A stretch of DNA of 64,000 nt from Candidatus Gastranaerophilales bacterium (GTDB taxonomy: Bacteria; Cyanobacteriota; Vampirovibrionia; Gastranaerophilales; Gastranaerophilaceae), in NCBI GenBank assembly GCA_944324915.1, contig CALUYD010000003.1, positions 124,971 through 188,970 of the forward strand. The letters are read 5' to 3'. Position numbers and translations under genes: made by a program. This document shows, piece by piece, positions 1 through 64,000 of the stretch; position 1 is the stretch's first letter; every line of letters begins with the position of its first letter. The notes under the pieces are model-generated. The model did no database searches. It was not told the origin of the DNA and saw only the letters and a list, made by a program, of their open reading frames with translations.

Positions 1-1
1 A

Positions 2-814
2 GTTATTCATATTGATATTGACCCTTGTTCTATTTCAAAAAATGTTAAAGCCTCCATTCCTATCGTAGGAGATGTTAAAAACGTATTAACGATGATGTTA
101 CATCAGCTTGATAAAGCACACCACAAAATCAATATCGAACAAAAAGATAAGTGGTTCAATGACATTAAAGAATGGAAGAAAAAGGTTGCAATTCCTCAAA
201 AAATGTCAGACAAATTAAGCGCTATAACAGTATTAAATAAAATTTATGAATACACAAAAGAGGATGAGCCAACTGTTGCAACAGAAGTTGGACAACATCA
301 AATGTGGACAGCTCAGAACTTCAAGTTTAATCAGCCAAGAAAATTAATAACTTCAGGCGGTTTAGGCACAATGGGTTTTGGCTTCCCTGCTGCAATGGGC
401 GCTATGGCAGCACTTAAAAAAGGATATGTGCTAAATATCGCAGGAGATGGTTCTATTCAAATGAATATACAAGAACTTATGACATGTGTTGATTATAAAT
501 TTAAAGTTATAAATTGTATAATTAACAACGGATATCTTGGAATGGTTCGCCAATGGCAAGAAAAAATCTACAATAAACATTATTCGCAAACAAAAATTTC
601 TTCGCCGGATTTTGTTAAATTAGCACAAAGCTACGGAGCGCTAGGTATCAGAGTTGAAAAAGAAGAAGAAATAATTCCGGCCTTAAAACAAGCTATTGAA
701 TATGATGGACCTGTTTTAATTGATTTTATATGCGAAAACTTTGAAATGGTTTATCCTTGGGTATTAGCAGGAGCACCAATAGATAAAGTTTTACTATCTA
801 GAGAGGAGTGCTAA
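2..814 (+). CDS. ilvB: Acetolactate synthase (AHAS) large catalytic subunit, C-terminal part; 5' end lies outside the window
   Basis: Frame is open from nt 2 (VIHIDIDPCSISKN...), so the listed ORF start at 92 is internal. TPP-binding region GGLGTMGFGFPAAMGA...GDGSIQMNIQEL...NNGYLGMVRQWQE. The small-subunit gene follows 1 nt later. Confidence 0.9.
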   Translation, partial: VIHIDIDPCSISKNVKASIPIVGDVKNVLTMMLHQLDKAHHKINIEQKDKWFNDIKEWKKKVAIPQKMSDKLSAITVLNKIYEYTKEDEPTVATEVGQHQMWTAQNFKFNQPRKLITSGGLGTMGFGFPAAMGAMAALKKGYVLNIAGDGSIQMNIQELMTCVDYKFKVINCIINNGYLGMVRQWQEKIYNKHYSQTKISSPDFVKLAQSYGALGIRVEKEEEIIPALKQAIEYDGPVLIDFICENFEMVYPWVLAGAPIDKVLLSREEC

Positions 815-815
815 A

Positions 816-1346
816 ATGGCAACTAAACATACAGTATCAGTTTTAGTATCTAATGAAGTTGGTGTATTATCTCGCATTGTTGATTTATTTTCAGGCAGAG
901 GATATAACATTGAAAGTCTAACAGTAGCACCAACACTTGATAGCATATATTCAAGAGTAACAATAGTAACATCAGCTGATGATGATGTAATTGAGCAAAT
1001 TTGCAAACAATTAAACAGATTAATTCCTGTAATTAAAGTTGCAAATTTATCAATTGGAGATGCTATTGAATATGAAATTGGTCTAATTAAAGTTACCGTA
1101 AATGATGAAAATAGAGCCGAATTTATGAACATTGTAGCTCAAGCGCATGCTACCATTATGGATGTATCAGATAAATTATATACAATTAAAATTGATGGTG
1201 ATGAAAAACAAGTACAAACTTTTGCTGAATTAATAAGACCGTTTGGTATTAAAGAATTTGTTCGCTCAGGAAAAGTCGCAATAACAAAATCATGTCAATT
1301 TTCAAACTTTAAGAATAAAAAGGAAGAATTAAAAATAGAAGCATAA
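816..1346 (+). CDS. ilvH: Acetolactate synthase small (regulatory, ACT-domain) subunit
   Basis: N-terminal ACT motif HTVSVLVSNEVGVLSRIVDLFSGRGYNIESLTVAPT. Position directly after ilvB. Confidence 0.85.
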   Translation: MATKHTVSVLVSNEVGVLSRIVDLFSGRGYNIESLTVAPTLDSIYSRVTIVTSADDDVIEQICKQLNRLIPVIKVANLSIGDAIEYEIGLIKVTVNDENRAEFMNIVAQAHATIMDVSDKLYTIKIDGDEKQVQTFAELIRPFGIKEFVRSGKVAITKSCQFSNFKNKKEELKIEA

Positions 1347-1379
1347 AAAAAGACCTTCAAATAAAAAGAAAAGAAGGTC
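1345..1379 (-). terminator. Intrinsic terminator downstream of the LuxR-type gene; may also stop ilvH read-through
   Basis: Hairpin gaccttc(1352-1358)/gaaggtc(1373-1379). The A-run at 1345-1351 is a U-run on the minus strand. Confidence 0.55.
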
Positions 1380-1413
1380 AAAAATTAGATAGTAGAGAGT
1401 TAATAAGTAAACT

Positions 1414-1791
1414 TTATAAATATTTTTCAGCTTGCAAGATGGTATCTTCAAAACAATCTTGATTATCTTTTGCAAGCATTAGTGCTTTTATAATTTTTTT
1501 CATTTCTGAATTTTGAGATTTTAGAGAAATTATCTCACTTTGCAATTTTTCAAAAGCGTTTTTATATCTATCCAAAATATCGCCAAAGACACTTAAAACA
1601 AATTCACTTCTATTTTTTGCTTTGTATTTTTCATAAAGTAAATTAATATGATACGAAATACAAGATTGAGAACGGCAAAGCTCAGATGCAATTTGAGGTA
1701 TTGTCATGCCTTTAAAAATACATTTTACAATCCTAGACTGATTTTCAGATAGATTTATTTTAGTTTTTTTATACATAATTCTTAATTCCAT
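1414..1791 (-). CDS. Small LuxR/GerE-type HTH protein with C-terminal coiled coil
   Basis: LSENQSRIVKCIFKGMTIPQIASELCRSQSCISYHINLLYEKYKAKNRSEFV matches the GerE HTH pattern. First ATG is at 1791; the track start at 1794 is TTG. Confidence 0.6.
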   Translation of the reverse strand: MELRIMYKKTKINLSENQSRIVKCIFKGMTIPQIASELCRSQSCISYHINLLYEKYKAKNRSEFVLSVFGDILDRYKNAFEKLQSEIISLKSQNSEMKKIIKALMLAKDNQDCFEDTILQAEKYL

Positions 1792-1822
1792 CAAAATATG
1801 TATGTAAATTATTTATTTATTA

Positions 1823-1882
1823 TGGTATAATTTAATTGACAGTTAATAAGGAAATAGTACACTAACTATTTTTTCTTGTCAA
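1823..1882. promoter_or_regulatory. Overlapping back-to-back divergent promoters between the LuxR-type and XRE genes
   Basis: Plus strand: TTGACA 1836-1841, 16 nt spacer, TACACT 1858-1863, plus an extended -10 TGgTATAAT at 1823-1831. Minus strand: TTGACA (1882-1877), 17 nt spacer, TACTAT (1859-1854). The two -35 boxes form a near-symmetric inverted pair around GTAC at 1857-1860. Confidence 0.5.
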
Positions 1883-1907
1883 GTTTTGGTTTATTTAATA
1901 GGTAGAG

Positions 1908-2204
1908 ATGATGGAAAATCTTAGCAAGAGAATTAAAATTCTTAGAAAACAATTAGGCATGTCACAAGAAGATTTCGCAGCTAAACTTTGTGTTACAAAA
2001 CAAGCAATATCCAACATGGAAACAGGAAAAAGCTCTCCAAGTCCGTCTGTTTTATATAAAATGCATACCATGCTTGATGTTAATTTAAATTATATAATCG
2101 CAGGCACAGGAGATATATTCATAAGCGAAAAAGGAAATAAAGCCTTAAAAGAATCGCTATTAAAAGAATTTGAACTCATGCTTAAGTCAAGAGGAATTGA
2201 ATAA
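1908..2204 (+). CDS. XRE-family HTH transcriptional regulator
   Basis: LRKQLGMSQEDFAAKLCVTKQAISNMETGKSSPS is a typical Cro/C1-type HTH. Confidence 0.8.
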   Translation: MMENLSKRIKILRKQLGMSQEDFAAKLCVTKQAISNMETGKSSPSPSVLYKMHTMLDVNLNYIIAGTGDIFISEKGNKALKESLLKEFELMLKSRGIE

Positions 2205-2210
2205 TAGTAT

Positions 2211-2249
2211 ACAATTTGTTTAGTATATGTAACAAATTAGTAACAAATT
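2211..2249 (+). repeat. Inverted plus direct repeats of AACAAATT/GTAACAAATT
   Basis: GTAACAAATT at 2229-2238 and 2240-2249 (11-bp period). Its near reverse complement ACAATTTGTT is at 2211-2220. Confidence 0.6.
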
Positions 2250-2318
2250 TGCACTAGTAAATTTTTATGTGTAATAATCATGAAAGTTAATAGTCTAACC
2301 ATTCCTTTCTTGACTTAT

Positions 2319-2348
2319 GCGGTTTAATCAAACCGCATTTATTTTTTG
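2319..2348 (+). terminator. Intrinsic terminator, about 115 nt after the XRE stop codon
   Basis: Hairpin gcggttt-aatc-aaaccgc (2319-2336) followed by a T-rich run atttattttttg. Confidence 0.7.
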
Positions 2349-2388
2349 TTTTAATATGTTGTTTTTATTTTTGTGTTAATATAAAAGT

Positions 2389-2739
2389 ATGTTAAATGAA
2401 TTTTTATACGCAAAAATACATAGAGCAACAGTTACAGAAGCAAATTTAGAATATGTTGGCTCTATTACAATAGACAAAACTTTATTAGATGAAGTTGGAA
2501 TTAAAGAAAATCAAAAAGTTGAAATTTTAAACATAAACAACGGGGAAAGATTTTCAACTTATGTTATCGAAGGAGAAGCTGATTCCGGTATAATTTGTCT
2601 AAATGGTGCAGCAGCAAGAAAAGTTCAAATCAAAGATAAAGTTATCATCGTTGCTTATGCACTTTTAGATAAAGAAGAACAAAAAACATTTAAACCAAAA
2701 ATCGCTCATGTGGATGGAAATAACAAATTAATCAAATAA
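2389..2739 (+). CDS. panD: Aspartate 1-decarboxylase
   Basis: [22 protein letters not shown]...[10 protein letters not shown]...ICLNGAAA. Pyruvoyl-forming G-S site and the expected length. Confidence 0.9.
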
Positions 2740-2740
2740 A

Positions 2741-3175
2741 ATGATTAAATTAATTCAAGATAACAATACAACTTATGCAAAAATAATAAGAGCAAATTAT
2801 AGTGCTCAAGATACCGAATTTTTCACAAACGAAACAGATGAAATACAATTCGGTGTAATTAGCTACCCTAAAAACCATAAAACAGGTGCTCACTATCATA
2901 ATCATCTTGAAAAAGAGACAACCCAAATTGACGAAATCTTAATTTTTCAAAAGGGCTCTGCTCGAATTGATTTTTATAACGATAAAGGGGAATATATAAA
3001 AAGTTGCGAACTTTTTCAAGGGGATACAATAATAATCAATAAAGGTGGACACAATATATTATTTTATGAAGACACAAAAGTTATCGCCATAAAATCCGGA
3101 GTATATGAAAAAGAATACTCTAAAACAAGAATAATAGGCGCAAACAACCTTGAATTAATTATAGAAAACGATTAA
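2741..3175 (+). CDS. Cupin-fold protein of unknown function
   Basis: GAHYHNHLEKE...G...GDTIIINKGGHN is a cupin-like two-motif pattern. Starts 1 nt after panD. Confidence 0.5.
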   Translation: MIKLIQDNNTTYAKIIRANYSAQDTEFFTNETDEIQFGVISYPKNHKTGAHYHNHLEKETTQIDEILIFQKGSARIDFYNDKGEYIKSCELFQGDTIIINKGGHNILFYEDTKVIAIKSGVYEKEYSKTRIIGANNLELIIEND

Positions 3176-3693
3176 TAAACTTCGCTTTGATTATCTTCAT
3201 CATCCCTTAGAGTTGATAAATCATAGTTATATGTGCAATCAAAATCTTCAGGCAATTTGTCAGAATCAGGCCAAACGGTAGATTCATCAAATCTGCATGA
3301 ATCAAGATTTTCAGATGTTGATAGGTCGCTATCTGATAAATCAGCTTCAGAAAAATTTACTCCAGCCATATCAGCATCAGAAAAATCACAATAATTTACA
3401 TTACAATAATTAAAACTTGTACCATTTAAAATAGAGCCTGAAAAATTACATTCTGATAATTGAGCTCTAGAAAAATCAGCGCTTGTTAAATCACAATCGA
3501 CAAATTTAACGTTTAATAAATTTGCTTCAGCAAAATTAGCACCGGAAAAATCAACGTTTGTAAAATCAGCATCTTCAATATTTGCATGAGAAAAATCAGT
3601 TTCAGATAAATCCATATCAGAATTTTTATCATGCTCTAATTTAAATTCTTCATAATTATTTAAAATCAATTCTACTAAATCATCTTTTAACAT
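3172..3693 (-). CDS. Pentapeptide-repeat protein
   Basis: Long run of A(D/N)LxX pentapeptides: ANIEDADFTNVDFSGANFAEANLLNVKFVDCDLTSADFSRAQLSECNFSG... Confidence 0.85.
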   Translation of the reverse strand: MLKDDLVELILNNYEEFKLEHDKNSDMDLSETDFSHANIEDADFTNVDFSGANFAEANLLNVKFVDCDLTSADFSRAQLSECNFSGSILNGTSFNYCNVNYCDFSDADMAGVNFSEADLSDSDLSTSENLDSCRFDESTVWPDSDKLPEDFDCTYNYDLSTLRDDEDNQSEVY

Positions 3694-3706
3694 TGTTTTT
3701 CCTTTT

Positions 3707-4327
3707 TTAAATTAATTCTGCTTGTTGAGCTAATAGCACGGCTTGAACCCTATTTTCAACTTTTAATTTTCTAAAGATACTGTTTAAGTGTGTTTTAACA
3801 GTAACTTCGCGAACAAACAAAGTTTGAGCTATTTGAGAATTTGTTTCGCCTTTTGCTACTAACGATAAAATCTCTTTTTCACGAGTTGTCAAAGGAGAAA
3901 TTTTCTCACCTTTAACAAAAGGAAGAGCAGTTACCTGCTTTGTATCTTTATTCCACGTTGAGCGTCTTAATAACGCTTCGATTCGCGCTAATAAATTAGG
4001 TAAAACAAAAGGTTTAACTATATAATCATCAGCACCAAACTTTAGACCCGAAATTTGTTTATTTGCATCTGTTACAGATGTTAACATAATAATAGGAATT
4101 TGTGCCACTTTTTCATTTTTTCGAATAGCTTTAAGCGTTTCCCATCCATCCAAATTGGGCATTACAACGTCTAAAATAACTAAATCAAAATTAGAATCTT
4201 CATCTAATATTTTTAGGCCCATAAGCCCGTCTGTGGCGCTTTTTGCTTCATAACCATACATAGGAAGCGAATCTTGTAAAAGTTTTGGATTGTCGTCTAT
4301 AATTAAAATTCTTGCTAATGATGTCAT
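3707..4327 (-). CDS. NarL/FixJ-type response regulator (REC + LuxR HTH)
   Basis: ILIIDD...DLVILDVVMPNLDG...KP receiver motifs. C-terminal LTTREKEILSLVAKGETNSQIAQTLFVREVTVKTHLNSIFRKL. Confidence 0.85.
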   Translation of the reverse strand: MTSLARILIIDDNPKLLQDSLPMYGYEAKSATDGLMGLKILDEDSNFDLVILDVVMPNLDGWETLKAIRKNEKVAQIPIIMLTSVTDANKQISGLKFGADDYIVKPFVLPNLLARIEALLRRSTWNKDTKQVTALPFVKGEKISPLTTREKEILSLVAKGETNSQIAQTLFVREVTVKTHLNSIFRKLKVENRVQAVLLAQQAELI

Positions 4328-4333
4328 ACTAAC

Positions 4334-4996
4334 CTAATTAATTAAATTCTCTCTAATAGCCTTAATAGCAGCTTGTGTCCTATCTTCAACTCCCATTTTT
4401 TGCAAAATGGAACATACATGTACTTTTGTTGTATTAACTGAAATATCAAGTTTCTTTGCAATTTGTTGATTGTTATTTCCGCTTGATAATAATATTAATA
4501 CTCTTTTTTCCTGTTGGGTCAAGTTGTAACAATCTTTTACGGATATATTGCCTAAAATTTTTTCATCATTTGCCCTTGATGTTTGTTGCATTACAAAATC
4601 AGAAACGCTTGAATCAAAATACATTGAACCATCTAAGACATCTTTAATTACATCACATAATTTATCAGGTTTAATTTCTTTTGTACAATATGCGTTAATT
4701 CCAAGCTCTAAGCACTTTTGTACTTCTTCTTTATCACAATGTGATGTCAATATAACAACTTTTATTTCTTTGTTATTTTCTCTAATTTTTTCAAGCGCTT
4801 GAACTCCGTCAATTTCAGGCAACCCTAAATCCAATAATATTAAATCTATCTTTTTATCTTGCAATACTTCAAATGCATCTTTTGCGCAGTTTACATCAAT
4901 TATTTCATCTATAAAATCTACACATGACAGCGAGGTTTTAAGCGCAAAAGAAGTAAGCGCATGGTCTTCTACTATCAAAATACTTTTCTTATCCAT
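4334..4996 (-). CDS. NarL/FixJ-type response regulator (REC + LuxR HTH)
   Basis: MDKKSILIVEDH...DLILLDLGLPEIDG; C-terminal LTQQEKRVLILLSSGNNNQQIAKKLDISVNTTKVHV. The ATG at 4996 is preferred over the TTG at 5032 used in the track. Confidence 0.8.
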   Translation of the reverse strand: MDKKSILIVEDHALTSFALKTSLSCVDFIDEIIDVNCAKDAFEVLQDKKIDLILLDLGLPEIDGVQALEKIRENNKEIKVVILTSHCDKEEVQKCLELGINAYCTKEIKPDKLCDVIKDVLDGSMYFDSSVSDFVMQQTSRANDEKILGNISVKDCYNLTQQEKRVLILLSSGNNNQQIAKKLDISVNTTKVHVCSILQKMGVEDRTQAAIKAIRENLIN

Positions 4997-5074
4997 ATAA
5001 AAATTATAAATTAACTTAATAAAAAATTGCAATACCTTTTAATTTTTGCTATCTTAATAGATGAGGAAAAAATT

Positions 5075-5356
5075 ATGATAACAATAAAAGATGTAGAACA
5101 CGTTGCAAAACTTGCAAGATTAGAATTAAGCGAATCAGAAAAAGAAATGTTTACACATCAATTAGGTGATGTTTTAGCTCATGTTGAAAAAATGAATGAA
5201 GTTGATACAACAAACGTTGAACCCATGAATCATCCGATTGATTTTACAAACGTTATGAGAGAAGACGTTAAGATTTACGAAAATACAAGAGAAGAACTCA
5301 TGGCAAATGCGCCCGATGTTGAGGGTGAATTCTTTAAAGTTCCAAAAATAAATTAA
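5075..5356 (+). CDS. gatC: Asp/Glu-tRNA amidotransferase subunit C
   Basis: [47 protein letters not shown] at 5075 is preceded by GAGGA; the track start at 5027 is TTG with no SD. Confidence 0.85.
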
Positions 5357-5364
5357 GAGGAAAA

Positions 5365-6972
5365 ATGACAAAATATATTTTTATAACAGGCGGTGTAGTT
5401 AGTTCCTTAGGAAAAGGAATAGTAGCCGCCTCTTTAGGCAGGCTTTTGGTTTCAAGAGGTTATAAGGTTTCAGTTCAAAAATTTGACCCATATATTAATG
5501 TTGACCCCGGAACAATGAGCCCTTTTCAACATGGTGAAGTTTTTGTTTGCGAAGACGGTGCTGAAACAGACCTTGATTTAGGTCATTATGAAAGATTTAT
5601 AGATACAAATCTATCTCAAATAAACAATGTTACATCAGGTTCAGTTTATCAAACAGTAATAAATAAAGAGCGCAGAGGCGAATATCTGGGCGCTACCGTT
5701 CAAATGATTCCTCATATCACAGGCGAAATAAAATCAAGATTAACACTAGCTTCTAAAAGAAATAACCCTGATATTTTAATAGCTGAAATTGGCGGTACAA
5801 TAGGCGATATTGAAAGTTTGCCATTTATTGAAGCAATAAGACAATTTAGAGCAGAAGTTGGCCCTCAAAATTCTATGTCAATCCATGTGACACTTTTGCC
5901 TTATCTTCCAACATCAGGCGAATTAAAAACAAAACCGACACAACACAGCGTTAATGTTTTAAGAAGCTACGGTATACAGCCTGAAATGTTAGTATTAAGA
6001 ACCCAAGTTCCTGTTTCAAAATCAGAAAAAGATAAAATTGCTCTATTTTGCTCAGTAAATAAAGAATCAGTTATCGAATGCAAAGATTTAAAATCAATAT
6101 ACGAAGTACCGCTATATTTAGAAAAACAAGGAATAACTTCGCAAGTATTAAAAACATTAAATCTTGAAGATAAACCCGCAGATTTAGTTCAATGGGCAGA
6201 TTTAATAAACAAAATAAACAATCCAAAACACGAGCTAACTGTTGCAATAGCAGGAAAATACACAGAATTAAATGACGCATATATTTCAGTTGTTGAAAGT
6301 TTAAAGCACGCCGGTTTTCAAAACGATACAAAAATAAACCTAAAATGGATAGCTTCAGAAGAAATTTTAACAGATGAAGATGCTAAAGCGCATCTTTGTG
6401 ACGTTGATGCAATTGTTGTCCCCGGAGGTTTTGGCGTTCGTGGAATTGAAGGCAAATTAAAAGTTGTTAAATATGCAAGAGAAAACAATGTTCCATATTT
6501 AGGCTTATGTCTTGGCATGCAATGCGCTGTTATTGAATTTGCAAGAAACGTGGCTCATCTAGAAGATGCAAACTCAACAGAATTTGATAAAAATACACCA
6601 CACAAAGTCGTTGATTTAATGGAAGAGCAAAAAAATATTGCAGGTTATGGTGCTACTATGCGTCTTGGTTCATACCCTTGTAAAATTGCTCCAAACACCA
6701 AAGCAAGAGAGGTTTATGGAAGCGATTTAATCTTAGAGCGCCATAGACACAGATTTGAATTTAATAGCGAATATAAAGATATACTAACAAAAGCAGGTCT
6801 TGTTATTTCAGGAACAAGTCCTGATGAATTACTAGCTGAAATTGTTGAATATCCAAAAAACGATTGGTTTGTCGCTTGTCAATTCCATCCGGAATTCAAA
6901 TCAAGACCACAAAAACCGCACCCATTGTTTGATGGTCTAATTAAAACTGCACTAAAGAAGAAATTATCTTAA
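5365..6972 (+). CDS. pyrG: CTP synthase
   Basis: [17 protein letters not shown]...; glutaminase region GLCLGMQ...HRHRFEFN; length 535 aa. Confidence 0.95.
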
Positions 6973-7491
6973 AACATCCAAAAGACATCTACCGTATTTT
7001 TTGGATTTAACAAGTTTAATATCGGTGTTTAATTCATCCAAAATTGATTGAATATCGATATTTTTTTGCTTATCGTATTCAATAAAAATTACACCGTTTT
7101 CATTTAATAATTCATACGCTTTTAAAATAATTGGTTTGTAATCCATATCCCAAGGAGGGTCAATATAGATAACATCATATTTTTTGGTATCTTTATAATT
7201 TAGAGAATTACAAATTGTTATATTTGGAGTTAATTTTAAATTTTTATAGTTTTGTTTTATTATTTGAGCGGTTCTAGGGTTCAATTCAAGCTCTTTTACA
7301 TTATATCCTCGAGAAATTGCTTCAAGCCCCATAATGGCACTACCGGAAAACATATCCAAGAATTCACATCCAAATAATTCATACTGCATTAAAATATTAA
7401 AAACGCTTTCTCTAACCTTTGATAATGTAGGTTTTACATCTTTCGGAACAATTATTTTAGCCCCTTTGTATTGCCCGCCTGTCAGATACAA
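6964..7491 (-). CDS. rsmD: 16S rRNA (guanine966-N2)-methyltransferase RsmD family
   Basis: [17 protein letters not shown] and IYIDPPW motifs; about 175 aa. Confidence 0.8.
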
Positions 7492-7523
7492 TTTTAATCT
7501 CCTTTATTTAAAATAAATTTACC

Positions 7524-8888
7524 ATGAAAAAAATTATTGTTATAGGAGGAGGTGCAGCAGGGGCAAAAGCTGCATCTAAAGCCAAAAGATTAGACCCCAA
7601 AAACCACGTTGAATTATACACAAGAGGCAATAAAATTGCATATTCTTTGTGTGGCTTGCCATATTTTATAGAAGGTTCTGTCAAAAATATAAACGATTTA
7701 ATAATAAGAACTCCGCAAAATTTTATAGATAACGGAATACAAGTTTTTTTAGAGCATGAAGCAACTGAAATATATCCTGAAAAAAACTGCGTTTTAATTA
7801 ACGGAAATCATATTTTTTATGATGAATTAATCTTGGGATTAGGCGCAAGAGTAAATCTACCGCCTATTGAAAATATAAATGCCAAAAATATTTTTACATT
7901 ACGAAGTTTAGAATCAGGACTTGAAATAAAAGAAAAAATGCAAAACTCCAAAAAAGTTATAATCATCGGAGGCGGATATATTGCAATAGAGCTTATAGAG
8001 GCGTTTACAAAAAACAATATAGATATTGTTTTAATTGAACAAAAAGAAAGAATAGCGTCAGATTTCGATGAAGATTTTTCAAAATTAATACAAAATATGA
8101 TTGAAACAAAATGCGAAAAAAATGTCGAAACAATATACAATGAAAAAGTAATAAAATTTGAAGTTGACGAAAATTACAGCTTTAAAAGCGCAATAACAGA
8201 ATCAGGAAAAGAAATTTTTGCTGATTTTTGCATACTTGCAACAGGAGCATCTCCAAATGTAGCACTAGCTAAAAATGCAGGCATAAAACTAGGAGTTACA
8301 GGCGCTATTGAGGTTGATAATAAAATGCGCACAAATATAGCAAATATTTTTGCATGTGGAGATTGCACTCAAAAATATTGCATAATTACAAGAGAACCCA
8401 CATACATTGGTTTAGGTACAATTGCAAACAAAGAAGGCAGAGTTGCCGCAATCAATGCCGTTGGCGGAGAAAATTTTGAAAGTTTTGATGGTGTACTAAA
8501 ATCAACAATCACAAAATTCTATGAATATACAATTTCAAAAACAGGGCTCACCATGCAAGAAGCGCAGCAATACGCAAAAAAAATCAATTTAGAGCCCATT
8601 TGTTCATCCATTACAAAAAATGATAAAGCAGGCTATATGCCAAATTCAAACAAATTAACCATTAAACTTGTTGCAGATAAAAGAAGTGGTGAAATTTTAG
8701 GCGCTCAAGGAATTGGTTGTATGGGGAATATTTCACAAAGAATTAATACAATAACCTCAGCCTTAAAATCAAGACTAACAATAGAACAATTGCTTCATCT
8801 TGATTTAGCTTATGCTCCTCCTTTTTCAAGCTCAATAGATCCTATTTTAACCGCTGCATATCAATTAAAAGAAATGATGAAATTATAG
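7524..8888 (+). CDS. FAD-dependent pyridine nucleotide-disulfide oxidoreductase (NADH oxidase / CoA-disulfide reductase family)
   Basis: IVIGGGAAGAKAA dinucleotide fold; single redox Cys in YSLCGLPYFI; second GGGYIAIE fold; ACGDC. Confidence 0.8.
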   Translation: MKKIIVIGGGAAGAKAASKAKRLDPKNHVELYTRGNKIAYSLCGLPYFIEGSVKNINDLIIRTPQNFIDNGIQVFLEHEATEIYPEKNCVLINGNHIFYDELILGLGARVNLPPIENINAKNIFTLRSLESGLEIKEKMQNSKKVIIIGGGYIAIELIEAFTKNNIDIVLIEQKERIASDFDEDFSKLIQNMIETKCEKNVETIYNEKVIKFEVDENYSFKSAITESGKEIFADFCILATGASPNVALAKNAGIKLGVTGAIEVDNKMRTNIANIFACGDCTQKYCIITREPTYIGLGTIANKEGRVAAINAVGGENFESFDGVLKSTITKFYEYTISKTGLTMQEAQQYAKKINLEPICSSITKNDKAGYMPNSNKLTIKLVADKRSGEILGAQGIGCMGNISQRINTITSALKSRLTIEQLLHLDLAYAPPFSSSIDPILTAAYQLKEMMKL

Positions 8889-8891
8889 AAA

Positions 8892-8919
8892 AAAGGATAA
8901 GGTGGTGACCTTATCCTTT
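8892..8919. terminator. Hairpin between convergent genes (likely bidirectional terminator)
   Basis: aggataagg(8894-8902)/ccttatcct(8909-8917), flanked by an A-run and a T-run. Confidence 0.6.
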
Positions 8920-8970
8920 TAAATACACATACACTTATTTTTAGAGAAGAGCTTATCTTAGTTTGAATTA

Positions 8971-9543
8971 CTATGATAATTTTATTGTTGATGATTGGAT
9001 TTGAGAGCTTACCGCTTCGCCAACCGACTCGATTTCCGCACTGATTGCTTCTAATTGTGCTTCAATTTCTACTTGTTCTTGATCGAGCATTGTTTCAGTA
9101 TCATTTGCCTCTTCTTCAATCATTGCAAGTTCATCTTCCCAATTTTGTTTTACCATATTTTTTTGATATTCATAATCTTCTTTAGCTTTGTTCAACTCAA
9201 TTTGAGCTTGATTATATGCTTCAGTGTCAATACTAGAGCTTGTTGATGATGAACCGGATTCAAGTTCACTTTGTGTTTGTCCTCCTGCTAATACAGTATC
9301 ATCGCCTGTTGAAGTTGATGATGCGCTTGTCATAGCGCTTGTTGCAGCATCTCTTTGTGCAGTATAATTTGCATAAAGTGCATTTAATTCTTCTTGCATA
9401 TCATTTTGAACAACTGTTTGTTCATAATGATACTGCCTTGCCATTTGTCGCTTAGTTCTTGAGATATTTAGCAACTCCATTTGGTAGTCTGCATGTGTTC
9501 TCTTGAGCTCAGCTTTCCTTAATGTAAGCGTAACCCATCCCAT
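8971..9543 (-). CDS. Acidic coiled-coil protein, paralogue A (conserved MGWV N-terminus and STIKL C-terminus)
   Basis: MGWVTLTLRKAELK...ELL..S / ...IQSSTIKLS. Paralogous to 19026-19583. S/T-rich variable centre. Confidence 0.7.
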   Translation of the reverse strand: MGWVTLTLRKAELKRTHADYQMELLNISRTKRQMARQYHYEQTVVQNDMQEELNALYANYTAQRDAATSAMTSASSTSTGDDTVLAGGQTQSELESGSSSTSSSIDTEAYNQAQIELNKAKEDYEYQKNMVKQNWEDELAMIEEEANDTETMLDQEQVEIEAQLEAISAEIESVGEAVSSQIQSSTIKLS

Positions 9544-9590
9544 GATAGTACCTCTTCCCTATTGTTTTGTGTAACGTGTGTGTATTTTTT

Positions 9591-9664
9591 CCCTACAAAG
9601 TAATAAAGTATTTTTTGCTTTAAAAATTGCCTATTTAAAATAATTTAGTTAATATTTCTTAACA
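9591..9664 (-). promoter_or_regulatory. Upstream control region of paralogue A: phased direct repeat plus a conserved 26-nt element
   Basis: Minus-strand TGTTAAGAAA-TATTAACTAA (9664-9645) and AAAAAATACTTTATTACTTTGTAGGG (9616-9591). The latter is nearly identical to 18963-18987 upstream of paralogue B. Confidence 0.55.
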
Positions 9665-9679
9665 AATATATTTTTAGAC

Positions 9680-9828
9680 AAAAAAAATCCCTTTTTAAAA
9701 AAGGGATTGAAAATCTGTTTGCTTGATTCTCGTGTGTTTGGTTAGTGTGTTGTTAGTAGTGTGTTTTGTGTGTGAATTAAAACTTTTTGTGGGGGAGGTA
9801 TTTATGTCTTACATATATATAAAGTATA
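9680..9828 (-). ncRNA. Candidate small RNA: C-run plus CA-rich tract ending in an intrinsic terminator
   Basis: Lies between the clpC terminator and paralogue A. Possible -10 TATACT (9828-9823). Transcript would contain ACCUCCCCCAC (9799-9789) and CACACACAAAACACAC.... Terminator aatcccttt/aaagggatt (9686-9708) with an 8-U tail (A-run 9680-9687 on the plus strand). Confidence 0.4.
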
Positions 9829-9858
9829 TACTCAATTAAAAATTGCGCAATTGCTTTC

Positions 9859-9878
9859 TTTTGTTACATTTCTTAACA
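9859..9878 (-). promoter_or_regulatory. Second copy of the phased direct-repeat box
   Basis: Minus-strand TGTTAAGAAA-TGTAACAAAA. The 15-mer ATTTCTTAACAAATA is exact at 9654-9668 and 9868-9882. Confidence 0.5.
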
Positions 9879-9895
9879 AATAAAAATTTCTGCAC

Positions 9896-9920
9896 AAAAA
9901 AGCCCTCATTTAAGAGGGCT
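9896..9920 (-). terminator. clpC intrinsic terminator
   Basis: agccctc(9901-9907)/gagggct(9914-9920), with a U-run on the minus strand (A-run 9896-9900). Confidence 0.75.
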
Positions 9921-9924
9921 TTAA

Positions 9925-12384
9925 TTATTCATCTATTTTTTTAATTATTATCTTATCATCTTTATAATCCATTATAAGTTTATCATTTTCCTTATAATTA
10001 CCGCTTAAGATTTCTTCAGCAAGAACATCTTCAACTTTCTTTTGTATAACACGTCTTAAAGGACGAGCGCCATAAGTTTCAGAATATCCTTCTTTTGCTA
10101 AATAATCCTTAGCCTCATTTGTAACTTCAATAGATAGATGACGTTCAGACAATCGTTTAAATAGGTCTTTTAACATTAATTCAACAATTTGTCTTATTTC
10201 TTCTTGGCTTAAATGAGCAAATACAATAATATCATCAACCCTATTTAAAAATTCAGGCCTAAAGGCTTTCTTAAGCTCTTCATTTACCGTTTCTTTAAGT
10301 TTTTCGTATCTATCCTTTTTATCATCGCCTGACACTGAAAAACCAAGTTTTTGAGTATTAGTTATCATACTTGCACCAACATTTGATGTCATAATAATTA
10401 TAGTATTTTTAAAATTAATATGACGTCCTTTAGAATCAGTCAAACGACCATCGTCTAAAATTTGAAGCATAATATTAAATACATCAGGATGTGCTTTTTC
10501 AATTTCATCAAAAAGAACAACAGAATATGGTTTCTTTCTGATTATTTCACACATATTTCCGCCATCATCATAACCCACATACCCTGGAGGAGAACCGATA
10601 AGTTTTGATGTAGCATGTTTTTCCATAAATTCTGACATATCAATTCTAACCATGTTGTCTTCAGAACCGAATACAGCTTCAGCCAATGCTTTTGCAAGTT
10701 CTGTTTTACCAACACCGGTTGGACCTGAGAATATAAAGCTACCGATTGGTCTATTTGGAGCTTTCAAACCAACACGAGCACGACGTATTGATTTAGCTAA
10801 AGATACAACAGCGTCAGATTGACCAATTACACGATTGTGCAATGTTTCTTCCAATTTAAGAAGTTTTTCTGATTCTGCCTCAGTGATTTTTGTAACAGGT
10901 ATACCTGTAATTGTAGCAATTACTTGTGCAACTTCTTCAACTCCAACAGTTGGTTTATTTTCGTCTTGTTTTTCTCTCCATTGTTCTGATATTTCATGGA
11001 TTTTTTCTTTTAGCGTTGCTTCATCATCTCTTAAATCAGATGCTCTTTCAAATTCTTGATTTCTAATTGCTTCTTCTTTTTCTTTAATAATTGCTTTTAG
11101 CTCTTTATCAAGTTCTTTTCCTTCAGGAGGAAGAGCAGAAACATTAAGACGAACTTTAGAAGCAGCTTCATCAATAATATCAATTGCTTTATCAGGTAAA
11201 AATCTTTCAGTAATGAATTTAGAAGACAACTCAGTAGCAGCAACAATTGCCTCATCTGAAATTATTAATTTATGGTGTTCTTCGTATTTTGGTTTTAAAC
11301 CTTTAATAATTTCTATTGTTTCTTCAATTGATGGCTGATCAACTATTACTGTTTGAAAACGTCGCTCTAAAGCTGAATCTTTTTCGATATATTTTCTATA
11401 TTCATCTAAAGTAGTAGCACCAATTACTTGAATTTCACCTCTTGATAACGCCGGTTTTAAGATATTTGCAGCATCAATAGCCCCTTCAGCAGCACCTGCA
11501 CCAATCAAAGTGTGCATTTCATCAATAACAAGAATAATATTTCCTGCATGGCGAATTTCATCCATAATCTTTTTAAGACGTTCTTCGAATTCACCTCTGT
11601 ATTTAGTACCAGCAATTAATAGTCCCATATCAAGCTGAATAATTTTTTTATTTTCTAAAATATCAGGAACTTCACAATCTACGATTTTTTGTGCCAAACC
11701 ATGAGCAATAGCAGTTTTACCAACCCCGGGTTCACCAATTAAAACAGGGTTGTTTTTAGTTCTTCTTGCTAAAATTTGTATAACTCTTTCAACTTCTTTT
11801 TCTCTACCTACGACAGGGTCAAGCCTTTGTTCTTGAGCAGCAAGAGTTAAATCAGTACCAAATTCATCCAATGACGGAGTTTTAGCAGATTTTGACCCGA
11901 CACCCGGTGTTGCTAAAGTAGAACCGGATGAGCCTGATGAACTTGTTTTTGTTTCACCAAGCATTTTTATAACGTTTGAACGACATTTATTTAAATCAAC
12001 CCCAAGATTTTCTAAAACCTTAGCAGCTACACCTTCGCCTTCACGAATTAAACCAAGCAAAAGATGTTCTGTTCCAATATAATTATGTCCCAATTGTCTT
12101 GCTTCATCCCAAGACAACTCCAAAACTTTCTTCGCTCTAGGAGTAAAAGGAATTTCTACCGCCACAAAACCGCAGCCTCTGCCTATGATTTTTTCAACTT
12201 CTTCACGAGCATCTTTAATATTTACACCCATTGATTTAAGTGTTTTAGCTGCAATTCCTGTGCCTTCGGCAATTAAACCCAAAAGTAATTGTTCAGTACC
12301 AACAAAGTTATGTCCAAGCCTGCGAGATTCTTCTTGCGCAAGCATTATTACCCTTATTGCCTTTTCCGTAAATCTTTCAAACAT
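9925..12384 (-). CDS. clpC: ATP-dependent Clp protease ATP-binding subunit ClpC
   Basis: Double Clp_N repeats ([16 protein letters not shown] / [16 protein letters not shown]); two Walker A motifs ([16 protein letters not shown]); UVR-like linker [12 protein letters not shown]; 819 aa. Confidence 0.95.
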
Positions 12385-12459
12385 TGAAACTTCCTTATTA
12401 AAAAGTTATCTTATCCACATTTTAATATTACAAGAAAAAAATATATATAGCAAGATTAA

Positions 12460-12888
12460 CTAATTATCGAGCATATCTATTCTTCTTTGGTGTCTATCGC
12501 CGTCAAAACCCGTATTTAACCAAATATCAACAATGTCTCCAGCTAAACCAATGCCTACAACTTTTTCACCAAAACATAAAACATTAGAATTATTATGAGC
12601 TCTTGTCATTTTAGCGCTATATGTGTCAGATACACAAGCTGCTCTTATTCCTTTATATCTATTAGCACACATTGACATTCCTATTCCAGTGGAGCAAATA
12701 AGAATACCTCTGTCAAAATTATTGTTTAAAATTTCTTCGCAAACTTTTTTTGCATAAATCGGATAATCACAAGATTGAAAATCATTAGTCCCAAAATCAA
12801 CTACTTCAATATTTTTTTCAATTAAATAATTATATATATATTTTTTTAAATTTAATCCGCCATGATCAGATGCAATTGCAATTTTCAA
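12460..12888 (-). CDS. rpiB: Ribose-5-phosphate isomerase B
   Basis: MKIAIASDHGG...GILICSTGIGMSMCANR...ARMTRAHNNSNVLCFG. Confidence 0.9.
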   Translation of the reverse strand: MKIAIASDHGGLNLKKYIYNYLIEKNIEVVDFGTNDFQSCDYPIYAKKVCEEILNNNFDRGILICSTGIGMSMCANRYKGIRAACVSDTYSAKMTRAHNNSNVLCFGEKVVGIGLAGDIVDIWLNTGFDGDRHQRRIDMLDN

Positions 12889-13000
12889 AATTCAGCTCCT
12901 TATTAAAATATAAAATATTATACAATAATTTTCTTGTAGAAAAAATATTTTTGCGCTAAATTAGTCTTGTAGAGGTATTTTATTTAAAGGATAAAAACTT

Positions 13001-13960
13001 ATGACAGAAAGAAAATTAGTAGGAACACAAGAAATGTTCAAAAAAGCGCTAGCTGGCGGTTATGCTATCGGTGCTTACAACGTAAACAACATGGAAATTT
13101 TGCAAGGTATTGCAGAAGCTGCTGAAGAAACTCAATCACCAATCATTCTTCAAGTTTCAGCAGGCGCAAGAAAATACGCTAACCAAACTTACCTAATTAA
13201 ATTAGTTGAAGCTGCCCTAGCTACAACAACAGTACCTATCGCACTTCACTTAGACCACGGTGCTGATTTTGAAATTTGTAAAGCTTGTATCGATGGCGGA
13301 TTTTCATCTGTTATGATAGACGGTTCAAGATTCCCTCTTGAAGAAAATATCGCATTAACTAAAAAAGTAGTTGATTATGCTCATGCAAGAGGAGTTTCAG
13401 TTGAAGCTGAACTTGGTAAATTAGCAGGAGTTGAAGATGATGTTAAAGTACATGCAAAAGATTCAACATACACAGATCCAGCTGAAGCTGCCAGATTTGT
13501 TAAAGAAACAGGCTGCGATTCATTAGCTGTTGCAATCGGTACTTCACACGGTGCATACAAATTCTCAGGCGAAGCTAAACTAGACTTCGAAAGATTAGCT
13601 GAAATTAAAAAAGCAGTTAACGAAGCAGTCGGATATGACTACCCTCTAGTTCTTCACGGTTCATCTTCTGTACCTAAAGAATTTGTTGAAAAATGTAATA
13701 AATTTGGCGGTAAATTACCAAACGCACAAGGTGTTCCAGAAGATATGTTAGCTTATGCTTCAAAACACGGTGTAGCTAAAATCAATATTGATACAGACTT
13801 AAGATTAGCAATGACATCAACAATCAGAGAATTCTTTATTGAACATCCTGATAAATTTGACCCACGTGAATACATGGGACCAGGAAGAACAGCAGTTAAA
13901 GAAATGGTAAAACATAAAATGGTTGATGTTCTTGGAACTGCAGGTCACGCTCAAGACTAA
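13001..13960 (+). CDS. fba: Class II fructose-1,6-bisphosphate aldolase
   Basis: GYAIGAYNVNNME...PIILQVS...LHLDHG...GTSHGAYKF...LVLHGSS. Confidence 0.92.
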   Translation: MTERKLVGTQEMFKKALAGGYAIGAYNVNNMEILQGIAEAAEETQSPIILQVSAGARKYANQTYLIKLVEAALATTTVPIALHLDHGADFEICKACIDGGFSSVMIDGSRFPLEENIALTKKVVDYAHARGVSVEAELGKLAGVEDDVKVHAKDSTYTDPAEAARFVKETGCDSLAVAIGTSHGAYKFSGEAKLDFERLAEIKKAVNEAVGYDYPLVLHGSSSVPKEFVEKCNKFGGKLPNAQGVPEDMLAYASKHGVAKINIDTDLRLAMTSTIREFFIEHPDKFDPREYMGPGRTAVKEMVKHKMVDVLGTAGHAQD

Positions 13961-13980
13961 TTTAATATATCTAAATATAA

Positions 13981-14009
13981 AGCGGCAAGTTAACACTTGC
14001 CGCTTTTTG
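13981..14009 (+). terminator. fba intrinsic terminator
   Basis: agcggcaagt/acttgccgct hairpin followed by TTTTT. Confidence 0.85.
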
Positions 14010-14170
14010 CATTAAAATACTCTTTAATTTTAGACTGTCAAGGCAATTATTACTAAATTTAAAGATTTTAAAAAATTTTTACGTTATGCAACATTTGCGT
14101 ATTTTTTAGTTAGCTTATGCTATAACAATAATAACAAAACACAACGTGATATTATTTATGGGGGAAATAA

Positions 14171-14668
14171 ATGAGCCAATATCTAAGCAAAGAAGAAATC
14201 AAACAATGGAGAAGCTCTTTAGAAAAAATCACTCTTGAAGAATACGCAAGGAAATTAGGAAAAGTTTTAGAAGAAAATAAGCAAACAAGCGATATTATCG
14301 ATATCGTAATGCAAAACGAAAAAAGATTATATACATCAAAAGAAAAAACATCAGCTCAAAAACAAATACTTAAAGTTGCTGCAAAAGCTCAAAAAGTACA
14401 AGATAAAATAATTAATAATACACAAGAAAATTCACTAAAAAATATAAAATCAAAACTTACTTGTAAAAAACCTCTAACTGCTAGAGAAGAGGCCGTTTTA
14501 GCTCATTTTGCTCAAAATAAAGGTGAAATAGTTTATGCTAAAGATTTAGCTGCAATTTTGAATTTACCTACTGATTATGTATACAAATACATTAAAAACT
14601 TAAGAACAAAAATAGCTCAAGACGTTCTTCAAAACGCAACAAAAGGCGGATACATATTTAATATATAA
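14171..14668 (+). CDS. Protein with a C-terminal OmpR/PhoB-like winged-helix domain and no receiver domain
   Basis: C-terminus LTAREEAVLAHFAQNKGEIVYAKDLAAIL...YIKNLRTKIAQD...TKGGYIFNI resembles Trans_reg_C. N-terminal half is a K/E-rich helix. Strong SD GGGGGA. Confidence 0.5.
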   Translation: MSQYLSKEEIKQWRSSLEKITLEEYARKLGKVLEENKQTSDIIDIVMQNEKRLYTSKEKTSAQKQILKVAAKAQKVQDKIINNTQENSLKNIKSKLTCKKPLTAREEAVLAHFAQNKGEIVYAKDLAAILNLPTDYVYKYIKNLRTKIAQDVLQNATKGGYIFNI

Positions 14669-14717
14669 AATAATATTAACAATTTGCCTTATATAATCCA
14701 TATTTTATAATTAAACT

Positions 14718-15950
14718 ATGGATATCCTGAATAAAAGTTTAAATATAATTGATGACATTATCAATAATACAAATGTTCAAAATCTTGATTTTTATGAAAA
14801 TGTATTAAAGATAATGTCATCTTTATATGATAAAAATTTTTCACTCGGCATTTTCTTTTGCGAAAATACGGGCTATAACTTAAAAACCGCAATAAAAAAT
14901 AATATTTTTATCAAAAACTATAATTTTAAATACGATATTCAAGATTTTTTAACCAACAATCAAAAATATATTGAATTATCAACAAAAGATGATGAGCTTT
15001 TTTATAAAAACACTTTAATTACAAAATTATCTATTAAAGAATCTGTTTTTGGCTTTATGATTGTAAGCTCAAATAATCAAATAACAAACGAAATAAAATC
15101 AAGTTTTCTTGCTTTGGTAAATATAATAAGCTACAAAATTAAAGACTACGAATTAAATGAAGTATTTAAAATTCAGCTAAAAGCAATGCAAGAAGCAATT
15201 ATAGAAAAAGAAGCAATGTATGATGTTGTAAAAAAACAACACAAAAAGCTCCAAGAACTCGATAAAACAAAAAATTTATTTCTTGCTAATATCTCACACG
15301 AATTAAGAACACCATTAAATGCTATTATTGGTTTTTCTCAAGCGCTAGATAGCAAAATTTTTGGTGATTTAAATGAAAAACAAGCAGAATACATTAAAGA
15401 TATACAAATATCCAGCTTACATCTTTTAGGTATGATTAATGAAATACTTGATATATCAAAACTTGAAGCTAATGCTATGAAATTTAATCCTGCAAAATTA
15501 AATTCAACCCAAGCTATACAAGAGGTTATTAATATATTAGAACCTTTATATCAAAATAAACAAATAAAAGTAATATTTAAAAACGATTGCAATTATGAAA
15601 TAAATGCAGATTATCAAAAATTTCAACAAATTCTTTATAATCTATTATCAAACGCAATTAAATTTACGGGCAAAAACGGCAAAATTGAAATAATTCAAGA
15701 AACAAAAAACAAAGATTATATTTTAAAAATAAAAGATAACGGTATAGGAATAGAAAAAAAATATCACAATAAAATATTCAAAAAATTTGTTCATATAGAT
15801 AATATTTATTCTAAAAGCCAATCTTCAACAGGCTTAGGCTTACCTATTACAAAAGAACTAGTAAAACTTCATAATGGCAAAATAACACTTGAAAGCGAAT
15901 TAAACAAAGGAACAACTTTTACAATGGAGTTTAAAAAAATATTATTATGA
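14718..15950 (+). CDS. Cytoplasmic sensor histidine kinase
   Basis: H-box FLANISHELRTPLNAI; N, G1 and G2 boxes (LLSNAIKFT, DNGIGI, GLGLPI). No obvious TM segment. Confidence 0.88.
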   Translation: MDILNKSLNIIDDIINNTNVQNLDFYENVLKIMSSLYDKNFSLGIFFCENTGYNLKTAIKNNIFIKNYNFKYDIQDFLTNNQKYIELSTKDDELFYKNTLITKLSIKESVFGFMIVSSNNQITNEIKSSFLALVNIISYKIKDYELNEVFKIQLKAMQEAIIEKEAMYDVVKKQHKKLQELDKTKNLFLANISHELRTPLNAIIGFSQALDSKIFGDLNEKQAEYIKDIQISSLHLLGMINEILDISKLEANAMKFNPAKLNSTQAIQEVINILEPLYQNKQIKVIFKNDCNYEINADYQKFQQILYNLLSNAIKFTGKNGKIEIIQETKNKDYILKIKDNGIGIEKKYHNKIFKKFVHIDNIYSKSQSSTGLGLPITKELVKLHNGKITLESELNKGTTFTMEFKKILL

Positions 15951-16312
15951 AAAAAATCCTTATTGTTGAAGATAACGAATTAAATATGAAACTTTTTTAT
16001 GATATTTTGCAATATCAAAAATATACTCCCAAAAAAGCAATGGATGGATTGTGTGCTTATAACCTTATAAAATCTGAAAAATTTGATTTGATAATCTTGG
16101 ATATTCAACTACCCAAAATGACAGGTTTTGAGCTTTTAGAAAAATTAAAAAAAGAAAACATTCAAACTCCGCCAATTATAATAGCTTCAGCTTGCGCTAT
16201 GGATTCAGACAAACAAAAAGCAAAAGAATTTGGAATAGAAGACTATATCACAAAACCAATTGATATAAATAATTTTGTCAAAACAGTAAAACAAAAACTC
16301 GGTGAAATATAA
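15947..16312 (+). CDS. Single-domain (CheY-like) response regulator
   Basis: ILIVEDNELN...DLIILDIQLPKMTG...KP. Overlaps the kinase stop (ATGA). Confidence 0.88.
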   Translation: MKKILIVEDNELNMKLFYDILQYQKYTPKKAMDGLCAYNLIKSEKFDLIILDIQLPKMTGFELLEKLKKENIQTPPIIIASACAMDSDKQKAKEFGIEDYITKPIDINNFVKTVKQKLGEI

Positions 16313-17097
16313 TGCTTGCAGATTATCACATACATACAAATTATAGCGAAGATTCTTCAGTTGATATGGAAGATTATATTTTGCAAGCAATTAATCTTAA
16401 ATATGGCGAAATTTGCTTTACTGACCACATAGATTACGGCACTCCATATTCATTTTGTTGCGATGTGAAAAATTGCCTTAAAAACATTAATTATTTTAAA
16501 GAAAAATATAAAAACAAAATATCAATAAAATTCGGTATGGAATTTGGTGCTCAAGCTCATCACAAAAATTATTTTGAAAACATTTTCAAACAATATGCTT
16601 TTGATTTTATTATTTTATCATTTCACACAATAGACGATAAAGAATTATGGGATAGAAGTTTTCAAATGGGAAAAACACAAGCCCAATACAACAAGGAATA
16701 CTACGAAGAAATTTATAAAACAATAAACGTATACAACAATTACAGTGTTTTAGGACATTTAGATTTAATTCGAAGATATGATGATTATGGCGAATATCCT
16801 TTTTGCTATTCAAAAGAAATAATTGAGCAAATTTTAAAAACAGCAATTAATAACAACAAAGGAATTGAGCTAAATACTTCATCTTCAAGATATAAATTAA
16901 AAGATTTAATGCCGTCAGTTGATATTTTAAAATTTTACAAAGAATTAGGCGGAAAAATAATTACAATAGGTTCCGATTGTCATAGAGTTTGTGATTTTGG
17001 ATACAAAATAAAAGAAATGAAAGATTTTTTAAAAAGCATAGGTTATGAATTTTTTTGCACTTTTGATAAAATGCAACCGATTTTTCATAAGCTATAA
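16312..17097 (+). CDS. PHP-family histidinol-phosphatase-like protein
   Basis: DYHIHTNYSEDS...FTDH...GHLD...GSDCH metal ligands. Start overlaps the regulator stop (TAATG). Confidence 0.75.
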   Translation: MLADYHIHTNYSEDSSVDMEDYILQAINLKYGEICFTDHIDYGTPYSFCCDVKNCLKNINYFKEKYKNKISIKFGMEFGAQAHHKNYFENIFKQYAFDFIILSFHTIDDKELWDRSFQMGKTQAQYNKEYYEEIYKTINVYNNYSVLGHLDLIRRYDDYGEYPFCYSKEIIEQILKTAINNNKGIELNTSSSRYKLKDLMPSVDILKFYKELGGKIITIGSDCHRVCDFGYKIKEMKDFLKSIGYEFFCTFDKMQPIFHKL

Positions 17098-17098
17098 T

Positions 17099-18880
17099 TT
17101 ATTTTGCTAAAACTTTTTTTGTTTTTAAATTTTTACATACACCGCAATCATTGCATCTTACTTCGCAAGGTATTGTTGAAATTGCATTTTGCGCTTTTTT
17201 ATATTCACCCAAAAGCCAAGTTTTATCAACGCCATAATCCACAATTTCCCAAGGTAGTATTTCATCTTTAGAAAATTCTTTCGATGTTAAATCTTCAATT
17301 GAAATATTTAATTTTTCTTCAATTTTTTTATATAAATCAAAATCTAAATTTTCATCCCAAGATTCTAAATAAGCATTATTTTTATATAATTCATAAATAA
17401 AATCAGCAATTTTTTCATCCCCACGAGAGAAAAACGCTTCTAATTGCGACATTTTCGGATTATGAAAATTAAATCTCACATTTTTTAATTTATTTTTTAA
17501 ATCTCTTAGATAATTGATTTTATTATTAATTTCTTCAATCGTATTTTGTCTTGCCCATTGAAAAGGTGTATGAGGTTTTGGCACAAAAACAGAAATAGAA
17601 CAAGTAATTTGAGGATACTTTAAGCCATTTTTTCTACATGCAAGATTTACTTCTTCAATTAAATCTACAATACCATCTAAATCGCTATATTGTTCAAAAG
17701 GCAAACCTATTACAAAATAATATTTTATTTTGTTCCAACCGTTTTTAATACAAGAAATTGTTGCATTAATTATTTGCTCTTGAGATAAATTTTTATTTAT
17801 AATATCTCTCATTCTTTGAGTTCCGGCTTCCGGAGCAATTGTAACACTTGCTTTCTTTTCGCCTGCTGCTAAATTTGCAAGCTCCAAAGAAAACCTATCT
17901 GCTCTTTGAGATGGCAGAGAAACATTTATACCGCTACCTTTATAATAACAATTTAAGTCAGACAATATTTCTTCAATTTGCCCATGGTCATTTGATGATA
18001 AAGATAATAGCGAATATTCATCATAGCCCGTATTTTTAACATATTTTTTAGTTAGCTCAACTATATCTTCTTTTTTTCTTTCTCGAATTGGAAGATTTAT
18101 GTGTGACGCTTGACAAAAACGACACAATCTGCCACAACCCCTTCTTAATTCAACTATTGCTCTATCATGAACAGATGTAAAATGTGGTATCGGGGAATTA
18201 ATCGGATGATTTTCTTTTGATAATTGAGCTATTCTTTTTTTTGTTTTTTTGTGAACCAAAGGAGCATAAACCCCCTCGATTTTTGCCAATTCTTCAATAA
18301 TTTCTTTTCTTGATAATTTGTTTTTTAAAGATATATATTTTTCTAAAACTTCAATATTAACATCTTCGCCATCACCTATAATAAATATATCAATAAATTT
18401 GCTCATAGGATTTGGATTAGATGTGCAAGGTCCGCCTGCTAAAATTATCGGATGAGCATCATTTCTATCTTTCGATAATACAGGAATATTTGATAATTCA
18501 AGCATTTTTAATACAGTTGAATAACACATTTCATATTGAAGTGCAAAACCTATTATATCAAACTCCATAGGTTTTCTTTTGGATTCAAGCGCATATAGTG
18601 TTTTATTGTTTTTCTCTAATAATTCTATAAAATCTTTGTCAGGTGCATAAATTCTATCGCATAATAAATTTTCTTTTTTATTGATTAAATCATATATAAT
18701 TTTATGTCCAAAATTACTTATCCCAATTTCATATTTATCAGGAAAAGCAAAAAGAAATTTACCTTTCGCAAGGTTAAAATCTTTATCGTATGAACCAAAT
18801 TCATCACCAATATATCTTGATGGGCGCTCGATTTGATATAAAATATCACCGTATTCATTTAAAAAATTATCATCTATCAT
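17099..18880 (-). CDS. Radical SAM protein with an N-terminal B12-binding-like domain (TIGR03960-like)
   Basis: RGCGRLCRFCQASH CxxxCxxC motif; 593 aa; C-terminal Cys cluster CEVRCNDCGVC. Confidence 0.75.
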   Translation of the reverse strand: MIDDNFLNEYGDILYQIERPSRYIGDEFGSYDKDFNLAKGKFLFAFPDKYEIGISNFGHKIIYDLINKKENLLCDRIYAPDKDFIELLEKNNKTLYALESKRKPMEFDIIGFALQYEMCYSTVLKMLELSNIPVLSKDRNDAHPIILAGGPCTSNPNPMSKFIDIFIIGDGEDVNIEVLEKYISLKNKLSRKEIIEELAKIEGVYAPLVHKKTKKRIAQLSKENHPINSPIPHFTSVHDRAIVELRRGCGRLCRFCQASHINLPIRERKKEDIVELTKKYVKNTGYDEYSLLSLSSNDHGQIEEILSDLNCYYKGSGINVSLPSQRADRFSLELANLAAGEKKASVTIAPEAGTQRMRDIINKNLSQEQIINATISCIKNGWNKIKYYFVIGLPFEQYSDLDGIVDLIEEVNLACRKNGLKYPQITCSISVFVPKPHTPFQWARQNTIEEINNKINYLRDLKNKLKNVRFNFHNPKMSQLEAFFSRGDEKIADFIYELYKNNAYLESWDENLDFDLYKKIEEKLNISIEDLTSKEFSKDEILPWEIVDYGVDKTWLLGEYKKAQNAISTIPCEVRCNDCGVCKNLKTKKVLAK

Positions 18881-18914
18881 AATTTAATTAAACAATAAAC
18901 AAAAAAGAAAATAA

Positions 18915-18987
18915 TGTTAAGTTATGTTAAGAAAATAATAACAATTAAGCAATAAATAAACAAAAAAATACTTTATTATTATGTAGG
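18915..18987 (+). promoter_or_regulatory. Upstream control region of paralogue B: phased direct repeat plus the conserved element
   Basis: TGTTAAGTTA-TGTTAAGAAA (18915-18934, exact 10-bp period) and AAAAAATACTTTATTATTATGTAGG (18963-18987). Confidence 0.55.
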
Positions 18988-19025
18988 TTAGTTTAAAAAT
19001 TTAATTAGGTTAGGAGTGTTAGATT

Positions 19026-19583
19026 ATGGGATGGGTTTTACTATCTTTAAGAAGGAACGAATTGCAATCCTCAATTCAGGAAAAGCAATACGAACTACTT
19101 CAATTAAGTAATCGACTAAGAAAGTTAGCCAATTTCTCAAGCTCTATTGGTGATGGTCAAATAACACCAAGCGAAATATCATCAGTTGGATCCGAATTAT
19201 TTGGCGATGCTCTTGATTATATGGGCTATTCAAATGAAGCAGCAATGGAAGCGGCACAATTACAAACAGATTACTATTCAACTGCATACTCTGATGTTAC
19301 AGCAGAGCAATATTACAACAACCCCGGATTATCTGCTCAAGCATCATTATACTTTGATGAAACAGGGGCGCTAAATACAGAAACAATGTATTGGGAATTT
19401 TACGAACAAGCTCTTGAAGATTATGCAAATACGGTTATTATGCCAAAATTGAAAGAGTTAGAAACAGAATTACAAAATGAAAAAACAGAAATGGAAGCAG
19501 AACTTGAATCTGAAGAAGCTGAACTAGAAACAGTAAAAGAAAGCATTTCTCAAAATATTCAAAACAGCACAATTAAATTATAA
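19026..19583 (+). CDS. Acidic coiled-coil protein, paralogue B (MGWV...STIKL family)
   Basis: MGWVLLSLRRNELQ...ELL..S / ...IQNSTIKL. SD-like GGAG is 10-13 nt upstream of the ATG, within ttaGGAGtgttagattATG. Confidence 0.7.
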   Translation: MGWVLLSLRRNELQSSIQEKQYELLQLSNRLRKLANFSSSIGDGQITPSEISSVGSELFGDALDYMGYSNEAAMEAAQLQTDYYSTAYSDVTAEQYYNNPGLSAQASLYFDETGALNTETMYWEFYEQALEDYANTVIMPKLKELETELQNEKTEMEAELESEEAELETVKESISQNIQNSTIKL

Positions 19584-19625
19584 TTTAACTAATTCCAAAT
19601 CCTAATTAAACTATAACCTAAAAAT

Positions 19626-19650
19626 ACTCGCCAAAAGGCGAGTTTTTTTT
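19626..19650 (+). terminator. Intrinsic terminator of paralogue B
   Basis: actcgcc-aaaa-ggcgagt followed by T8. Confidence 0.85.
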
Positions 19651-19761
19651 ATTTAAAACAAAGATTTTTATTTTACAAAAAACTTCATTTATGTTAATAT
19701 ATCTTCAAAATAATAAATATTTTGTAATGTTATTAACAATTAAAATAAGTAAGGAAGAAAG

Positions 19762-20508
19762 ATGACCAAAGACATTCAAGGTGAACAAGCTGACTCAAAA
19801 CAAAAAATCCTTGTTGTTGATGATGAAGCAAGTATCAGAAGAATCTTAGAAACTCGTCTTAAAATGGCAGGCTATAACGTAGTAACTGCAGAAGACGGTG
19901 AAGAAGCAGTTGAACTATTCAATAAAACAAATCCTGATATCGTTATTTTAGACGTTATGATGCCAAAAATGGACGGTTATGGAGTTACAAGAGAAATCAG
20001 AAGAGTATCAGACATTCCTATCATTATCCTAACAGCCTTAGGAGATGTTTCAGAAAGAATTACAGGTTTAGAACTTGGTGCTGATGATTATGTTATTAAA
20101 CCATTCAGCCCAAAAGAACTTGAAGCTCGTGTTAAAGCAGTATTAAGAAGAACAGTTAGCAAAGATATCACTGTTCCAACAGGTAAAACAACTAAAAATG
20201 TTATTACAACAGGAAATATCAAAATTGATACAGCAAGACGCCAAGTTTATCGCAAAAACGAAAGAATTCGCTTAACAGGCATGGAATTTAGTTTACTAGA
20301 ATTACTTGTAAATAACTCAGGCACTGCTTATTCAAGAAATGAAATTCTACAACACGTTTGGGCATATCCGCCGGATCATAGAATTGATACTCGTGTTGTT
20401 GATGTACACATTTCAAGATTACGTTCTAAATTAGAAACAGACCCAGCTAATCCGGAGTTAATTCTAACTGCTCGTGGAATTGGCTATATGTTTCAAAGAA
20501 TAGGCTAA
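19762..20508 (+). CDS. rpaB: OmpR-family response regulator, RpaB/Ycf27-like
   Basis: KILVVDDEASIRRILETRLKMAGY...DIVILDVMMPKMDGYGV...DIPIIILTALGDV..RITGLELGADDYVIKPFSPKELEARV closely follows the cyanobacterial/plastid Ycf27 pattern. C-terminal winged helix. Confidence 0.8.
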   Translation: MTKDIQGEQADSKQKILVVDDEASIRRILETRLKMAGYNVVTAEDGEEAVELFNKTNPDIVILDVMMPKMDGYGVTREIRRVSDIPIIILTALGDVSERITGLELGADDYVIKPFSPKELEARVKAVLRRTVSKDITVPTGKTTKNVITTGNIKIDTARRQVYRKNERIRLTGMEFSLLELLVNNSGTAYSRNEILQHVWAYPPDHRIDTRVVDVHISRLRSKLETDPANPELILTARGIGYMFQRIG

Positions 20509-20526
20509 GATATAGTTATAATAAAT

Positions 20527-20560
20527 AAAAAGGCAGATAAGACTCTGCCTTTTTATTTTT
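20527..20560 (+). terminator. Intrinsic terminator after the rpaB-like gene
   Basis: aggcag(20531-20536)/ctgcct(20545-20550) followed by a T-rich run. Confidence 0.65.
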
Positions 20561-20571
20561 GGAAGATTAAA

Positions 20572-21162
20572 ATGATAGATTTAATAAAACAAGAAAGTTT
20601 AACAAACTCTAAAAAAATATTAATTATAGGAGTATTCCACGGAGATGAACCGCAAGGAGAATACTTTATAAATACATATCTTGAAAAATCAAAAGAAATA
20701 GGTAAAAATAGCCTTTATTTTATACCAAGACTAAATTCAACAAACACCAGAAAAAATAAAAACGGCGTAGATTTAAACAGAAATTTTCCTACCAAAAATT
20801 GGATATTAGCTGAAAACAATGATTACTTTGGCGGATTTAGCGCAAATAGTGAAGAAGAGACAAAATTTCTTGTTGATTTATTAGAAAAAAATGATTTTAG
20901 TGCAATAATTACAATCCATGCACCATATAAAACAGTAAACTACGATGGTCCGGCGGAAAAATTAGCGCAAGAAATTTCAAAAATAATCGGTTATCCAACA
21001 TCAGATGATATTGGCTATATGACGCCCGGAAGTTTTGGAACATATTGCGGAAAAGAAAGAAGTATTCCAACAATCACAATTGAAATTGACGAAGAAGAAG
21101 ATATAAATCTACTAAATCAAAAATTCCATAAATTATTTGATTACCTTAAAAATGATTATTAA
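20572..21162 (+). CDS. M14-family zinc peptidase, MpaA-like murein peptide amidase (cytoplasmic)
   Basis: GVFHGDEPQG (HxxE zinc site), GVDLNRNFP, ITIHAPY. No signal peptide. Confidence 0.65.
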   Translation: MIDLIKQESLTNSKKILIIGVFHGDEPQGEYFINTYLEKSKEIGKNSLYFIPRLNSTNTRKNKNGVDLNRNFPTKNWILAENNDYFGGFSANSEEETKFLVDLLEKNDFSAIITIHAPYKTVNYDGPAEKLAQEISKIIGYPTSDDIGYMTPGSFGTYCGKERSIPTITIEIDEEEDINLLNQKFHKLFDYLKNDY

Positions 21163-22040
21163 TTAGCAAGCTCAATTCTTTTCTTTTCGCGAATTAATTT
21201 ATCATAAACCCAATCAGGAACAAAATTTTTACCCATTAAAATTGTTCCGTGGTTCAATGAAGGTGCATGAAAATCAGAACCACCTGTTACAATCAAACCA
21301 TATTTTTCAGCCAAAGTTGAAAAATGTTCAACAGCAGCAGGAGAATGCTTTCTGTGATATGCTTCAATTCCTCTTAAACCATAATTTACAAGTTCACATG
21401 CTAATTTATCCGCTATATCAACATCAATAGGATGAGCAAAAACAGGAATTCCTGATGCTTCTGCTATAATTTCTACTGCATCGTGCGGAGAAACAGTTTT
21501 TCTTTCTACATAAACATCAGAATTATTATTGATAAATTTTGCATACGCTTCCATTATATTAGCACTTCCGCCACAAGAAGTTATAGCTCTTGCTATATGA
21601 GGTCTGCCGATTGAGCCCATAGGTGCAACAAGTTTTTGAACATCTTCAAATTTTATTCTAATTCCTTCTTTTTTAGATAACAACTCAATAATTTGATGGG
21701 TTTGCTCAATTCTGGCTTTTTGTTGAAAATTGATTAAATCAACAAATTGGGAATTATTTTTATCCATAAAATAGCCTAAAATATGAACTTCATAACCCTT
21801 ATATATAGTATTAATCTCAACACCGGGTATAATTTCTAAATTGAAGTTATTTTTATCAACATAATCTTGAGCGATTTTATGAGATAAAACATTATCATGA
21901 TCAGTTAGCGCAATACAATCAAGACCGCACTCAAGTGCAGTGTCGACAATTGTGGCAGAATCTAACATTCCATCAGAATAAGTTGTATGGATGTGTAAAT
22001 CAATCTTCACTTTCCTTTTCCTCATCTTTAGTATATTCAA
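21159..22040 (-). CDS. PHP-domain phosphoesterase (TrpH/YciV-like)
   Basis: IDLHIHTTYSDG...LTDHD...FAHP...GGSDFH. Start is either 22040 or the ATG at 22025. Overlaps the upstream ymdB-like gene. Confidence 0.75.
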   Translation of the reverse strand: MNILKMRKRKVKIDLHIHTTYSDGMLDSATIVDTALECGLDCIALTDHDNVLSHKIAQDYVDKNNFNLEIIPGVEINTIYKGYEVHILGYFMDKNNSQFVDLINFQQKARIEQTHQIIELLSKKEGIRIKFEDVQKLVAPMGSIGRPHIARAITSCGGSANIMEAYAKFINNNSDVYVERKTVSPHDAVEIIAEASGIPVFAHPIDVDIADKLACELVNYGLRGIEAYHRKHSPAAVEHFSTLAEKYGLIVTGGSDFHAPSLNHGTILMGKNFVPDWVYDKLIREKKRIELAN

Positions 22041-22821
22041 AACTTATTCTATTAATACTTTTAGCACAATTATTGAAAAATTCAATTTCACAGGCGTTAA
22101 GTATATAAGGTGAAGATGTTTCGACTTCAAATCTTTCAGGAATTGATGTAATTAATCGTCTCAAGGAAGCAATGTATTCCATACCAATTACACCATTTTT
22201 ACTTCCGCAAAATCCAACATCGCTTTGATATGCGCATTTATCTTTTAAAATAATACAATCAGCAGTAGGTACATGCGTATGTGTTCCAACAACGGCACTT
22301 GCTCCTAATTCTGCTGCATAATTTGCAAAACAAATTTTTTCAGCGGTTGCTTCAGCATGAAAATCAACAAAAATTATTTTATTTTCTAAATCTAATTCAT
22401 TTTTTAACTGATTGATTAAATCTTCAAACGCTTTAAAAGGACAATCAATCGGAGGCATAAAGGTTTTACCAAGCAAATTAACAACAATAATCTTGTCATT
22501 AAATATTCTATACCCTACACCTTTTGTATCCTTATGATAATTATAAGGACGAATTAAAGCAGGGCTTTCATCAATATAATTAACTATTTCACGCTTATCC
22601 CAGATATGATTTCCTGATGTCATTGCATTTATTGAACAAGCTAAAAGTTCATCATGGTTTTTCTTAGTTAAACCAAAACCATGGCTTGCATTTTCAACAT
22701 TTGCAATTACAAAATCATATTTTTGCGCATTATTCTCGTCAACAAGAAATTTTTTTACAACTTCTCGTCCTGCACGTCCTACAATATCACCTATAAATAA
22801 TAGTTTGAAATTTTCTGACAT
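22000..22821 (-). CDS. ymdB: YmdB-like metallophosphoesterase (2',3'-cyclic-nucleotide phosphodiesterase family)
   Basis: LFIGDIVGRAGR...NVENASHGFG...SGNHIWD...DFHAEATAEK. Sits directly after rny, as in Firmicutes. Confidence 0.8.
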   Translation of the reverse strand: MSENFKLLFIGDIVGRAGREVVKKFLVDENNAQKYDFVIANVENASHGFGLTKKNHDELLACSINAMTSGNHIWDKREIVNYIDESPALIRPYNYHKDTKGVGYRIFNDKIIVVNLLGKTFMPPIDCPFKAFEDLINQLKNELDLENKIIFVDFHAEATAEKICFANYAAELGASAVVGTHTHVPTADCIILKDKCAYQSDVGFCGSKNGVIGMEYIASLRRLITSIPERFEVETSSPYILNACEIEFFNNCAKSINRISFEYTKDEEKESED

Positions 22822-22833
22822 TTACAAAATTGC

Positions 22834-24315
22834 TTATTTTGCAATTTCGGTAACTCTTGCTTCTCTTACAACGGTTACTCGAATTTGACCAGGGTACTCC
22901 AATTCATCTTCAATTCTTTTTGCAATGTCACGAGCCAACTTTGCACTTGCAACATCATCGAAAACTGAAGGCTGAACAATAACCCTAACCTCTCGACCTG
23001 CTGACACGGCAAATGTCTGCTTAATGCCTTCATAGCTGTTAGCAATTTCTTCCAGCTTTTTAAGGCGTTTAATATAGATTTCAAGCGTATCACGACGAGC
23101 ACCGGGGCGACCGGCTGAAATAGTATCAGCGATTTTGACTAAAGCATCAGTTAAACTATTACAAGCAACATCATCATGATGAGCTTCAATAGCATGAATA
23201 ACTGCTTCTTTTTCGCCATATCTTCTAGCCAAGTCTGCGCCAAGTTGAACATGTGTTCCTTCTTGCTCTTGGTCAACTGCTTTACCGATATCATGTAAAA
23301 GACCGGCTCTTTTTGCCAATTTAACATCTGAACCCAATTCAGCAGCAAGCATTCCTGCTATTTGACCTACTTCAATTGAGTGTTTTAAAACATTTTGACC
23401 ATAGCTTGTTCTATAATATAAGCGTCCAAGTGTCTTTGAAAGCTCTTTGTTAAGGTTCATAATTCCAAGGTCAACGGCTGCACGTTCACCTTCTTGTTTA
23501 ATTTTATTTTCAATTTCTTTTAAAGATTTCTCGTAAACTTCTTCAATTCTAACAGGGTGTATTCTGCCGTCTTGAATTAATTTTTCAATAGTTAATTTTG
23601 CAACTTCTCTTCTGATTGGATCAAATGAAGATAATACGACAGCTTCAGGAGTATCATCAATAATTAAATCAACCCCTGTTAATGTTTCAAGGGTTCTGAT
23701 GTTTCTACCCTCACGTCCAATAATTCTTCCTTTCATTTCATCAGATGGAAGAGAAACAACGCAAACGCTTGTTTCAATGACTTGTTCAATTGCGCATTTT
23801 TGCATTGTTTGAGATAATATTTCTCTTGCTTGTTCTTCTGCGGTTTCTTTTATTTTTAATTCATTTTCACGAATTAATTGTATTTGCTCATTAGCAAGTT
23901 CATCTTTTAATTGCGCAAGAAGTGTAGCCTTAGCTTCATCACGAGACATTTGAGCAACACGCTCAAGTTCTGTTATTTGCTTTGCAATAGCGTCAGCTAA
24001 ATAATCTTCCTTTTGTTCTAATTCGGCATATTTTCTATCAAGCGCAACTTCTTTATTTGTAACTTCTTGCCTGATTGAATCAATCTCATCTTGCCTTTTA
24101 GATAATTCATTTTGAATTTTGCTAAATTCAGAGCGTTTATTTCTCTCTAATTCATCCAACTCCATTCTTTCTTTATGAAGTTGTTCTTTTGCTGAAATTA
24201 ACGCTTCTTTCTTTAAAAATTCTTCTTTTTCTTTGAAGTCCTCAATATATTTTTGTTCATTTTTTTCAAGAACTTCAACTTTTGCCTTTTGTCTAACAAA
24301 TAGCATAGTAGTCAT
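22834..24315 (-). CDS. rny: Ribonuclease Y (KH + HD domains). The true start is probably upstream, up to 24366.
   Basis: KH GRIIGREGRNIRTLE; HD LLHDIGKAV...EAHH. The frame stays open upstream of the first ATG and encodes the expected N-terminal membrane helix (see findings). Confidence 0.9.
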   Translation of the reverse strand: MTTMLFVRQKAKVEVLEKNEQKYIEDFKEKEEFLKKEALISAKEQLHKERMELDELERNKRSEFSKIQNELSKRQDEIDSIRQEVTNKEVALDRKYAELEQKEDYLADAIAKQITELERVAQMSRDEAKATLLAQLKDELANEQIQLIRENELKIKETAEEQAREILSQTMQKCAIEQVIETSVCVVSLPSDEMKGRIIGREGRNIRTLETLTGVDLIIDDTPEAVVLSSFDPIRREVAKLTIEKLIQDGRIHPVRIEEVYEKSLKEIENKIKQEGERAAVDLGIMNLNKELSKTLGRLYYRTSYGQNVLKHSIEVGQIAGMLAAELGSDVKLAKRAGLLHDIGKAVDQEQEGTHVQLGADLARRYGEKEAVIHAIEAHHDDVACNSLTDALVKIADTISAGRPGARRDTLEIYIKRLKKLEEIANSYEGIKQTFAVSAGREVRVIVQPSVFDDVASAKLARDIAKRIEDELEYPGQIRVTVVREARVTEIAK

Positions 24316-24613
24316 TGCACATGCCAGAACTAGTATTGCTATTATTATGTAAAATAAAGTACTAATTGTCCTAATCCTCGTCTAATGTGTATCATGCGAT
24401 AGACCAATAACATTTATTATTTAATTTTATATATGAAAAATGATATAAGCCATCTTAACAATTTAATTCTACCATAAGAATTGAAAATTGAATACAGTTT
24501 AACATTTGTTAAAATTTCCACTCAAATGTTTGATTTATTATTCAAATAAAATGATAAAATATAATTGTTGACTTAATCATTTTTATTATTAAATATTTAA
24601 AAAAGGATTAATT

Positions 24614-24862
24614 ATGCTATCAAATTTAGTTTCTTTAATTACAAAATCGCTATCAAGCACAAATACAACTTCTGTAAAAAGAATAAGCCAAAAATCAAAC
24701 AATCCTTTTTCACAAAGTGAAAACGAAAATCCTTTTTTAACAACAACATTTGGCTCAAGTGCCACATACGGCAAAAATCAACCCGTAGCAGGCGGATATT
24801 TTGCCGGATATTATAACGGAAAACCTAATATTGTAGGCAGAAAATTATTTATTGAAGTTTAA
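24614..24862 (+). CDS. Small hypothetical protein (82 aa, N/S/T-rich)
   Basis: SD aaGGAttaatt before the ATG. No recognisable domain. Confidence 0.45.
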   Translation: MLSNLVSLITKSLSSTNTTSVKRISQKSNNPFSQSENENPFLTTTFGSSATYGKNQPVAGGYFAGYYNGKPNIVGRKLFIEV

Positions 24863-26141
24863 TTTCGTTTTTATACATTTTTTCTTCTTTTGCAATTGCC
24901 GGATTTTCATTTGTTCCATATAAAACTTTTCTTAAAAATATGGTTAATTTAGGCTGAATTACGCCCATAATTCCTGCTGCAATTAATATGTTTGCAACAA
25001 CAGCAAAAGTTTTAAATATTTTTGATTGCTTTAAATTACCCATATTTTTTGCCATGTCTTCAAAGTTATCCAAAGCATTTTTTATAGCTTTTTCATCAAT
25101 TGGTTTTATTACGCTTAGTGCATTTTTATCTTTTGTAAGCGAAATCAAACCTTCATTTTGAAGCAATGTCATAACAGGATTTTTAACATCAATTTTAGAT
25201 AAAGTATCTATTATATTATTAGAATTTTTAAGCTCTTGAATTGATGGCTTAGCTTTTTTAATTAAATCATCCAGGTTATTTGCAAATAGATTTTTAGGGT
25301 CTAATTTTATAGGGGTTTTCATTATTTCGCCCAATTTTTCAAATCCTAATTGAATAGGTTTTGCTAATCCGTATATAAATATAATTTGACACAACTCCTT
25401 AAAAGCAACCTCAAATCTTTCTTCTTTTCTTGCTTCTTTTAATCTTGTTAAAGTTATAACACCATCTAATATCATAGTGTTTTTAATAGGATTATACATA
25501 AATTCGGATAATCCGCCTTTAAAAGAAATTTGATTATTATTTATATATTTATCAAACTTTTTATTTTCATTTACAGCATTTTCTATTGTTTTAGAATTAA
25601 AAGATAACTTATGCGCTATATTTTCTTTTTTAATTCTATCTGATGTGGTTTTTTGTTTGTATTTAATAATCTTACCTAAAGCAACAGCAGCAATAGTTGT
25701 TGCTATTACAAATTTTCCAATTGCAAACCCTTTATACATTTGAGCATTTGTAAATTTCTTTAAAACAGGGTTAAAATTATTCAAATTATCAAACAAGGTT
25801 TTTTCTTCACCTTGTGCGATTTTAGAAATAGTCTTAAAATTTTCTTTATTATCCAATAATCTTGGGTCAAATTTAGAATTTAATTTAAACAAAGGGTAAA
25901 CACTAAAATCAATAAGTTTTTTAATTGCAGGAATGGCAAAAAGCCAAATCGCACCTGTGCCGAATTCTTCTATCGCTTTTTCTCTGGCGTCATCTTTTCC
26001 GCCATTTTTTTTATATGTATAAACCGTTGCGCCATCGCCAATCCAATCTTTTATAACCATCGCAGCAAGCGAATCATCATTATTGGCGAGTCCTGATAGC
26101 AGTTTAATAGAATTTTTTGTTGCTAATGCTGAAATTTTCAT
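24849..26141 (-). CDS. Hypothetical membrane protein, lineage-specific family (paralogue of 39252-40256 and 40256-41380)
   Basis: SD AAGGAG. Hydrophobic segments GTGAIWLFAIPAI, FAIGKFVIATTIAAVALG, FAVVANILIAAGIMGVIQPKL. Shared motif AIxEFxTGxI and a C-terminal anchor ending ...PKL. Confidence 0.65.
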   Translation of the reverse strand: MKISALATKNSIKLLSGLANNDDSLAAMVIKDWIGDGATVYTYKKNGGKDDAREKAIEEFGTGAIWLFAIPAIKKLIDFSVYPLFKLNSKFDPRLLDNKENFKTISKIAQGEEKTLFDNLNNFNPVLKKFTNAQMYKGFAIGKFVIATTIAAVALGKIIKYKQKTTSDRIKKENIAHKLSFNSKTIENAVNENKKFDKYINNNQISFKGGLSEFMYNPIKNTMILDGVITLTRLKEARKEERFEVAFKELCQIIFIYGLAKPIQLGFEKLGEIMKTPIKLDPKNLFANNLDDLIKKAKPSIQELKNSNNIIDTLSKIDVKNPVMTLLQNEGLISLTKDKNALSVIKPIDEKAIKNALDNFEDMAKNMGNLKQSKIFKTFAVVANILIAAGIMGVIQPKLTIFLRKVLYGTNENPAIAKEEKMYKNEIKLQ

Positions 26142-26157
26142 TTATTCTCCTTTTTAA

Positions 26158-26232
26158 TTATAGTCCCCAAATTAAGTTCATAAGTTTTTGAACTCGTCGA
26201 TTAATAATAGAATTTAATGTTAGTTTTTTCAT
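26158..26232 (-). CDS. Candidate 24-codon upstream micro-ORF (MKKLTLNSIINRRVQKLMNLIWGL)
   Basis: GAGGAAAA immediately before the ATG (short spacing). Stop lies 16 nt before the 430-aa gene start. Not in the ORF track because of its size. Confidence 0.25.
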   Translation of the reverse strand: MKKLTLNSIINRRVQKLMNLIWGL

Positions 26233-26257
26233 TTTTCCTCATTTCTATTTTTTGCAA

Positions 26258-26282
26258 TAAAAAAGACCTCATAAAGAGGTCT
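26258..26282 (-). terminator. Intrinsic terminator after the 28-codon micro-ORF
   Basis: agacctc(26264-26270)/gaggtct(26276-26282), with a U-run on the minus strand. Confidence 0.7.
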
Positions 26283-26304
26283 TTTTGCATATTTTCTAAA
26301 TTGA

Positions 26305-26391
26305 TTATTCTTTTTCAATAGGAATGCAAACAAGTCCTCTTTCTTCTAAAGAGAACAAACGTCGCAATAATACAGTTAATAATTTAATCAT
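26305..26391 (-). CDS. Candidate 28-codon small gene (MIKLLTVLLRRLFSLEERGLVCIPIEKE)
   Basis: Has its own promoter (see 26422-26450), SD GAGGTaattaaATG and terminator. Not in the ORF track because of its size. Confidence 0.4.
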   Translation of the reverse strand: MIKLLTVLLRRLFSLEERGLVCIPIEKE

Positions 26392-26421
26392 TTAATTACC
26401 TCAAATGTGACTGCAAAAAAA

Positions 26422-26450
26422 ATTATACTATATAATCATAACTTTGTCTA
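26422..26450 (-). promoter_or_regulatory. Sigma70-type promoter for the micro-ORF unit
   Basis: Minus strand: TAGACA (26450-26445), 17 nt spacer, TATAAT (26427-26422). Confidence 0.55.
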
Positions 26451-26463
26451 CCGTACAAAAAAA

Positions 26464-27000
26464 TTATTCTTGAATTAATTTTGCTTTGTAAGTATCAATA
26501 ATTTTTTTTGAAAAATTATCTTTTTGTTCGTCATTTAAAAATTTTATTTTATCAATATTAGTCTTTAATTTTTCCTTTATATTTTCATCCAATTCAAGCT
26601 CATTAAGTTGATTTTGAGTAATCTCAACAGGTTTATCTTCTTTATAATCAGATAATGTTTCAGGAATAGAAGCAGCATAATTTTTATAGCTAAAAATTAT
26701 ATCCTTAATTTCAATTCCTAAAGGCATTGAATAAGAATTGATATTTTTAATAATTTTTGCTTTATAAAGACTAAGTTCTTGAACTAAAACAGGGCTTTTT
26801 GCGCTAACATATAATTTTTGAAATTTAATAGCATAAGGTTTTGTATATTTTGCAAACTTAGCCCCTACAATATTATTCCAAAAAGAAAATATTGTTGATT
26901 GCTTAATAATCTGCCCAAACTTTTGACCTTTAATGCTCTCCCCAAAAGCCGTCTTGTTAAGTAATTCCCCTATATGAGTTGTAGGATTATTTTTCTTCAT
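26464..27000 (-). CDS. DUF721/DciA-like protein
   Basis: FSFWNNIVGAKFAKYTKPYAIKFQKLYVSAKSPVLVQELSLYKAKIIKNIN fits the DUF721 core pattern. No SD; TATAAT lies 6 nt before the ATG. Confidence 0.55.
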   Translation of the reverse strand: MKKNNPTTHIGELLNKTAFGESIKGQKFGQIIKQSTIFSFWNNIVGAKFAKYTKPYAIKFQKLYVSAKSPVLVQELSLYKAKIIKNINSYSMPLGIEIKDIIFSYKNYAASIPETLSDYKEDKPVEITQNQLNELELDENIKEKLKTNIDKIKFLNDEQKDNFSKKIIDTYKAKLIQE

Positions 27001-27017
27001 GTCTCAATTATACAACA

Positions 27018-27041
27018 GCCACCTTAAAATTATAAGGTGGC
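27018..27041 (-). terminator. Probable metK terminator
   Basis: gccacctta/taaggtggc hairpin; the following U-tract on the minus strand is only moderate. Confidence 0.5.
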
Positions 27042-27073
27042 AAATTGTATAATTTACAATATTAATTAATTTA

Positions 27074-28330
27074 TTATAGTCCTGCTTTTTTCAAAAGAAC
27101 TTCTGTCATTTGTGTTTCTTCCCAAGGAATAGAAAAGTCTTCTCTTCCTACATGACCATAAGCAGCAAGTTTTTGATAAAATTTACCGCCATTTTTAGCA
27201 GGTAAATTTCTTAAATCAAATTGTTTAATAATTGCAGCAGGTCTTAAATCAAATGTTTCAGAAACAATTTTTGATAGTTCTTCATCGCTGATTTTACCTG
27301 TGTCAAAAGTATCAACTAATACAGATACAGGTTGAGCACGACCGATTGCATAAGCTAATTCTATTTCGCATTTTTCAGCTAATCCAGCTTTTACAATATT
27401 TTTAGCTACCCAACGAGCAGCATAAGCTGCTGAGCGGTCAACTTTGGTTGGATCTTTTCCGGAAAAAGCACCGCCGCCATGACGAGCGTATCCGCCATAA
27501 GTATCAACAATGATTTTTCTTCCTGTTAAACCAGCGTCACCTTGAGGTCCGCCTATTACAAATCTTCCTGATGGGTTAATTAAATATTTAGTTGTTTCAT
27601 CAGGTTTTACATCGTAATTTTCAAATACAGGTTTTATAACCAATTCAATCATATCTTTTCTTATGATTTCTTGAATTTTTTGATTGTCTTCAACACCGTT
27701 TACAACAGGATCATGTTGAGTTGAAATAACAATTGTATCAATTCTTTTTGGTTTACCGTCTACATATTCAACAGTAACTTGGCTTTTGCCATCCGGTCTT
27801 AAATAATTAACTCGTCTTTGTTTTCTGATTTCAGCTAATCTATAAGCTAATTTATGAGCTAAAGCGATTGGCATTGGCATTAATTCAGGTGTTTCATTAC
27901 AAGCATAACCAAACATAATACCTTGATCGCCTGCGCCAATGTCAAGTGTTTCTTCTTTTGATGTATCAGCATTATCAGAGCGAGTTTCCAATGCTTTATT
28001 AACACCGCCGGCGATATCTGTTGATTGTTCATCGATTGAAGTTAAAACAGCACAAGTTTTGTAATCAAAACCGCCACCTTCTTCGCCATTATATCCGATT
28101 GATTTAATTGTGTTTCTAACAACTGTTGGAATATCAACATAGCAATTAGATGTAATTTCACCGCATACAAGAGCCATACCTGTTGTAACAGTAGTTTCTG
28201 CTGCAACTCTTGATTTTGAATCCTTAGTTAAAAATTCATCTAAAATAGCGTCTGAAATCTGATCGCATACTTTATCAGGATGTCCTTCAGTAACTGATTC
28301 AGACGTAAATAAAAAGTTTTTTAATGTCAT
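27074..28330 (-). CDS. metK: S-adenosylmethionine synthetase
   Basis: [24 protein letters not shown]...[12 protein letters not shown]...[16 protein letters not shown]. Confidence 0.95.
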
Positions 28331-28533
28331 CTTTTTCTCCTTAATTTATCTATACCGGTAAGGTTTTTAATTCCGACCCGATAACAACATTGTAAAAAAC
28401 ATTATATTACAAATAAAAAATATTTTTTAGTCATATAACTTTTTTACAATTCTTAAAATATGTTTTTCGATATATTCATTTTTCTTATTAATCTGTTTTT
28501 AATAATATATAGTACTAACATGAAAGGCATTTT

Positions 28534-29424
28534 ATGACATTAAGTCCTATCAACCAAAAATATATACAAACAACAAAAGCAAATAACGCTAATACCGCTT
28601 CTGTTAATGTTGCACCTAAAGTTAATGTAGGGCAACCACAAGATAGCGTTGAATTATCTACAAATAAAAAACAAGGTTTAATTGATAAAATTAAAGCTAA
28701 TAAAAAAATTCTTATTCCAACTGCAATAGGAATAGCTGCGCTAGCAGGCGGAGTAATTTATGGTATTAAAACAGGAAAAATAAGTTTTAAAGGTAATATT
28801 AAAGAAAGAGCTAACGAAATAATTGAAGAAGGCAATAAAATCAAACAAAGAGGTGCTGAATTAGTTGAAGAAGCGCAAAAACAATATGATGAAGTTTTAG
28901 AACTTATAAAAAAAGGTGAAAAAAATGGTAAAAATGGTTTTGAAGATTTTAGCGAAGGCTCAAAACTAATTAAATTCAGCGGTGATGAACTTGAAAAAAC
29001 AATAAGAGAATATGAGGGCGACAAACTTTTAAGAGAAGCTGATTTTGAACTTTTCGGACAAGATTATCGCATAACTACAATTAGCAAAAATATTGAAGAC
29101 CTAGAAGATGGAACAGAAAAAATAAAAGAATTATTTGCCTTTAAAAATGATAAAATTGAAGGATATTATAAAAATGCAACAATAAACAAAGATGATTCAG
29201 TACATTATGCAGAAGGATTTACCTTTAAAAATGATAAAATTAGACAATATTTTAAAAATATAACAATAAACAAAGATGGTTCAGGACATTTTGCAGAAGT
29301 ATTTGCCTTTAAAAATGATAAAATTGAAAGATATTATAAAAACTATAAAATAAATGCAAACCACAAAGAAAGTTGGGAGCAAAAATATATACGAAACGAA
29401 CAAGGTGAACTTGTAAAAGCATAA
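28534..29424 (+). CDS. Single-pass membrane protein with 28-aa tandem repeats (tandem paralogue 1)
   Basis: N-terminus MTLSPINQKYIQ; TM ILIPTAIGIAALAGGVIYGI; three FxFKNDKIxxYYKNxxINKDxSxHxAEx repeats with a loose MORN/YwqK-like feel. Confidence 0.65.
   Translation: MTLSPINQKYIQTTKANNANTASVNVAPKVNVGQPQDSVELSTNKKQGLIDKIKANKKILIPTAIGIAALAGGVIYGIKTGKISFKGNIKERANEIIEEGNKIKQRGAELVEEAQKQYDEVLELIKKGEKNGKNGFEDFSEGSKLIKFSGDELEKTIREYEGDKLLREADFELFGQDYRITTISKNIEDLEDGTEKIKELFAFKNDKIEGYYKNATINKDDSVHYAEGFTFKNDKIRQYFKNITINKDGSGHFAEVFAFKNDKIERYYKNYKINANHKESWEQKYIRNEQGELVKA
29134..29370 (+). repeat. In-frame 84-bp tandem repeat, about 2.8 copies
   Basis: Units start at 29134, 29218 and 29302 (tttgcctttaaaaatgataaaatt...). 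High nucleotide identity between units. Confidence 0.9.
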
Positions 29425-29436
29425 CTATATCAAAAA

Positions 29437-29472
29437 AGCTTCTCTAAAAATTTTAAAATAGAGAGGCTTTTT
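29437..29472 (+). terminator. Probable intrinsic terminator
   Basis: agcttctct/agagaggct (one G-U pair) with a 14-nt loop, followed by TTTTT. Confidence 0.5.
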
Positions 29473-29534
29473 AATATAATAGCAATTTTTAAACTTCAGC
29501 ATTTTTATATAAGTAAAATCCAAAGGAAAATAAA

Positions 29535-30212
29535 GTGCTAAGCCCCATCAACCAAAAATTAATACAAAATCAAAAAAGCGACAAGCCAATTGTAAACCCA
29601 AGCAAAATTACTTCTGATGCGCAAATTAAAAAAGATACGCTTGAGCTTTCCGAGAAAGAAAAAAATAAGCAGACTCTCATTAATTCAATAATTAGCGCAC
29701 TTACTTTTGTAGGAGCTTTTCTTGTTGTTGATACAATAGTTTTTCTAATTAAGTTAAATTACTCCGGTTTTAACATAAATAAGATTATAAAAAACGCAGC
29801 AAAAGAATTCAATGAAGTTAGCGAAATAATTAAAAAAGCAAAATCAAACGATTATAGCAATGATACCAATGGAGCTATAACTCGAATTTTTGGTCAAATA
29901 AAAGGATATGGCGCAAAATTTCTTGAAGAACATCAAAATGGCAAAATAATAAGAAGAACAGAATTTAATCCTGAAGATGGAACAATTTATAATATAACAA
30001 AAAACTTTAAAAGAATATCTGAAGATATTTATGGAGCAGAAGAAAGATATATGTTTAAAAATGGTATTTTAAGCCATTTTGCAAGAAATTGCGCAAGAAA
30101 CAAAGATGGAAGCGAATACATAGAAGATTTATATGAATTTGCAAACGGTAAAATAAAAAAACATCTCAAAAATATGAAATTAACACCATTTCAATTCAAA
30201 AATACTAATTAG
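29535..30212 (+). CDS. Single-pass membrane protein, tandem paralogue 2
   Basis: GTG start after AAGGA. N-terminus (M)LSPINQKLIQ; TM IISALTFVGAFLVVDTIVFLI; shared FNEVSEIIKKAKSN and degenerate YxFxNGKI repeats. Confidence 0.6.
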   Translation: MLSPINQKLIQNQKSDKPIVNPSKITSDAQIKKDTLELSEKEKNKQTLINSIISALTFVGAFLVVDTIVFLIKLNYSGFNINKIIKNAAKEFNEVSEIIKKAKSNDYSNDTNGAITRIFGQIKGYGAKFLEEHQNGKIIRRTEFNPEDGTIYNITKNFKRISEDIYGAEERYMFKNGILSHFARNCARNKDGSEYIEDLYEFANGKIKKHLKNMKLTPFQFKNTN

Positions 30213-30268
30213 CAATTTTTTTGACTTTTTTGTTTTATAAGTTATATAAAAAATATAAAGGATAACAA

Positions 30269-30928
30269 ATGACAATAATAAATTTTAAGCCTAGCGCTTG
30301 GCAAGATGGCAAAATAGATAAAGCTCAAAATATACAACAAAAAAGATACGATAGTTCAACTTTTGTAGATTACGACTTGGATTCTGAAGATAAATTCATA
30401 AAAACTCTAACGCCAAGTCAAGCAACAAAAGCAAGCAAAGAAAGCGAACCATACGACAGAGCAAAATATGTTTTATGCGAAGCGATAATGGAAAGAAATG
30501 AAGTTGCAAACATAATTGAATATGGTGCAAAGAAAAATTATGCAGATTTAGAAAGTCCAAGCGGTTATATAACATTTGATTTTGAATCAGACCCATTAGG
30601 CAGAGGAATTATGTTTGAATGTGATAAAAAAGGAAGAATTTTAAGAGAAACCACATTCATTGAAGAAACCGGCGAAATTTATAAAATTATCACATCAGAG
30701 CAAAAAATTAACGCTCATTCAAGACAAAAGAAAAAAGGATACAACCAAATTACTTTCTTTAATTATGATGAAAGTCATATAGAAGTTAAAAAAGGAGTTA
30801 AAAAAGGTCTATTAGGAACAATAGTGAATGAATTTTTTGGATTTGAAAAGGGCGAACCAAAATTCTATAAAGTAGACTATAATCCGAATTCTGACAACAA
30901 AAATTGTAAACAAGAATACATATTTTAA
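30269..30928 (+). CDS. Soluble tandem paralogue 3 of the same family
   Basis: SD AAGGA. Shares RNEVANIIEYGAKKN and GRILRETTFIEETGEIYKI with the two preceding genes. No TM segment. Confidence 0.55.
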   Translation: MTIINFKPSAWQDGKIDKAQNIQQKRYDSSTFVDYDLDSEDKFIKTLTPSQATKASKESEPYDRAKYVLCEAIMERNEVANIIEYGAKKNYADLESPSGYITFDFESDPLGRGIMFECDKKGRILRETTFIEETGEIYKIITSEQKINAHSRQKKKGYNQITFFNYDESHIEVKKGVKKGLLGTIVNEFFGFEKGEPKFYKVDYNPNSDNKNCKQEYIF

Positions 30929-31000
30929 TAAATAATTTGGTAAAAACATTATGTTTATTTTATAATCTTCCTTGCGAGAACTAAAATCGAGAGGAAGAAT

Positions 31001-32776
31001 ATGGAATTAACATATAAAAAGCAAAGTTGCACCTATTTAACAGAAAACGACATCAATAAAGAAACTGTTTTAGCAGGTTGGGCAAGCACAATTCGTGACC
31101 TTGGCGGTATAATTTTTGTTGAATTAAGAGATAAAACAGGTTTATTTCAACTTGTAGCAGACCCTCAAGTTAATCCTGAAGTTCATGCTATATTATCAAA
31201 AATTAAACCTGAATATGTTATACAAGCAGAAGGTAAAATTTCTAAAAGACCTGATGAAACAGTTAATGAAAAACTTAAAACAGGTACTATTGAAATGTAT
31301 CCTGCAAAAGTTACCGTTTTATCAAGCGCTCAAACATTACCGTTTGTTCTTGATGATGACAATGTTTCAGAAGATGTACGTTTAAAATATCGTTATTTAG
31401 ACTTGCGTCGTGAAAAAATGATGCAAAATTTCCAACTTCGCCACAATATCGTTAAAGCAATTCGCAACTACTTAAACGATTTAGATTTTATGGAAGTTGA
31501 AACTCCGATTTTAATTAAAGCAACTCCTGAAGGTGCTCGTGATTATTTAGTTCCATCAAGAATTCATGACGGAAAATTCTATGCACTTCCACAATCTCCA
31601 CAAATTTTCAAACAACTTTTAATGGTTGCAGGTTTTGAAAAATATTACCAAATTGCAAAATGCTTTAGAGATGAAGATTTAAGAGCAGATAGACAACCTG
31701 AATTTACTCAAGTTGATATGGAAATGTCATTTGTTAATCAAGATGATGTAATTAAAATGACAGAAGGCTTAATTGAACACGCATTCAAAGCAGCAGGAGT
31801 TGAAGTTAAAGCTCCGTTTAGAAGAATTACTTATAAAGAAGCAATGGATAAATACGGTTCAGACAAACCAGATACACGCTTTGGATTAGAATTGTTTGAT
31901 GTAACAGATATTATGCAAGCATCAACATTTGAAGCATTCAAAGCAGTTATTAATAACGGCGGAACAGTTAGAGCAATAAAAATCCCGGGAATTGCCGGAT
32001 ATTCAAGAAAAGAAATGGATGATGTAAGAAACCTTGCAATTTCATTCGGCGCAAAAGGTCTTGCTTGGATTACTTATATGGAAAATGGTGAAGTTAAATC
32101 ACCTGTTTTAAAATTCTTAAATGAAGATCAAATTAAAGAAATTCAAACAAGAGCACAAGCTCAAAATGGCGATATAGTATTCTTTGTTGCTGATCATCCT
32201 CAAATTGTATTTGATGTTTTAGGAAGATTTAGACTATACTTTGGTCAAAAACTAAATATGATTGATGAATCAAAACATGATTTATTATGGGTTGTAGACT
32301 TCCCATTATTTGAACAATCACTTGAAGACGGTTCATTTAAATCAGTTCACCATCCATTTACAATGCCTGCCCTAGAAGATATTGACAAACTTGAAAACGA
32401 TAAAGGCAATGTAAAATCAATAGCTTATGATATTGTATACAACGGAAACGAGCTTGGCGGCGGTTCTATAAGAATTCACGATGCTGAAATTCAAAGAAAA
32501 GTATTTAATGCTCTAGGTTTAACTCCTGAAGATATTAAAGAAAAATTTGAATTTATGATTGACGCATTTAAATACGGAACACCTCCACATGGCGGTTTAG
32601 CTATCGGTTTAGATAGACTTGTTGCACTATTATTGAGAGCAAATTCAATCAGAGAAGTTATAGCATTCCCTAAAAACTCTGCAGCTAAAGACTTAATGAC
32701 AAATGCACCTTCTTTAGCTTCAGAAGAACAACTTAGAGAATTACACTTAAGATTAAGAAATTTACCTAAGGTTTAA
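31001..32776 (+). CDS. aspS: Aspartyl-tRNA synthetase (probably non-discriminating, since gatC is present)
   Basis: LPQSPQIFKQLLMVAGFEKYYQIAKCFRDEDLRADRQPEFTQVDMEMSF; GGGSIRIH; GLDRL. Confidence 0.95.
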   Translation: MELTYKKQSCTYLTENDINKETVLAGWASTIRDLGGIIFVELRDKTGLFQLVADPQVNPEVHAILSKIKPEYVIQAEGKISKRPDETVNEKLKTGTIEMYPAKVTVLSSAQTLPFVLDDDNVSEDVRLKYRYLDLRREKMMQNFQLRHNIVKAIRNYLNDLDFMEVETPILIKATPEGARDYLVPSRIHDGKFYALPQSPQIFKQLLMVAGFEKYYQIAKCFRDEDLRADRQPEFTQVDMEMSFVNQDDVIKMTEGLIEHAFKAAGVEVKAPFRRITYKEAMDKYGSDKPDTRFGLELFDVTDIMQASTFEAFKAVINNGGTVRAIKIPGIAGYSRKEMDDVRNLAISFGAKGLAWITYMENGEVKSPVLKFLNEDQIKEIQTRAQAQNGDIVFFVADHPQIVFDVLGRFRLYFGQKLNMIDESKHDLLWVVDFPLFEQSLEDGSFKSVHHPFTMPALEDIDKLENDKGNVKSIAYDIVYNGNELGGGSIRIHDAEIQRKVFNALGLTPEDIKEKFEFMIDAFKYGTPPHGGLAIGLDRLVALLLRANSIREVIAFPKNSAAKDLMTNAPSLASEEQLRELHLRLRNLPKV

Positions 32777-32777
32777 A

Positions 32778-33512
32778 TTGATAAACAACAAAAAAATAAT
32801 TATAGTAATGCCTGCGTATAATGCGCAGGCTACTTTAAAAGAAACTTATGAGGCAATTCCTAAAGAAGTTGTTGATAAGATAATTTTAGTTGACGATTGT
32901 TCATCTGATGACACTCTAAAAATAGCAAATTCGCTAAATATAGAAACGATTAAACACGAAAAAAATCTAGGCTACGGTGCAAATCAAAAAACTTGCTACA
33001 ATGAAGCAATAAAAAATAATGCTGATATAGTCATTATGCTTCATCCGGATTTTCAATATGACCCAAGATTAATCCCATCACTAGCTTCAATGATAGCTTA
33101 TGATAATTACGATTGCGCTATTGCTTCAAGAATGCTTGTGGGTTCTGCAAAAAACTCTAAAATGCCAAAATATAAATATTTTGCAAATAGATTTTTAACC
33201 TTATTTCAAAACTTTTTCTTAAATAAAAATTTATCAGAGTATCATAGCGGTTATAGAGCTTTTAGCTCAAAAATATTAAAAGATTTGCCATTTGATAAAA
33301 TGAGCGATGATTTCATTTTTGACAATCAAATGCTTTCATTGATATATTATAAAAATTATTCAATAGGAGAGATTTCTTGCCCTACTAAATATTTTAGCGA
33401 AGCAAGCTCCATTAATTTTATTCGCTCATGTAAATATGGGCTTGGTGTCTTAAAAACAAGCGTTCTGTATCGCTTAGCAAAATGGGGCTTAAAGACAAAT
33501 TTATTTAAATAA
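32778..33512 (+). CDS. Family 2 glycosyltransferase
   Basis: IIVMPAYNAQATL...ILVDDCSSDDT...NLGYGANQ. TTG start 1 nt after the aspS stop. Confidence 0.8.
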   Translation: MINNKKIIIVMPAYNAQATLKETYEAIPKEVVDKIILVDDCSSDDTLKIANSLNIETIKHEKNLGYGANQKTCYNEAIKNNADIVIMLHPDFQYDPRLIPSLASMIAYDNYDCAIASRMLVGSAKNSKMPKYKYFANRFLTLFQNFFLNKNLSEYHSGYRAFSSKILKDLPFDKMSDDFIFDNQMLSLIYYKNYSIGEISCPTKYFSEASSINFIRSCKYGLGVLKTSVLYRLAKWGLKTNLFK

Positions 33513-33513
33513 A

Positions 33514-35355
33514 TTAAATATTAGTTGCTAAACTTGGAGCAATAATAATAAATTGACGAATTAATTCCTTATCCCATTGAGTGCCGGCACCCATTTTAAG
33601 GATTTCACATGCTTTATTAACAGATAATCCTTTTCTGTATGGTCTATCTGAAATTAAAGCATGATAAGCATCGGCAATAGCAACAATTCTTGCCGATAAT
33701 GGAATTTCATCACCTTTTAAACCGAATGGATAGCCTGTTCCATCAACATGTTCATGGTGAAATTTAACCATAGGGATTAAATCATGAAGTGATTTATTAG
33801 GCTCTAACACTTTATCAGCACCAATCGCAGGGTGTTGCTTCATAATTGCCCATTCATCATCGGATAGCATAGTAGGTTTTCTTAAAACATGCTCAGGAAT
33901 ACCGATTTTACCAATATCATGTAACAAAGCACCTAATTTTATACGCTCAACTTCATTTGCAGGTAAATTAATTGCTCTGGCTAATGCTTCAGAATATCTT
34001 GAAACAGCCGCAGAGTGACCTTTTGTATATGTATCTTTTGCATCAATTGTGTTCGCTAAAGATGAAACAACATCAAGTAAATGTTCATTTGATACAATAT
34101 TTTCATCGTGGAATTGATTAATCAATTCTTCTTCAATATCAACACCAATTGCAGCATGTTTTTTGGTTAATACCTGAGCAAAGCATTTAAGCGCTTCATC
34201 ATCCCAGAAATTATAATCCAAAGTAGAAACAATTTCCGATTGACCGGATTTATTTCTTTTACTTTTTGCAATAAACAGTGCTTGTTCTGCTAAAATAGTT
34301 AATTTTTCTTGTTTATTTGTGGAATTTGGACACATTGAAATACCGCAAGAGAACTTCAATTGACCCAAATCATCAAACATTGTACAAGCTAAATTGTATA
34401 AAAGAAATTCACACACATATTTTGCTTCATTTTCAGACGTATCAGGCATTATTATAGCTATTTCATCTCCGCCATATCTTCCTAATATATCAGTATTTCT
34501 AACATTTTTCTTAATTTTTGAAGCGACTTCTTTTATAACTTCATCACCTTTAGCATGACCTAATTCATTATTTATTTCAGCAATATTTGCAATATCAATA
34601 ATACAAAATGCTAAAGTTGAAGCAGAATTAATTGTTCTTGTTATTTCTCTTGCTAAGTCTTCTTGCAATTTTTTATGATTAGATAAACCTGTAAGAGAAT
34701 CAGTATCCGTATTTCTATCAACTAAATCTGCCAATTGTCTATTTTTATAGAATATTGCATAATAATTTGCAATTAATTTATAAAATTCAAATAACTGATT
34801 ATTATTATCTGAAAAAACAATCACACCAAGACATTCGCCAAAAACAACCAAAGGAATAACTGTTGTTGGAGTTTCAGCAAAATAATTCATTTTTAGATAG
34901 TTGCTATCAGTAGTATAAATTGCTTCTTTTGTTTTAAAAGCTCTAACAATTATGTTGTCATCATCAGATAACATAACTTTTGAGCTATAAGATAAACCTG
35001 TTTTTTCTATTAATTTAATATTAATATAATTTGAATTACCGTTAAAAATTCCGACAGCTAAAAAATCTAAATTTAATTTCAAACAAACTTGTTTATGAAT
35101 AGAATAAAAAAGTTGAATTGTATCTGTTTGATTTAATATAGATTCATTAATCGCATTTATCATTTCATGATAATTAACATCAGACATCTTTGTAAGATTT
35201 TTTGCCCAACCGCCATACAATCTATTAGAAGAAGTTCTTGTATTTAAAGGCATTATTCTTGATGTATCGATAGGATTTGAAATCTTATTATTTTGGTCTG
35301 TTTTAATATCTTTTAAACTATTATTATCTTTTATTTTATTATAGTCCACACACAA
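33514..35355 (-). CDS. Composite c-di-GMP protein: N-terminal sensor region + GGDEF + HD-GYP
   Basis: DSLTGLSNH...RNTDILGRYGGDEIAII (I-site RxxD plus a GGDEI variant); HD-GYP LLHDIGKIGIP...HHEHVDGTGYPFGL. Start is uncertain (TTG 35355 or GTG 35349). Confidence 0.85.
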   Translation of the reverse strand: MCVDYNKIKDNNSLKDIKTDQNNKISNPIDTSRIMPLNTRTSSNRLYGGWAKNLTKMSDVNYHEMINAINESILNQTDTIQLFYSIHKQVCLKLNLDFLAVGIFNGNSNYINIKLIEKTGLSYSSKVMLSDDDNIIVRAFKTKEAIYTTDSNYLKMNYFAETPTTVIPLVVFGECLGVIVFSDNNNQLFEFYKLIANYYAIFYKNRQLADLVDRNTDTDSLTGLSNHKKLQEDLAREITRTINSASTLAFCIIDIANIAEINNELGHAKGDEVIKEVASKIKKNVRNTDILGRYGGDEIAIIMPDTSENEAKYVCEFLLYNLACTMFDDLGQLKFSCGISMCPNSTNKQEKLTILAEQALFIAKSKRNKSGQSEIVSTLDYNFWDDEALKCFAQVLTKKHAAIGVDIEEELINQFHDENIVSNEHLLDVVSSLANTIDAKDTYTKGHSAAVSRYSEALARAINLPANEVERIKLGALLHDIGKIGIPEHVLRKPTMLSDDEWAIMKQHPAIGADKVLEPNKSLHDLIPMVKFHHEHVDGTGYPFGLKGDEIPLSARIVAIADAYHALISDRPYRKGLSVNKACEILKMGAGTQWDKELIRQFIIIAPSLATNI

Positions 35356-35429
35356 AACCTTTCAGTTTTTAACATTGTTATTAAATTCGCTAAAATTTAA
35401 AAATGCTAGTTTTTAAAAAAAACTTTAAA

Positions 35430-35449
35430 TTTCTTTACATTTCTTTGCA
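35430..35449 (-). promoter_or_regulatory. Phased direct-repeat box upstream of the GGDEF/HD-GYP gene
   Basis: Minus-strand TGCAAAGAAA-TGTAAAGAAA with an exact 10-bp period. Same half-site family as 9645-9664, 9859-9878 and 18915-18934. Confidence 0.45.
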
Positions 35450-35451
35450 AA

Positions 35452-35721
35452 CTATTTTTTTATTTCAATAATTTTTAATGACGATTTTTCACCTCTGATT
35501 ATAGAAATTTTTGTTTTTGGAATATTTAAAATTTCAGACAAATACTGAATTATAGCTTTATTTGCTTTGCCTTCAACAGCAACTTGTGAAATTTTAATTT
35601 TTACATATTCATCCAAAAATTCAATCGAATTTTTCTTAGAATTTGCAACAACTTTTACGTTAATTCTATATCCATCACTATTTTGTATTAAATTTATTAA
35701 TTCATCGACACTATGAGGCAT
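35452..35721 (-). CDS. DUF167 (YggU-like) protein
   Basis: KVVANSKKNSIE...VAVEGKANKAIIQYLSEILNIPKTKISIIRGEKSSLKIIEI. Confidence 0.75.
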   Translation of the reverse strand: MPHSVDELINLIQNSDGYRINVKVVANSKKNSIEFLDEYVKIKISQVAVEGKANKAIIQYLSEILNIPKTKISIIRGEKSSLKIIEIKK

Positions 35722-35809
35722 TTACTCTACTTATTTTTGCTAAAATACAACATTTAATATACCTCAAAAATACAATAATATGTATAATATAAATATAATT
35801 TGGTGAATT

Positions 35810-38029
35810 ATGACGTATCAAAAAATCTTTGAAGAAATTAAAGAGGAATTACACAAACAAAAAAGACAGCCTGATGATATTGAGCAAATTGAAGCTGCAT
35901 ATAATTGGGCTAAAAAATTACATGAAGGACAATTCAGGATTTCTCAAGAGCCTTATATTATTCATCCTCTTGAAGTAGCAAAAATTTTAGTAGATTTGAA
36001 ACTCGATAGAGATACAATTATTGCTGCTTTTTTGCATGATGTATTAGAAGATACCGATACAACACCTGAAGAAATGAAAGAAAAATTCGGTCAAGACGTT
36101 GTTAATCTCGTGCAAGGTGTTACAAAATTAAGCAAATATCAATTTAAATCAAAAGAAGAACGTCAAGCTGAAAACTTTAGAAGAATGCTTATTGCAATGG
36201 CTCAAGATATAAGGGTTGTTGTTCTTAAATTAGCAGATAGATTGCATAATATGAGAACACTATCTTATATGACGACAGCCAAACAGAAAAAAATTGCCCA
36301 AGAAACAATGGACATTTTTGCACCATTAGCAAATCGCTTGGGAATGGGTAAAATAAAAGCAGAACTTGAAGATTTATCTTTAAGATATTTAAATCCTGAA
36401 AAATATTATGAAATTGCAAAACTCGTTGCAGAAACAAAAGCAATGAGAGATTCAACCGTAAACGCTCTAATTGAAATTATTTCAAAAGAGCTTGAAAAAA
36501 ATCATATAAAAGCAAAAATTAAAGGTAGAGCAAAACACTATAATTCAATCTACAATAAAATGAAACGCCTAAACGTTACATTTGATCAGCTCTATGATAT
36601 AACGGCAGTAAGAGTTATAGTTGAAAGCGAAAAAGAATGTTATCAAGTTTTAGGTATAATTCACCAACTATTTAAGCCAATCCCCGGAAGATTTAAAGAT
36701 TACATTGCCATGCCTAAAGGCAATATGTACCGCTCATTACATACATCTGTAATAGGTTCAAAAAATAAACCTGTTGAAATTCAAATCAGAACAAAAGAAA
36801 TGCATGAAGTAGCGGAATATGGTATTGCCGCTCATTGGAGATATAAAGAATCAGGCTCAATTAAAGCATCAAACAAGCAAGACATGCAATTTTCTTGGAT
36901 GAGAAAAGTAATGGAGCTTGATAATGAATCAACAAATGCACAAGACTTTGTTGAAAGCGTTAAATTGGATATATTCAACAATCAAATTTTCGTATTCACT
37001 CCTAACGGAGATGTTTTTGATCTGCCTCAAAATTCAACTCCTGTTGATTTTGCATACAGAATTCATACTGAAGTCGGACACAAAACAGTTGGAGCTCTAA
37101 TAAACGGCAGAATTGCGCAACTTGATACAAAATTAAAAAACGGTGATATTGTTGAAATTTTAACATCAAAACAATACATGCCAAAAATCGATTGGCTCAA
37201 TTTTGTTGTTACAAAAAATGCAAGCTCTAAAATTCGCCAATGGTTCAAGAAATTCAATCGTGAAGATAACATTCAAATTGGAAAAACAAACCTTGAAATA
37301 GAACTCACAAAAGCATGCTTTGATGAATATAACAAAAACGGACTAATTGAAAAAGCTGCAAAAGAAATGAATTACAAAAACTCTGAAGACTTATTTGCAG
37401 CACTTGGCTACGGCGAAACCACAATTCATAAAGTAGTAAATGTTCTAAAAAAATATGAACCTCCAAAAACAAACGAAGAACTTGCAATATCTCAAACTCA
37501 AACCAAAAAAACAAAAAGTAAGAAGAATGACATTGTTGGTCTTGAAGGTTTATTATGGTCATTAGCAAAATGTTGTTCGCCAATCCCGGGAGAGCCTATA
37601 ATTGGTGTTATTACACGCTCTAAAGGGGTAAGTGTTCATAGACTAGATTGTAAATGCTTATATAATATAGAGCCTGAAAGAATGATTGATATTTCTTGGG
37701 CAGAAGGCACTACAAAAACATCATATTTAGCCCATATTAGAATTGAATGCCAAGATAGAGTAGGTATGTTAAGAGATATTCTATTAAAAACAGGTGATTT
37801 AGGAATAAATATAATATATTCCAATACTTATCTAAAAGGAAGAAAATTCGGCATAATTGACCTTGGAATTGAATTAGATAATATAGAAACACTCAAAAAA
37901 GTTATTTTAAATATTCAATCAATTCCTGATGTATGTTCTGTAAGAAGATTGCAACAAAAAGAAAATCTAAATCAACCAAAGCAAACTAAAAAGAAAAAAA
38001 TGAAGCCAAACCAAAAGGACAAAAAGTAA
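35810..38029 (+). CDS. rel: Bifunctional (p)ppGpp synthetase/hydrolase (Rel/SpoT)
   Basis: HD hydrolase HPLEVAKIL...FLHDVLEDT; synthetase RFKDYIAMPKGNMYRSLHT; TGS and ACT regions; 739 aa. Confidence 0.93.
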   Translation: MTYQKIFEEIKEELHKQKRQPDDIEQIEAAYNWAKKLHEGQFRISQEPYIIHPLEVAKILVDLKLDRDTIIAAFLHDVLEDTDTTPEEMKEKFGQDVVNLVQGVTKLSKYQFKSKEERQAENFRRMLIAMAQDIRVVVLKLADRLHNMRTLSYMTTAKQKKIAQETMDIFAPLANRLGMGKIKAELEDLSLRYLNPEKYYEIAKLVAETKAMRDSTVNALIEIISKELEKNHIKAKIKGRAKHYNSIYNKMKRLNVTFDQLYDITAVRVIVESEKECYQVLGIIHQLFKPIPGRFKDYIAMPKGNMYRSLHTSVIGSKNKPVEIQIRTKEMHEVAEYGIAAHWRYKESGSIKASNKQDMQFSWMRKVMELDNESTNAQDFVESVKLDIFNNQIFVFTPNGDVFDLPQNSTPVDFAYRIHTEVGHKTVGALINGRIAQLDTKLKNGDIVEILTSKQYMPKIDWLNFVVTKNASSKIRQWFKKFNREDNIQIGKTNLEIELTKACFDEYNKNGLIEKAAKEMNYKNSEDLFAALGYGETTIHKVVNVLKKYEPPKTNEELAISQTQTKKTKSKKNDIVGLEGLLWSLAKCCSPIPGEPIIGVITRSKGVSVHRLDCKCLYNIEPERMIDISWAEGTTKTSYLAHIRIECQDRVGMLRDILLKTGDLGINIIYSNTYLKGRKFGIIDLGIELDNIETLKKVILNIQSIPDVCSVRRLQQKENLNQPKQTKKKKMKPNQKDKK

Positions 38030-38030
38030 A

Positions 38031-38951
38031 GTGGAAGTTTTTCAAGAAATAAATGAAAATAAAAATATAGCTATTGCCCTTGGATATTTTGACGGCATAC
38101 ATATTGGTCACAAAAAAATCATAACAACATTGGTTCAACAAGCAAGATTAAAAAAAATAAAAACTGCTGTTGTAACTTTTGACAAAAATCCTGCCGATTA
38201 TTTTAATGAAGAACCCACTTTAAACATTCAAACTTTTAAAGACAGGCAATTAATATTAAATTCTCTTGGTGTTGATTATTTATATGAATTAAATTTTGAA
38301 AAATATAAAGATTTATCAGCAACAGAATATTTAAGAGATGTTTTAGTTAAAAATTTTGAACCAAAAATCATAGTAGTAGGGTACAATCACACATTCGGAA
38401 AAGAAAAAAGCGGAAATGTACAATTATTAAAAGAATATGCAACTAATTACAACTACAAATGTATCGTAATACCTGAGCAAAAATATAAAAACAAAGAAGA
38501 AGTAAGCTCAACTCAAATAAGAAAAAGAATTCAATATGGTCACCTAAATGCAATAAGGGCTTTATTAGGAAGATATTTTTCTGTTAGAAATTCTGTTATT
38601 AAAGGCGATAAAATAGCAAGAACACTTGGTTATCCTACCGCAAATTTAATTTGGCCCAATAGCACCGTAAAATTACCGTATGGGGTCTATTTCGGATATG
38701 CGCAATTTGATGCAAGAATGATACCTGCGCTAATTTCTTGGGGGACAAAACCCACGCTCACAGATGGAAACAATGAGGTTTTAGAAGCTCATTTATACGA
38801 ATTTAATGAAAATCTATACGGAAGAATAATAAAAGTTATTTTTGTTAAAAAATTAAGAGATCAAGAAAACTTTGGCAACATAAGAGTTCTTGCAACGCAA
38901 TTACAAAAAGATTATTCAGCATTTCAAAAATGGGCAAGAATAGTTAAATAA
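38031..38951 (+). CDS. ribF: Bifunctional riboflavin kinase / FMN adenylyltransferase
   Basis: ALGYFDGIHIGHKKII...GYNHTFG...GYPTANL...EAHL. GTG start 1 nt after the rel stop. Confidence 0.9.
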   Translation: MEVFQEINENKNIAIALGYFDGIHIGHKKIITTLVQQARLKKIKTAVVTFDKNPADYFNEEPTLNIQTFKDRQLILNSLGVDYLYELNFEKYKDLSATEYLRDVLVKNFEPKIIVVGYNHTFGKEKSGNVQLLKEYATNYNYKCIVIPEQKYKNKEEVSSTQIRKRIQYGHLNAIRALLGRYFSVRNSVIKGDKIARTLGYPTANLIWPNSTVKLPYGVYFGYAQFDARMIPALISWGTKPTLTDGNNEVLEAHLYEFNENLYGRIIKVIFVKKLRDQENFGNIRVLATQLQKDYSAFQKWARIVK

Positions 38952-39251
38952 AAAACGCCAAAGCTAAAGCTATTACAGCATAATAAAATAACATTACAAA
39001 TAATAATTTTTTCACACCAATCATAAAAAGATATTAGTTTAAAAACAAAGATAATAAATTAGCCTAAAAGGGAATGTTAATTTTTATTTAATATATACCA
39101 CTTGCGACTTTTATATAATTAAGTTTTGTGTTAGGATAACACCTGCAATTAAATTGTATTGTAAATTTTTTGAAAAAACCGGTTACAAAATAGCAAAAAA
39201 TAAAAATTTCTTGTTTTTATTTATTTGTGTTTGTGTGAGGAAAGACAATAA

Positions 39252-40256
39252 ATGAGATTAACTGCCGTAAGCAACGACACTGTAAAGCAAAATAGAGCAA
39301 ATAAAAATAACAACAACAAAATAAACAACAATATGCATTTTAAAGGATTTGCAGATTGCGCTGTTGTTATGTGGAATGTTATCGATAAAGGCGGAAGAGC
39401 GCTACAATTCACCGTTGAAGATATGCTTGGAACGAATTTTCCAAGAACATATAAAGGCGCAATGTCAGGCTACAAATACACAGGTAAAGTAAACATTCCG
39501 TCATTATTACAAGAAGCTATTAGAGAATTTTTAACAGGTCCGATTATGTCTGTTTCTCCTTTTGTAATTTTAGCAATAGCAACTGCACTTGGTGGAAAAT
39601 CCGCAAATACCCACGTTAAAAATATCGAAAATCTTTCATATTTAATGCAAAACATAAACATGGAAGATGCTAGTGATGCAAGTGCTTTTAAAAATAATTA
39701 CTTCAAAAAAATAATTACGGATATGTTAGAAAAAACACTTGATACAAAAGAAGTACAAGATGATGACATAAAAGAATTATTTGATGGAATCAAAAATTAC
39801 GATAATATTATTTCAACAACATCAAAAGAAACTAAAAAACGAAGCAAGCAACAAGCAAAAGAAGCACTTAATAGCTTACAAAATTCTTTTGAAAACATTA
39901 TTAAAAGAAGCAGAAGTACATTCAGCGGAACAGATTTTCAAACAGCAGTATTTTCGCTATCCGAAAACAAGACAGCAACTACAAACTTTGAAAATTATGT
40001 TCAATACGCCTCAGCTTTTGCTAATGATTACATAAAACAAAATAAAACCGAAGAAGGAATAAATTTAGCGCAAGAAACTATTCAAGCATTTAAGAAAAAT
40101 TGGATAGGTAAACGCATACTTACAATTATATCAATGATTGCATTAACAGGTGTCATTATGTCAATTATTCCAAAATTGTACACATTAGCATCAGGAAAGA
40201 AAAATCCTGACACCAAAGTATTTACAGATGTAGCAAAAGAAAAGGGGGTTAAATAA
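39252..40256 (+). CDS. Hypothetical membrane protein, lineage-specific family member
   Basis: SD GAGGAAAG. LQEAIREFLTGPIMSVSPFVILAIATAL and C-terminal anchor ILTIISMIALTGVIMSIIPKLYTL, comparable with 24849-26141. Confidence 0.65.
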   Translation: MRLTAVSNDTVKQNRANKNNNNKINNNMHFKGFADCAVVMWNVIDKGGRALQFTVEDMLGTNFPRTYKGAMSGYKYTGKVNIPSLLQEAIREFLTGPIMSVSPFVILAIATALGGKSANTHVKNIENLSYLMQNINMEDASDASAFKNNYFKKIITDMLEKTLDTKEVQDDDIKELFDGIKNYDNIISTTSKETKKRSKQQAKEALNSLQNSFENIIKRSRSTFSGTDFQTAVFSLSENKTATTNFENYVQYASAFANDYIKQNKTEEGINLAQETIQAFKKNWIGKRILTIISMIALTGVIMSIIPKLYTLASGKKNPDTKVFTDVAKEKGVK

Positions 40257-41380
40257 TGAACGTATCTAAAATAACCTCATCTTTAACACCAATAAAAAAT
40301 ACTCTTGGTAAAGGAGTAAATAAAGTTGCAGACAAAATAGGCAACTTTGTTGATAAAAGCGACATAGCAAAAAAAGCAGTAAATATATTTGAACCAAACG
40401 GCGGAGATAATTCATTTTTTGGTCTTGCAAGCATAATGGTTTTTGCTGTTTTAATTCCAAGGGTGATAACAGCTCTAAGAAGAAATCCTGAAGATAAGGA
40501 AGCTACAAAAGATGAAATTACAGGTATCTTATTTAGAGATGTAACCACAATTTTAACTATGCTTTTTGCTCTTAAAACAATGAACTCTGTTGTAAGTAAT
40601 ATTGGTACAAAAATGACAGGTATTCCAATGGTTAATAAACCATTTGAAAAATTGTTTAATGATAATATAAAAGGATTCACAGATAAAGCAAAAGATATTT
40701 TTGAACATCCGCTTGATAAAGCTAAAAAAATCGTTAAAAATATCGCCTTAGCGCTAAACCCAATAGGCGGCAGCGTATCATTAAGCGGTGATGAAATAAA
40801 CAGAAGATTTACTAATCTAAAAGACGTATCACAAGTTCAAAAACTTTTAGAAGATGTTCCAAATCATGGTGGAAACTCAGAAAAAGTATTCACTAAAATG
40901 AAAAATGGAATTATAAGCTCCATACAAGCAACTATAGAAAAAACAAAACAAGAAAATATGCCAATAAATAACAAATTCACTGAAGATGTTGAAGAAAACT
41001 TAAGAAGAAACGAAAGTGCTCTTAAATATTTTAAAAATCTAACTTATGAAAAATTTATGGGAATTGATACAACATCAATGTCAACTGATAAAAACCCTTC
41101 TTTTGATATAAACCATGTAATTAAAGAATTCTTTAAAGATGAAAAAAATCCTATCGCACTTAGCGCAAAACGAGTAAATGCTTGGTTAAGAACAACAGCG
41201 CTTGCAATTGAAGTATTCTTCCTTGGCTTTGGCTTACCAACATTGAACCAAAAAAGATTAGAAAAGAAATATCTAAGCGAAAAACCCGTAGGTGAAGAAC
41301 GCGGAAAAAATTTCACACCAAGCAATGATAGACAAGTAAAAGCTCAAGAAATAAAACTTTTCAGCAGTTTTATGAAATAA
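40256..41380 (+). CDS. Hypothetical membrane protein, lineage-specific family member, translationally coupled to the preceding gene
   Basis: TAATG overlap; SD AGGGGG. Hydrophobic segments FFGLASIMVFAVLIP and TALAIEVFFLGFGLPTL. Confidence 0.65.
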   Translation: MNVSKITSSLTPIKNTLGKGVNKVADKIGNFVDKSDIAKKAVNIFEPNGGDNSFFGLASIMVFAVLIPRVITALRRNPEDKEATKDEITGILFRDVTTILTMLFALKTMNSVVSNIGTKMTGIPMVNKPFEKLFNDNIKGFTDKAKDIFEHPLDKAKKIVKNIALALNPIGGSVSLSGDEINRRFTNLKDVSQVQKLLEDVPNHGGNSEKVFTKMKNGIISSIQATIEKTKQENMPINNKFTEDVEENLRRNESALKYFKNLTYEKFMGIDTTSMSTDKNPSFDINHVIKEFFKDEKNPIALSAKRVNAWLRTTALAIEVFFLGFGLPTLNQKRLEKKYLSEKPVGEERGKNFTPSNDRQVKAQEIKLFSSFMK

Positions 41381-41403
41381 AAACTTAATATATTTGTAAT
41401 AAA

Positions 41404-41444
41404 AACTCCAATCGTATAAAATTAAAAAAGATTGGAGTTTTTTT
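41404..41444 (+). terminator. Intrinsic terminator abutting the dedA start codon
   Basis: aactccaat(41404-41412)/attggagtt(41431-41439) followed by a T-run ending at 41444. ATG is at 41445. Confidence 0.7.
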
Positions 41445-42065
41445 ATGATAAATGAAATATTAACATCACTTATAAATTGGATTGAATCGGTAATAACACA
41501 CCTTGGTCCTTGGGGAGTAGCGCTTTTAATGGCGATAGAATCCTGCAATATTCCATTGCCTTCAGAAGCAATATTGCCATTTGCGGGTTATTTAGTAACA
41601 AAAGGGGTATTCTCGATTCACACTGCAGCAATTTTTGGTGCTATCGGTTGTGTTTTAGGTTCAATTCCTTCATATTATCTTGGATACTTTGGCGGAAGAA
41701 AGTTCATAGAAAAATACGGAAAATATTTTTTAATTTCTAAACATGATCTTGAAATAGCTGATAAATGGGTAGATAAATACGGAGATTGGTCATTTTTTAT
41801 ATGTAGAATGTTGCCTGTTGTAAGAACTTTCATCTCGCTTCCGGCGGGAATTTTAAGAGCAAGAAAAAGAACATTTTTTACGTTCACATTTATTGGTTCA
41901 TTAGTTTGGAGCTATGTCCTTGTTTGGGTTGGAGTTAAAGTAGGTGAAAATACGGAAGCTCTAAAACATATTTGGCACAAATTTGATGCTGTAATTATTA
42001 TTATTTGTTTAATTTTAGGAATTATTTATATTTATCACCACATAAAAAATCTAAAAAATTCCTAA
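41445..42065 (+). CDS. dedA: DedA-family membrane protein
   Basis: GPWGVALLMAIESCNIPLPSEAILPFAGYL...RMLPVVRTFISLPAG. Confidence 0.85.
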   Translation: MINEILTSLINWIESVITHLGPWGVALLMAIESCNIPLPSEAILPFAGYLVTKGVFSIHTAAIFGAIGCVLGSIPSYYLGYFGGRKFIEKYGKYFLISKHDLEIADKWVDKYGDWSFFICRMLPVVRTFISLPAGILRARKRTFFTFTFIGSLVWSYVLVWVGVKVGENTEALKHIWHKFDAVIIIICLILGIIYIYHHIKNLKNS

Positions 42066-42067
42066 AA

Positions 42068-43396
42068 TTATTCGCTCCATTGTTCTTCTAATTCTTCTAA
42101 ACTCAAACCTTTAGTTTCAGGAACTACAAAGCGAACAAAAAATATCGAAATCACGCAAATTAATGCAAAAATCAAAAACGTAACACTGCCTCCAAGTCTA
42201 TTTAATGATATTGGAAACAATCCTGTTACTATAAAATTAAAAAGAAAATTAGATATAATAGCAATACTCATAGCGCTGCCCCTATATCTTAGAGGGAACA
42301 CTTCAGAAATCAACAATAATCCAATAGGTCCTAATGACATTGAAAAAGAAACTATATAAACAGCACAAAAAATAACAGCTAAATATTTAGCACAATCACA
42401 ATTAACAACAAAAACACCTGATAAAACCAAAAGACTCAAAAGCATTCCTGATAAACCAATATATAACAATGGCTTTCTTCCTAATTTATCAACAAAAGCA
42501 AATGCCACAAAAGTCATCAAGAAATTAATTAAACCAATAAAAATAGTTATAAATAAAGCATCTTGGTTTGATGAAAAATTAAGCATTTTAAATATAGTTG
42601 GCGCATAATAAATTATTGCATTTATACCTGTTGCAATTTGAACAAACATAATACCTATACCAATTACAAAAGGCATGATTATTTTTTTACTTAATTTAAT
42701 TTTTTCATCTTGATTTAGGGTATTTTTAATATTTTCAATTTCTTCATCTAAATCGATTTTTGAATCAATTTTTTTTAGAATATTTTTTGCTTTTTCAAAT
42801 TTTCCTTTTAAAACATACCATCTTGGAGTATCTGATTGAAAAATCATACCCAAAAATAAAATTATAGCAGGTATTGCGCCCATAAAAAGCATAGCTCTCC
42901 AAGTATATTCAACATGGGCACAAATATAATTAATTAAATAAGAAAGCAAAATACCAAAAGTAAGAGCTATTTGATAAAAAGAAACGATGCTTCCTCTTTT
43001 TTCTCTGGATGAAATCTCGCTTAAATATAATGGTCCTGCGAAACTTACAATACCAACAGCACAACCCACAAAAGTTCTTGATAATATTAATTCAATAACA
43101 TTTTGAGAAATTGAACAAAATATTGAACCCACTATAAAAATTACAGCGCTTAACAATAAAATATTTTTTCTTCCTAATTTATCAACAAGCCTGCCATTAA
43201 TTAACGCACCAATAATAGCACCTATTGAAACAGAACTCACCAATAACCCTGATAGTTCCGGTGTTATTTCAAAACTTTGTTTAATATATAACATAGCACC
43301 GGATATAACACCTGTATCAAATCCGGATAAAAGTCCGCTTAAAGAAGCGAAGAAAACTGCAATATATAAAAAATTAATTCTGTTCATATATAACAT
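42068..43396 (-). CDS. MFS sugar porter family transporter
   Basis: GRLVDKLGRKN, PRWYV, PETKGLSLEELEE; 12 predicted hydrophobic segments. Confidence 0.85.
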   Translation of the reverse strand: MLYMNRINFLYIAVFFASLSGLLSGFDTGVISGAMLYIKQSFEITPELSGLLVSSVSIGAIIGALINGRLVDKLGRKNILLLSAVIFIVGSIFCSISQNVIELILSRTFVGCAVGIVSFAGPLYLSEISSREKRGSIVSFYQIALTFGILLSYLINYICAHVEYTWRAMLFMGAIPAIILFLGMIFQSDTPRWYVLKGKFEKAKNILKKIDSKIDLDEEIENIKNTLNQDEKIKLSKKIIMPFVIGIGIMFVQIATGINAIIYYAPTIFKMLNFSSNQDALFITIFIGLINFLMTFVAFAFVDKLGRKPLLYIGLSGMLLSLLVLSGVFVVNCDCAKYLAVIFCAVYIVSFSMSLGPIGLLLISEVFPLRYRGSAMSIAIISNFLFNFIVTGLFPISLNRLGGSVTFLIFALICVISIFFVRFVVPETKGLSLEELEEQWSE

Positions 43397-43489
43397 TATA
43401 ACAAATTTTAGAAAAAATTAGTTAATACACTTTTCTTATTTTTGTGCGACAATAGGATAAAGATAATTTAAGTCATGGAGAGCTCTAGT

Positions 43490-43699
43490 ATGTCACATAT
43501 AAAAATAGACAGCAGCAAATGTAAGTCTTGCTATTTGTGTGTCGATGTATGTCCTAAAAAATTAATAAAAAAGAGCGAAACAATAGGCAAAACAGGGAAT
43601 TGTGTTGTTGAATTTGATGATAAAAATTCTCAATGCATAGGTTGTGCTCAGTGCGCAATGGTTTGTCCTGATATGGCAATAGTGGAAGTTTACAGGTAA
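43490..43699 (+). CDS. 2-oxoacid:ferredoxin oxidoreductase delta subunit (2x[4Fe-4S] ferredoxin)
   Basis: CKSCYLCVDVCP and CIGCAQCAMVCP. The ATG at 43490 follows GGAG; the alternative ATG at 43475 is the one used in the track. Confidence 0.8.
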   Translation: MSHIKIDSSKCKSCYLCVDVCPKKLIKKSETIGKTGNCVVEFDDKNSQCIGCAQCAMVCPDMAIVEVYR

Positions 43700-44772
43700 T
43701 GAGCGAAAAAGTATTATTAAAAGGAAATATTGCGATAGCCAAAGCTGCGCTAAATTGCGGATGTAGTTGTTATTTTGGCTATCCGATAACCCCGCAAACA
43801 GAAATTGGCGAATACCTAAGTGCTAAAATGCAAGAAAAAAAACTTGCATACGTTTGTGCGGAATCAGAAGTTGCAGCAATAAATATGGCTCTTGGAGCAT
43901 CCAGCACAGGTGCTAAAGTTATGACTTCAAGCTCATCTTGCGCAGTAGCACTTATGCAAGAAGCACTTTCTTATGCAGCAAGCGATGAACTTCCTATTGT
44001 ACTAGTAAACGTTATGAGAGCAGGCCCGGGACAAGGTTATATTTTCCCTTCTCAAGGAGATTACAACCAAGCAACAGTTGGCGGTGGAAACGGCGATTAT
44101 AAAACAATAGTGCTTTCACCATCAAGCGTTCAAGAATGCGCTGATATGACTTATAAAGTCTTTTATTTGGCACAAAAATACAGAAATCCTGTTATTCTTC
44201 TGGTAGACGGTTTATTAGGACAAATGGCAGAGCCTATAACAATTAAAGATAATCCATATCCAAATATAGATAATTCCTCTTGGATATTAAACGGCGCTAA
44301 AAATAGAGCTTCAAGAAAAATCCATTCGCTTGAGCCAAATCCTTCAATACTTGAAGAACGCACTCTTAAACTTCATCAAAAATACCTTGAAATAGAAAAA
44401 AATGAAGTTGATTGGGAAGAATATAATTGCGAAAATGCTGATTATATTATTACCGCTTTTGGCTCAATGGCTAGAATAGCAAAAAGCGTAGCAGATTATT
44501 ATAAAACAAAAGGACTTAATTTTGGTGTATTTAGACCAAAAACTCTATATCCATTCCCATACGACAGACTAAGAGAACTATCCAAAAAGACTAAAATCTT
44601 TTTCGATGTCGAAATGAATTTAGGACAAATGCACAAAGATGTTTGTCAGGCAGTATCTCAAAATTCACAAATTTTCTTTATAGGAAAACCCGCAGGCGAA
44701 TGGCTTAAACAAGATGAAATCATTAAAGCAATAGATAATATTTTCGAGGGGCAATATGCAACAAGTATTTAG
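43699..44772 (+). CDS. 2-oxoacid:ferredoxin oxidoreductase alpha subunit
   Basis: GNIAIAKAALNCGCSCYFGYPITPQTEI...; TAATG coupling to the delta subunit. Confidence 0.88.
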   Translation: MSEKVLLKGNIAIAKAALNCGCSCYFGYPITPQTEIGEYLSAKMQEKKLAYVCAESEVAAINMALGASSTGAKVMTSSSSCAVALMQEALSYAASDELPIVLVNVMRAGPGQGYIFPSQGDYNQATVGGGNGDYKTIVLSPSSVQECADMTYKVFYLAQKYRNPVILLVDGLLGQMAEPITIKDNPYPNIDNSSWILNGAKNRASRKIHSLEPNPSILEERTLKLHQKYLEIEKNEVDWEEYNCENADYIITAFGSMARIAKSVADYYKTKGLNFGVFRPKTLYPFPYDRLRELSKKTKIFFDVEMNLGQMHKDVCQAVSQNSQIFFIGKPAGEWLKQDEIIKAIDNIFEGQYATSI

Positions 44773-45514
44773 CATTCCAAAATCAATAAAACAAAATTCT
44801 ACTTTTACATTCTGCCCCGGTTGCGATCATGGGGTTGCAGTTAAACTTATAGCACAAATAATTGATGAGCTTAATATTCAAGAAGACACCATTGCAGTAG
44901 CATCATCAGGATGTTCTGTTTTATTATACAATTTTTTGGATGTAGATTGTATTGAATCGCCCCACGGCAGAGCTTGCGCTGTTGCAACAGGAATAAAAAG
45001 AGCGCATAAAGCTCAAGGGAATAATAAATTTGTATTCACATATCAAGGAGATGGCGATTTTGCATCCATTGGCTTAGCTGAATCATTGCATAGCGCCCTA
45101 AGAGGCGAAAACATTACTGCAATTTGTATAAACAATACAAACTACGGTATGACAGGCGGACAATTAGGGCCTACAACTGCTATGGGACAAATTACAACAA
45201 CAAGCCAAAGCGGAAGAAACAAGGAATACCACGGTTTTCCAATTAAAACAGCAGAGCACATTGCATTGTGCGATGGAACAAGTTTTTCAGCTCGTGTTGC
45301 TTTATATGATGTTAAAAATATAGTAAATGCAAAAAAACAAATTAAAAAAGCGTTTGAATATCAAAAAAAAGGTTTAGGCTTCAGCTTTGTTGAGATTTTA
45401 TCAACATGTCCAACCAATTGGAAATTATCACCTCAAGAAGCACATAAAAAAATTGAAGATGAACTCACAAAAATTTATCCTCTTAAAGTATTTAAGGATG
45501 TAGAAAATGATTAA
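44756..45514 (+). CDS. 2-oxoacid:ferredoxin oxidoreductase beta (TPP-binding) subunit
   Basis: FCPGCDHG...GDGDFASIG...NNTNYGMTGGQ. Confidence 0.88.
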   Translation: MQQVFSIPKSIKQNSTFTFCPGCDHGVAVKLIAQIIDELNIQEDTIAVASSGCSVLLYNFLDVDCIESPHGRACAVATGIKRAHKAQGNNKFVFTYQGDGDFASIGLAESLHSALRGENITAICINNTNYGMTGGQLGPTTAMGQITTTSQSGRNKEYHGFPIKTAEHIALCDGTSFSARVALYDVKNIVNAKKQIKKAFEYQKKGLGFSFVEILSTCPTNWKLSPQEAHKKIEDELTKIYPLKVFKDVEND

Positions 45515-46037
45515 AAACTTTATTATTTCAGGCTCAGGCGGTCAAGGCGTATTATCAATAGGTTCAATTTTAGCAAATATATTTATGTTAGATGATTTAT
45601 TTGTAACATATTGCACTTGCTACGGCGCTGAAATGAGAGGCGGAGCTGTTAATTGCGAAATAAATATGTCAGATAAAGAAATTAACACTCTACAAAATGA
45701 AAAAGTTGATTTTGTTATTGCGCTAAATCAAGCTTCTTTTGATAAATTCATTTCAAAAGTTAAAGAAAACGGAACAATGATAGTAAACTCATCACTTGCA
45801 AAAATAGTCAAACCAAGAGATGATATTAAATATATATTTATACCTTTTAGCGAAGAAGCTACAAAATTAGGCGACATAAGAATGACAAATTCAATAGCAC
45901 TTGGCGTATTGTCAAAAATTTTAGGTAATTTTAAACTTGAAAATGTCAAAAAAGGCTATGAAAAAGTATTATCCAGCAAAACAGAATTAATACAAAAAAA
46001 CATTGATGCCTATCTATTAGGCCACAACTTAAAATAG
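45507..46037 (+). CDS. 2-oxoacid:ferredoxin oxidoreductase gamma subunit
   Basis: IISGSGGQGVLSIGSILA...YGAEMRGG. Confidence 0.85.
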   Translation: MIKNFIISGSGGQGVLSIGSILANIFMLDDLFVTYCTCYGAEMRGGAVNCEINMSDKEINTLQNEKVDFVIALNQASFDKFISKVKENGTMIVNSSLAKIVKPRDDIKYIFIPFSEEATKLGDIRMTNSIALGVLSKILGNFKLENVKKGYEKVLSSKTELIQKNIDAYLLGHNLK

Positions 46038-46047
46038 GAGAATAGAA

Positions 46048-47043
46048 TTGAGTACAGGAACAAAAATAATTGCAATTGATTGCGAAGTTGCAAAAAATAT
46101 AATCACAAATGATGATTTGACAAAAATACTAGATACTTCTGACGAATGGATTTCCACAAGAACAGGTATCAAAAAAAGAAGAGTTTTATCAGGAGACGAA
46201 ACATCAGCTGATTTAGCAATAAGAGCAGCAAAAAAAGTTATCAAAAGAGCAAACTATAAAGGTGATGAATTTGATATGATTATAGCTGCTTCCTCTGCTC
46301 CAGAAGAAATATATCCTTCTGTTGCTTGCAGAGTTCAAGCAGAAATCGGTGCCAAAAAAGCCGCTTGCTTTGATGTTAAAGCAGCATGTGCAGGTTTTAT
46401 TTATGCACTTAGCACTGCTCAAGCATTTATTAAATCTGGCTTATACAAAAATATCTTAATTGTTGCAACTGACGCCACAACAAAATTCACAGATTGGGAA
46501 GACCGCTCTGTTTGTGTATTATTTGGTGATGGCGCAGGTTCTGCCATTGTAAGAGCTGATGAAAACAATGATGATATTATAGGTATAAACTTATTATCAG
46601 ACGGTACTTGCGGAGATTACATAACCCTTACAACACAAGGCAAAAATTGTCCGTTGGTTGAAGGAATTCAAAATGAAGTTAAGCCATTTATTCAAATGAA
46701 AGGCAAAGATGTATACAAATTTGTTATGCAAGAAATTCCGCCAAAACTAGAAGAATTAATGGATACAACTAACAAAAAAGTTGAAGATATAGATTATTTT
46801 ATTCCTCATCAATCAAATCAAAGAATGATTGATGCACTAGCTCAAAGATTGGAAATTGAAGAATCTAAAGTAATATCAAACATTGAACATTACGGCAATA
46901 TGTCAGCAGCTTCAATTCCTGTTGCAATAAGAGAAGCAATAGATAATAAAGAAATGAAGCTACCTGCAATTGCTATGCTTAGCGCCTTTGGTGCAGGTAT
47001 GACAGCAGGAAACGCAATAATAAAACTTGATGAAAATGTATAA
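46048..47043 (+). CDS. fabH: 3-oxoacyl-ACP synthase III
   Basis: SDEWISTRTGIKKRR...AACAGFIYAL...HQSNQRMI...GNMSAASIP...GAGMT. TTG start 10 nt after the OFOR gamma subunit. Confidence 0.9.
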   Translation: MSTGTKIIAIDCEVAKNIITNDDLTKILDTSDEWISTRTGIKKRRVLSGDETSADLAIRAAKKVIKRANYKGDEFDMIIAASSAPEEIYPSVACRVQAEIGAKKAACFDVKAACAGFIYALSTAQAFIKSGLYKNILIVATDATTKFTDWEDRSVCVLFGDGAGSAIVRADENNDDIIGINLLSDGTCGDYITLTTQGKNCPLVEGIQNEVKPFIQMKGKDVYKFVMQEIPPKLEELMDTTNKKVEDIDYFIPHQSNQRMIDALAQRLEIEESKVISNIEHYGNMSAASIPVAIREAIDNKEMKLPAIAMLSAFGAGMTAGNAIIKLDENV

Positions 47044-47058
47044 CAAATAGGAGGAAAT

Positions 47059-48300
47059 ATGAAAAGACGCGTAGTAGTAACCGGCATGGGCTGCGTTTCG
47101 CCTTTTGGTGTAGGGGTTGAAACTTTATGGGAAAATCTAAAAAAAGGTAACAGTGGAATTAGAACTTTAACTTTAGACATTGAAAAACACCTAGTACACA
47201 TTGGCGGACAAGTTCCAGAGTTTGATGTTTCAGAATATGCAGACCCAAAAGATGCAAGACGTATGGACAAATTTATTTTATGTTCGGTTGTTGCTGCAAC
47301 ATTAGCAATGAAAGATGCTAATTTTGATTTAGAAAAAGAAGATATGACAAGATTTGGCGTTATTGCAGGTTCTGCTGCAGGCGGTCTTGACACAATCCAA
47401 AAAAACCATGAAGTTATGCAGCAAAGAGGATACCACAAATGTTCACCATTTATGGTTCCTATGATGATTTCAAATATGGCAGCAGGAAAAATCTCAATTA
47501 AATACGGTATTAGAGGCATGTCAAAAGCAATCGTAACAGCATGCGCAACAGGTGCTCATTCAATTGGTGATGCTGCAAGAGTAATTCAATATGGTGATGC
47601 TGATGTTATGATTGCAGGTGGCGCTGAAGCCGGTATTTGCGATTTAGGAATAGGTGCATTTACATCAGCTAAGACACTATCTCGCTCTAATGAATTCCCG
47701 CAAAAAGCTTCAAGACCTTATGATATTGCAAGAGATGGCTTTGTAATGTCAGAAGGCGCAGGTATTATTGTTCTTGAAGAAAGAGAACACGCACTAAAAC
47801 GTGGCGCTAAAATATATGCAGAGCTTGTTGGCTACGGTCAATCATCAGATGCTTATGATATGGTAGCTCCTGATCCGGAAGGAAAAGGTGCAATTCTTGC
47901 TATGGAATTAGCAATGAAAGAAGCAGGAGTATCTCCACAAGACGTTGATTACATAAATGCACACGGTACTTCAACACATGTTGGTGATATAGCTGAATCT
48001 AAGGCTATTGAAAAACTTTTTGGCGACAAAAACCAAAACACAAAACTTTCTGTTTCTTCAACAAAATCAATGACAGGACACATGCTAGGCGGCGCAGGTG
48101 CAGTTGAAGCAATTATATCAATAAAAGCAATGCAAGATGGTATAGTTCCTCCAACAATTAACCTTGAAAACCAAGATCCAGAAGTTGCAAATCTTGACTA
48201 CACTCCAAATAAAGCCAAAGAAAAAGAAATAAATATAGCATTATCTAATTCATTTGGTTTTGGCGGACACAATGCAGTATTAATATTTAAAAAACCATAA
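47059..48300 (+). CDS. fabF: 3-oxoacyl-ACP synthase II
   Basis: RVVVTGMG...ACATGAHSIGDA...NAHGTSTHVGD...GHMLGGAG...NSFGFGGHN. Confidence 0.93.
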   Translation: MKRRVVVTGMGCVSPFGVGVETLWENLKKGNSGIRTLTLDIEKHLVHIGGQVPEFDVSEYADPKDARRMDKFILCSVVAATLAMKDANFDLEKEDMTRFGVIAGSAAGGLDTIQKNHEVMQQRGYHKCSPFMVPMMISNMAAGKISIKYGIRGMSKAIVTACATGAHSIGDAARVIQYGDADVMIAGGAEAGICDLGIGAFTSAKTLSRSNEFPQKASRPYDIARDGFVMSEGAGIIVLEEREHALKRGAKIYAELVGYGQSSDAYDMVAPDPEGKGAILAMELAMKEAGVSPQDVDYINAHGTSTHVGDIAESKAIEKLFGDKNQNTKLSVSSTKSMTGHMLGGAGAVEAIISIKAMQDGIVPPTINLENQDPEVANLDYTPNKAKEKEINIALSNSFGFGGHNAVLIFKKP

Positions 48301-48320
48301 CAAAATAAAATAACAGAATA

Positions 48321-48355
48321 AAAAAATATCTCCTTTAAAAAGGAGATATTTTTTT
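48321..48355. terminator. Bidirectional terminator between fabF and the yggT-like gene
   Basis: atatctcctt/aaggagatat hairpin flanked by A6 and T7. Confidence 0.8.
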
Positions 48356-48617
48356 ATAAACCTAAACTTTGAGTAAAACCGACCAATAAATTTGCTAAAA
48401 TCGATAAACAAACAAATGCAACAATTGGCGATATATCAATCATTCCAATTGGCGGAATTAATTTTCTGAATGGAGTTAAAAATATATCACTAAATGCTTT
48501 TAGAGTTCTAAAAGGTTGATTATACCATTTTACATTGGGAAACCAAGTTAATAAAATATATACTACCAAAAGCAAAAATATTAAATCAAACGTTCTAGCA
48601 ATTGCAACTGACAACAT
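48354..48617 (-). CDS. YGGT-family (Ycf19-like) membrane protein
   Basis: LLTWFPNVKWYNQPFRTLKAFSDIFLTPFRKLIPPIGMIDISPIVAF. Confidence 0.8.
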   Translation of the reverse strand: MLSVAIARTFDLIFLLLVVYILLTWFPNVKWYNQPFRTLKAFSDIFLTPFRKLIPPIGMIDISPIVAFVCLSILANLLVGFTQSLGL

Positions 48618-48626
48618 ACCTTGCTC

Positions 48627-49418
48627 CTACCATTTTGCAACATTATCGCATTGACAAGTTTTATTATCATCAATATTTTCTACAATTGAGAATAATAATT
48701 TTTGAAGTTTAGAAATATTATTTGCAAATACTTCCATCACCGCTTCATGAGAAACAGGTTCACAATCTGCAACAAGACCTGCATCATAATCAGTAATTAA
48801 AGAAATATTCAATGGGCACATATTTAATTCTTTAACCAAATGAGCCTCAGGATATTGAGTCATATTAATAACTTCCCAGCCTTGGCGAGTTAAAAATGCG
48901 CTTTCTGCTTTGGTGTTAAATCTTGGACCTTGAATAACAACGACTGTACCTTTTTTGTGGATTGAATATCCTAATTTCTTAGCGCAATCAATCGCAACTT
49001 GTCTTAATTGAGGGCAATATGGTTCAGCTGCTGAAATATGTTGTATATCTTCTTTATCAAAAAAAGTATCTAATCTGCCATGAGTTTTATCAACATATTG
49101 ATCACAAAAAACAATATCACCGGGTTTAACATGCTCTTGTAATGACCCTGCTGCGCAAGGAGAGATAACTCTTTTGCAACCAATTGATTTCATAGCCCAT
49201 ACATTAGCTCTATAATTAACTTTATGAGGGGCAATTGAATGATTTCTGCCATGACGAGGCATAAATGCAACTTTTTTACCGGCAATTTCGCCTATCATTA
49301 AAGCATCAGAAGTTTTTCCATAAGGAGTATCTATATAAACTTCTTGAATATTATCCAAAAATTTATAAAAACCGGAGCCACCAAAAATGCCGATTGTTGC
49401 TAAATTTTTATTTTCCAT
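48627..49418 (-). CDS. mtnP: S-methyl-5'-thioadenosine phosphorylase
   Basis: IGIFGGSGF...FMPRHGRNHSIAPHKVNYRANVWAMKSIG...INMT. Confidence 0.88.
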   Translation of the reverse strand: MENKNLATIGIFGGSGFYKFLDNIQEVYIDTPYGKTSDALMIGEIAGKKVAFMPRHGRNHSIAPHKVNYRANVWAMKSIGCKRVISPCAAGSLQEHVKPGDIVFCDQYVDKTHGRLDTFFDKEDIQHISAAEPYCPQLRQVAIDCAKKLGYSIHKKGTVVVIQGPRFNTKAESAFLTRQGWEVINMTQYPEAHLVKELNMCPLNISLITDYDAGLVADCEPVSHEAVMEVFANNISKLQKLLFSIVENIDDNKTCQCDNVAKW

Positions 49419-49483
49419 TAATTTCCCTCAAGTTTCTAAATATAAAATACAGACTAAAATTCAGCAATCGACAACAGTGAAAT

Positions 49484-49687
49484 TTATATCAATCCCATCA
49501 ATTTTAAATCTTTTGCGATTTGATTATCGAACATACTTGCGTACGCTAAATCTCTGCTTGCAACACCTGTATATTGACGAACTTGGGTCTTGTTATTATT
49601 ACTGATGCTTTTAAATTTTGTATGCGCAATATTGTTATTTCTATTAACAAAACTTCTATTTGAATTATTGATAGGAAGTAAGCGCAT
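49484..49687 (-). CDS. Small hypothetical protein (67 aa, N-rich)
   Basis: SD GAGGtttgaATG. N-terminus MRLLPINN resembles the LSPINQK N-termini at 28534 and 29535. Confidence 0.45.
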   Translation of the reverse strand: MRLLPINNSNRSFVNRNNNIAHTKFKSISNNNKTQVRQYTGVASRDLAYASMFDNQIAKDLKLMGLI

Positions 49688-49785
49688 TCAAACCTCAATT
49701 ACTAAATCTTTAACGTTCTTTTATAATATCACAATTTAAATATCTAGGCAATAAATAATTAGGCTAAAAAATATTAATCTTTCGA

Positions 49786-50559
49786 CTATTTTCTAAAATT
49801 ATTTTTATGTTTAATGAATGCAAAAGCAATAGAAGCACATATTGCAAGATTTAGCGATTCAACATCATTATCCATTGCAATTGTTATTTTTTCATCGCTC
49901 AATTGATTAATTTCATCGCTTATTCCAAACGCTTCAGAACCAAAGGCAATTATAAAATTACCATTATAATCAATATCAAGCATATCTTTTTTAGAATTAA
50001 CAACCGTAGAAATTAATTTATGATTTTTTTTCAACTCTAAAATAAAAGATTTATCATTTGTTTTAATTATCGGTAATTTAAAAATATTTTGTGCGGTTGA
50101 TCTAATAACTTTTGTATTATATAAATCAACACAATCATTAAATAAAATTATACCGTCTATTGAAAAAGCTGTAGCAGAGCGAATTATAGTTCCGAGATTT
50201 CCGGCGTCTTTTACGCCGTCAATAAGCGCAATTTTTGATAGTTTTTTAAATATATTTTTATCAATTTCAGGCTCTTTTATAATTCCTATAATATCAGTAG
50301 GTGATTTTGTGGTTGAAATTTTTTTTAAAATCTCATCGGTTACAAAAACAACATTATTTGCTTGAATTTTATCTAAATAAACGTTATCTTTTTTTAAGAA
50401 AATATATTCAAAAACAATTTTATCAGAAATGAAACCCTCTATTGTTTGAATTCCGTCAACAAGAATCATCTTTTCTTGTTTTCGAAATTTTGGATTTTGA
50501 AGTTTATTGCAATATTTAACTAATTCATTTTGCAAACTTGTGATTTCAATTGTTTTCAT
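49786..50559 (-). CDS. TrmH/SpoU-family RNA 2'-O-methyltransferase
   Basis: DGVKDAGNLGTIIRSA...AFGSEAFGIS...ESLNLAICASIA. Confidence 0.82.
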   Translation of the reverse strand: MKTIEITSLQNELVKYCNKLQNPKFRKQEKMILVDGIQTIEGFISDKIVFEYIFLKKDNVYLDKIQANNVVFVTDEILKKISTTKSPTDIIGIIKEPEIDKNIFKKLSKIALIDGVKDAGNLGTIIRSATAFSIDGIILFNDCVDLYNTKVIRSTAQNIFKLPIIKTNDKSFILELKKNHKLISTVVNSKKDMLDIDYNGNFIIAFGSEAFGISDEINQLSDEKITIAMDNDVESLNLAICASIAFAFIKHKNNFRK

Positions 50560-52162
50560 AAGATTTATTCCAATTTTTTACAAAATCAGCTTCTTTTTTA
50601 CTTAATAGACTATAATCTATTAAAACCTCCTCAAAAGGAAATTTTGACATTGAAATTTTCTTAAAATTTAAATCACTATAAACGCAATTTTCAATTCTTA
50701 CTCCAAATTTGTTGCCGTCTTTATCTTCGCCATATAACCCCGGCTCAATAGAATGAATTTGATATGGCTTAATAATGTCTTTTGATTTCATGGACAATCG
50801 AGGGGGATTTTGATGAACAGATGTTGCAATACCATGACCTAAACCATGATCAAAATAAAAACCTTCTTTTTCAAATGGCTTTAAAAAATCCCTTGCTAAT
50901 AAATCTATTTTTTTTGCATTAATTTCATCAGATAAATAGCATTTTATGAATGCTTTAAGGACATTTGTGTATATTTTTTTATAAATATTTTTGGGATTTT
51001 TGCCAAAATAAAAAGTCCTTGTAATATCTGTTGCAAAGCCATTTTCGTAATATCCGCCACAATCTAAAAGAATAATATTTTCATCTTTTAAGATTTTATT
51101 TTTATCAGGGTTTGAATAATGAATTGATGCAGAATTTTCCCCAATAGCTAAAATTGTTTTAAAAGACTCGCATTTAGCAGCATTTTTTATAAGCTCATCT
51201 TCAAATATTTGATTAAGCTCAAATTCTGACAATCCCTTTTTAATTCTTTTTTTAAATTGAAAAATCGCATCATCGAGTCTTTTATAGGATTGTTTTATAT
51301 CTTCAATTTCAGCTAGTGTTCTAATTGATGCTAATGTTGAAAGATTTTTTATTTTATTTTCACTCGGTTTTTTTATTGAGACATAGTCTTTTAACGTAAT
51401 ATCATCTAAATCAAGAGAAATTTCACCCTCAAGCGACAATAAAAAACCGTCAAACTCTTTTAAATCAAGAACATTTAAACCCTCAATTTTAATTTTTTTA
51501 GATAATTTATCACAAAATAAAATGTAGTTATCACTTTTTAAATCTAAATATAAAACTGAGCGAAAATTAGATGAATACTTCATTTGATAACTTCTTAACC
51601 CTGTAAGATAAGATATTTCATCTAAATTAAAAATCACTGTTTTTGAAATATTTTTATTTGTTTTTTTCAATTTTTCAATCTTATCCAAAAAAGATATTTT
51701 ATCTATCTTATTTGAAATTTTAAAAATTTTTTCTTTTTTGTTGAAATCAAGATTTTTTGAATATTTTTTAGGAAGAGTATATTTCCTTAAATCAAAATAA
51801 TCACTATATTTCAAATATTCATTCAAAGAAATATCATCAACAACGTATAATACAGTGTTTTTCTTATAACTTTTTTTAAAAGCCTCAAAAAAAGTTTCGC
51901 CTAATTTCATTTTATAAATTTCAACATCATCATAAACTTGTTTATCAACAAGAAGATGATATCTTGTATCGACAAATATTTTAATTTTTCCGTTTTTATC
52001 AATTATTGCTTCGCCTTCAGTTCCTAAAAAACCTGTTAAAATAGCTAAAGGCGAGGAAGAATAATGACATTTAAAAAACGAATCACAAGATTTTAAAAGT
52101 AAAACCTCGTCATCTTTTAAAAGTTTTGTATAAAATTTTATTTGTTTTAATCTGTTTGTCAT
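50546..52162 (-). CDS. M24-family Xaa-Pro aminopeptidase
   Basis: LLDCGGYY..FATDITRTF...HGLGHGI...IEPGLY...RIEN. The ATG at 52162 is preferred, since the track start overlaps the upstream gene. Confidence 0.8.
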   Translation of the reverse strand: MTNRLKQIKFYTKLLKDDEVLLLKSCDSFFKCHYSSSPLAILTGFLGTEGEAIIDKNGKIKIFVDTRYHLLVDKQVYDDVEIYKMKLGETFFEAFKKSYKKNTVLYVVDDISLNEYLKYSDYFDLRKYTLPKKYSKNLDFNKKEKIFKISNKIDKISFLDKIEKLKKTNKNISKTVIFNLDEISYLTGLRSYQMKYSSNFRSVLYLDLKSDNYILFCDKLSKKIKIEGLNVLDLKEFDGFLLSLEGEISLDLDDITLKDYVSIKKPSENKIKNLSTLASIRTLAEIEDIKQSYKRLDDAIFQFKKRIKKGLSEFELNQIFEDELIKNAAKCESFKTILAIGENSASIHYSNPDKNKILKDENIILLDCGGYYENGFATDITRTFYFGKNPKNIYKKIYTNVLKAFIKCYLSDEINAKKIDLLARDFLKPFEKEGFYFDHGLGHGIATSVHQNPPRLSMKSKDIIKPYQIHSIEPGLYGEDKDGNKFGVRIENCVYSDLNFKKISMSKFPFEEVLIDYSLLSKKEADFVKNWNKSYENN

Positions 52163-52166
52163 TTTT

Positions 52167-52583
52167 TTAATCCGTAACCGTAACAATAATTTGCCTTTGA
52201 GAAGGTTTATTATCAAAATCTATCATAACAATTTGTTGATAAGAATCAAGCATAATTTTACCACCTATCACAGGCAATGTAATATTATTTCCTAATATAG
52301 AAGCTCTTAGATGAGAATAAGCGTTTCCGTCATGCCAAAAATTATCATGCTGATAAATTTTATTTATAGGAACAATCGATTCTAATATTTTAGCTAAATC
52401 ATAAGCTAAATTTGGCTCAGAATCCATTGTAATTAAAGATGTACAAGAAGAAAGAGAAAAAATATTTGCTATTGCGTTTTCTATATCAAACAATGACACT
52501 ATATTTTGAACTTTTGATGTAATATCAATGACATCATCAAATCCCTTTGAGGATATTAAAAATTTTTCAAATTTAACACTCAT
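52167..52583 (-). CDS. YjbQ/UPF0047 family protein (secondary thiamine-phosphate synthase-like)
   Basis: GNAYSHLRASILGNNITLPVIGGKIMLDSYQQIVMIDFD. Confidence 0.75.
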   Translation of the reverse strand: MSVKFEKFLISSKGFDDVIDITSKVQNIVSLFDIENAIANIFSLSSCTSLITMDSEPNLAYDLAKILESIVPINKIYQHDNFWHDGNAYSHLRASILGNNITLPVIGGKIMLDSYQQIVMIDFDNKPSQRQIIVTVTD

Positions 52584-52603
52584 TAAATCTTATCACCTCA
52601 AAA

Positions 52604-54724
52604 TCAAGAAAACAAAGGAATTAACGACAATGCTAATATTACTAAAAATTTTAATAATGCATTCAATGAAGGGTTTATCAAACTTTTAAAAGAACAAAAT
52701 ATCTCTTCATTTAAGCTAATTGCATTGTATTCATCAGTATTTTTTATATAATTAAACTGATTTTCAAAAAACCTCTTTGCACTTTTTACCAATACACAAG
52801 AAGAATTTGTCATATAAACTAAACAAAATGAAGCAACAAGAACACCAAAAATATAACCTCCGAATGCTTCTTTTTGTAAATTAAAAACAATTAAAAATGA
52901 TATGATTATCACTAATATAGTGCTTATTATAACTTGAATTAATGAACTTATTGCTGATATATCAACACATTTTTCATAATCAGGGCGCATTTCAAATCTT
53001 AAAACTTGAGGAAATTTTTTAAGCTGTCTTTTTACCTCTAAAACAAGTCTGCGAGCAGTCTTTGAAACAATTCCCATAACAAAAGCACTATAAATAAAAG
53101 GTATTGTCACACCAATAAACAAGGATGATAAAACATAAGGATTTATTAAATCAATTTCTTCGATACATGATAAAACACAATACGCCATTATTGCAGATAC
53201 AACAGTAATCATTGTTGCAAAATTTATATAATTTTTACCAAGAGCAACAATATGAAAGCCAACACCATCAAGCGAATTAGATAAAACGTTTTCCTTTTCG
53301 CAGATGTCTTCTTCGTAAGTATCTAAAACTTTATAAACATTTTTTGTAGTAAAACCAAAAGAACAAATCCCAATCATTAAAGCGCTACATGAAAGCATGG
53401 CTAAAACCGCTAATGTTACACCGTAAAGCCCTGCTGATGGTTCATTTAAGCCTTGAGATAAAACAAAAGAAAAAATCAAAACTAAAGCAACTACAACGGC
53501 AGGCGAAAATATTGCACTAAAACTTTCTTTAATAATTTGTCTATACGTAGGCAAAAATCCTGATATTGCAGAATTTGAAACATCTACAACGGGTTTATAT
53601 TTTGAATACAATAAATTTGAATTTAAAAAACAAATAAAATATCCGCCAAAAGCGCCAATTACAATAGGATAGAATAAATATATTAAATCTGGAAGCCAAA
53701 ATCTAATTACAAAATATGAAATTATAACAAAAATCACATTTGCAAAAAATGCGCTTGAAAATAAGACCCTAAGAGGATTATTAATCTTATTGAAATTAAT
53801 AAACATTATAGAAATTATTGAGGCAAATATACCGCTTGCAAGTATGATAATAGGCAAAAAAGAACCCATCAACTGCAAAAATTCACCCCCCACAGTCATA
53901 GAAGCAATTAGTGCAAGTGATAAAGAAACAAATAAATCACAAGATAATGTATTAATTCCTAAAATACATTTTGAAACACCACTTAACAACAAAAGAGGAT
54001 TTCTTCTGTCATTTTTTTCATATTCTGCTACATGATTTCTTGAAACATCATCTGCAGATTCAACCGCTTGTCTTGATATTGCAGTAGATACGTTATTTAA
54101 TAACACAACAAAAGCGCAACCAAAAACAAATCCGTTTAAAACCTGATAATCCTTAATTATATGAAACAATATAACTAAAGGAATTATGCACAATCCAACC
54201 ATAATAAAAGAAATAACTACGGAAGAATTAAATATTTGCTTTAGCGCAAATGAATTAGATTCATTATAAAATTGAGATGAGCGTGTTGATATTTTTGTTG
54301 ATACTAAAACCGATAAAAATATTAAAAGAAAAGTAAATGCACTACCGCAAATAAAACATAAAACAAAATGATTTCCCATAAATTTAATCAAAAAACAGGA
54401 AATTAAAAATATAAATACTAAAGAAATTTTAAAAAGTCTTTTTATAAAAATAAAAGCCCCGTTTGAAAAATATTCAGTGATTTTTTCAAACATAGGATTT
54501 TTACTTTTATAAAAAGACATCTCAAGAGCTTTACAGGAAGCTAATAATATTGCTATTGCTCCTGCAAATAATCCAACCCATTTTGATTTTGTTGATGTAA
54601 TATCTACAAAATAAACAAAATATGATAAATACAGCGCTACAAATAAAAGTACCCAAAATATAGAATACCAGCCAAAAAGACGTTTATTAATTTTATCTCT
54701 ATCCATAAAATACCTAAAACTCAT
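52604..54724 (-). CDS. Membrane-integral pyrophosphatase (H+/Na+-PPase) homologue with substituted catalytic motifs
   Basis: 706 aa, many TM helices. Segment-by-segment resemblance to M-PPases (DRRNP...DLF.S, GLYGV..A.L.MLS, YKP, RPDYEKCVDIS, NPSLNALLKF), but the DNVGDNVGD, DNAGG, WDNAKK and GDTVGDPxKD positions are not acidic. Confidence 0.55.
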   Translation of the reverse strand: MSFRYFMDRDKINKRLFGWYSIFWVLLFVALYLSYFVYFVDITSTKSKWVGLFAGAIAILLASCKALEMSFYKSKNPMFEKITEYFSNGAFIFIKRLFKISLVFIFLISCFLIKFMGNHFVLCFICGSAFTFLLIFLSVLVSTKISTRSSQFYNESNSFALKQIFNSSVVISFIMVGLCIIPLVILFHIIKDYQVLNGFVFGCAFVVLLNNVSTAISRQAVESADDVSRNHVAEYEKNDRRNPLLLLSGVSKCILGINTLSCDLFVSLSLALIASMTVGGEFLQLMGSFLPIIILASGIFASIISIMFINFNKINNPLRVLFSSAFFANVIFVIISYFVIRFWLPDLIYLFYPIVIGAFGGYFICFLNSNLLYSKYKPVVDVSNSAISGFLPTYRQIIKESFSAIFSPAVVVALVLIFSFVLSQGLNEPSAGLYGVTLAVLAMLSCSALMIGICSFGFTTKNVYKVLDTYEEDICEKENVLSNSLDGVGFHIVALGKNYINFATMITVVSAIMAYCVLSCIEEIDLINPYVLSSLFIGVTIPFIYSAFVMGIVSKTARRLVLEVKRQLKKFPQVLRFEMRPDYEKCVDISAISSLIQVIISTILVIIISFLIVFNLQKEAFGGYIFGVLVASFCLVYMTNSSCVLVKSAKRFFENQFNYIKNTDEYNAISLNEEIFCSFKSLINPSLNALLKFLVILALSLIPLFS

Positions 54725-54757
54725 TAATAAAACAATTATAATAAAAAAATGTGATTT

Positions 54758-55543
54758 TTAATATACAAGCCACTTTTTAGCTATTAAATTAATCTTCTTT
54801 TCATCTAAAATAGTTGTAATTGCTGAATTTACGAGATTTAACAATTCTTTAGATTTCTCAGATTTTCTAAGCGCAACACCATAAAATTCTCTTGAGTAAA
54901 TACTGTTTGTTAAAACGAGTTTATCGTTTGTATAGCCCGCTAAAATACAATCATCACCCAAAACAGCGTCAACTTGATTATTAATCAATAAATTATATGC
55001 TTCAGTATAGCTTTTTGCACCAATTAAATTAGCATTAGGTGAAATTAATCTTGCAATTTTTTCTCCTGTTGTACCCATTATGATTGCCAATCTGCCTTGT
55101 TTATTAAAATATTGCAAACTCTTAATTTTAGATGTTTTTCTAACTAAGATTTTTTGATTGGCAACAAAATAAGGGATTGAAAAATCTAAAACTAATTTTC
55201 TTTTATTACTTATACTCATTGTTGCAACTAAAATATCAACATTTTTTGAATTAAGCATTGATATACGATTTTGAGGAGTTACAGGCACAAATTCAACATG
55301 AGAGGGAGAGGAGCTATCAAAAATTCTGCTTGCAATTTCATAAGCAATATCTACATCAAGCCCGACTAATTTCCCCTCTTTATTGTAATAACCAAATGGA
55401 GGCGAATCCACTTTTACGCCAACTTTTATATAGCCTCTATCTTTTATAAGTTGCAAGTCGTCAACTTCATCTTTTTTATTGGAACAACCAAAAAGAAAAA
55501 AAGATAGAACAAAAATTAACAATAAAACTATATACTTTTTCAT
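54758..55543 (-). CDS. Amino-acid ABC-type substrate-binding lipoprotein (family 3 SBP), orphan
   Basis: Lipobox LFGC at Cys20; IKVGVKVDSPPFGY...GLDVDIA...ATMSI. No adjacent permease or ATPase gene. Confidence 0.75.
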   Translation of the reverse strand: MKKYIVLLLIFVLSFFLFGCSNKKDEVDDLQLIKDRGYIKVGVKVDSPPFGYYNKEGKLVGLDVDIAYEIASRIFDSSSPSHVEFVPVTPQNRISMLNSKNVDILVATMSISNKRKLVLDFSIPYFVANQKILVRKTSKIKSLQYFNKQGRLAIIMGTTGEKIARLISPNANLIGAKSYTEAYNLLINNQVDAVLGDDCILAGYTNDKLVLTNSIYSREFYGVALRKSEKSKELLNLVNSAITTILDEKKINLIAKKWLVY

Positions 55544-55566
55544 AAAATTATTCTATCATAAATCTT

Positions 55567-56397
55567 ATGAAAGAATTTACAACTAATTTATTATTTAACA
55601 CATTAGGAGCATTTTTAGCGGCGTTTGCACTAAAATGTTTTTTAGTACCTAATCAAATTATTGATGGAGGAATAGTAGGTATTTCAATTATGGCAAGCTA
55701 TATAACCAAAATAAATCTTGGTATATTTCTTGTTGTATTAAACATACCTTTTTTAATTCTTGCGTTAAATGAATTTGGCAAAAGATTTATTTTTATGGCA
55801 TTTTATAGCGTAGGAATGCTTGCTTTATTTGTTAACTTAGTTTCACACAACATTCCTATTATTACCCATGATTTACTTTTATCTTCCGTATTTGGCGGAG
55901 GAATATTAGGAACAGGGGTAGGCATTGTTCTTAAAAACAATGCATGTCTAGATGGAACAGAAATACTTGCCATTAAAGTTTCCAAAAAATTTCCTTGGTC
56001 GGTTGGTGAAATAATAATGTTTATCAATATATTCATTTTCACAAGCGCAGGATTTTTATACGGTTGGGAACAGGCAATGTATTCAACTTTAACTTATATC
56101 ATAGCTTATAGAGCAATAGATACAATTGTTGAGGGCTTAAGTGAAGAAAAATCAATAAGAATAATTTCAGACAAAGGTCATGAACTTGGTCAAGCAATTA
56201 TAGAAAAACTAAATAAAACAGTCACATATATTGAAGCTCAAGGCGGTTATTCAAAAGCAAACAAAACAATGGTTTATTGTATAGTTCCCAGAATTGAGCT
56301 TTATAAATTAAGAGAACTTGTAATCAGCATGGATGAAAATGCATTTTTATCAATAGAAAATGTCCATGAAGTTTATGGAAAACGTTATAAAAAATAA
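55567..56397 (+). CDS. YitT-family membrane protein (with C-terminal DUF2179)
   Basis: NQIIDGGIVGISI...GGGILGTGVGIVL...DGTEILA...C-terminal VTYIEAQGGYS. Confidence 0.8.
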   Translation: MKEFTTNLLFNTLGAFLAAFALKCFLVPNQIIDGGIVGISIMASYITKINLGIFLVVLNIPFLILALNEFGKRFIFMAFYSVGMLALFVNLVSHNIPIITHDLLLSSVFGGGILGTGVGIVLKNNACLDGTEILAIKVSKKFPWSVGEIIMFINIFIFTSAGFLYGWEQAMYSTLTYIIAYRAIDTIVEGLSEEKSIRIISDKGHELGQAIIEKLNKTVTYIEAQGGYSKANKTMVYCIVPRIELYKLRELVISMDENAFLSIENVHEVYGKRYKK

Positions 56398-56436
56398 AAC
56401 CGTGGAATAACATAAGAGGTAATCCACTGTATGCCA

Positions 56437-56468
56437 AAATGCACTGCTCATTGAGGGTGCATTTTTTA
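56437..56468 (+). terminator. Intrinsic terminator of the yitT-like gene
   Basis: aaaatgcac/gtgcatttt hairpin followed by a T-run. Confidence 0.7.
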
Positions 56469-56476
56469 ATTCAATT

Positions 56477-57226
56477 CTAATTAATTATAAAATTAATAAC
56501 ATCTTGATAAGCGTCTTTATTAACTTTAATCAGCTGATTACCGGGGCCACCTATATCATAATGTTTTACTTGTGCGGGAATTTTGGTGTTAAAATTCAAT
56601 AAAACTCTATCAGTTTTAGCCATAACCATTAATATTCTAGTGTCATAAAATTTATTTGTTCTAAGAGGCATTCTAAGCCCTTTAAATTCAAGCATTGGAG
56701 AAATTAACACCATTTTTTTAGGCGCATTTTTAAATGACATTGAACCAATAACACCTGCTGAAGCACCAATGTCAGCACCAACAATTATTACATCATCGCA
56801 ATTAATTTTAGGATAATTTGATTTTACGTATTTAATTGAATCATATACATCTTTAGGAAGTTTTTGCCATGTTTCTTGTTTATAATAAAATCTTGATTTT
56901 AATTTTAAATTTTCATTATAAACACTTCTGCCATGCCCTCTTAAATCCATGGCTAAAACGTTATAGCCTTTCAATCTTAAAGTTTGAGCTAATTCCTTCC
57001 AAACTTGCGCATTCATAGAAAAAGAATGCAAACAAACAATCAAAGGCTTATCTGTTGCAGGATTTGCCAAATATAAATCGCCAACAAGAATAAAATTATC
57101 TCTTGTAACAAATTCTATCTTATGTTTTGTTGAGGGCGTTTTTTTCTTTTTAGGCTTAGCCTCAGCTAAAGTCACAAAAGAAAACAAAATCGCCACAACT
57201 AAAAAATATCCAAAAAATTTTCTCAT
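56477..57226 (-). CDS. Secreted alpha/beta-fold hydrolase
   Basis: Signal peptide MRKFFGYFLVVAILFSFVTLAEA; LHSF...DLRGHGRS; GADIGAS nucleophile-elbow-like motif. Confidence 0.65.
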   Translation of the reverse strand: MRKFFGYFLVVAILFSFVTLAEAKPKKKKTPSTKHKIEFVTRDNFILVGDLYLANPATDKPLIVCLHSFSMNAQVWKELAQTLRLKGYNVLAMDLRGHGRSVYNENLKLKSRFYYKQETWQKLPKDVYDSIKYVKSNYPKINCDDVIIVGADIGASAGVIGSMSFKNAPKKMVLISPMLEFKGLRMPLRTNKFYDTRILMVMAKTDRVLLNFNTKIPAQVKHYDIGGPGNQLIKVNKDAYQDVINFIIN

Positions 57227-57349
57227 ATTCTAATTTTAGCAAATTCGACTTATTTTTTTTCTCTTTTTTAAAAATTACATCTTTTAGAGGAAATTAAAAA
57301 ATAAAATTAAAGTTTAAAAAAATAAGTGTCGAAAATACCACTATATGAA

Positions 57350-57425
57350 TTTGATAAAGAGCGAAAGCTCGTTATCAAAACCTCCTCCCCAAGTCTAGTA
57401 GCCGCCTTAATGACGGCTTTTTTTT
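57350..57425 (+). ncRNA. Candidate small RNA with a two-hairpin, Yfr1-like layout and an exposed ACCUCCUCCCC tract
   Basis: Both flanking genes are on the minus strand. SL1 57350-57379 (8 bp + 4 bp, GAAA tetraloop); single-stranded acctcctcccc 57380-57390; SL2 agccg/cggct 57400-57418 followed by T8. Confidence 0.45.
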
Positions 57426-57430
57426 ATTAT

Positions 57431-58447
57431 TTATTTTGATAATTTTTCATATATATTATCAATTATAGTTTTTGCATTTGCGACTATTTTATAATCAGAA
57501 TAATTAAATATTTCAGCATCTTCATCGATATTTACGGCAATTATTTTTTTTGAATTTTTCATGCCGGAAATATGCTGCAAAGCTCCTGATATACCAAAAG
57601 CAACATAAATCTCTGCTTCAACAGTAGAGCCTGTTTGCCCTATTTGAGTAGCCTGAGGCATATAGCCTAAATCAACAACTTTTCTTGTTGAACCCACTTT
57701 TGCACCAATTAATTTTGCAATTTGTTCAAGTTTTTCAAAATATTTTCTATCTTTATTATGAACAAGCCCGTATCCGGCAGCTAGAATTATCTTTGCGTCT
57801 GAAAAATCATATTCATTTGGCGTGTTATCTAAAATTGTTTTAACTAATTTAATCCTATTTTCTTCATAAGAAATTGGCTTAAATTCATTAATTTTATCAT
57901 TTTCTTCATAAATAAATTCAGCATTAAATGTTTTAGCTCTCACAGTTGCACACTGAGGCAGTGTTTTAGATATAATTGTTGCCATTAATTCAGAACCAAA
58001 AGTAGGTCTTGTTGGTGCAAACATAAGTTTATCATCTCTAACAATAAAATCTAAACCTGTACAATCTGCAACAAGCCCGCAATCAAGAGAAGTTGTAATT
58101 CTTGGAGCGACTATTCTTCCTCTTGGAGTTGCAGGGAAAATAATTATATCTGACTTATTTTGATTAAAATATTCAACAAAACTTTGAGCAAAAACAGTTT
58201 GCGAAAAAACCTTTAAAGAATCGCTTTTAATAAGAGTGAAAATATTAGCGCCTGCTTTATAAGCATTTTTTACAGATTCAATTTCAATTTCATCTAAAAG
58301 TGCGACAGCTTCAACTTCATAATCTTCATTTTTTAACTCTTTAGCTATTTTAGTTAAACTTCGAGCCTTTGAAATTAATTCATAGGAAACTTCTTCCAAT
58401 TTTTTATTAACAAAATCAACTTCGCAATATACAATTATTTTCTTCAC
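57431..58447 (-). CDS. etfA: Electron transfer flavoprotein alpha subunit
   Basis: IGQTGSTVEAEIYVAFGISGALQHISGMKNSKKIIAVNID. Confidence 0.88.
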   Translation of the reverse strand: MKKIIVYCEVDFVNKKLEEVSYELISKARSLTKIAKELKNEDYEVEAVALLDEIEIESVKNAYKAGANIFTLIKSDSLKVFSQTVFAQSFVEYFNQNKSDIIIFPATPRGRIVAPRITTSLDCGLVADCTGLDFIVRDDKLMFAPTRPTFGSELMATIISKTLPQCATVRAKTFNAEFIYEENDKINEFKPISYEENRIKLVKTILDNTPNEYDFSDAKIILAAGYGLVHNKDRKYFEKLEQIAKLIGAKVGSTRKVVDLGYMPQATQIGQTGSTVEAEIYVAFGISGALQHISGMKNSKKIIAVNIDEDAEIFNYSDYKIVANAKTIIDNIYEKLSK

Positions 58448-59221
58448 TTATTCCGCCTTTAATATAATATCTACTAGTCTTTCGCTAAAATTTTGCTCAA
58501 TTTTTACTGCTTTTTTAGAAACTTGAGGTCGAAAAGCTTTCCAAACCATAGTAGGAGAACCCAATATGCCAACTTCATTTTTATCAAAGCCAAGGTCATC
58601 TAAACCGTAAATTTCAATTCCTTTATTTTGAGCTCTGATATAATCATCAATTTTTGGCACAATCTTTTCTTTTGCTTCTTCTTTTACAGCTAAAAGACAA
58701 GGGGTATTAATCTCAAATATATTAATATCTTTGCCATGTTTTTGAGAAACAATTGCCATATTTTTATCCGCATTAAAAATCTCATTTACTCCGATTACAT
58801 CAGGAATATCTAAAATTTGTGCTAAACTGACAGGAACTTGCGCAGTATCGCCATCGCAAGCCAAGTGACCTGTTATAATCAAATTAAAATCACTAACATA
58901 TTTTTTTATTGCAGCAGCTAAAATTTTTGCAGTAACTATGGTATCAGAACCTGAAAAAGCTCTATCAGACAACAATATTGCTCTATCTGCCCCTTTTGCC
59001 ATTGCATAAGACAAAACCTCGCTTGCTTGATTTGGACCCATTGATATAGCCGTAACTTTAGTATCTTTAAACTTAGATTTTATATTCATTGCCCAATCAA
59101 GCGCCCATTCATCATGAGGATTTAATTTAGTTAGCATATTAACTCTATCTAAATTATTTTCCTTAGTCCATTTAATATCATCAACATCAGGAACTTGTTT
59201 AACACATACTACTATATTCAT
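58448..59221 (-). CDS. etfB: Electron transfer flavoprotein beta subunit
   Basis: MNIVVCVKQVPD...NPHDEWALD...ILLSDRAFSGSDT. Confidence 0.88.
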   Translation of the reverse strand: MNIVVCVKQVPDVDDIKWTKENNLDRVNMLTKLNPHDEWALDWAMNIKSKFKDTKVTAISMGPNQASEVLSYAMAKGADRAILLSDRAFSGSDTIVTAKILAAAIKKYVSDFNLIITGHLACDGDTAQVPVSLAQILDIPDVIGVNEIFNADKNMAIVSQKHGKDINIFEINTPCLLAVKEEAKEKIVPKIDDYIRAQNKGIEIYGLDDLGFDKNEVGILGSPTMVWKAFRPQVSKKAVKIEQNFSERLVDIILKAE

Positions 59222-59222
59222 T

Positions 59223-60278
59223 TTATTCCTTACTATCTACGATTTTAATTAATCCTTGCGGTTTATCTACATTTCTTCTAAGTCTTTTTGCAATTTTTAA
59301 AGATAACATTTGAATTAAAATTATCATATTAACCAAAGTAGCAATATTAGAGCGCCCTTTTTGGAATTTTAGCAAAATATCACAATCGTAATCTTCATAA
59401 ACATCAGAAACCACAATTGACTTAGCCTTGTAGGTTTTTAAAACTTTTTTCAAAATATCCAATTCATATTTTGTAGCATCACTTGTGATAAATGTTAAAA
59501 ACGCTTTAGTTTTATTCAAAAGAGCAAAATGCCCATGAACAAAATCGCCAGACGGAAATACGCTTGTATTAAGATAGCTTGTTTCTCTTATTTTTAAACC
59601 CGCTTCAAGAGCCAATGGATAATATTTTCCATAGCCAAATATAGCAAAACCGTCTAATTTTGATAAAAATTTAGCACTTAAATCCAAGTTATCATAGCTT
59701 TTTAGCGATTGTAAAATATCGTTTTTTATTGAATAAATTTCACTTGTTTCTTGACTTATATCAATATGTTTATTTTGAGCCATTTTCAATGAAATTAGCC
59801 ATAACATAACAACAGTAGCGCTAAATGTCTTAGTAGCAGCAATGGCATGTTCTAAACCGGCATCAATATAAAAACGATAATCACAAAGATTATACATGGT
59901 TGAATTTAAATTATTAGTAACACAAAGCGTTTTAACGTCTTTTTCTTTAACTTTTTTAAGTGCCTCAACGGTATCAACGCTTAAACCCGATTGGCTTAAG
60001 AAAATATATAAAGTATCTTTATCATAATTATCAAAATTTAATCCGATAAATTCGGATGCATATTCAACGCTTGTTGGTATATTTGCTATATTTTCAAAGA
60101 AATATTTTCCAAAAATTCCGGCGTTATAACTTGAACCAGATGCAATTATACAAATTCTTTTTACATCAATCGGTATATCCATCAAAACACAATAATTAAT
60201 TATGTGTCTATTAATTAAATTCTCAATAATATCTGCTTGAGAATTTATCTCCGTTTCCATCATATAACTCATATTCAT
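59223..60278 (-). CDS. Double-SIS-domain sugar-phosphate isomerase/deglycase-like protein (GlmS C-terminal-like, no glutaminase domain)
   Basis: METEINSQADII...ASGSSYNAG...LSQSGLSVDT...second SIS region. Start taken at an internal ATG (60260-60278); the 379-aa track ORF would overlap the divergent hemW gene. Confidence 0.7.
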   Translation of the reverse strand: MNMSYMMETEINSQADIIENLINRHIINYCVLMDIPIDVKRICIIASGSSYNAGIFGKYFFENIANIPTSVEYASEFIGLNFDNYDKDTLYIFLSQSGLSVDTVEALKKVKEKDVKTLCVTNNLNSTMYNLCDYRFYIDAGLEHAIAATKTFSATVVMLWLISLKMAQNKHIDISQETSEIYSIKNDILQSLKSYDNLDLSAKFLSKLDGFAIFGYGKYYPLALEAGLKIRETSYLNTSVFPSGDFVHGHFALLNKTKAFLTFITSDATKYELDILKKVLKTYKAKSIVVSDVYEDYDCDILLKFQKGRSNIATLVNMIILIQMLSLKIAKRLRRNVDKPQGLIKIVDSKE

Positions 60279-60292
60279 ATTATAATTGAAAA

Positions 60293-61381
60293 ATGATAAA
60301 TCATGTCTATATACACATTCCGTTTTGCGAAAAAAAATGTAATTATTGCTCTTTTTGCTCATTTAACTTGATTAAAAAGAAAGATATTTATCTTGAAGCA
60401 CTCATAAAAGAAATAAAATATTATTACAATAATGTAACATTAAAAACAATTTATTTTGGCGGGGGGACTCCATCTTTATTAGATAGCAAAGATATTAAAA
60501 AAATTCTTGATTGTTTTAGTTTTACCCCAGATACAGAAATTACGCTTGAATTGAACCCCCACAATATAACAAAAGAAAAACTTGAAAACTATAAAAAAAT
60601 AGGAATAAATAGATTAAGCATAGGTGTGCAAAATTTCAACAACGAAACACTAAAAGAACTAGGAAGAACACACAATAAAAATGAAATATATAAAACTATT
60701 AACTATATAAAAGAAACAGGTTTTGATAATTTTAGTATTGATTTAATGTATGGTTTAAATAACCAAACACTTGATAATTGGCAAAAAACTCTAGATGTTG
60801 CAATTAAAATAAATCCAAATCATATTTCCTTATACGGTTTAAAAATTGAAGATGGAACATATTTTTCAAAATATTTACCAAAAAACTTGCCCTCGCAAGA
60901 TATGCAAGCTCAAATGTATAAAGCTGCAATAGAAAAATTAAGCAAAAATTACCTGCACTATGAATTTTCAAATTTTGCAAAAGATGAAAATTCTATATCA
61001 AAACACAACTGTTGTTATTGGAAATGCAAAAATTACTTTGGTTTTGGGCTTTCTGCAAGCGGATATATGGAAAATAAAAGATATACAAACACTTTTAATT
61101 TCAGTGAATACATTAAAAATCCTCTAAAAAAAGAGTTTGAAATTCTAACAAAAGAAAATCAAATTGAAGAAGAAATTTTCCTTGGTTTAAGACTGTTAGA
61201 AGGTATTAATTTTAATAAAATAAATAAAAAATATGATATTAACATTTATGAAAAATACAAAAAAGAATTTAATAAATATTTAGATAATAAGTTAATGCAA
61301 AAAACGCAAAATGGAGTTAAGCTGACGACAAAAGGGATTTTATTATCAAATGAAATATTGTGCGATTTTATTAATTGTTAA
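60293..61381 (+). CDS. hemW: Radical SAM heme chaperone HemW (HemN-like)
   Basis: VYIHIPFCEKKCNYCSF...YFGGGTPS...RLSIGVQ. Confidence 0.88.
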   Translation: MINHVYIHIPFCEKKCNYCSFCSFNLIKKKDIYLEALIKEIKYYYNNVTLKTIYFGGGTPSLLDSKDIKKILDCFSFTPDTEITLELNPHNITKEKLENYKKIGINRLSIGVQNFNNETLKELGRTHNKNEIYKTINYIKETGFDNFSIDLMYGLNNQTLDNWQKTLDVAIKINPNHISLYGLKIEDGTYFSKYLPKNLPSQDMQAQMYKAAIEKLSKNYLHYEFSNFAKDENSISKHNCCYWKCKNYFGFGLSASGYMENKRYTNTFNFSEYIKNPLKKEFEILTKENQIEEEIFLGLRLLEGINFNKINKKYDINIYEKYKKEFNKYLDNKLMQKTQNGVKLTTKGILLSNEILCDFINC

Positions 61382-61420
61382 AAAATTGCACTAAATAAAA
61401 TTAACGGTTAAAATTTTAAT

Positions 61421-61777
61421 ATGCAATCACAAAAAGAATACACTCCAAAAAGATGGTACGATGTAAAACCTTATACGGATGAGGTTTTATCAATATTGAA
61501 AGAATTATCGCTTCAATCTCATTATGATATTGCTCGAGAAGTTTTAAAAATAATTGAAGCAATTAAAATTAATTCAAGAGAAATGGATGAACCACCATTA
61601 AGCCTTGGGGTAGATAGAGTTTTGGGTTTATTTTCACAAAATTATAACAGAAGATGGTATGATAGAAATCTTCCCATAAATCGAATTTTTAAGAGCGCTT
61701 CCAGCTTGCAAGACGAAGATTTTCAAAATATAATGCAAGGTATGTTTACAAGTTTGAAAGAAGAAAATGAACAATAA
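61421..61777 (+). CDS. Hypothetical protein with duplicated (K/R)RWYD motif
   Basis: PKRWYDVKPY... and NRRWYDRNLP. No recognisable domain. Confidence 0.45.
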   Translation: MQSQKEYTPKRWYDVKPYTDEVLSILKELSLQSHYDIAREVLKIIEAIKINSREMDEPPLSLGVDRVLGLFSQNYNRRWYDRNLPINRIFKSASSLQDEDFQNIMQGMFTSLKEENEQ

Positions 61778-62084
61778 CCAAGAAGAAATCATAAAAGATA
61801 TGCAAGCAGTCATTCATCAAATGAAAATTGATGATATTGAAGAAAACCCCGATAGTGAATTTGAAATGTTTACTTGTTCTGCTTGCGCAAAAGAAGCGCC
61901 ATTAGCAGGTTCAATTCAATATTCAGTTCATAGATTATGCAACGATTGCGTATTAATGTATGAATTAGCGCTTAAATTAGGAAAAGTTAAAAATATTGAC
62001 GAATTTATGGAAAAAACAGAAGACAATCGTCTGGAAAACATCTGTGATTTTATTAAAAAAGACAGTTTAAAAGAAAAAAATTAA
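61767..62084 (+). CDS. Small hypothetical protein with a CxxC...CxxC zinc-ribbon-like motif
   Basis: FTCSACAKE...LCNDCVLMY. Overlaps the previous gene by 11 nt and ends 2 nt before dxr. Confidence 0.5.
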   Translation: MNNNQEEIIKDMQAVIHQMKIDDIEENPDSEFEMFTCSACAKEAPLAGSIQYSVHRLCNDCVLMYELALKLGKVKNIDEFMEKTEDNRLENICDFIKKDSLKEKN

Positions 62085-62086
62085 CT

Positions 62087-63217
62087 ATGAAAAATGTTAT
62101 TATTTTAGGCTCAACAGGCTCAATTGGGACACAAACGCTAGAAGTAGTTGAAAAATTAAAAGACAAATTTAATATTTTAGGTTTGGCATGCGGAAAAAAT
62201 ATTGAGCTAATCAAAACTCAAATTGAAAAATTTTCGCCAAAATATGTTTGTTGTGCAGACGAAAAAGACACCTTAGAATTATCAAAAAAATACAAAAATA
62301 TTGAATTTTTGTTTGGAGAAAATGGGCTTTTAGAACTTGCAAAAATCTCCCAAAATGATATTTTAGTTGTAGCTACATCAGGAATTGTAAGCGTTAAAGC
62401 AGTATTAGAAGCAATAAAAAATAAAAAAACAATAGCTCTAGCAAACAAAGAAACTCTGGTTATGGCAGGCGACATTGTAATGAAAGAAGCAAAGAAGAAT
62501 AATGTTTCAATATTGCCGATTGATTCAGAGCATTCTGCGATATTGCAATGTCTAAATAAATTTGATAATCCTTTTGCAAAAAATCTATGGATAACAGCTT
62601 CAGGAGGTCCTTTCAGAAACAATACAAGAGAAGAAATGGAAAAATTTAGCGCAAAAGAAGCATTGAATCACCCTCGTTGGATGATGGGCAAAAAAATCAC
62701 AATAGATTGCGCAACTCTTATAAACAAAGGTTTAGAGGTAATTGAAGCACATCATCTTTATAATTTTAATTATGAAAATATTAAAGTTGTAATTCATCCT
62801 CAAAGCATAGTTCATTCACTTGTTGAATTTAATGACGGCTCTTTCATAGCTCAAATGGGAGTGCCATCTATGCATATACCTATTCAATATGCACTAACTT
62901 ATCCTGAGCGCTTTGAAGGAATTAAAACAAACAGCTTCAATATTTTTAATCGTAATTTAGAATTTTTTGAACCCGATACAGAAAAATTTCCTCTATTGAA
63001 GCTAACAATAGAATGTGGCAAACAAAGCGGTATAATGCCTGTCGTATTAAATGCAGCAAATGAAGTTGCAGTGTATAAATTTTTAAATCATGAAATCAAC
63101 TTTTTAGATATAGAAAAAATTATATTTAGCGAAATTGAAAAAACAAATAATATTATTAATCCAACCATAGATGAAATTTTTGAAATTGATAAAGAAACAA
63201 GAAAAAAACTAATATAA
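62087..63217 (+). CDS. dxr: 1-deoxy-D-xylulose-5-phosphate reductoisomerase
   Basis: ILGSTGSIGTQTLEVV...LANKE...PIDSEHSA...SGGPFR...HPRWMMG. Confidence 0.93.
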   Translation: MKNVIILGSTGSIGTQTLEVVEKLKDKFNILGLACGKNIELIKTQIEKFSPKYVCCADEKDTLELSKKYKNIEFLFGENGLLELAKISQNDILVVATSGIVSVKAVLEAIKNKKTIALANKETLVMAGDIVMKEAKKNNVSILPIDSEHSAILQCLNKFDNPFAKNLWITASGGPFRNNTREEMEKFSAKEALNHPRWMMGKKITIDCATLINKGLEVIEAHHLYNFNYENIKVVIHPQSIVHSLVEFNDGSFIAQMGVPSMHIPIQYALTYPERFEGIKTNSFNIFNRNLEFFEPDTEKFPLLKLTIECGKQSGIMPVVLNAANEVAVYKFLNHEINFLDIEKIIFSEIEKTNNIINPTIDEIFEIDKETRKKLI

Positions 63218-63235
63218 TTTACATTATTAACATTA

Positions 63236-63262
63236 TTGAAAATTTGCGCTACATAGTATAAT
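63236..63262 (+). promoter_or_regulatory. Possible promoter of the pilin-like gene
   Basis: TTGAAA (63236-63241) and a perfect TATAAT (63257-63262). The spacer is only 15 nt, which is short. Confidence 0.35.
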
Positions 63263-63332
63263 ATTTTTTTGTACACTTATAAAATTTATCTTTATCGGTT
63301 GTACAAATTATATACGTGGTTTAAGGAATAAT

Positions 63333-64000
63333 ATGAAAAAGATTTTCTATCTGGCGTTTTCGCTTGTCGAAATCGTTGTAGCATTGATTATATTTTCAGT
63401 AATCACCGCAGCGTTGGCACCAATTATTACTAAGAAATTAAAAAGCACAGGTATAACAATAGGTGGTGGAGATGGCGGAACATTACAAATGACATGTGAC
63501 GATTTTGGTCCTGAATGCGGTCTTTGTTATCCTGATAAGTGTGTATCTTGTGTTAAATCATGTTTAGATACTCAAGCGCTGGATATTGCTCAATGCAAAT
63601 GCAAAGATTGTAATGATACCGAAGATATGTTTGGTCCAAATTGCCTTAAGTGTGATATATCAAATTGTTCAAAGTGTATCGCAACTAATTATGTTGAAAA
63701 TGGACAATGTACAATATGCCCTATTAAATATTATTGTGATGGTACTAGTAAAAAAACATGTGAAAATGGTAAATATACTGATACCACAGGTCAAACATCA
63801 TGCAAAAATTGCGAAGCAGGTTATTATTGCACAGGTGGCGAGAAAAAAGAGTGTGCTAGTGGTACATATTCTGCAGCAAATAGTTCAAGTTGTGCAACAT
63901 GTCCTGTTGGATATTATTGTCCTGGGGTAAGTGATAAGATTTTATGCAGCACAAATAAATATCAACCTAATGAAGGTAAAGATACTTGTCTAACTTGTTC
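63333..64000 (+). CDS. Prepilin-like N-terminus fused to cysteine-rich CxxC/GYYC repeats; 3' end lies outside the window
   Basis: Read by hand, since it has no stop in the window and so is absent from the ORF track. SD AAGGAataatATG. MKKIFYLAFSLVEIVVALIIFSVITAALAP (class III signal-like, FSLVE), then C..C..G.YC.G......C..G.Y repeats through nt 64000. Confidence 0.7.
   Translation, partial: MKKIFYLAFSLVEIVVALIIFSVITAALAPIITKKLKSTGITIGGGDGGTLQMTCDDFGPECGLCYPDKCVSCVKSCLDTQALDIAQCKCKDCNDTEDMFGPNCLKCDISNCSKCIATNYVENGQCTICPIKYYCDGTSKKTCENGKYTDTTGQTSCKNCEAGYYCTGGEKKECASGTYSAANSSSCATCPVGYYCPGVSDKILCSTNKYQPNEGKDTCLTC

What the first reader, a model, noticed from the sequence alone, without database searches (positions are those of the whole stretch)
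52604..54724. Full-length membrane pyrophosphatase homologue with nearly all catalytic acidic motifs replaced
The 706-aa polytopic protein tracks canonical H+/Na+-translocating PPases (motifs recalled from the Thermotoga and Vigna enzymes) along its whole length. EKNDRRNPLLLLSGVSKCILGINTLSCDLFVS corresponds to PEDDPRNPAxIADNVGDNVGDxAGxGADLxES. YSKYKP corresponds to YTSxxYKP. GLYGVTLAVLAMLS...CSFGFTTKNVYK corresponds to GLYGxAIAALGMLS...DSYGPIADNAGG. MRPDYEKCVDIS corresponds to AKPDYNRCIEIT. NSSCVLVKSAKRFFE corresponds to NSGGAWDNAKKYLE. NEEIFCSFKSLINPSLNALLKF corresponds to GDTVGDPLKDTVGPSLDILIK. The scaffold residues are kept, but the Asp/Lys residues that bind Mg-PPi are substituted. This looks like a pseudo-enzyme or a neofunctionalised transporter built on the M-PPase fold, which I am not aware of being described.
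Basis: partly seen in the sequence, partly recalled or inferred. Interest (0 to 1): 0.75.

Follow-up and report, generated by a model that had tools for sequence, protein, structure and literature searches.

The report
Catalytically dead membrane pyrophosphatase ortholog
A gut non-photosynthetic cyanobacterial relative (Gastranaerophilales) has kept its sodium-pumping membrane pyrophosphatase gene in place but replaced almost every residue needed to split pyrophosphate, and still preserves the protein under strong selection, so databases and published metabolic models that call it an energy-conserving pump are probably wrong and the protein must now do something else.

Summary
ORF 52604..54724(-) (706 aa; the conserved start is M7, giving 700 aa) matches PF03030 over its full length (264 bits). 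Its AlphaFold model (pLDDT 89.6) superposes on TmPPase and VrPPase at TM 0.80-0.84. At 20 hydrolytic-centre positions, every canonical homologue in the first search (77/77) keeps all 20; the query keeps 5 and its ~60 clade relatives keep 0-8. Net pocket charge goes from -8.9 to +1.7, and three Mg-binding Asp are now Lys.

New findings:
(1) The gene is not a spare paralog. It is the positional ortholog of fully intact Na+-PPases in related Melainabacteria, with the same YitT/SBP/PPase/YjbQ/M24/SpoU neighbourhood and the same extra N-terminal helix (TM0).
(2) Degeneration happened once (bootstrap 100/100) and was followed by roughly 4-fold rate acceleration.
(3) dN/dS is still 0.05-0.19.
(4) Some sister lineages have deleted the whole cytoplasmic hydrolytic domain (~590 aa) and still fold as a 17-helix core.
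(5) Conservation has shifted to the periplasmic face and TM0/TM1/TM7. A buried acid-base pair at the old ion gate is retained.

It is a genuine membrane pseudoenzyme whose function is unknown. My best guess is a PPi-independent role of the membrane core (passive cation conduction or binding, or a scaffold). I found no literature describing it.

The parts
52604..54724 (-). Degenerate M-PPase-like gene. The ORF from the first ATG is 706 aa; the probable real CDS is 52604..54706 (700 aa, starting MDRDKINKRL).
54578..54706 (-). Extra N-terminal helix TM0 (aa 7-40, N-terminus predicted cytoplasmic) and the TM0-TM1 loop with the near-invariant clade motif D41-x-x-S-T-K-S-K-W49. W24, D41 and W49 are inherited from intact TM0-bearing enzymes. 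S44, T45, S47 and K48 are invariant in the clade; the intact TM0a forms have Q-I-K-I-I there, though intact P0427 already has G-S-K at this spot.
54143..54169 (-). TM4-TM5 periplasmic turn LFHIIKDYQ (aa 186-194). H188, Y193 and Q/E194 are clade-specific invariants. Q194 aligns with VrPPase exit-channel residue E225.
54047..54100 (-). TM5 remnant LNNVSTAISRQAVESADD. R191->N211, K199->Q219, D202->E222; D206 is kept as D226.
53924..54019 (-). Loop 5-6 and TM6, EKNDRRNPLLLLSGVSKCILGINTLSCDLFVS. The lid motif DxRNP is kept. D218->N, D228->S, D232->K252, D236->G256. Gate D6.50 is kept (D263), E6.53->V266, and S6.54 is kept (S267).
53852..53872 (-). TM6-TM7 periplasmic turn LMGSFLP, invariant in the long and short forms and largely inherited from intact TM0-bearing enzymes.
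53330..53434 (-). TM11, AGLYG...CSFGFTTKNVYK. D458->C454 and D465->K461. The cytoplasmic half of this helix is deleted in the ~590-aa orthologs.
53231..53269 (-). TM12 start, DGVGFHIVALGKN. D488 is kept (D486), N492->F490, A12.46->V493, K12.50 is kept (K497), and N498 is a clade-specific replacement of an invariant Gly.
52955..52990 (-). Loop 13-14, MRPDYEKCVDIS, conserved in long forms and deleted in short forms.
52763..52807 (-). TM15 end, NSSCVLVKSAKRFFE. D660->K647, N661->S648; K663 is kept (K650); K664->R651.
52646..52711 (-). TM16, NEEIFCSFKSLINPSLNALLKF. D688->E673, D692->C677, K695 is kept (K680), D696->S681. Gate residues N16.46 (N688) and K16.50 (K692) are kept.
54758..55543 (-). Upstream neighbour 33 nt away: an orphan SBP_bac_3 lipoprotein (polar amino-acid-binding type). 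The adjacency is also present next to the intact enzyme P0427, so it does not mark a new function.
52167..52583 (-). Downstream neighbour 20 nt away: a YjbQ/UPF0047 family protein. Syntenic with both degenerate and intact PPase genes.
49786..52216 (-). Peptidase M24 (Creatinase_N type Xaa-Pro peptidase) followed by a SpoU/RlmB-like methyltransferase. These syntenic markers establish positional orthology with intact hppA loci.

Best explanation
SHOWN. This is the organism's own Na+-translocating membrane pyrophosphatase gene (hppA, K+-dependent Na+-PPase lineage, carrying an extra N-terminal helix TM0). In one sub-lineage of gut Gastranaerophilales it lost the Mg/PPi hydrolytic centre in situ. 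It is kept as an intact, confidently folding 17-helix membrane protein under purifying selection. It therefore cannot be a Mg-dependent PPi-driven pump and is a true polytopic pseudoenzyme.

INFERRED. The selected function is independent of PPi. It resides mainly in the membrane core and periplasmic face, because sister lineages have deleted the entire cytoplasmic hydrolytic domain yet remain conserved.

MOST LIKELY MECHANISM (about 0.3 on its own). A 'broken pump': the old ion pathway is retained. That pathway comprises a buried acidic residue on TM6 paired with Lys/Arg at 16.50, a hydrophobic gate weakened at the L555 position, and newly fixed polar residues at the exit-channel mouth (H188, Y193, Q/E194, S44, T45, S47, K48, W343). 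I propose it serves passive or periplasm-controlled Na+/H+ binding or conduction. A pure scaffold or partner-binding role is about equally likely. In the long form found in this window, the old pocket has been neutralised by Lys/Leu substitutions and is still constrained, probably to keep the cytoplasmic domain folded without metal and substrate.
For: - Homology and fold.
- Loss of 15/20 hydrolytic-centre residues against 20/20 in 77+56 intact homologues.
- Pocket net charge -8.9 -> +1.7.
- All NCBIfam Na+/H+-PPase equivalog scores far below cutoff (best 314 vs 546).
- Positional orthology with intact enzymes: H_PPase/YjbQ/M24/SpoU in L036-L039 and YitT/SBP/H_PPase/YjbQ in L040, with neighbour proteins 43-54% identical to the window's.
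- Single origin nested among intact TM0-bearing forms, bootstrap 100/100.
- Rate shift: the intact pair is 78% identical against neighbours at 69-70%; the degenerate clade is 33% against 55-82%. Kimura distance to Firmicutes enzymes is 2.3-3.2 against 0.5-0.6.
- Purifying selection: dN/dS 0.045-0.19 in 15 pairs, including an unsaturated pair with dS 0.107 and omega 0.045. All three topological regions give omega 0.04-0.25.
- About 590-aa orthologs in the same locus lack loop 9-10, the TM11/12 and TM15/16 cytoplasmic extensions and loop 13-14. They still model as a 17-helix bundle (pLDDT 85.8) matching TmPPase at TMq 0.75-0.79.
- Inverted conservation gradient: periplasmic loops 0.70 vs cytoplasmic extensions 0.59 in the clade, against 0.49 vs 0.82 in canonical enzymes.
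- A basic residue at 16.50 is kept in the great majority of long forms (46/51; 41/44) and in 6/6 short forms. The acidic partner is at 6.50 in the long forms and at 6.53 in the short forms.
- L555 -> A/G/S/T, and the exit-channel E225 position equals the clade-specific Q/E194.
Against: - No assay or coordinates were available. I could not verify that the clade-specific residues cluster around the exit channel; the claim rests on helix topology.
- Many conserved periplasmic motifs (KD, LxGxFLP, DIxNP, W24, D41, W49) are already present in the intact TM0-bearing enzymes, so they may be purely structural.
- A buried ion pair can be evolutionarily entrenched without being functional.
- The coupling Glu is missing in the long forms, and two of the four hydrophobic-gate positions stay bulky, which argues against an open pore.
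- At short evolutionary distances the cytoplasmic region is as constrained as the rest, so in the long form the old pocket may have its own role.
- Whether a second, canonical PPase exists elsewhere in these genomes is unknown.
- The NJ tree is crude and long-branch effects are possible.
Confidence: 0.55

Rival explanations
1. Regulatory pseudo-subunit. The dead protein heterodimerises with a canonical M-PPase encoded elsewhere in the genome and modulates or antagonises it, as many pseudoenzymes do with their active paralogs.
For: - M-PPases are obligate dimers with inter-subunit communication through TM10/13/15 (PMC5150537; PMC10897367 listed).
- TM13 is among the better conserved helices in the clade (0.67).
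- The truncated plant H+-PPase ZmVPP5 was proposed to act as a VPP antagonist (PMC5071666).
Against: - The gene is the positional ortholog of the intact enzyme, not a duplicate.
- No second M-PPase gene occurs in the 64-kb window or in any of about 40 fetched loci.
- Intact and degenerate forms were never seen together.
- Whole genomes could not be inspected, so the idea is not excluded.
Confidence: 0.12
2. Cytoplasmic ligand sensor. In the long form, the former Mg-PPi pocket is now lined by Lys/Arg (K252, K461, K647, K650, R651, K680, R241). It binds an anion (PPi, Pi, a nucleotide or another phosphometabolite) without metal and signals or gates through the membrane core.
For: - K252 and K647 are basic in about 80-85% of long forms.
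- Three of the four PPi-contacting Lys are kept.
- The lid motif DxRNP is 90-100% conserved.
- Pocket charge is +1.7.
- Cytoplasmic-region omega is 0.04-0.18.
Against: - Orthologs that deleted this whole domain persist through deep divergence in the same locus, so it cannot be the family's core function.
- Basic and acidic residues nearly balance (5.8 vs 4.1), and LLLL replaces AVIA. This looks more like cavity filling and salt-bridge stapling than an open binding site.
Confidence: 0.13
3. Substrate-binding-protein-dependent secondary transporter. The adjacent orphan SBP_bac_3 lipoprotein delivers a solute to the remodelled M-PPase scaffold.
For: - The SBP gene lies 28-58 nt upstream on the same strand in all long-form loci examined, with no ABC permease or ATPase nearby.
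- Conservation has shifted to the periplasmic face.
Against: - The same YitT/SBP/PPase/YjbQ arrangement flanks a fully intact Na+-PPase (L040), so the adjacency predates degeneration.
- Other intact and group-B loci have no SBP upstream: HSP20 in L036-L038, other unrelated genes in L039 and L034.
- In the short-form lineage the SBP is frameshifted at the same codon in two independent assemblies while the PPase-like gene persists.
Confidence: 0.04
4. Decaying relic. The gene is a pseudogene in slow motion with no function, kept only by chance or by operon constraints.
For: - Strong rate acceleration after catalytic loss.
- Progressive loss of segments in some lineages.
- A co-located SBP frameshift.
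Against: - dN/dS is 0.045-0.19.
- Uninterrupted ORFs of constant length occur in more than 60 clusters down to about 30% identity.
- There are invariant clade-specific motifs.
- Both forms give confident AlphaFold models.
Confidence: 0.04
5. Still a PPi-hydrolysing pump that uses a different constellation of residues or a different metal stoichiometry.
For: - D226, D239, D486, E222, E673, K650 and K680 remain.
- The fold and the lid loop are intact.
Against: - Both nucleophile-activating Asp (D236, D696) and at least 9 of 12 Mg-ligand acids are gone in the query.
- R191, K199 and N492 are gone.
- The substituting residues vary between orthologs.
- The pocket is net positive.
- Short orthologs lack the domain altogether.
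Confidence: 0.02

Closest known systems
K+-dependent Na+-translocating membrane pyrophosphatase (Thermotoga maritima TmPPase, PDB 4av3/5lzq/8b21; Pfam PF03030; NCBIfam NF001960)
   Same: - Homologous over the whole length.
- Same 16-helix fold (TM-score 0.81-0.84).
- Lid motif DxRNP.
- K12.50.
- Gate residues D6.50, S6.54, N16.46 and K16.50.
   Different: - 15 of 20 hydrolytic-centre residues are replaced; three Asp became Lys.
- The coupling Glu 6.53 is lost.
- The K+-site Ala 12.46 is Val.
- There is an extra N-terminal helix.
- Scores fall far below every equivalog cutoff.
- The conservation gradient is inverted.
Intact TM0-bearing Na+-PPases of related Melainabacteria (P0263, P0264, P0414, P0427 and about 50 further clusters found here)
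   Same: - Same genomic slot (YitT/SBP/PPase/YjbQ/M24/SpoU).
- Same extra N-terminal helix, with W24, D41 and W49.
- Same periplasmic turns KD, LxGxFLP and DIxNP.
- Monophyletic with the degenerate clade (100/100).
   Different: - They keep 20/20 catalytic residues and a DESGNK gate.
- They are about 58-60% identical to Firmicutes Na+-PPases and evolve more slowly than their neighbours.
- The window protein is 25-29% identical to any of them.
ZmVPP5, a truncated maize vacuolar H+-PPase (PMC5071666)
   Same: A non-catalytic derivative of an M-PPase that is expressed and has a phenotype. It is the only precedent I found for a non-pumping member of the family.
   Different: ZmVPP5 is a recent partial gene duplicate. 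It is highly similar to its active paralog, lacks large parts of the fold, and was proposed to antagonise the full-length pump. The protein here is full length, old and diverse, replaces the active gene rather than accompanying it, and has lost catalysis by substitution.
Polytopic membrane pseudoenzymes such as iRhoms and Derlins (inactive rhomboids); general pseudoenzyme concept (PMC5106787, PMC10211241; the iRhom/Derlin comparison is from my own knowledge)
   Same: A multi-pass membrane enzyme fold retained under selection after loss of catalytic residues, with added N-terminal elements and new conserved surfaces.
   Different: Unrelated fold and ancestral chemistry. iRhoms and Derlins have known partner-binding and membrane-remodelling roles; no partner is known here.
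CFTR as a 'broken pump' channel within the ABC transporter family (own knowledge; analogy only)
   Same: Conceptual model: a primary active transporter scaffold whose translocation pathway is reused without stoichiometric energy coupling.
   Different: CFTR keeps its ATP-binding domains for gating. Here the energy-coupling site is destroyed or deleted, and conduction has not been shown.

Membership tests
Membrane pyrophosphatase superfamily (Pfam PF03030 H_PPase), membership by homology and fold | Significant full-length match to the PF03030 profile | tested here: met
   264.4 bits vs gathering 29.7, E=3.1e-78, profile positions 2-643 of 645
Membrane pyrophosphatase superfamily (Pfam PF03030 H_PPase), membership by homology and fold | 16-TM two-ring helical fold as in solved M-PPases | tested here: met
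   AlphaFold2 pLDDT 89.6, pTM 0.91. Foldseek TM-scores are 0.75-0.84 for all 36 M-PPase chains, and the next hit has TM 0.15. There is one additional N-terminal helix.
Functional M-PPase (EC 7.1.3.1/7.1.3.2: PPi-energised H+/Na+ pump) | Hydrolytic centre: conserved Asp/Lys/Asn/Arg set binding Mg2+, PPi and the nucleophilic water (PMC5150537) | tested here: not met
   5 of 20 positions kept, against 20/20 in 77+56 intact homologues. D236 and D696 (nucleophile) are lost. Net charge is +1 in the query against -9.
Functional M-PPase (EC 7.1.3.1/7.1.3.2: PPi-energised H+/Na+ pump) | Ion gate D6.50, S6.54, D/N16.46, K16.50 plus the semi-conserved coupling Glu at 6.53 or 6.57 | tested here: inconclusive
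   D263, S267, N688 and K692 are present, but the Glu is V266/L270 in the query and absent in most long forms.
Functional M-PPase (EC 7.1.3.1/7.1.3.2: PPi-energised H+/Na+ pump) | Score above the NCBIfam equivalog cutoffs for Na+- or H+-translocating PPase | tested here: not met
   The best is NF001960 at 314 bits vs cutoff 546; TIGR01104 is 198 vs 652; all 12 models are below cutoff.
Functional M-PPase (EC 7.1.3.1/7.1.3.2: PPi-energised H+/Na+ pump) | K+-dependence signature Ala at 12.46 (Lys in K+-independent enzymes) | tested here: not met
   V493 in the query; V/I in most of the clade; Ala in 77/77 canonical hits.
Functional M-PPase (EC 7.1.3.1/7.1.3.2: PPi-energised H+/Na+ pump) | PPi hydrolysis coupled to cation transport; homodimeric assembly | not testable with these tools
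   Needs expression, vesicle assays and structure or oligomer analysis.
Pseudoenzyme (homologue of an enzyme that lacks catalytic residues yet is retained; PMC5106787, PMC10211241) | Clear homology to an enzyme family with loss of residues essential for catalysis | tested here: met
Pseudoenzyme (homologue of an enzyme that lacks catalytic residues yet is retained; PMC5106787, PMC10211241) | Retention under purifying selection, i.e. not a pseudogene | tested here: met
   dN/dS 0.045-0.19. Intact ORFs in 23 GTDB species representatives and more than 60 protein clusters.
Pseudoenzyme (homologue of an enzyme that lacks catalytic residues yet is retained; PMC5106787, PMC10211241) | Demonstrated absence of catalytic activity and a defined non-catalytic function | not testable with these tools
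   No biochemical data exist. No paper was found in five literature searches.

The most novel reading that the evidence does not exclude
The M-PPase scaffold has been converted in gut Gastranaerophilales into a PPi-independent membrane device. One possibility is a passive or periplasm-gated Na+/H+ channel or uniporter. Another is a periplasm-facing receptor built around the old exit channel plus the new TM0 loop. Its minimal ~590-aa version would be a natural 'motor-less' M-PPase core. That would make it the first pseudo-pump of this superfamily and a natural experiment separating ion translocation from PPi hydrolysis.
Probability: 0.3. Interest if true: 0.85.

Novelty: new variant of a known kind. 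Interest (0 to 1): 0.66.

Why it matters
1. M-PPases are regarded as uniformly catalytic. The 20 core residues were invariant in all 133 intact homologues I tabulated. A diverse, selected clade that has lost them, and in places the whole hydrolytic domain, is unexpected. It offers natural minimal constructs for a long-standing question in the field: how ion gating relates to hydrolysis, and what the membrane core does on its own.

2. Annotation and physiology. NCBI labels these proteins 'sodium/proton-translocating pyrophosphatase'. The founding Melainabacteria paper lists hppA among four ways these fermenters energise their membrane (PMC3787301). For the lineages carrying this clade that inference is probably wrong, which changes their predicted energy budget. 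It also fits organisms that spend PPi in glycolysis through PPi-PFK.

3. It is a clean, datable case of an essential-looking pump turning into a pseudoenzyme in situ. The intact, intermediate (group B), fully degenerate and domain-deleted stages all exist today.

Tried and rejected
- Rfam scan of the whole window: no hits.
- Promoter and terminator scans around the cluster: 58 promoter-like sites vs 55.8 expected and 0 terminators, so uninformative.
- PADLOC defence library: nothing meaningful.
- Context of P0044, the canonical hit closest to the query, hoping it was the lineage's own active copy: it sits among archaeal-type genes (Nre, NucS) and is irrelevant.
- Supplementary tables of PMC3787301: they list hppA only as a generic KEGG entry with no per-genome detail.
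- Second M-PPase copy: tblastn of two canonical enzymes against the window and all loci found only the one gene per locus. Pfam annotation of 20 further window ORFs found no soluble PPase, PPi-PFK or PPDK.
- SBP-coupled transporter idea: considered because of the orphan SBP directly upstream, and rejected after finding the same adjacency beside an intact enzyme and an SBP frameshift in the short-form lineage.
- 'New periplasmic active site': weakened when most periplasmic motifs proved to be inherited from intact TM0 enzymes.
- 'Vestigial cytoplasmic domain' in the long form: weakened by region-specific omega of 0.04-0.18.
- Model coordinates are not exposed by the tools, so the spatial clustering of clade-specific residues could not be computed.
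Full report
**Observation.** The window is AT-rich (about 30% GC). It carries a 706-codon ORF at 52604..54724 on the minus strand. All orthologs start MDRxKIxKRL, so the true start is almost certainly Met7, giving CDS 52604..54706 and 700 aa. A 100% identical 700-aa protein (P0001) is in the public collection. The protein matches Pfam PF03030 end to end (264 bits, E=3e-78, profile 2-643/645). It matches the sequences of solved M-PPases (TmPPase E=2e-37, VrPPase E=1e-32). All twelve NCBIfam Na+/H+-PPase equivalog models hit, but far below their cutoffs (best 314 vs 546 bits).

**Catalytic residues.** I reconstructed the TmPPase and VrPPase sequences from the printed alignments and anchored their numbering: 22/22 recalled TmPPase residues fit at an offset of +9, and all the recalled VrPPase residues fit at an offset of 0. 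I then aligned them with the query and 120 database hits. At 20 hydrolytic-centre positions all 77 canonical hits keep 20/20. The query keeps 5 and the 43 clade members keep 1-8, with no intermediates in that set. A second alignment gave the same result. Three Mg-ligand aspartates are lysines in most of the clade (D232->K252, D465->K461, D660->K647). The net charge of the 20 positions moves from -8.9 (sd 0.3) to +1.7 (sd 1.3). The roles of these residues, the cytoplasmic location of the hydrolytic centre, the inner ring TM5/6/11/12/15/16 and the gate residues are as described in PMC5150537. Gate residues D6.50, S6.54, N16.46 and K16.50 are retained, but the coupling Glu (6.53/6.57) is Val/Leu. 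An AlphaFold2 model built on the clade alignment is confident (pLDDT 89.6, pTM 0.91). It superposes on all 36 M-PPase chains at TM 0.75-0.84, and the next hit is at 0.15. The model has one extra helix (residues 2-38) before canonical TM1. With a basic N-terminus, this gives a 17-TM, N-in topology.

**Who has it.** The clade comprises about 43 clusters at 90% identity in the first search (33-100% identical to the query), then a sharp drop to canonical enzymes at 27% or less. A scan of one genome per GTDB species found 23 loci. All are in gut MAGs labelled Candidatus Gastranaerophilales, Melainabacteria or 'Cyanobacteria bacterium SIG27', from goat, buffalo, roe deer, rabbit and human-type samples. 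An exhaustive profile search of 1.84 billion representatives added two things. One is a ~590-aa group with the same N-terminus. The other is a 'group B' with a related N-terminus and 0-7 of the 20 residues.

**Origin: an ortholog, not a paralog.** Searching with a group-B member uncovered P0263, P0264 and P0265, which keep 20/20 residues and a DESGNK gate yet carry the extra N-terminal helix. Fifty-six relatives of P0263 are all intact. These intact genes sit in the same genomic slot as the window gene. In L036-L039 the order is H_PPase, then YjbQ in L036-L038, then peptidase M24, then SpoU methylase and a small ORF where the contig extends that far. In L040 the order is YitT(-), SBP_bac_3, H_PPase, YjbQ. 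The window and all clade loci read abhydrolase / YitT(-) / SBP / PPase-like / YjbQ / M24 / SpoU. Flanking proteins are 43-54% identical between the window and the intact loci, while the PPase is 28-29% identical. A neighbour-joining tree puts all TM0-bearing forms together (100/100). It gives the degenerate forms a single origin (100/100) and groups them with one intact subgroup (100/100). The short forms nest inside the long forms. The window gene is therefore the lineage's own hppA, which lost catalysis where it stood.

**Selection.** Between two intact loci the PPase is more conserved than its neighbours (78% vs 69-70%). In the degenerate clade it is far less conserved (33% vs 55-82%). Kimura distances to Firmicutes Na+-PPases are 0.53-0.61 for intact TM0 forms, 1.66 for group B, 2.29 for long forms and 3.22 for short forms. 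Despite this, Nei-Gojobori dN/dS over 15 pairs is 0.045-0.19, including an unsaturated pair with dS 0.107 and omega 0.045. This is a protein under purifying selection and not a pseudogene.

**Where the constraint now lies.** I binned residues by distance from the periplasmic end of each modelled helix. Canonical enzymes rise from 0.49 (periplasmic loops) to 0.82 (cytoplasmic extensions). The clade falls from 0.70 to 0.59. Its best conserved helices are TM1, TM7 and TM0 rather than TM5/6/11/12/15/16. The ~590-aa orthologs occupy the same locus. They have deleted loop 9-10, the cytoplasmic halves of TM11/12 and TM15/16, and loop 13-14, which together make up the whole hydrolytic centre. They keep TSTKSKW, HxxKDY[QE], LMGxFLP and DIxNP. 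They still model confidently as a 17-helix bundle (pLDDT 85.8) resembling TmPPase (TMq 0.75-0.79).

Two caveats temper a simple 'new periplasmic site, vestigial cytoplasmic domain' story:
- Most periplasmic motifs (W24, D41, W49, K191, D192, LxGxFLP, DIxNP) are already present in the intact TM0-bearing enzymes. Only S44, T45, S47, K48, H188, Y193, Q/E194, W343 and N498 are clade-specific in both long and short forms when compared with the TM0a intact enzymes, and intact P0427 already has Ser-Lys at the 47/48 spot.
- Among close relatives the cytoplasmic region is as constrained as the rest (omega 0.04-0.18). Long-form-specific residues there (LLLL244-247, K252, K647, E665, Y470, E471) are well conserved.

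**Ion pathway.** A basic residue at 16.50 is kept in the great majority of long forms (46/51) and in 6/6 short forms. Its acidic partner sits at 6.50 in long forms and at 6.53 in short forms. Of the VrPPase hydrophobic-gate positions, L232 and V746 stay bulky. L555 is invariant Leu in 64 intact sequences but becomes Ala/Val/Gly (long) or Ser/Thr/Cys (short). The clade-specific Q/E194 aligns with exit-channel residue E225. The identity of those gate and exit residues is from my own recollection of the VrPPase literature; it is consistent with the L555, E225, T228 and E301 mutant entries listed.

**Neighbours.** The orphan SBP_bac_3 lipoprotein directly upstream initially suggested an SBP-dependent transporter. 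Three results argue against this:
- The same adjacency flanks an intact pump.
- Other intact and group-B loci lack it.
- In the short-form lineage the SBP is frameshifted at the same codon in two independent assemblies.
YjbQ, the M24 peptidase and the SpoU methylase are syntenic housekeeping genes. No second M-PPase occurs in the window or in any locus. No soluble PPase, PPi-PFK or PPDK was found among 20 further window ORFs.

**Interpretation.**
- Shown: a catalytically dead, structurally intact, selected, in-situ descendant of a Na+-PPase.
- Inferred: its function does not need PPi, nor (family-wide) the cytoplasmic domain.
- Most likely mechanism: the membrane core is used without a motor. 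Either the old gate and exit channel bind or conduct Na+/H+ passively (about 0.3), or the protein serves as a scaffold (similar likelihood).
- In the long form the old pocket appears neutralised and filled (Lys for Mg2+, Leu for Ala), probably to stay folded without metal and substrate.
- Rivals (regulatory heterodimer partner, cytoplasmic anion sensor, SBP-dependent transporter, decaying relic, cryptic activity) are scored in the report sections.

**Literature and novelty.** Five full-text searches found no paper on inactive or pseudo M-PPases. A 2024 review of microbial PPases does not mention any. The nearest precedent is the truncated maize paralog ZmVPP5, a putative antagonist. The founding Melainabacteria paper counts membrane H+-PPase (hppA) among four routes to a membrane potential, and NCBI names these proteins 'sodium/proton-translocating pyrophosphatase'. 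I rate this a new variant of a known kind: the first pseudoenzyme lineage of the M-PPase superfamily that I could find. The intact, intermediate, dead and domain-deleted stages are all still sampled in nature.

Noticed in passing
L032:1567-3348 and L033:630-2411 (proteins P0130, P0136, P0141, P0144, P0145, P0147): Orthologs of about 590 aa in the same locus have deleted the entire cytoplasmic hydrolytic domain but keep TM0 and the periplasmic motifs. All six have Glu at 6.53 and Arg/Lys at 16.50. They look like natural 'motor-less' M-PPase cores.
   Followed up: yes
L032:776-1557 and L033:1-620: In the short-form lineage the upstream SBP_bac_3 gene carries a frameshift at the same codon (about 160/161) in two independent assemblies. 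This is either a real pseudogene or a programmed frameshift.
   Followed up: partly
Proteins P0153, P0167, P0168, P0169, P0197, P0206, P0223, P0236, P0246, P0248, P0251, P0253, P0260, P0261 (re-aligned): These M-PPase homologues are scattered outside this lineage. They have no extra N-terminal helix, keep only 3-11 of the 20 catalytic residues, and mostly keep a DESGNK-type gate. They branch among canonical enzymes, so catalytic degeneration may have occurred several times independently. Their hosts and contexts were not examined.
   Followed up: partly
L039:8001-10274 (P0264) and P0265, P0416, P0417, P0419-P0421: Some intact TM0-bearing enzymes are about 757 aa, with a still longer N-terminal extension that looks like a further pair of hydrophobic helices repeating the TM0 motif (…YLWMGG… then …FHLTFWGFF…).
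   Followed up: no
Proteins P0139, P0150, P0174, P0194, P0209, P0227 and others: Otherwise intact M-PPases have Gln or Lys instead of Arg at the TmPPase R191 position, coupled to distinct gate signatures (DESDHK, DDSANA/C). These are presumably established functional subfamilies, but they show R191 is not universally invariant.
   Followed up: no
window 50546-52216 (-): The mechanical ORF for the M24 peptidase starts at a TTG and overlaps the YjbQ gene by 50 nt. Orthologs are 533-540 aa, so the real start is probably the internal Met of MTNRLKQ (about 538 aa).
   Followed up: partly
window 24849-26141 (-), 28534-29424 (+), 39252-40256 (+), 40256-41380 (+): Four sizeable ORFs (430, 296, 334 and 374 aa) have no Pfam match at E<=1e-5. 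The last two are adjacent and also appear as unannotated genes next to RibF/RelA in a related locus (L006).
   Followed up: no
window 33514-35355 (-): A GGDEF plus HD-GYP-type (HD_5) protein lies next to RelA/SpoT (35810-38029). This points to c-di-GMP and (p)ppGpp signalling genes in this reduced gut lineage.
   Followed up: no
window 1-64000: No Rfam family reached its gathering score anywhere in the 64 kb: no tRNA, riboswitch or other known RNA.
   Followed up: no
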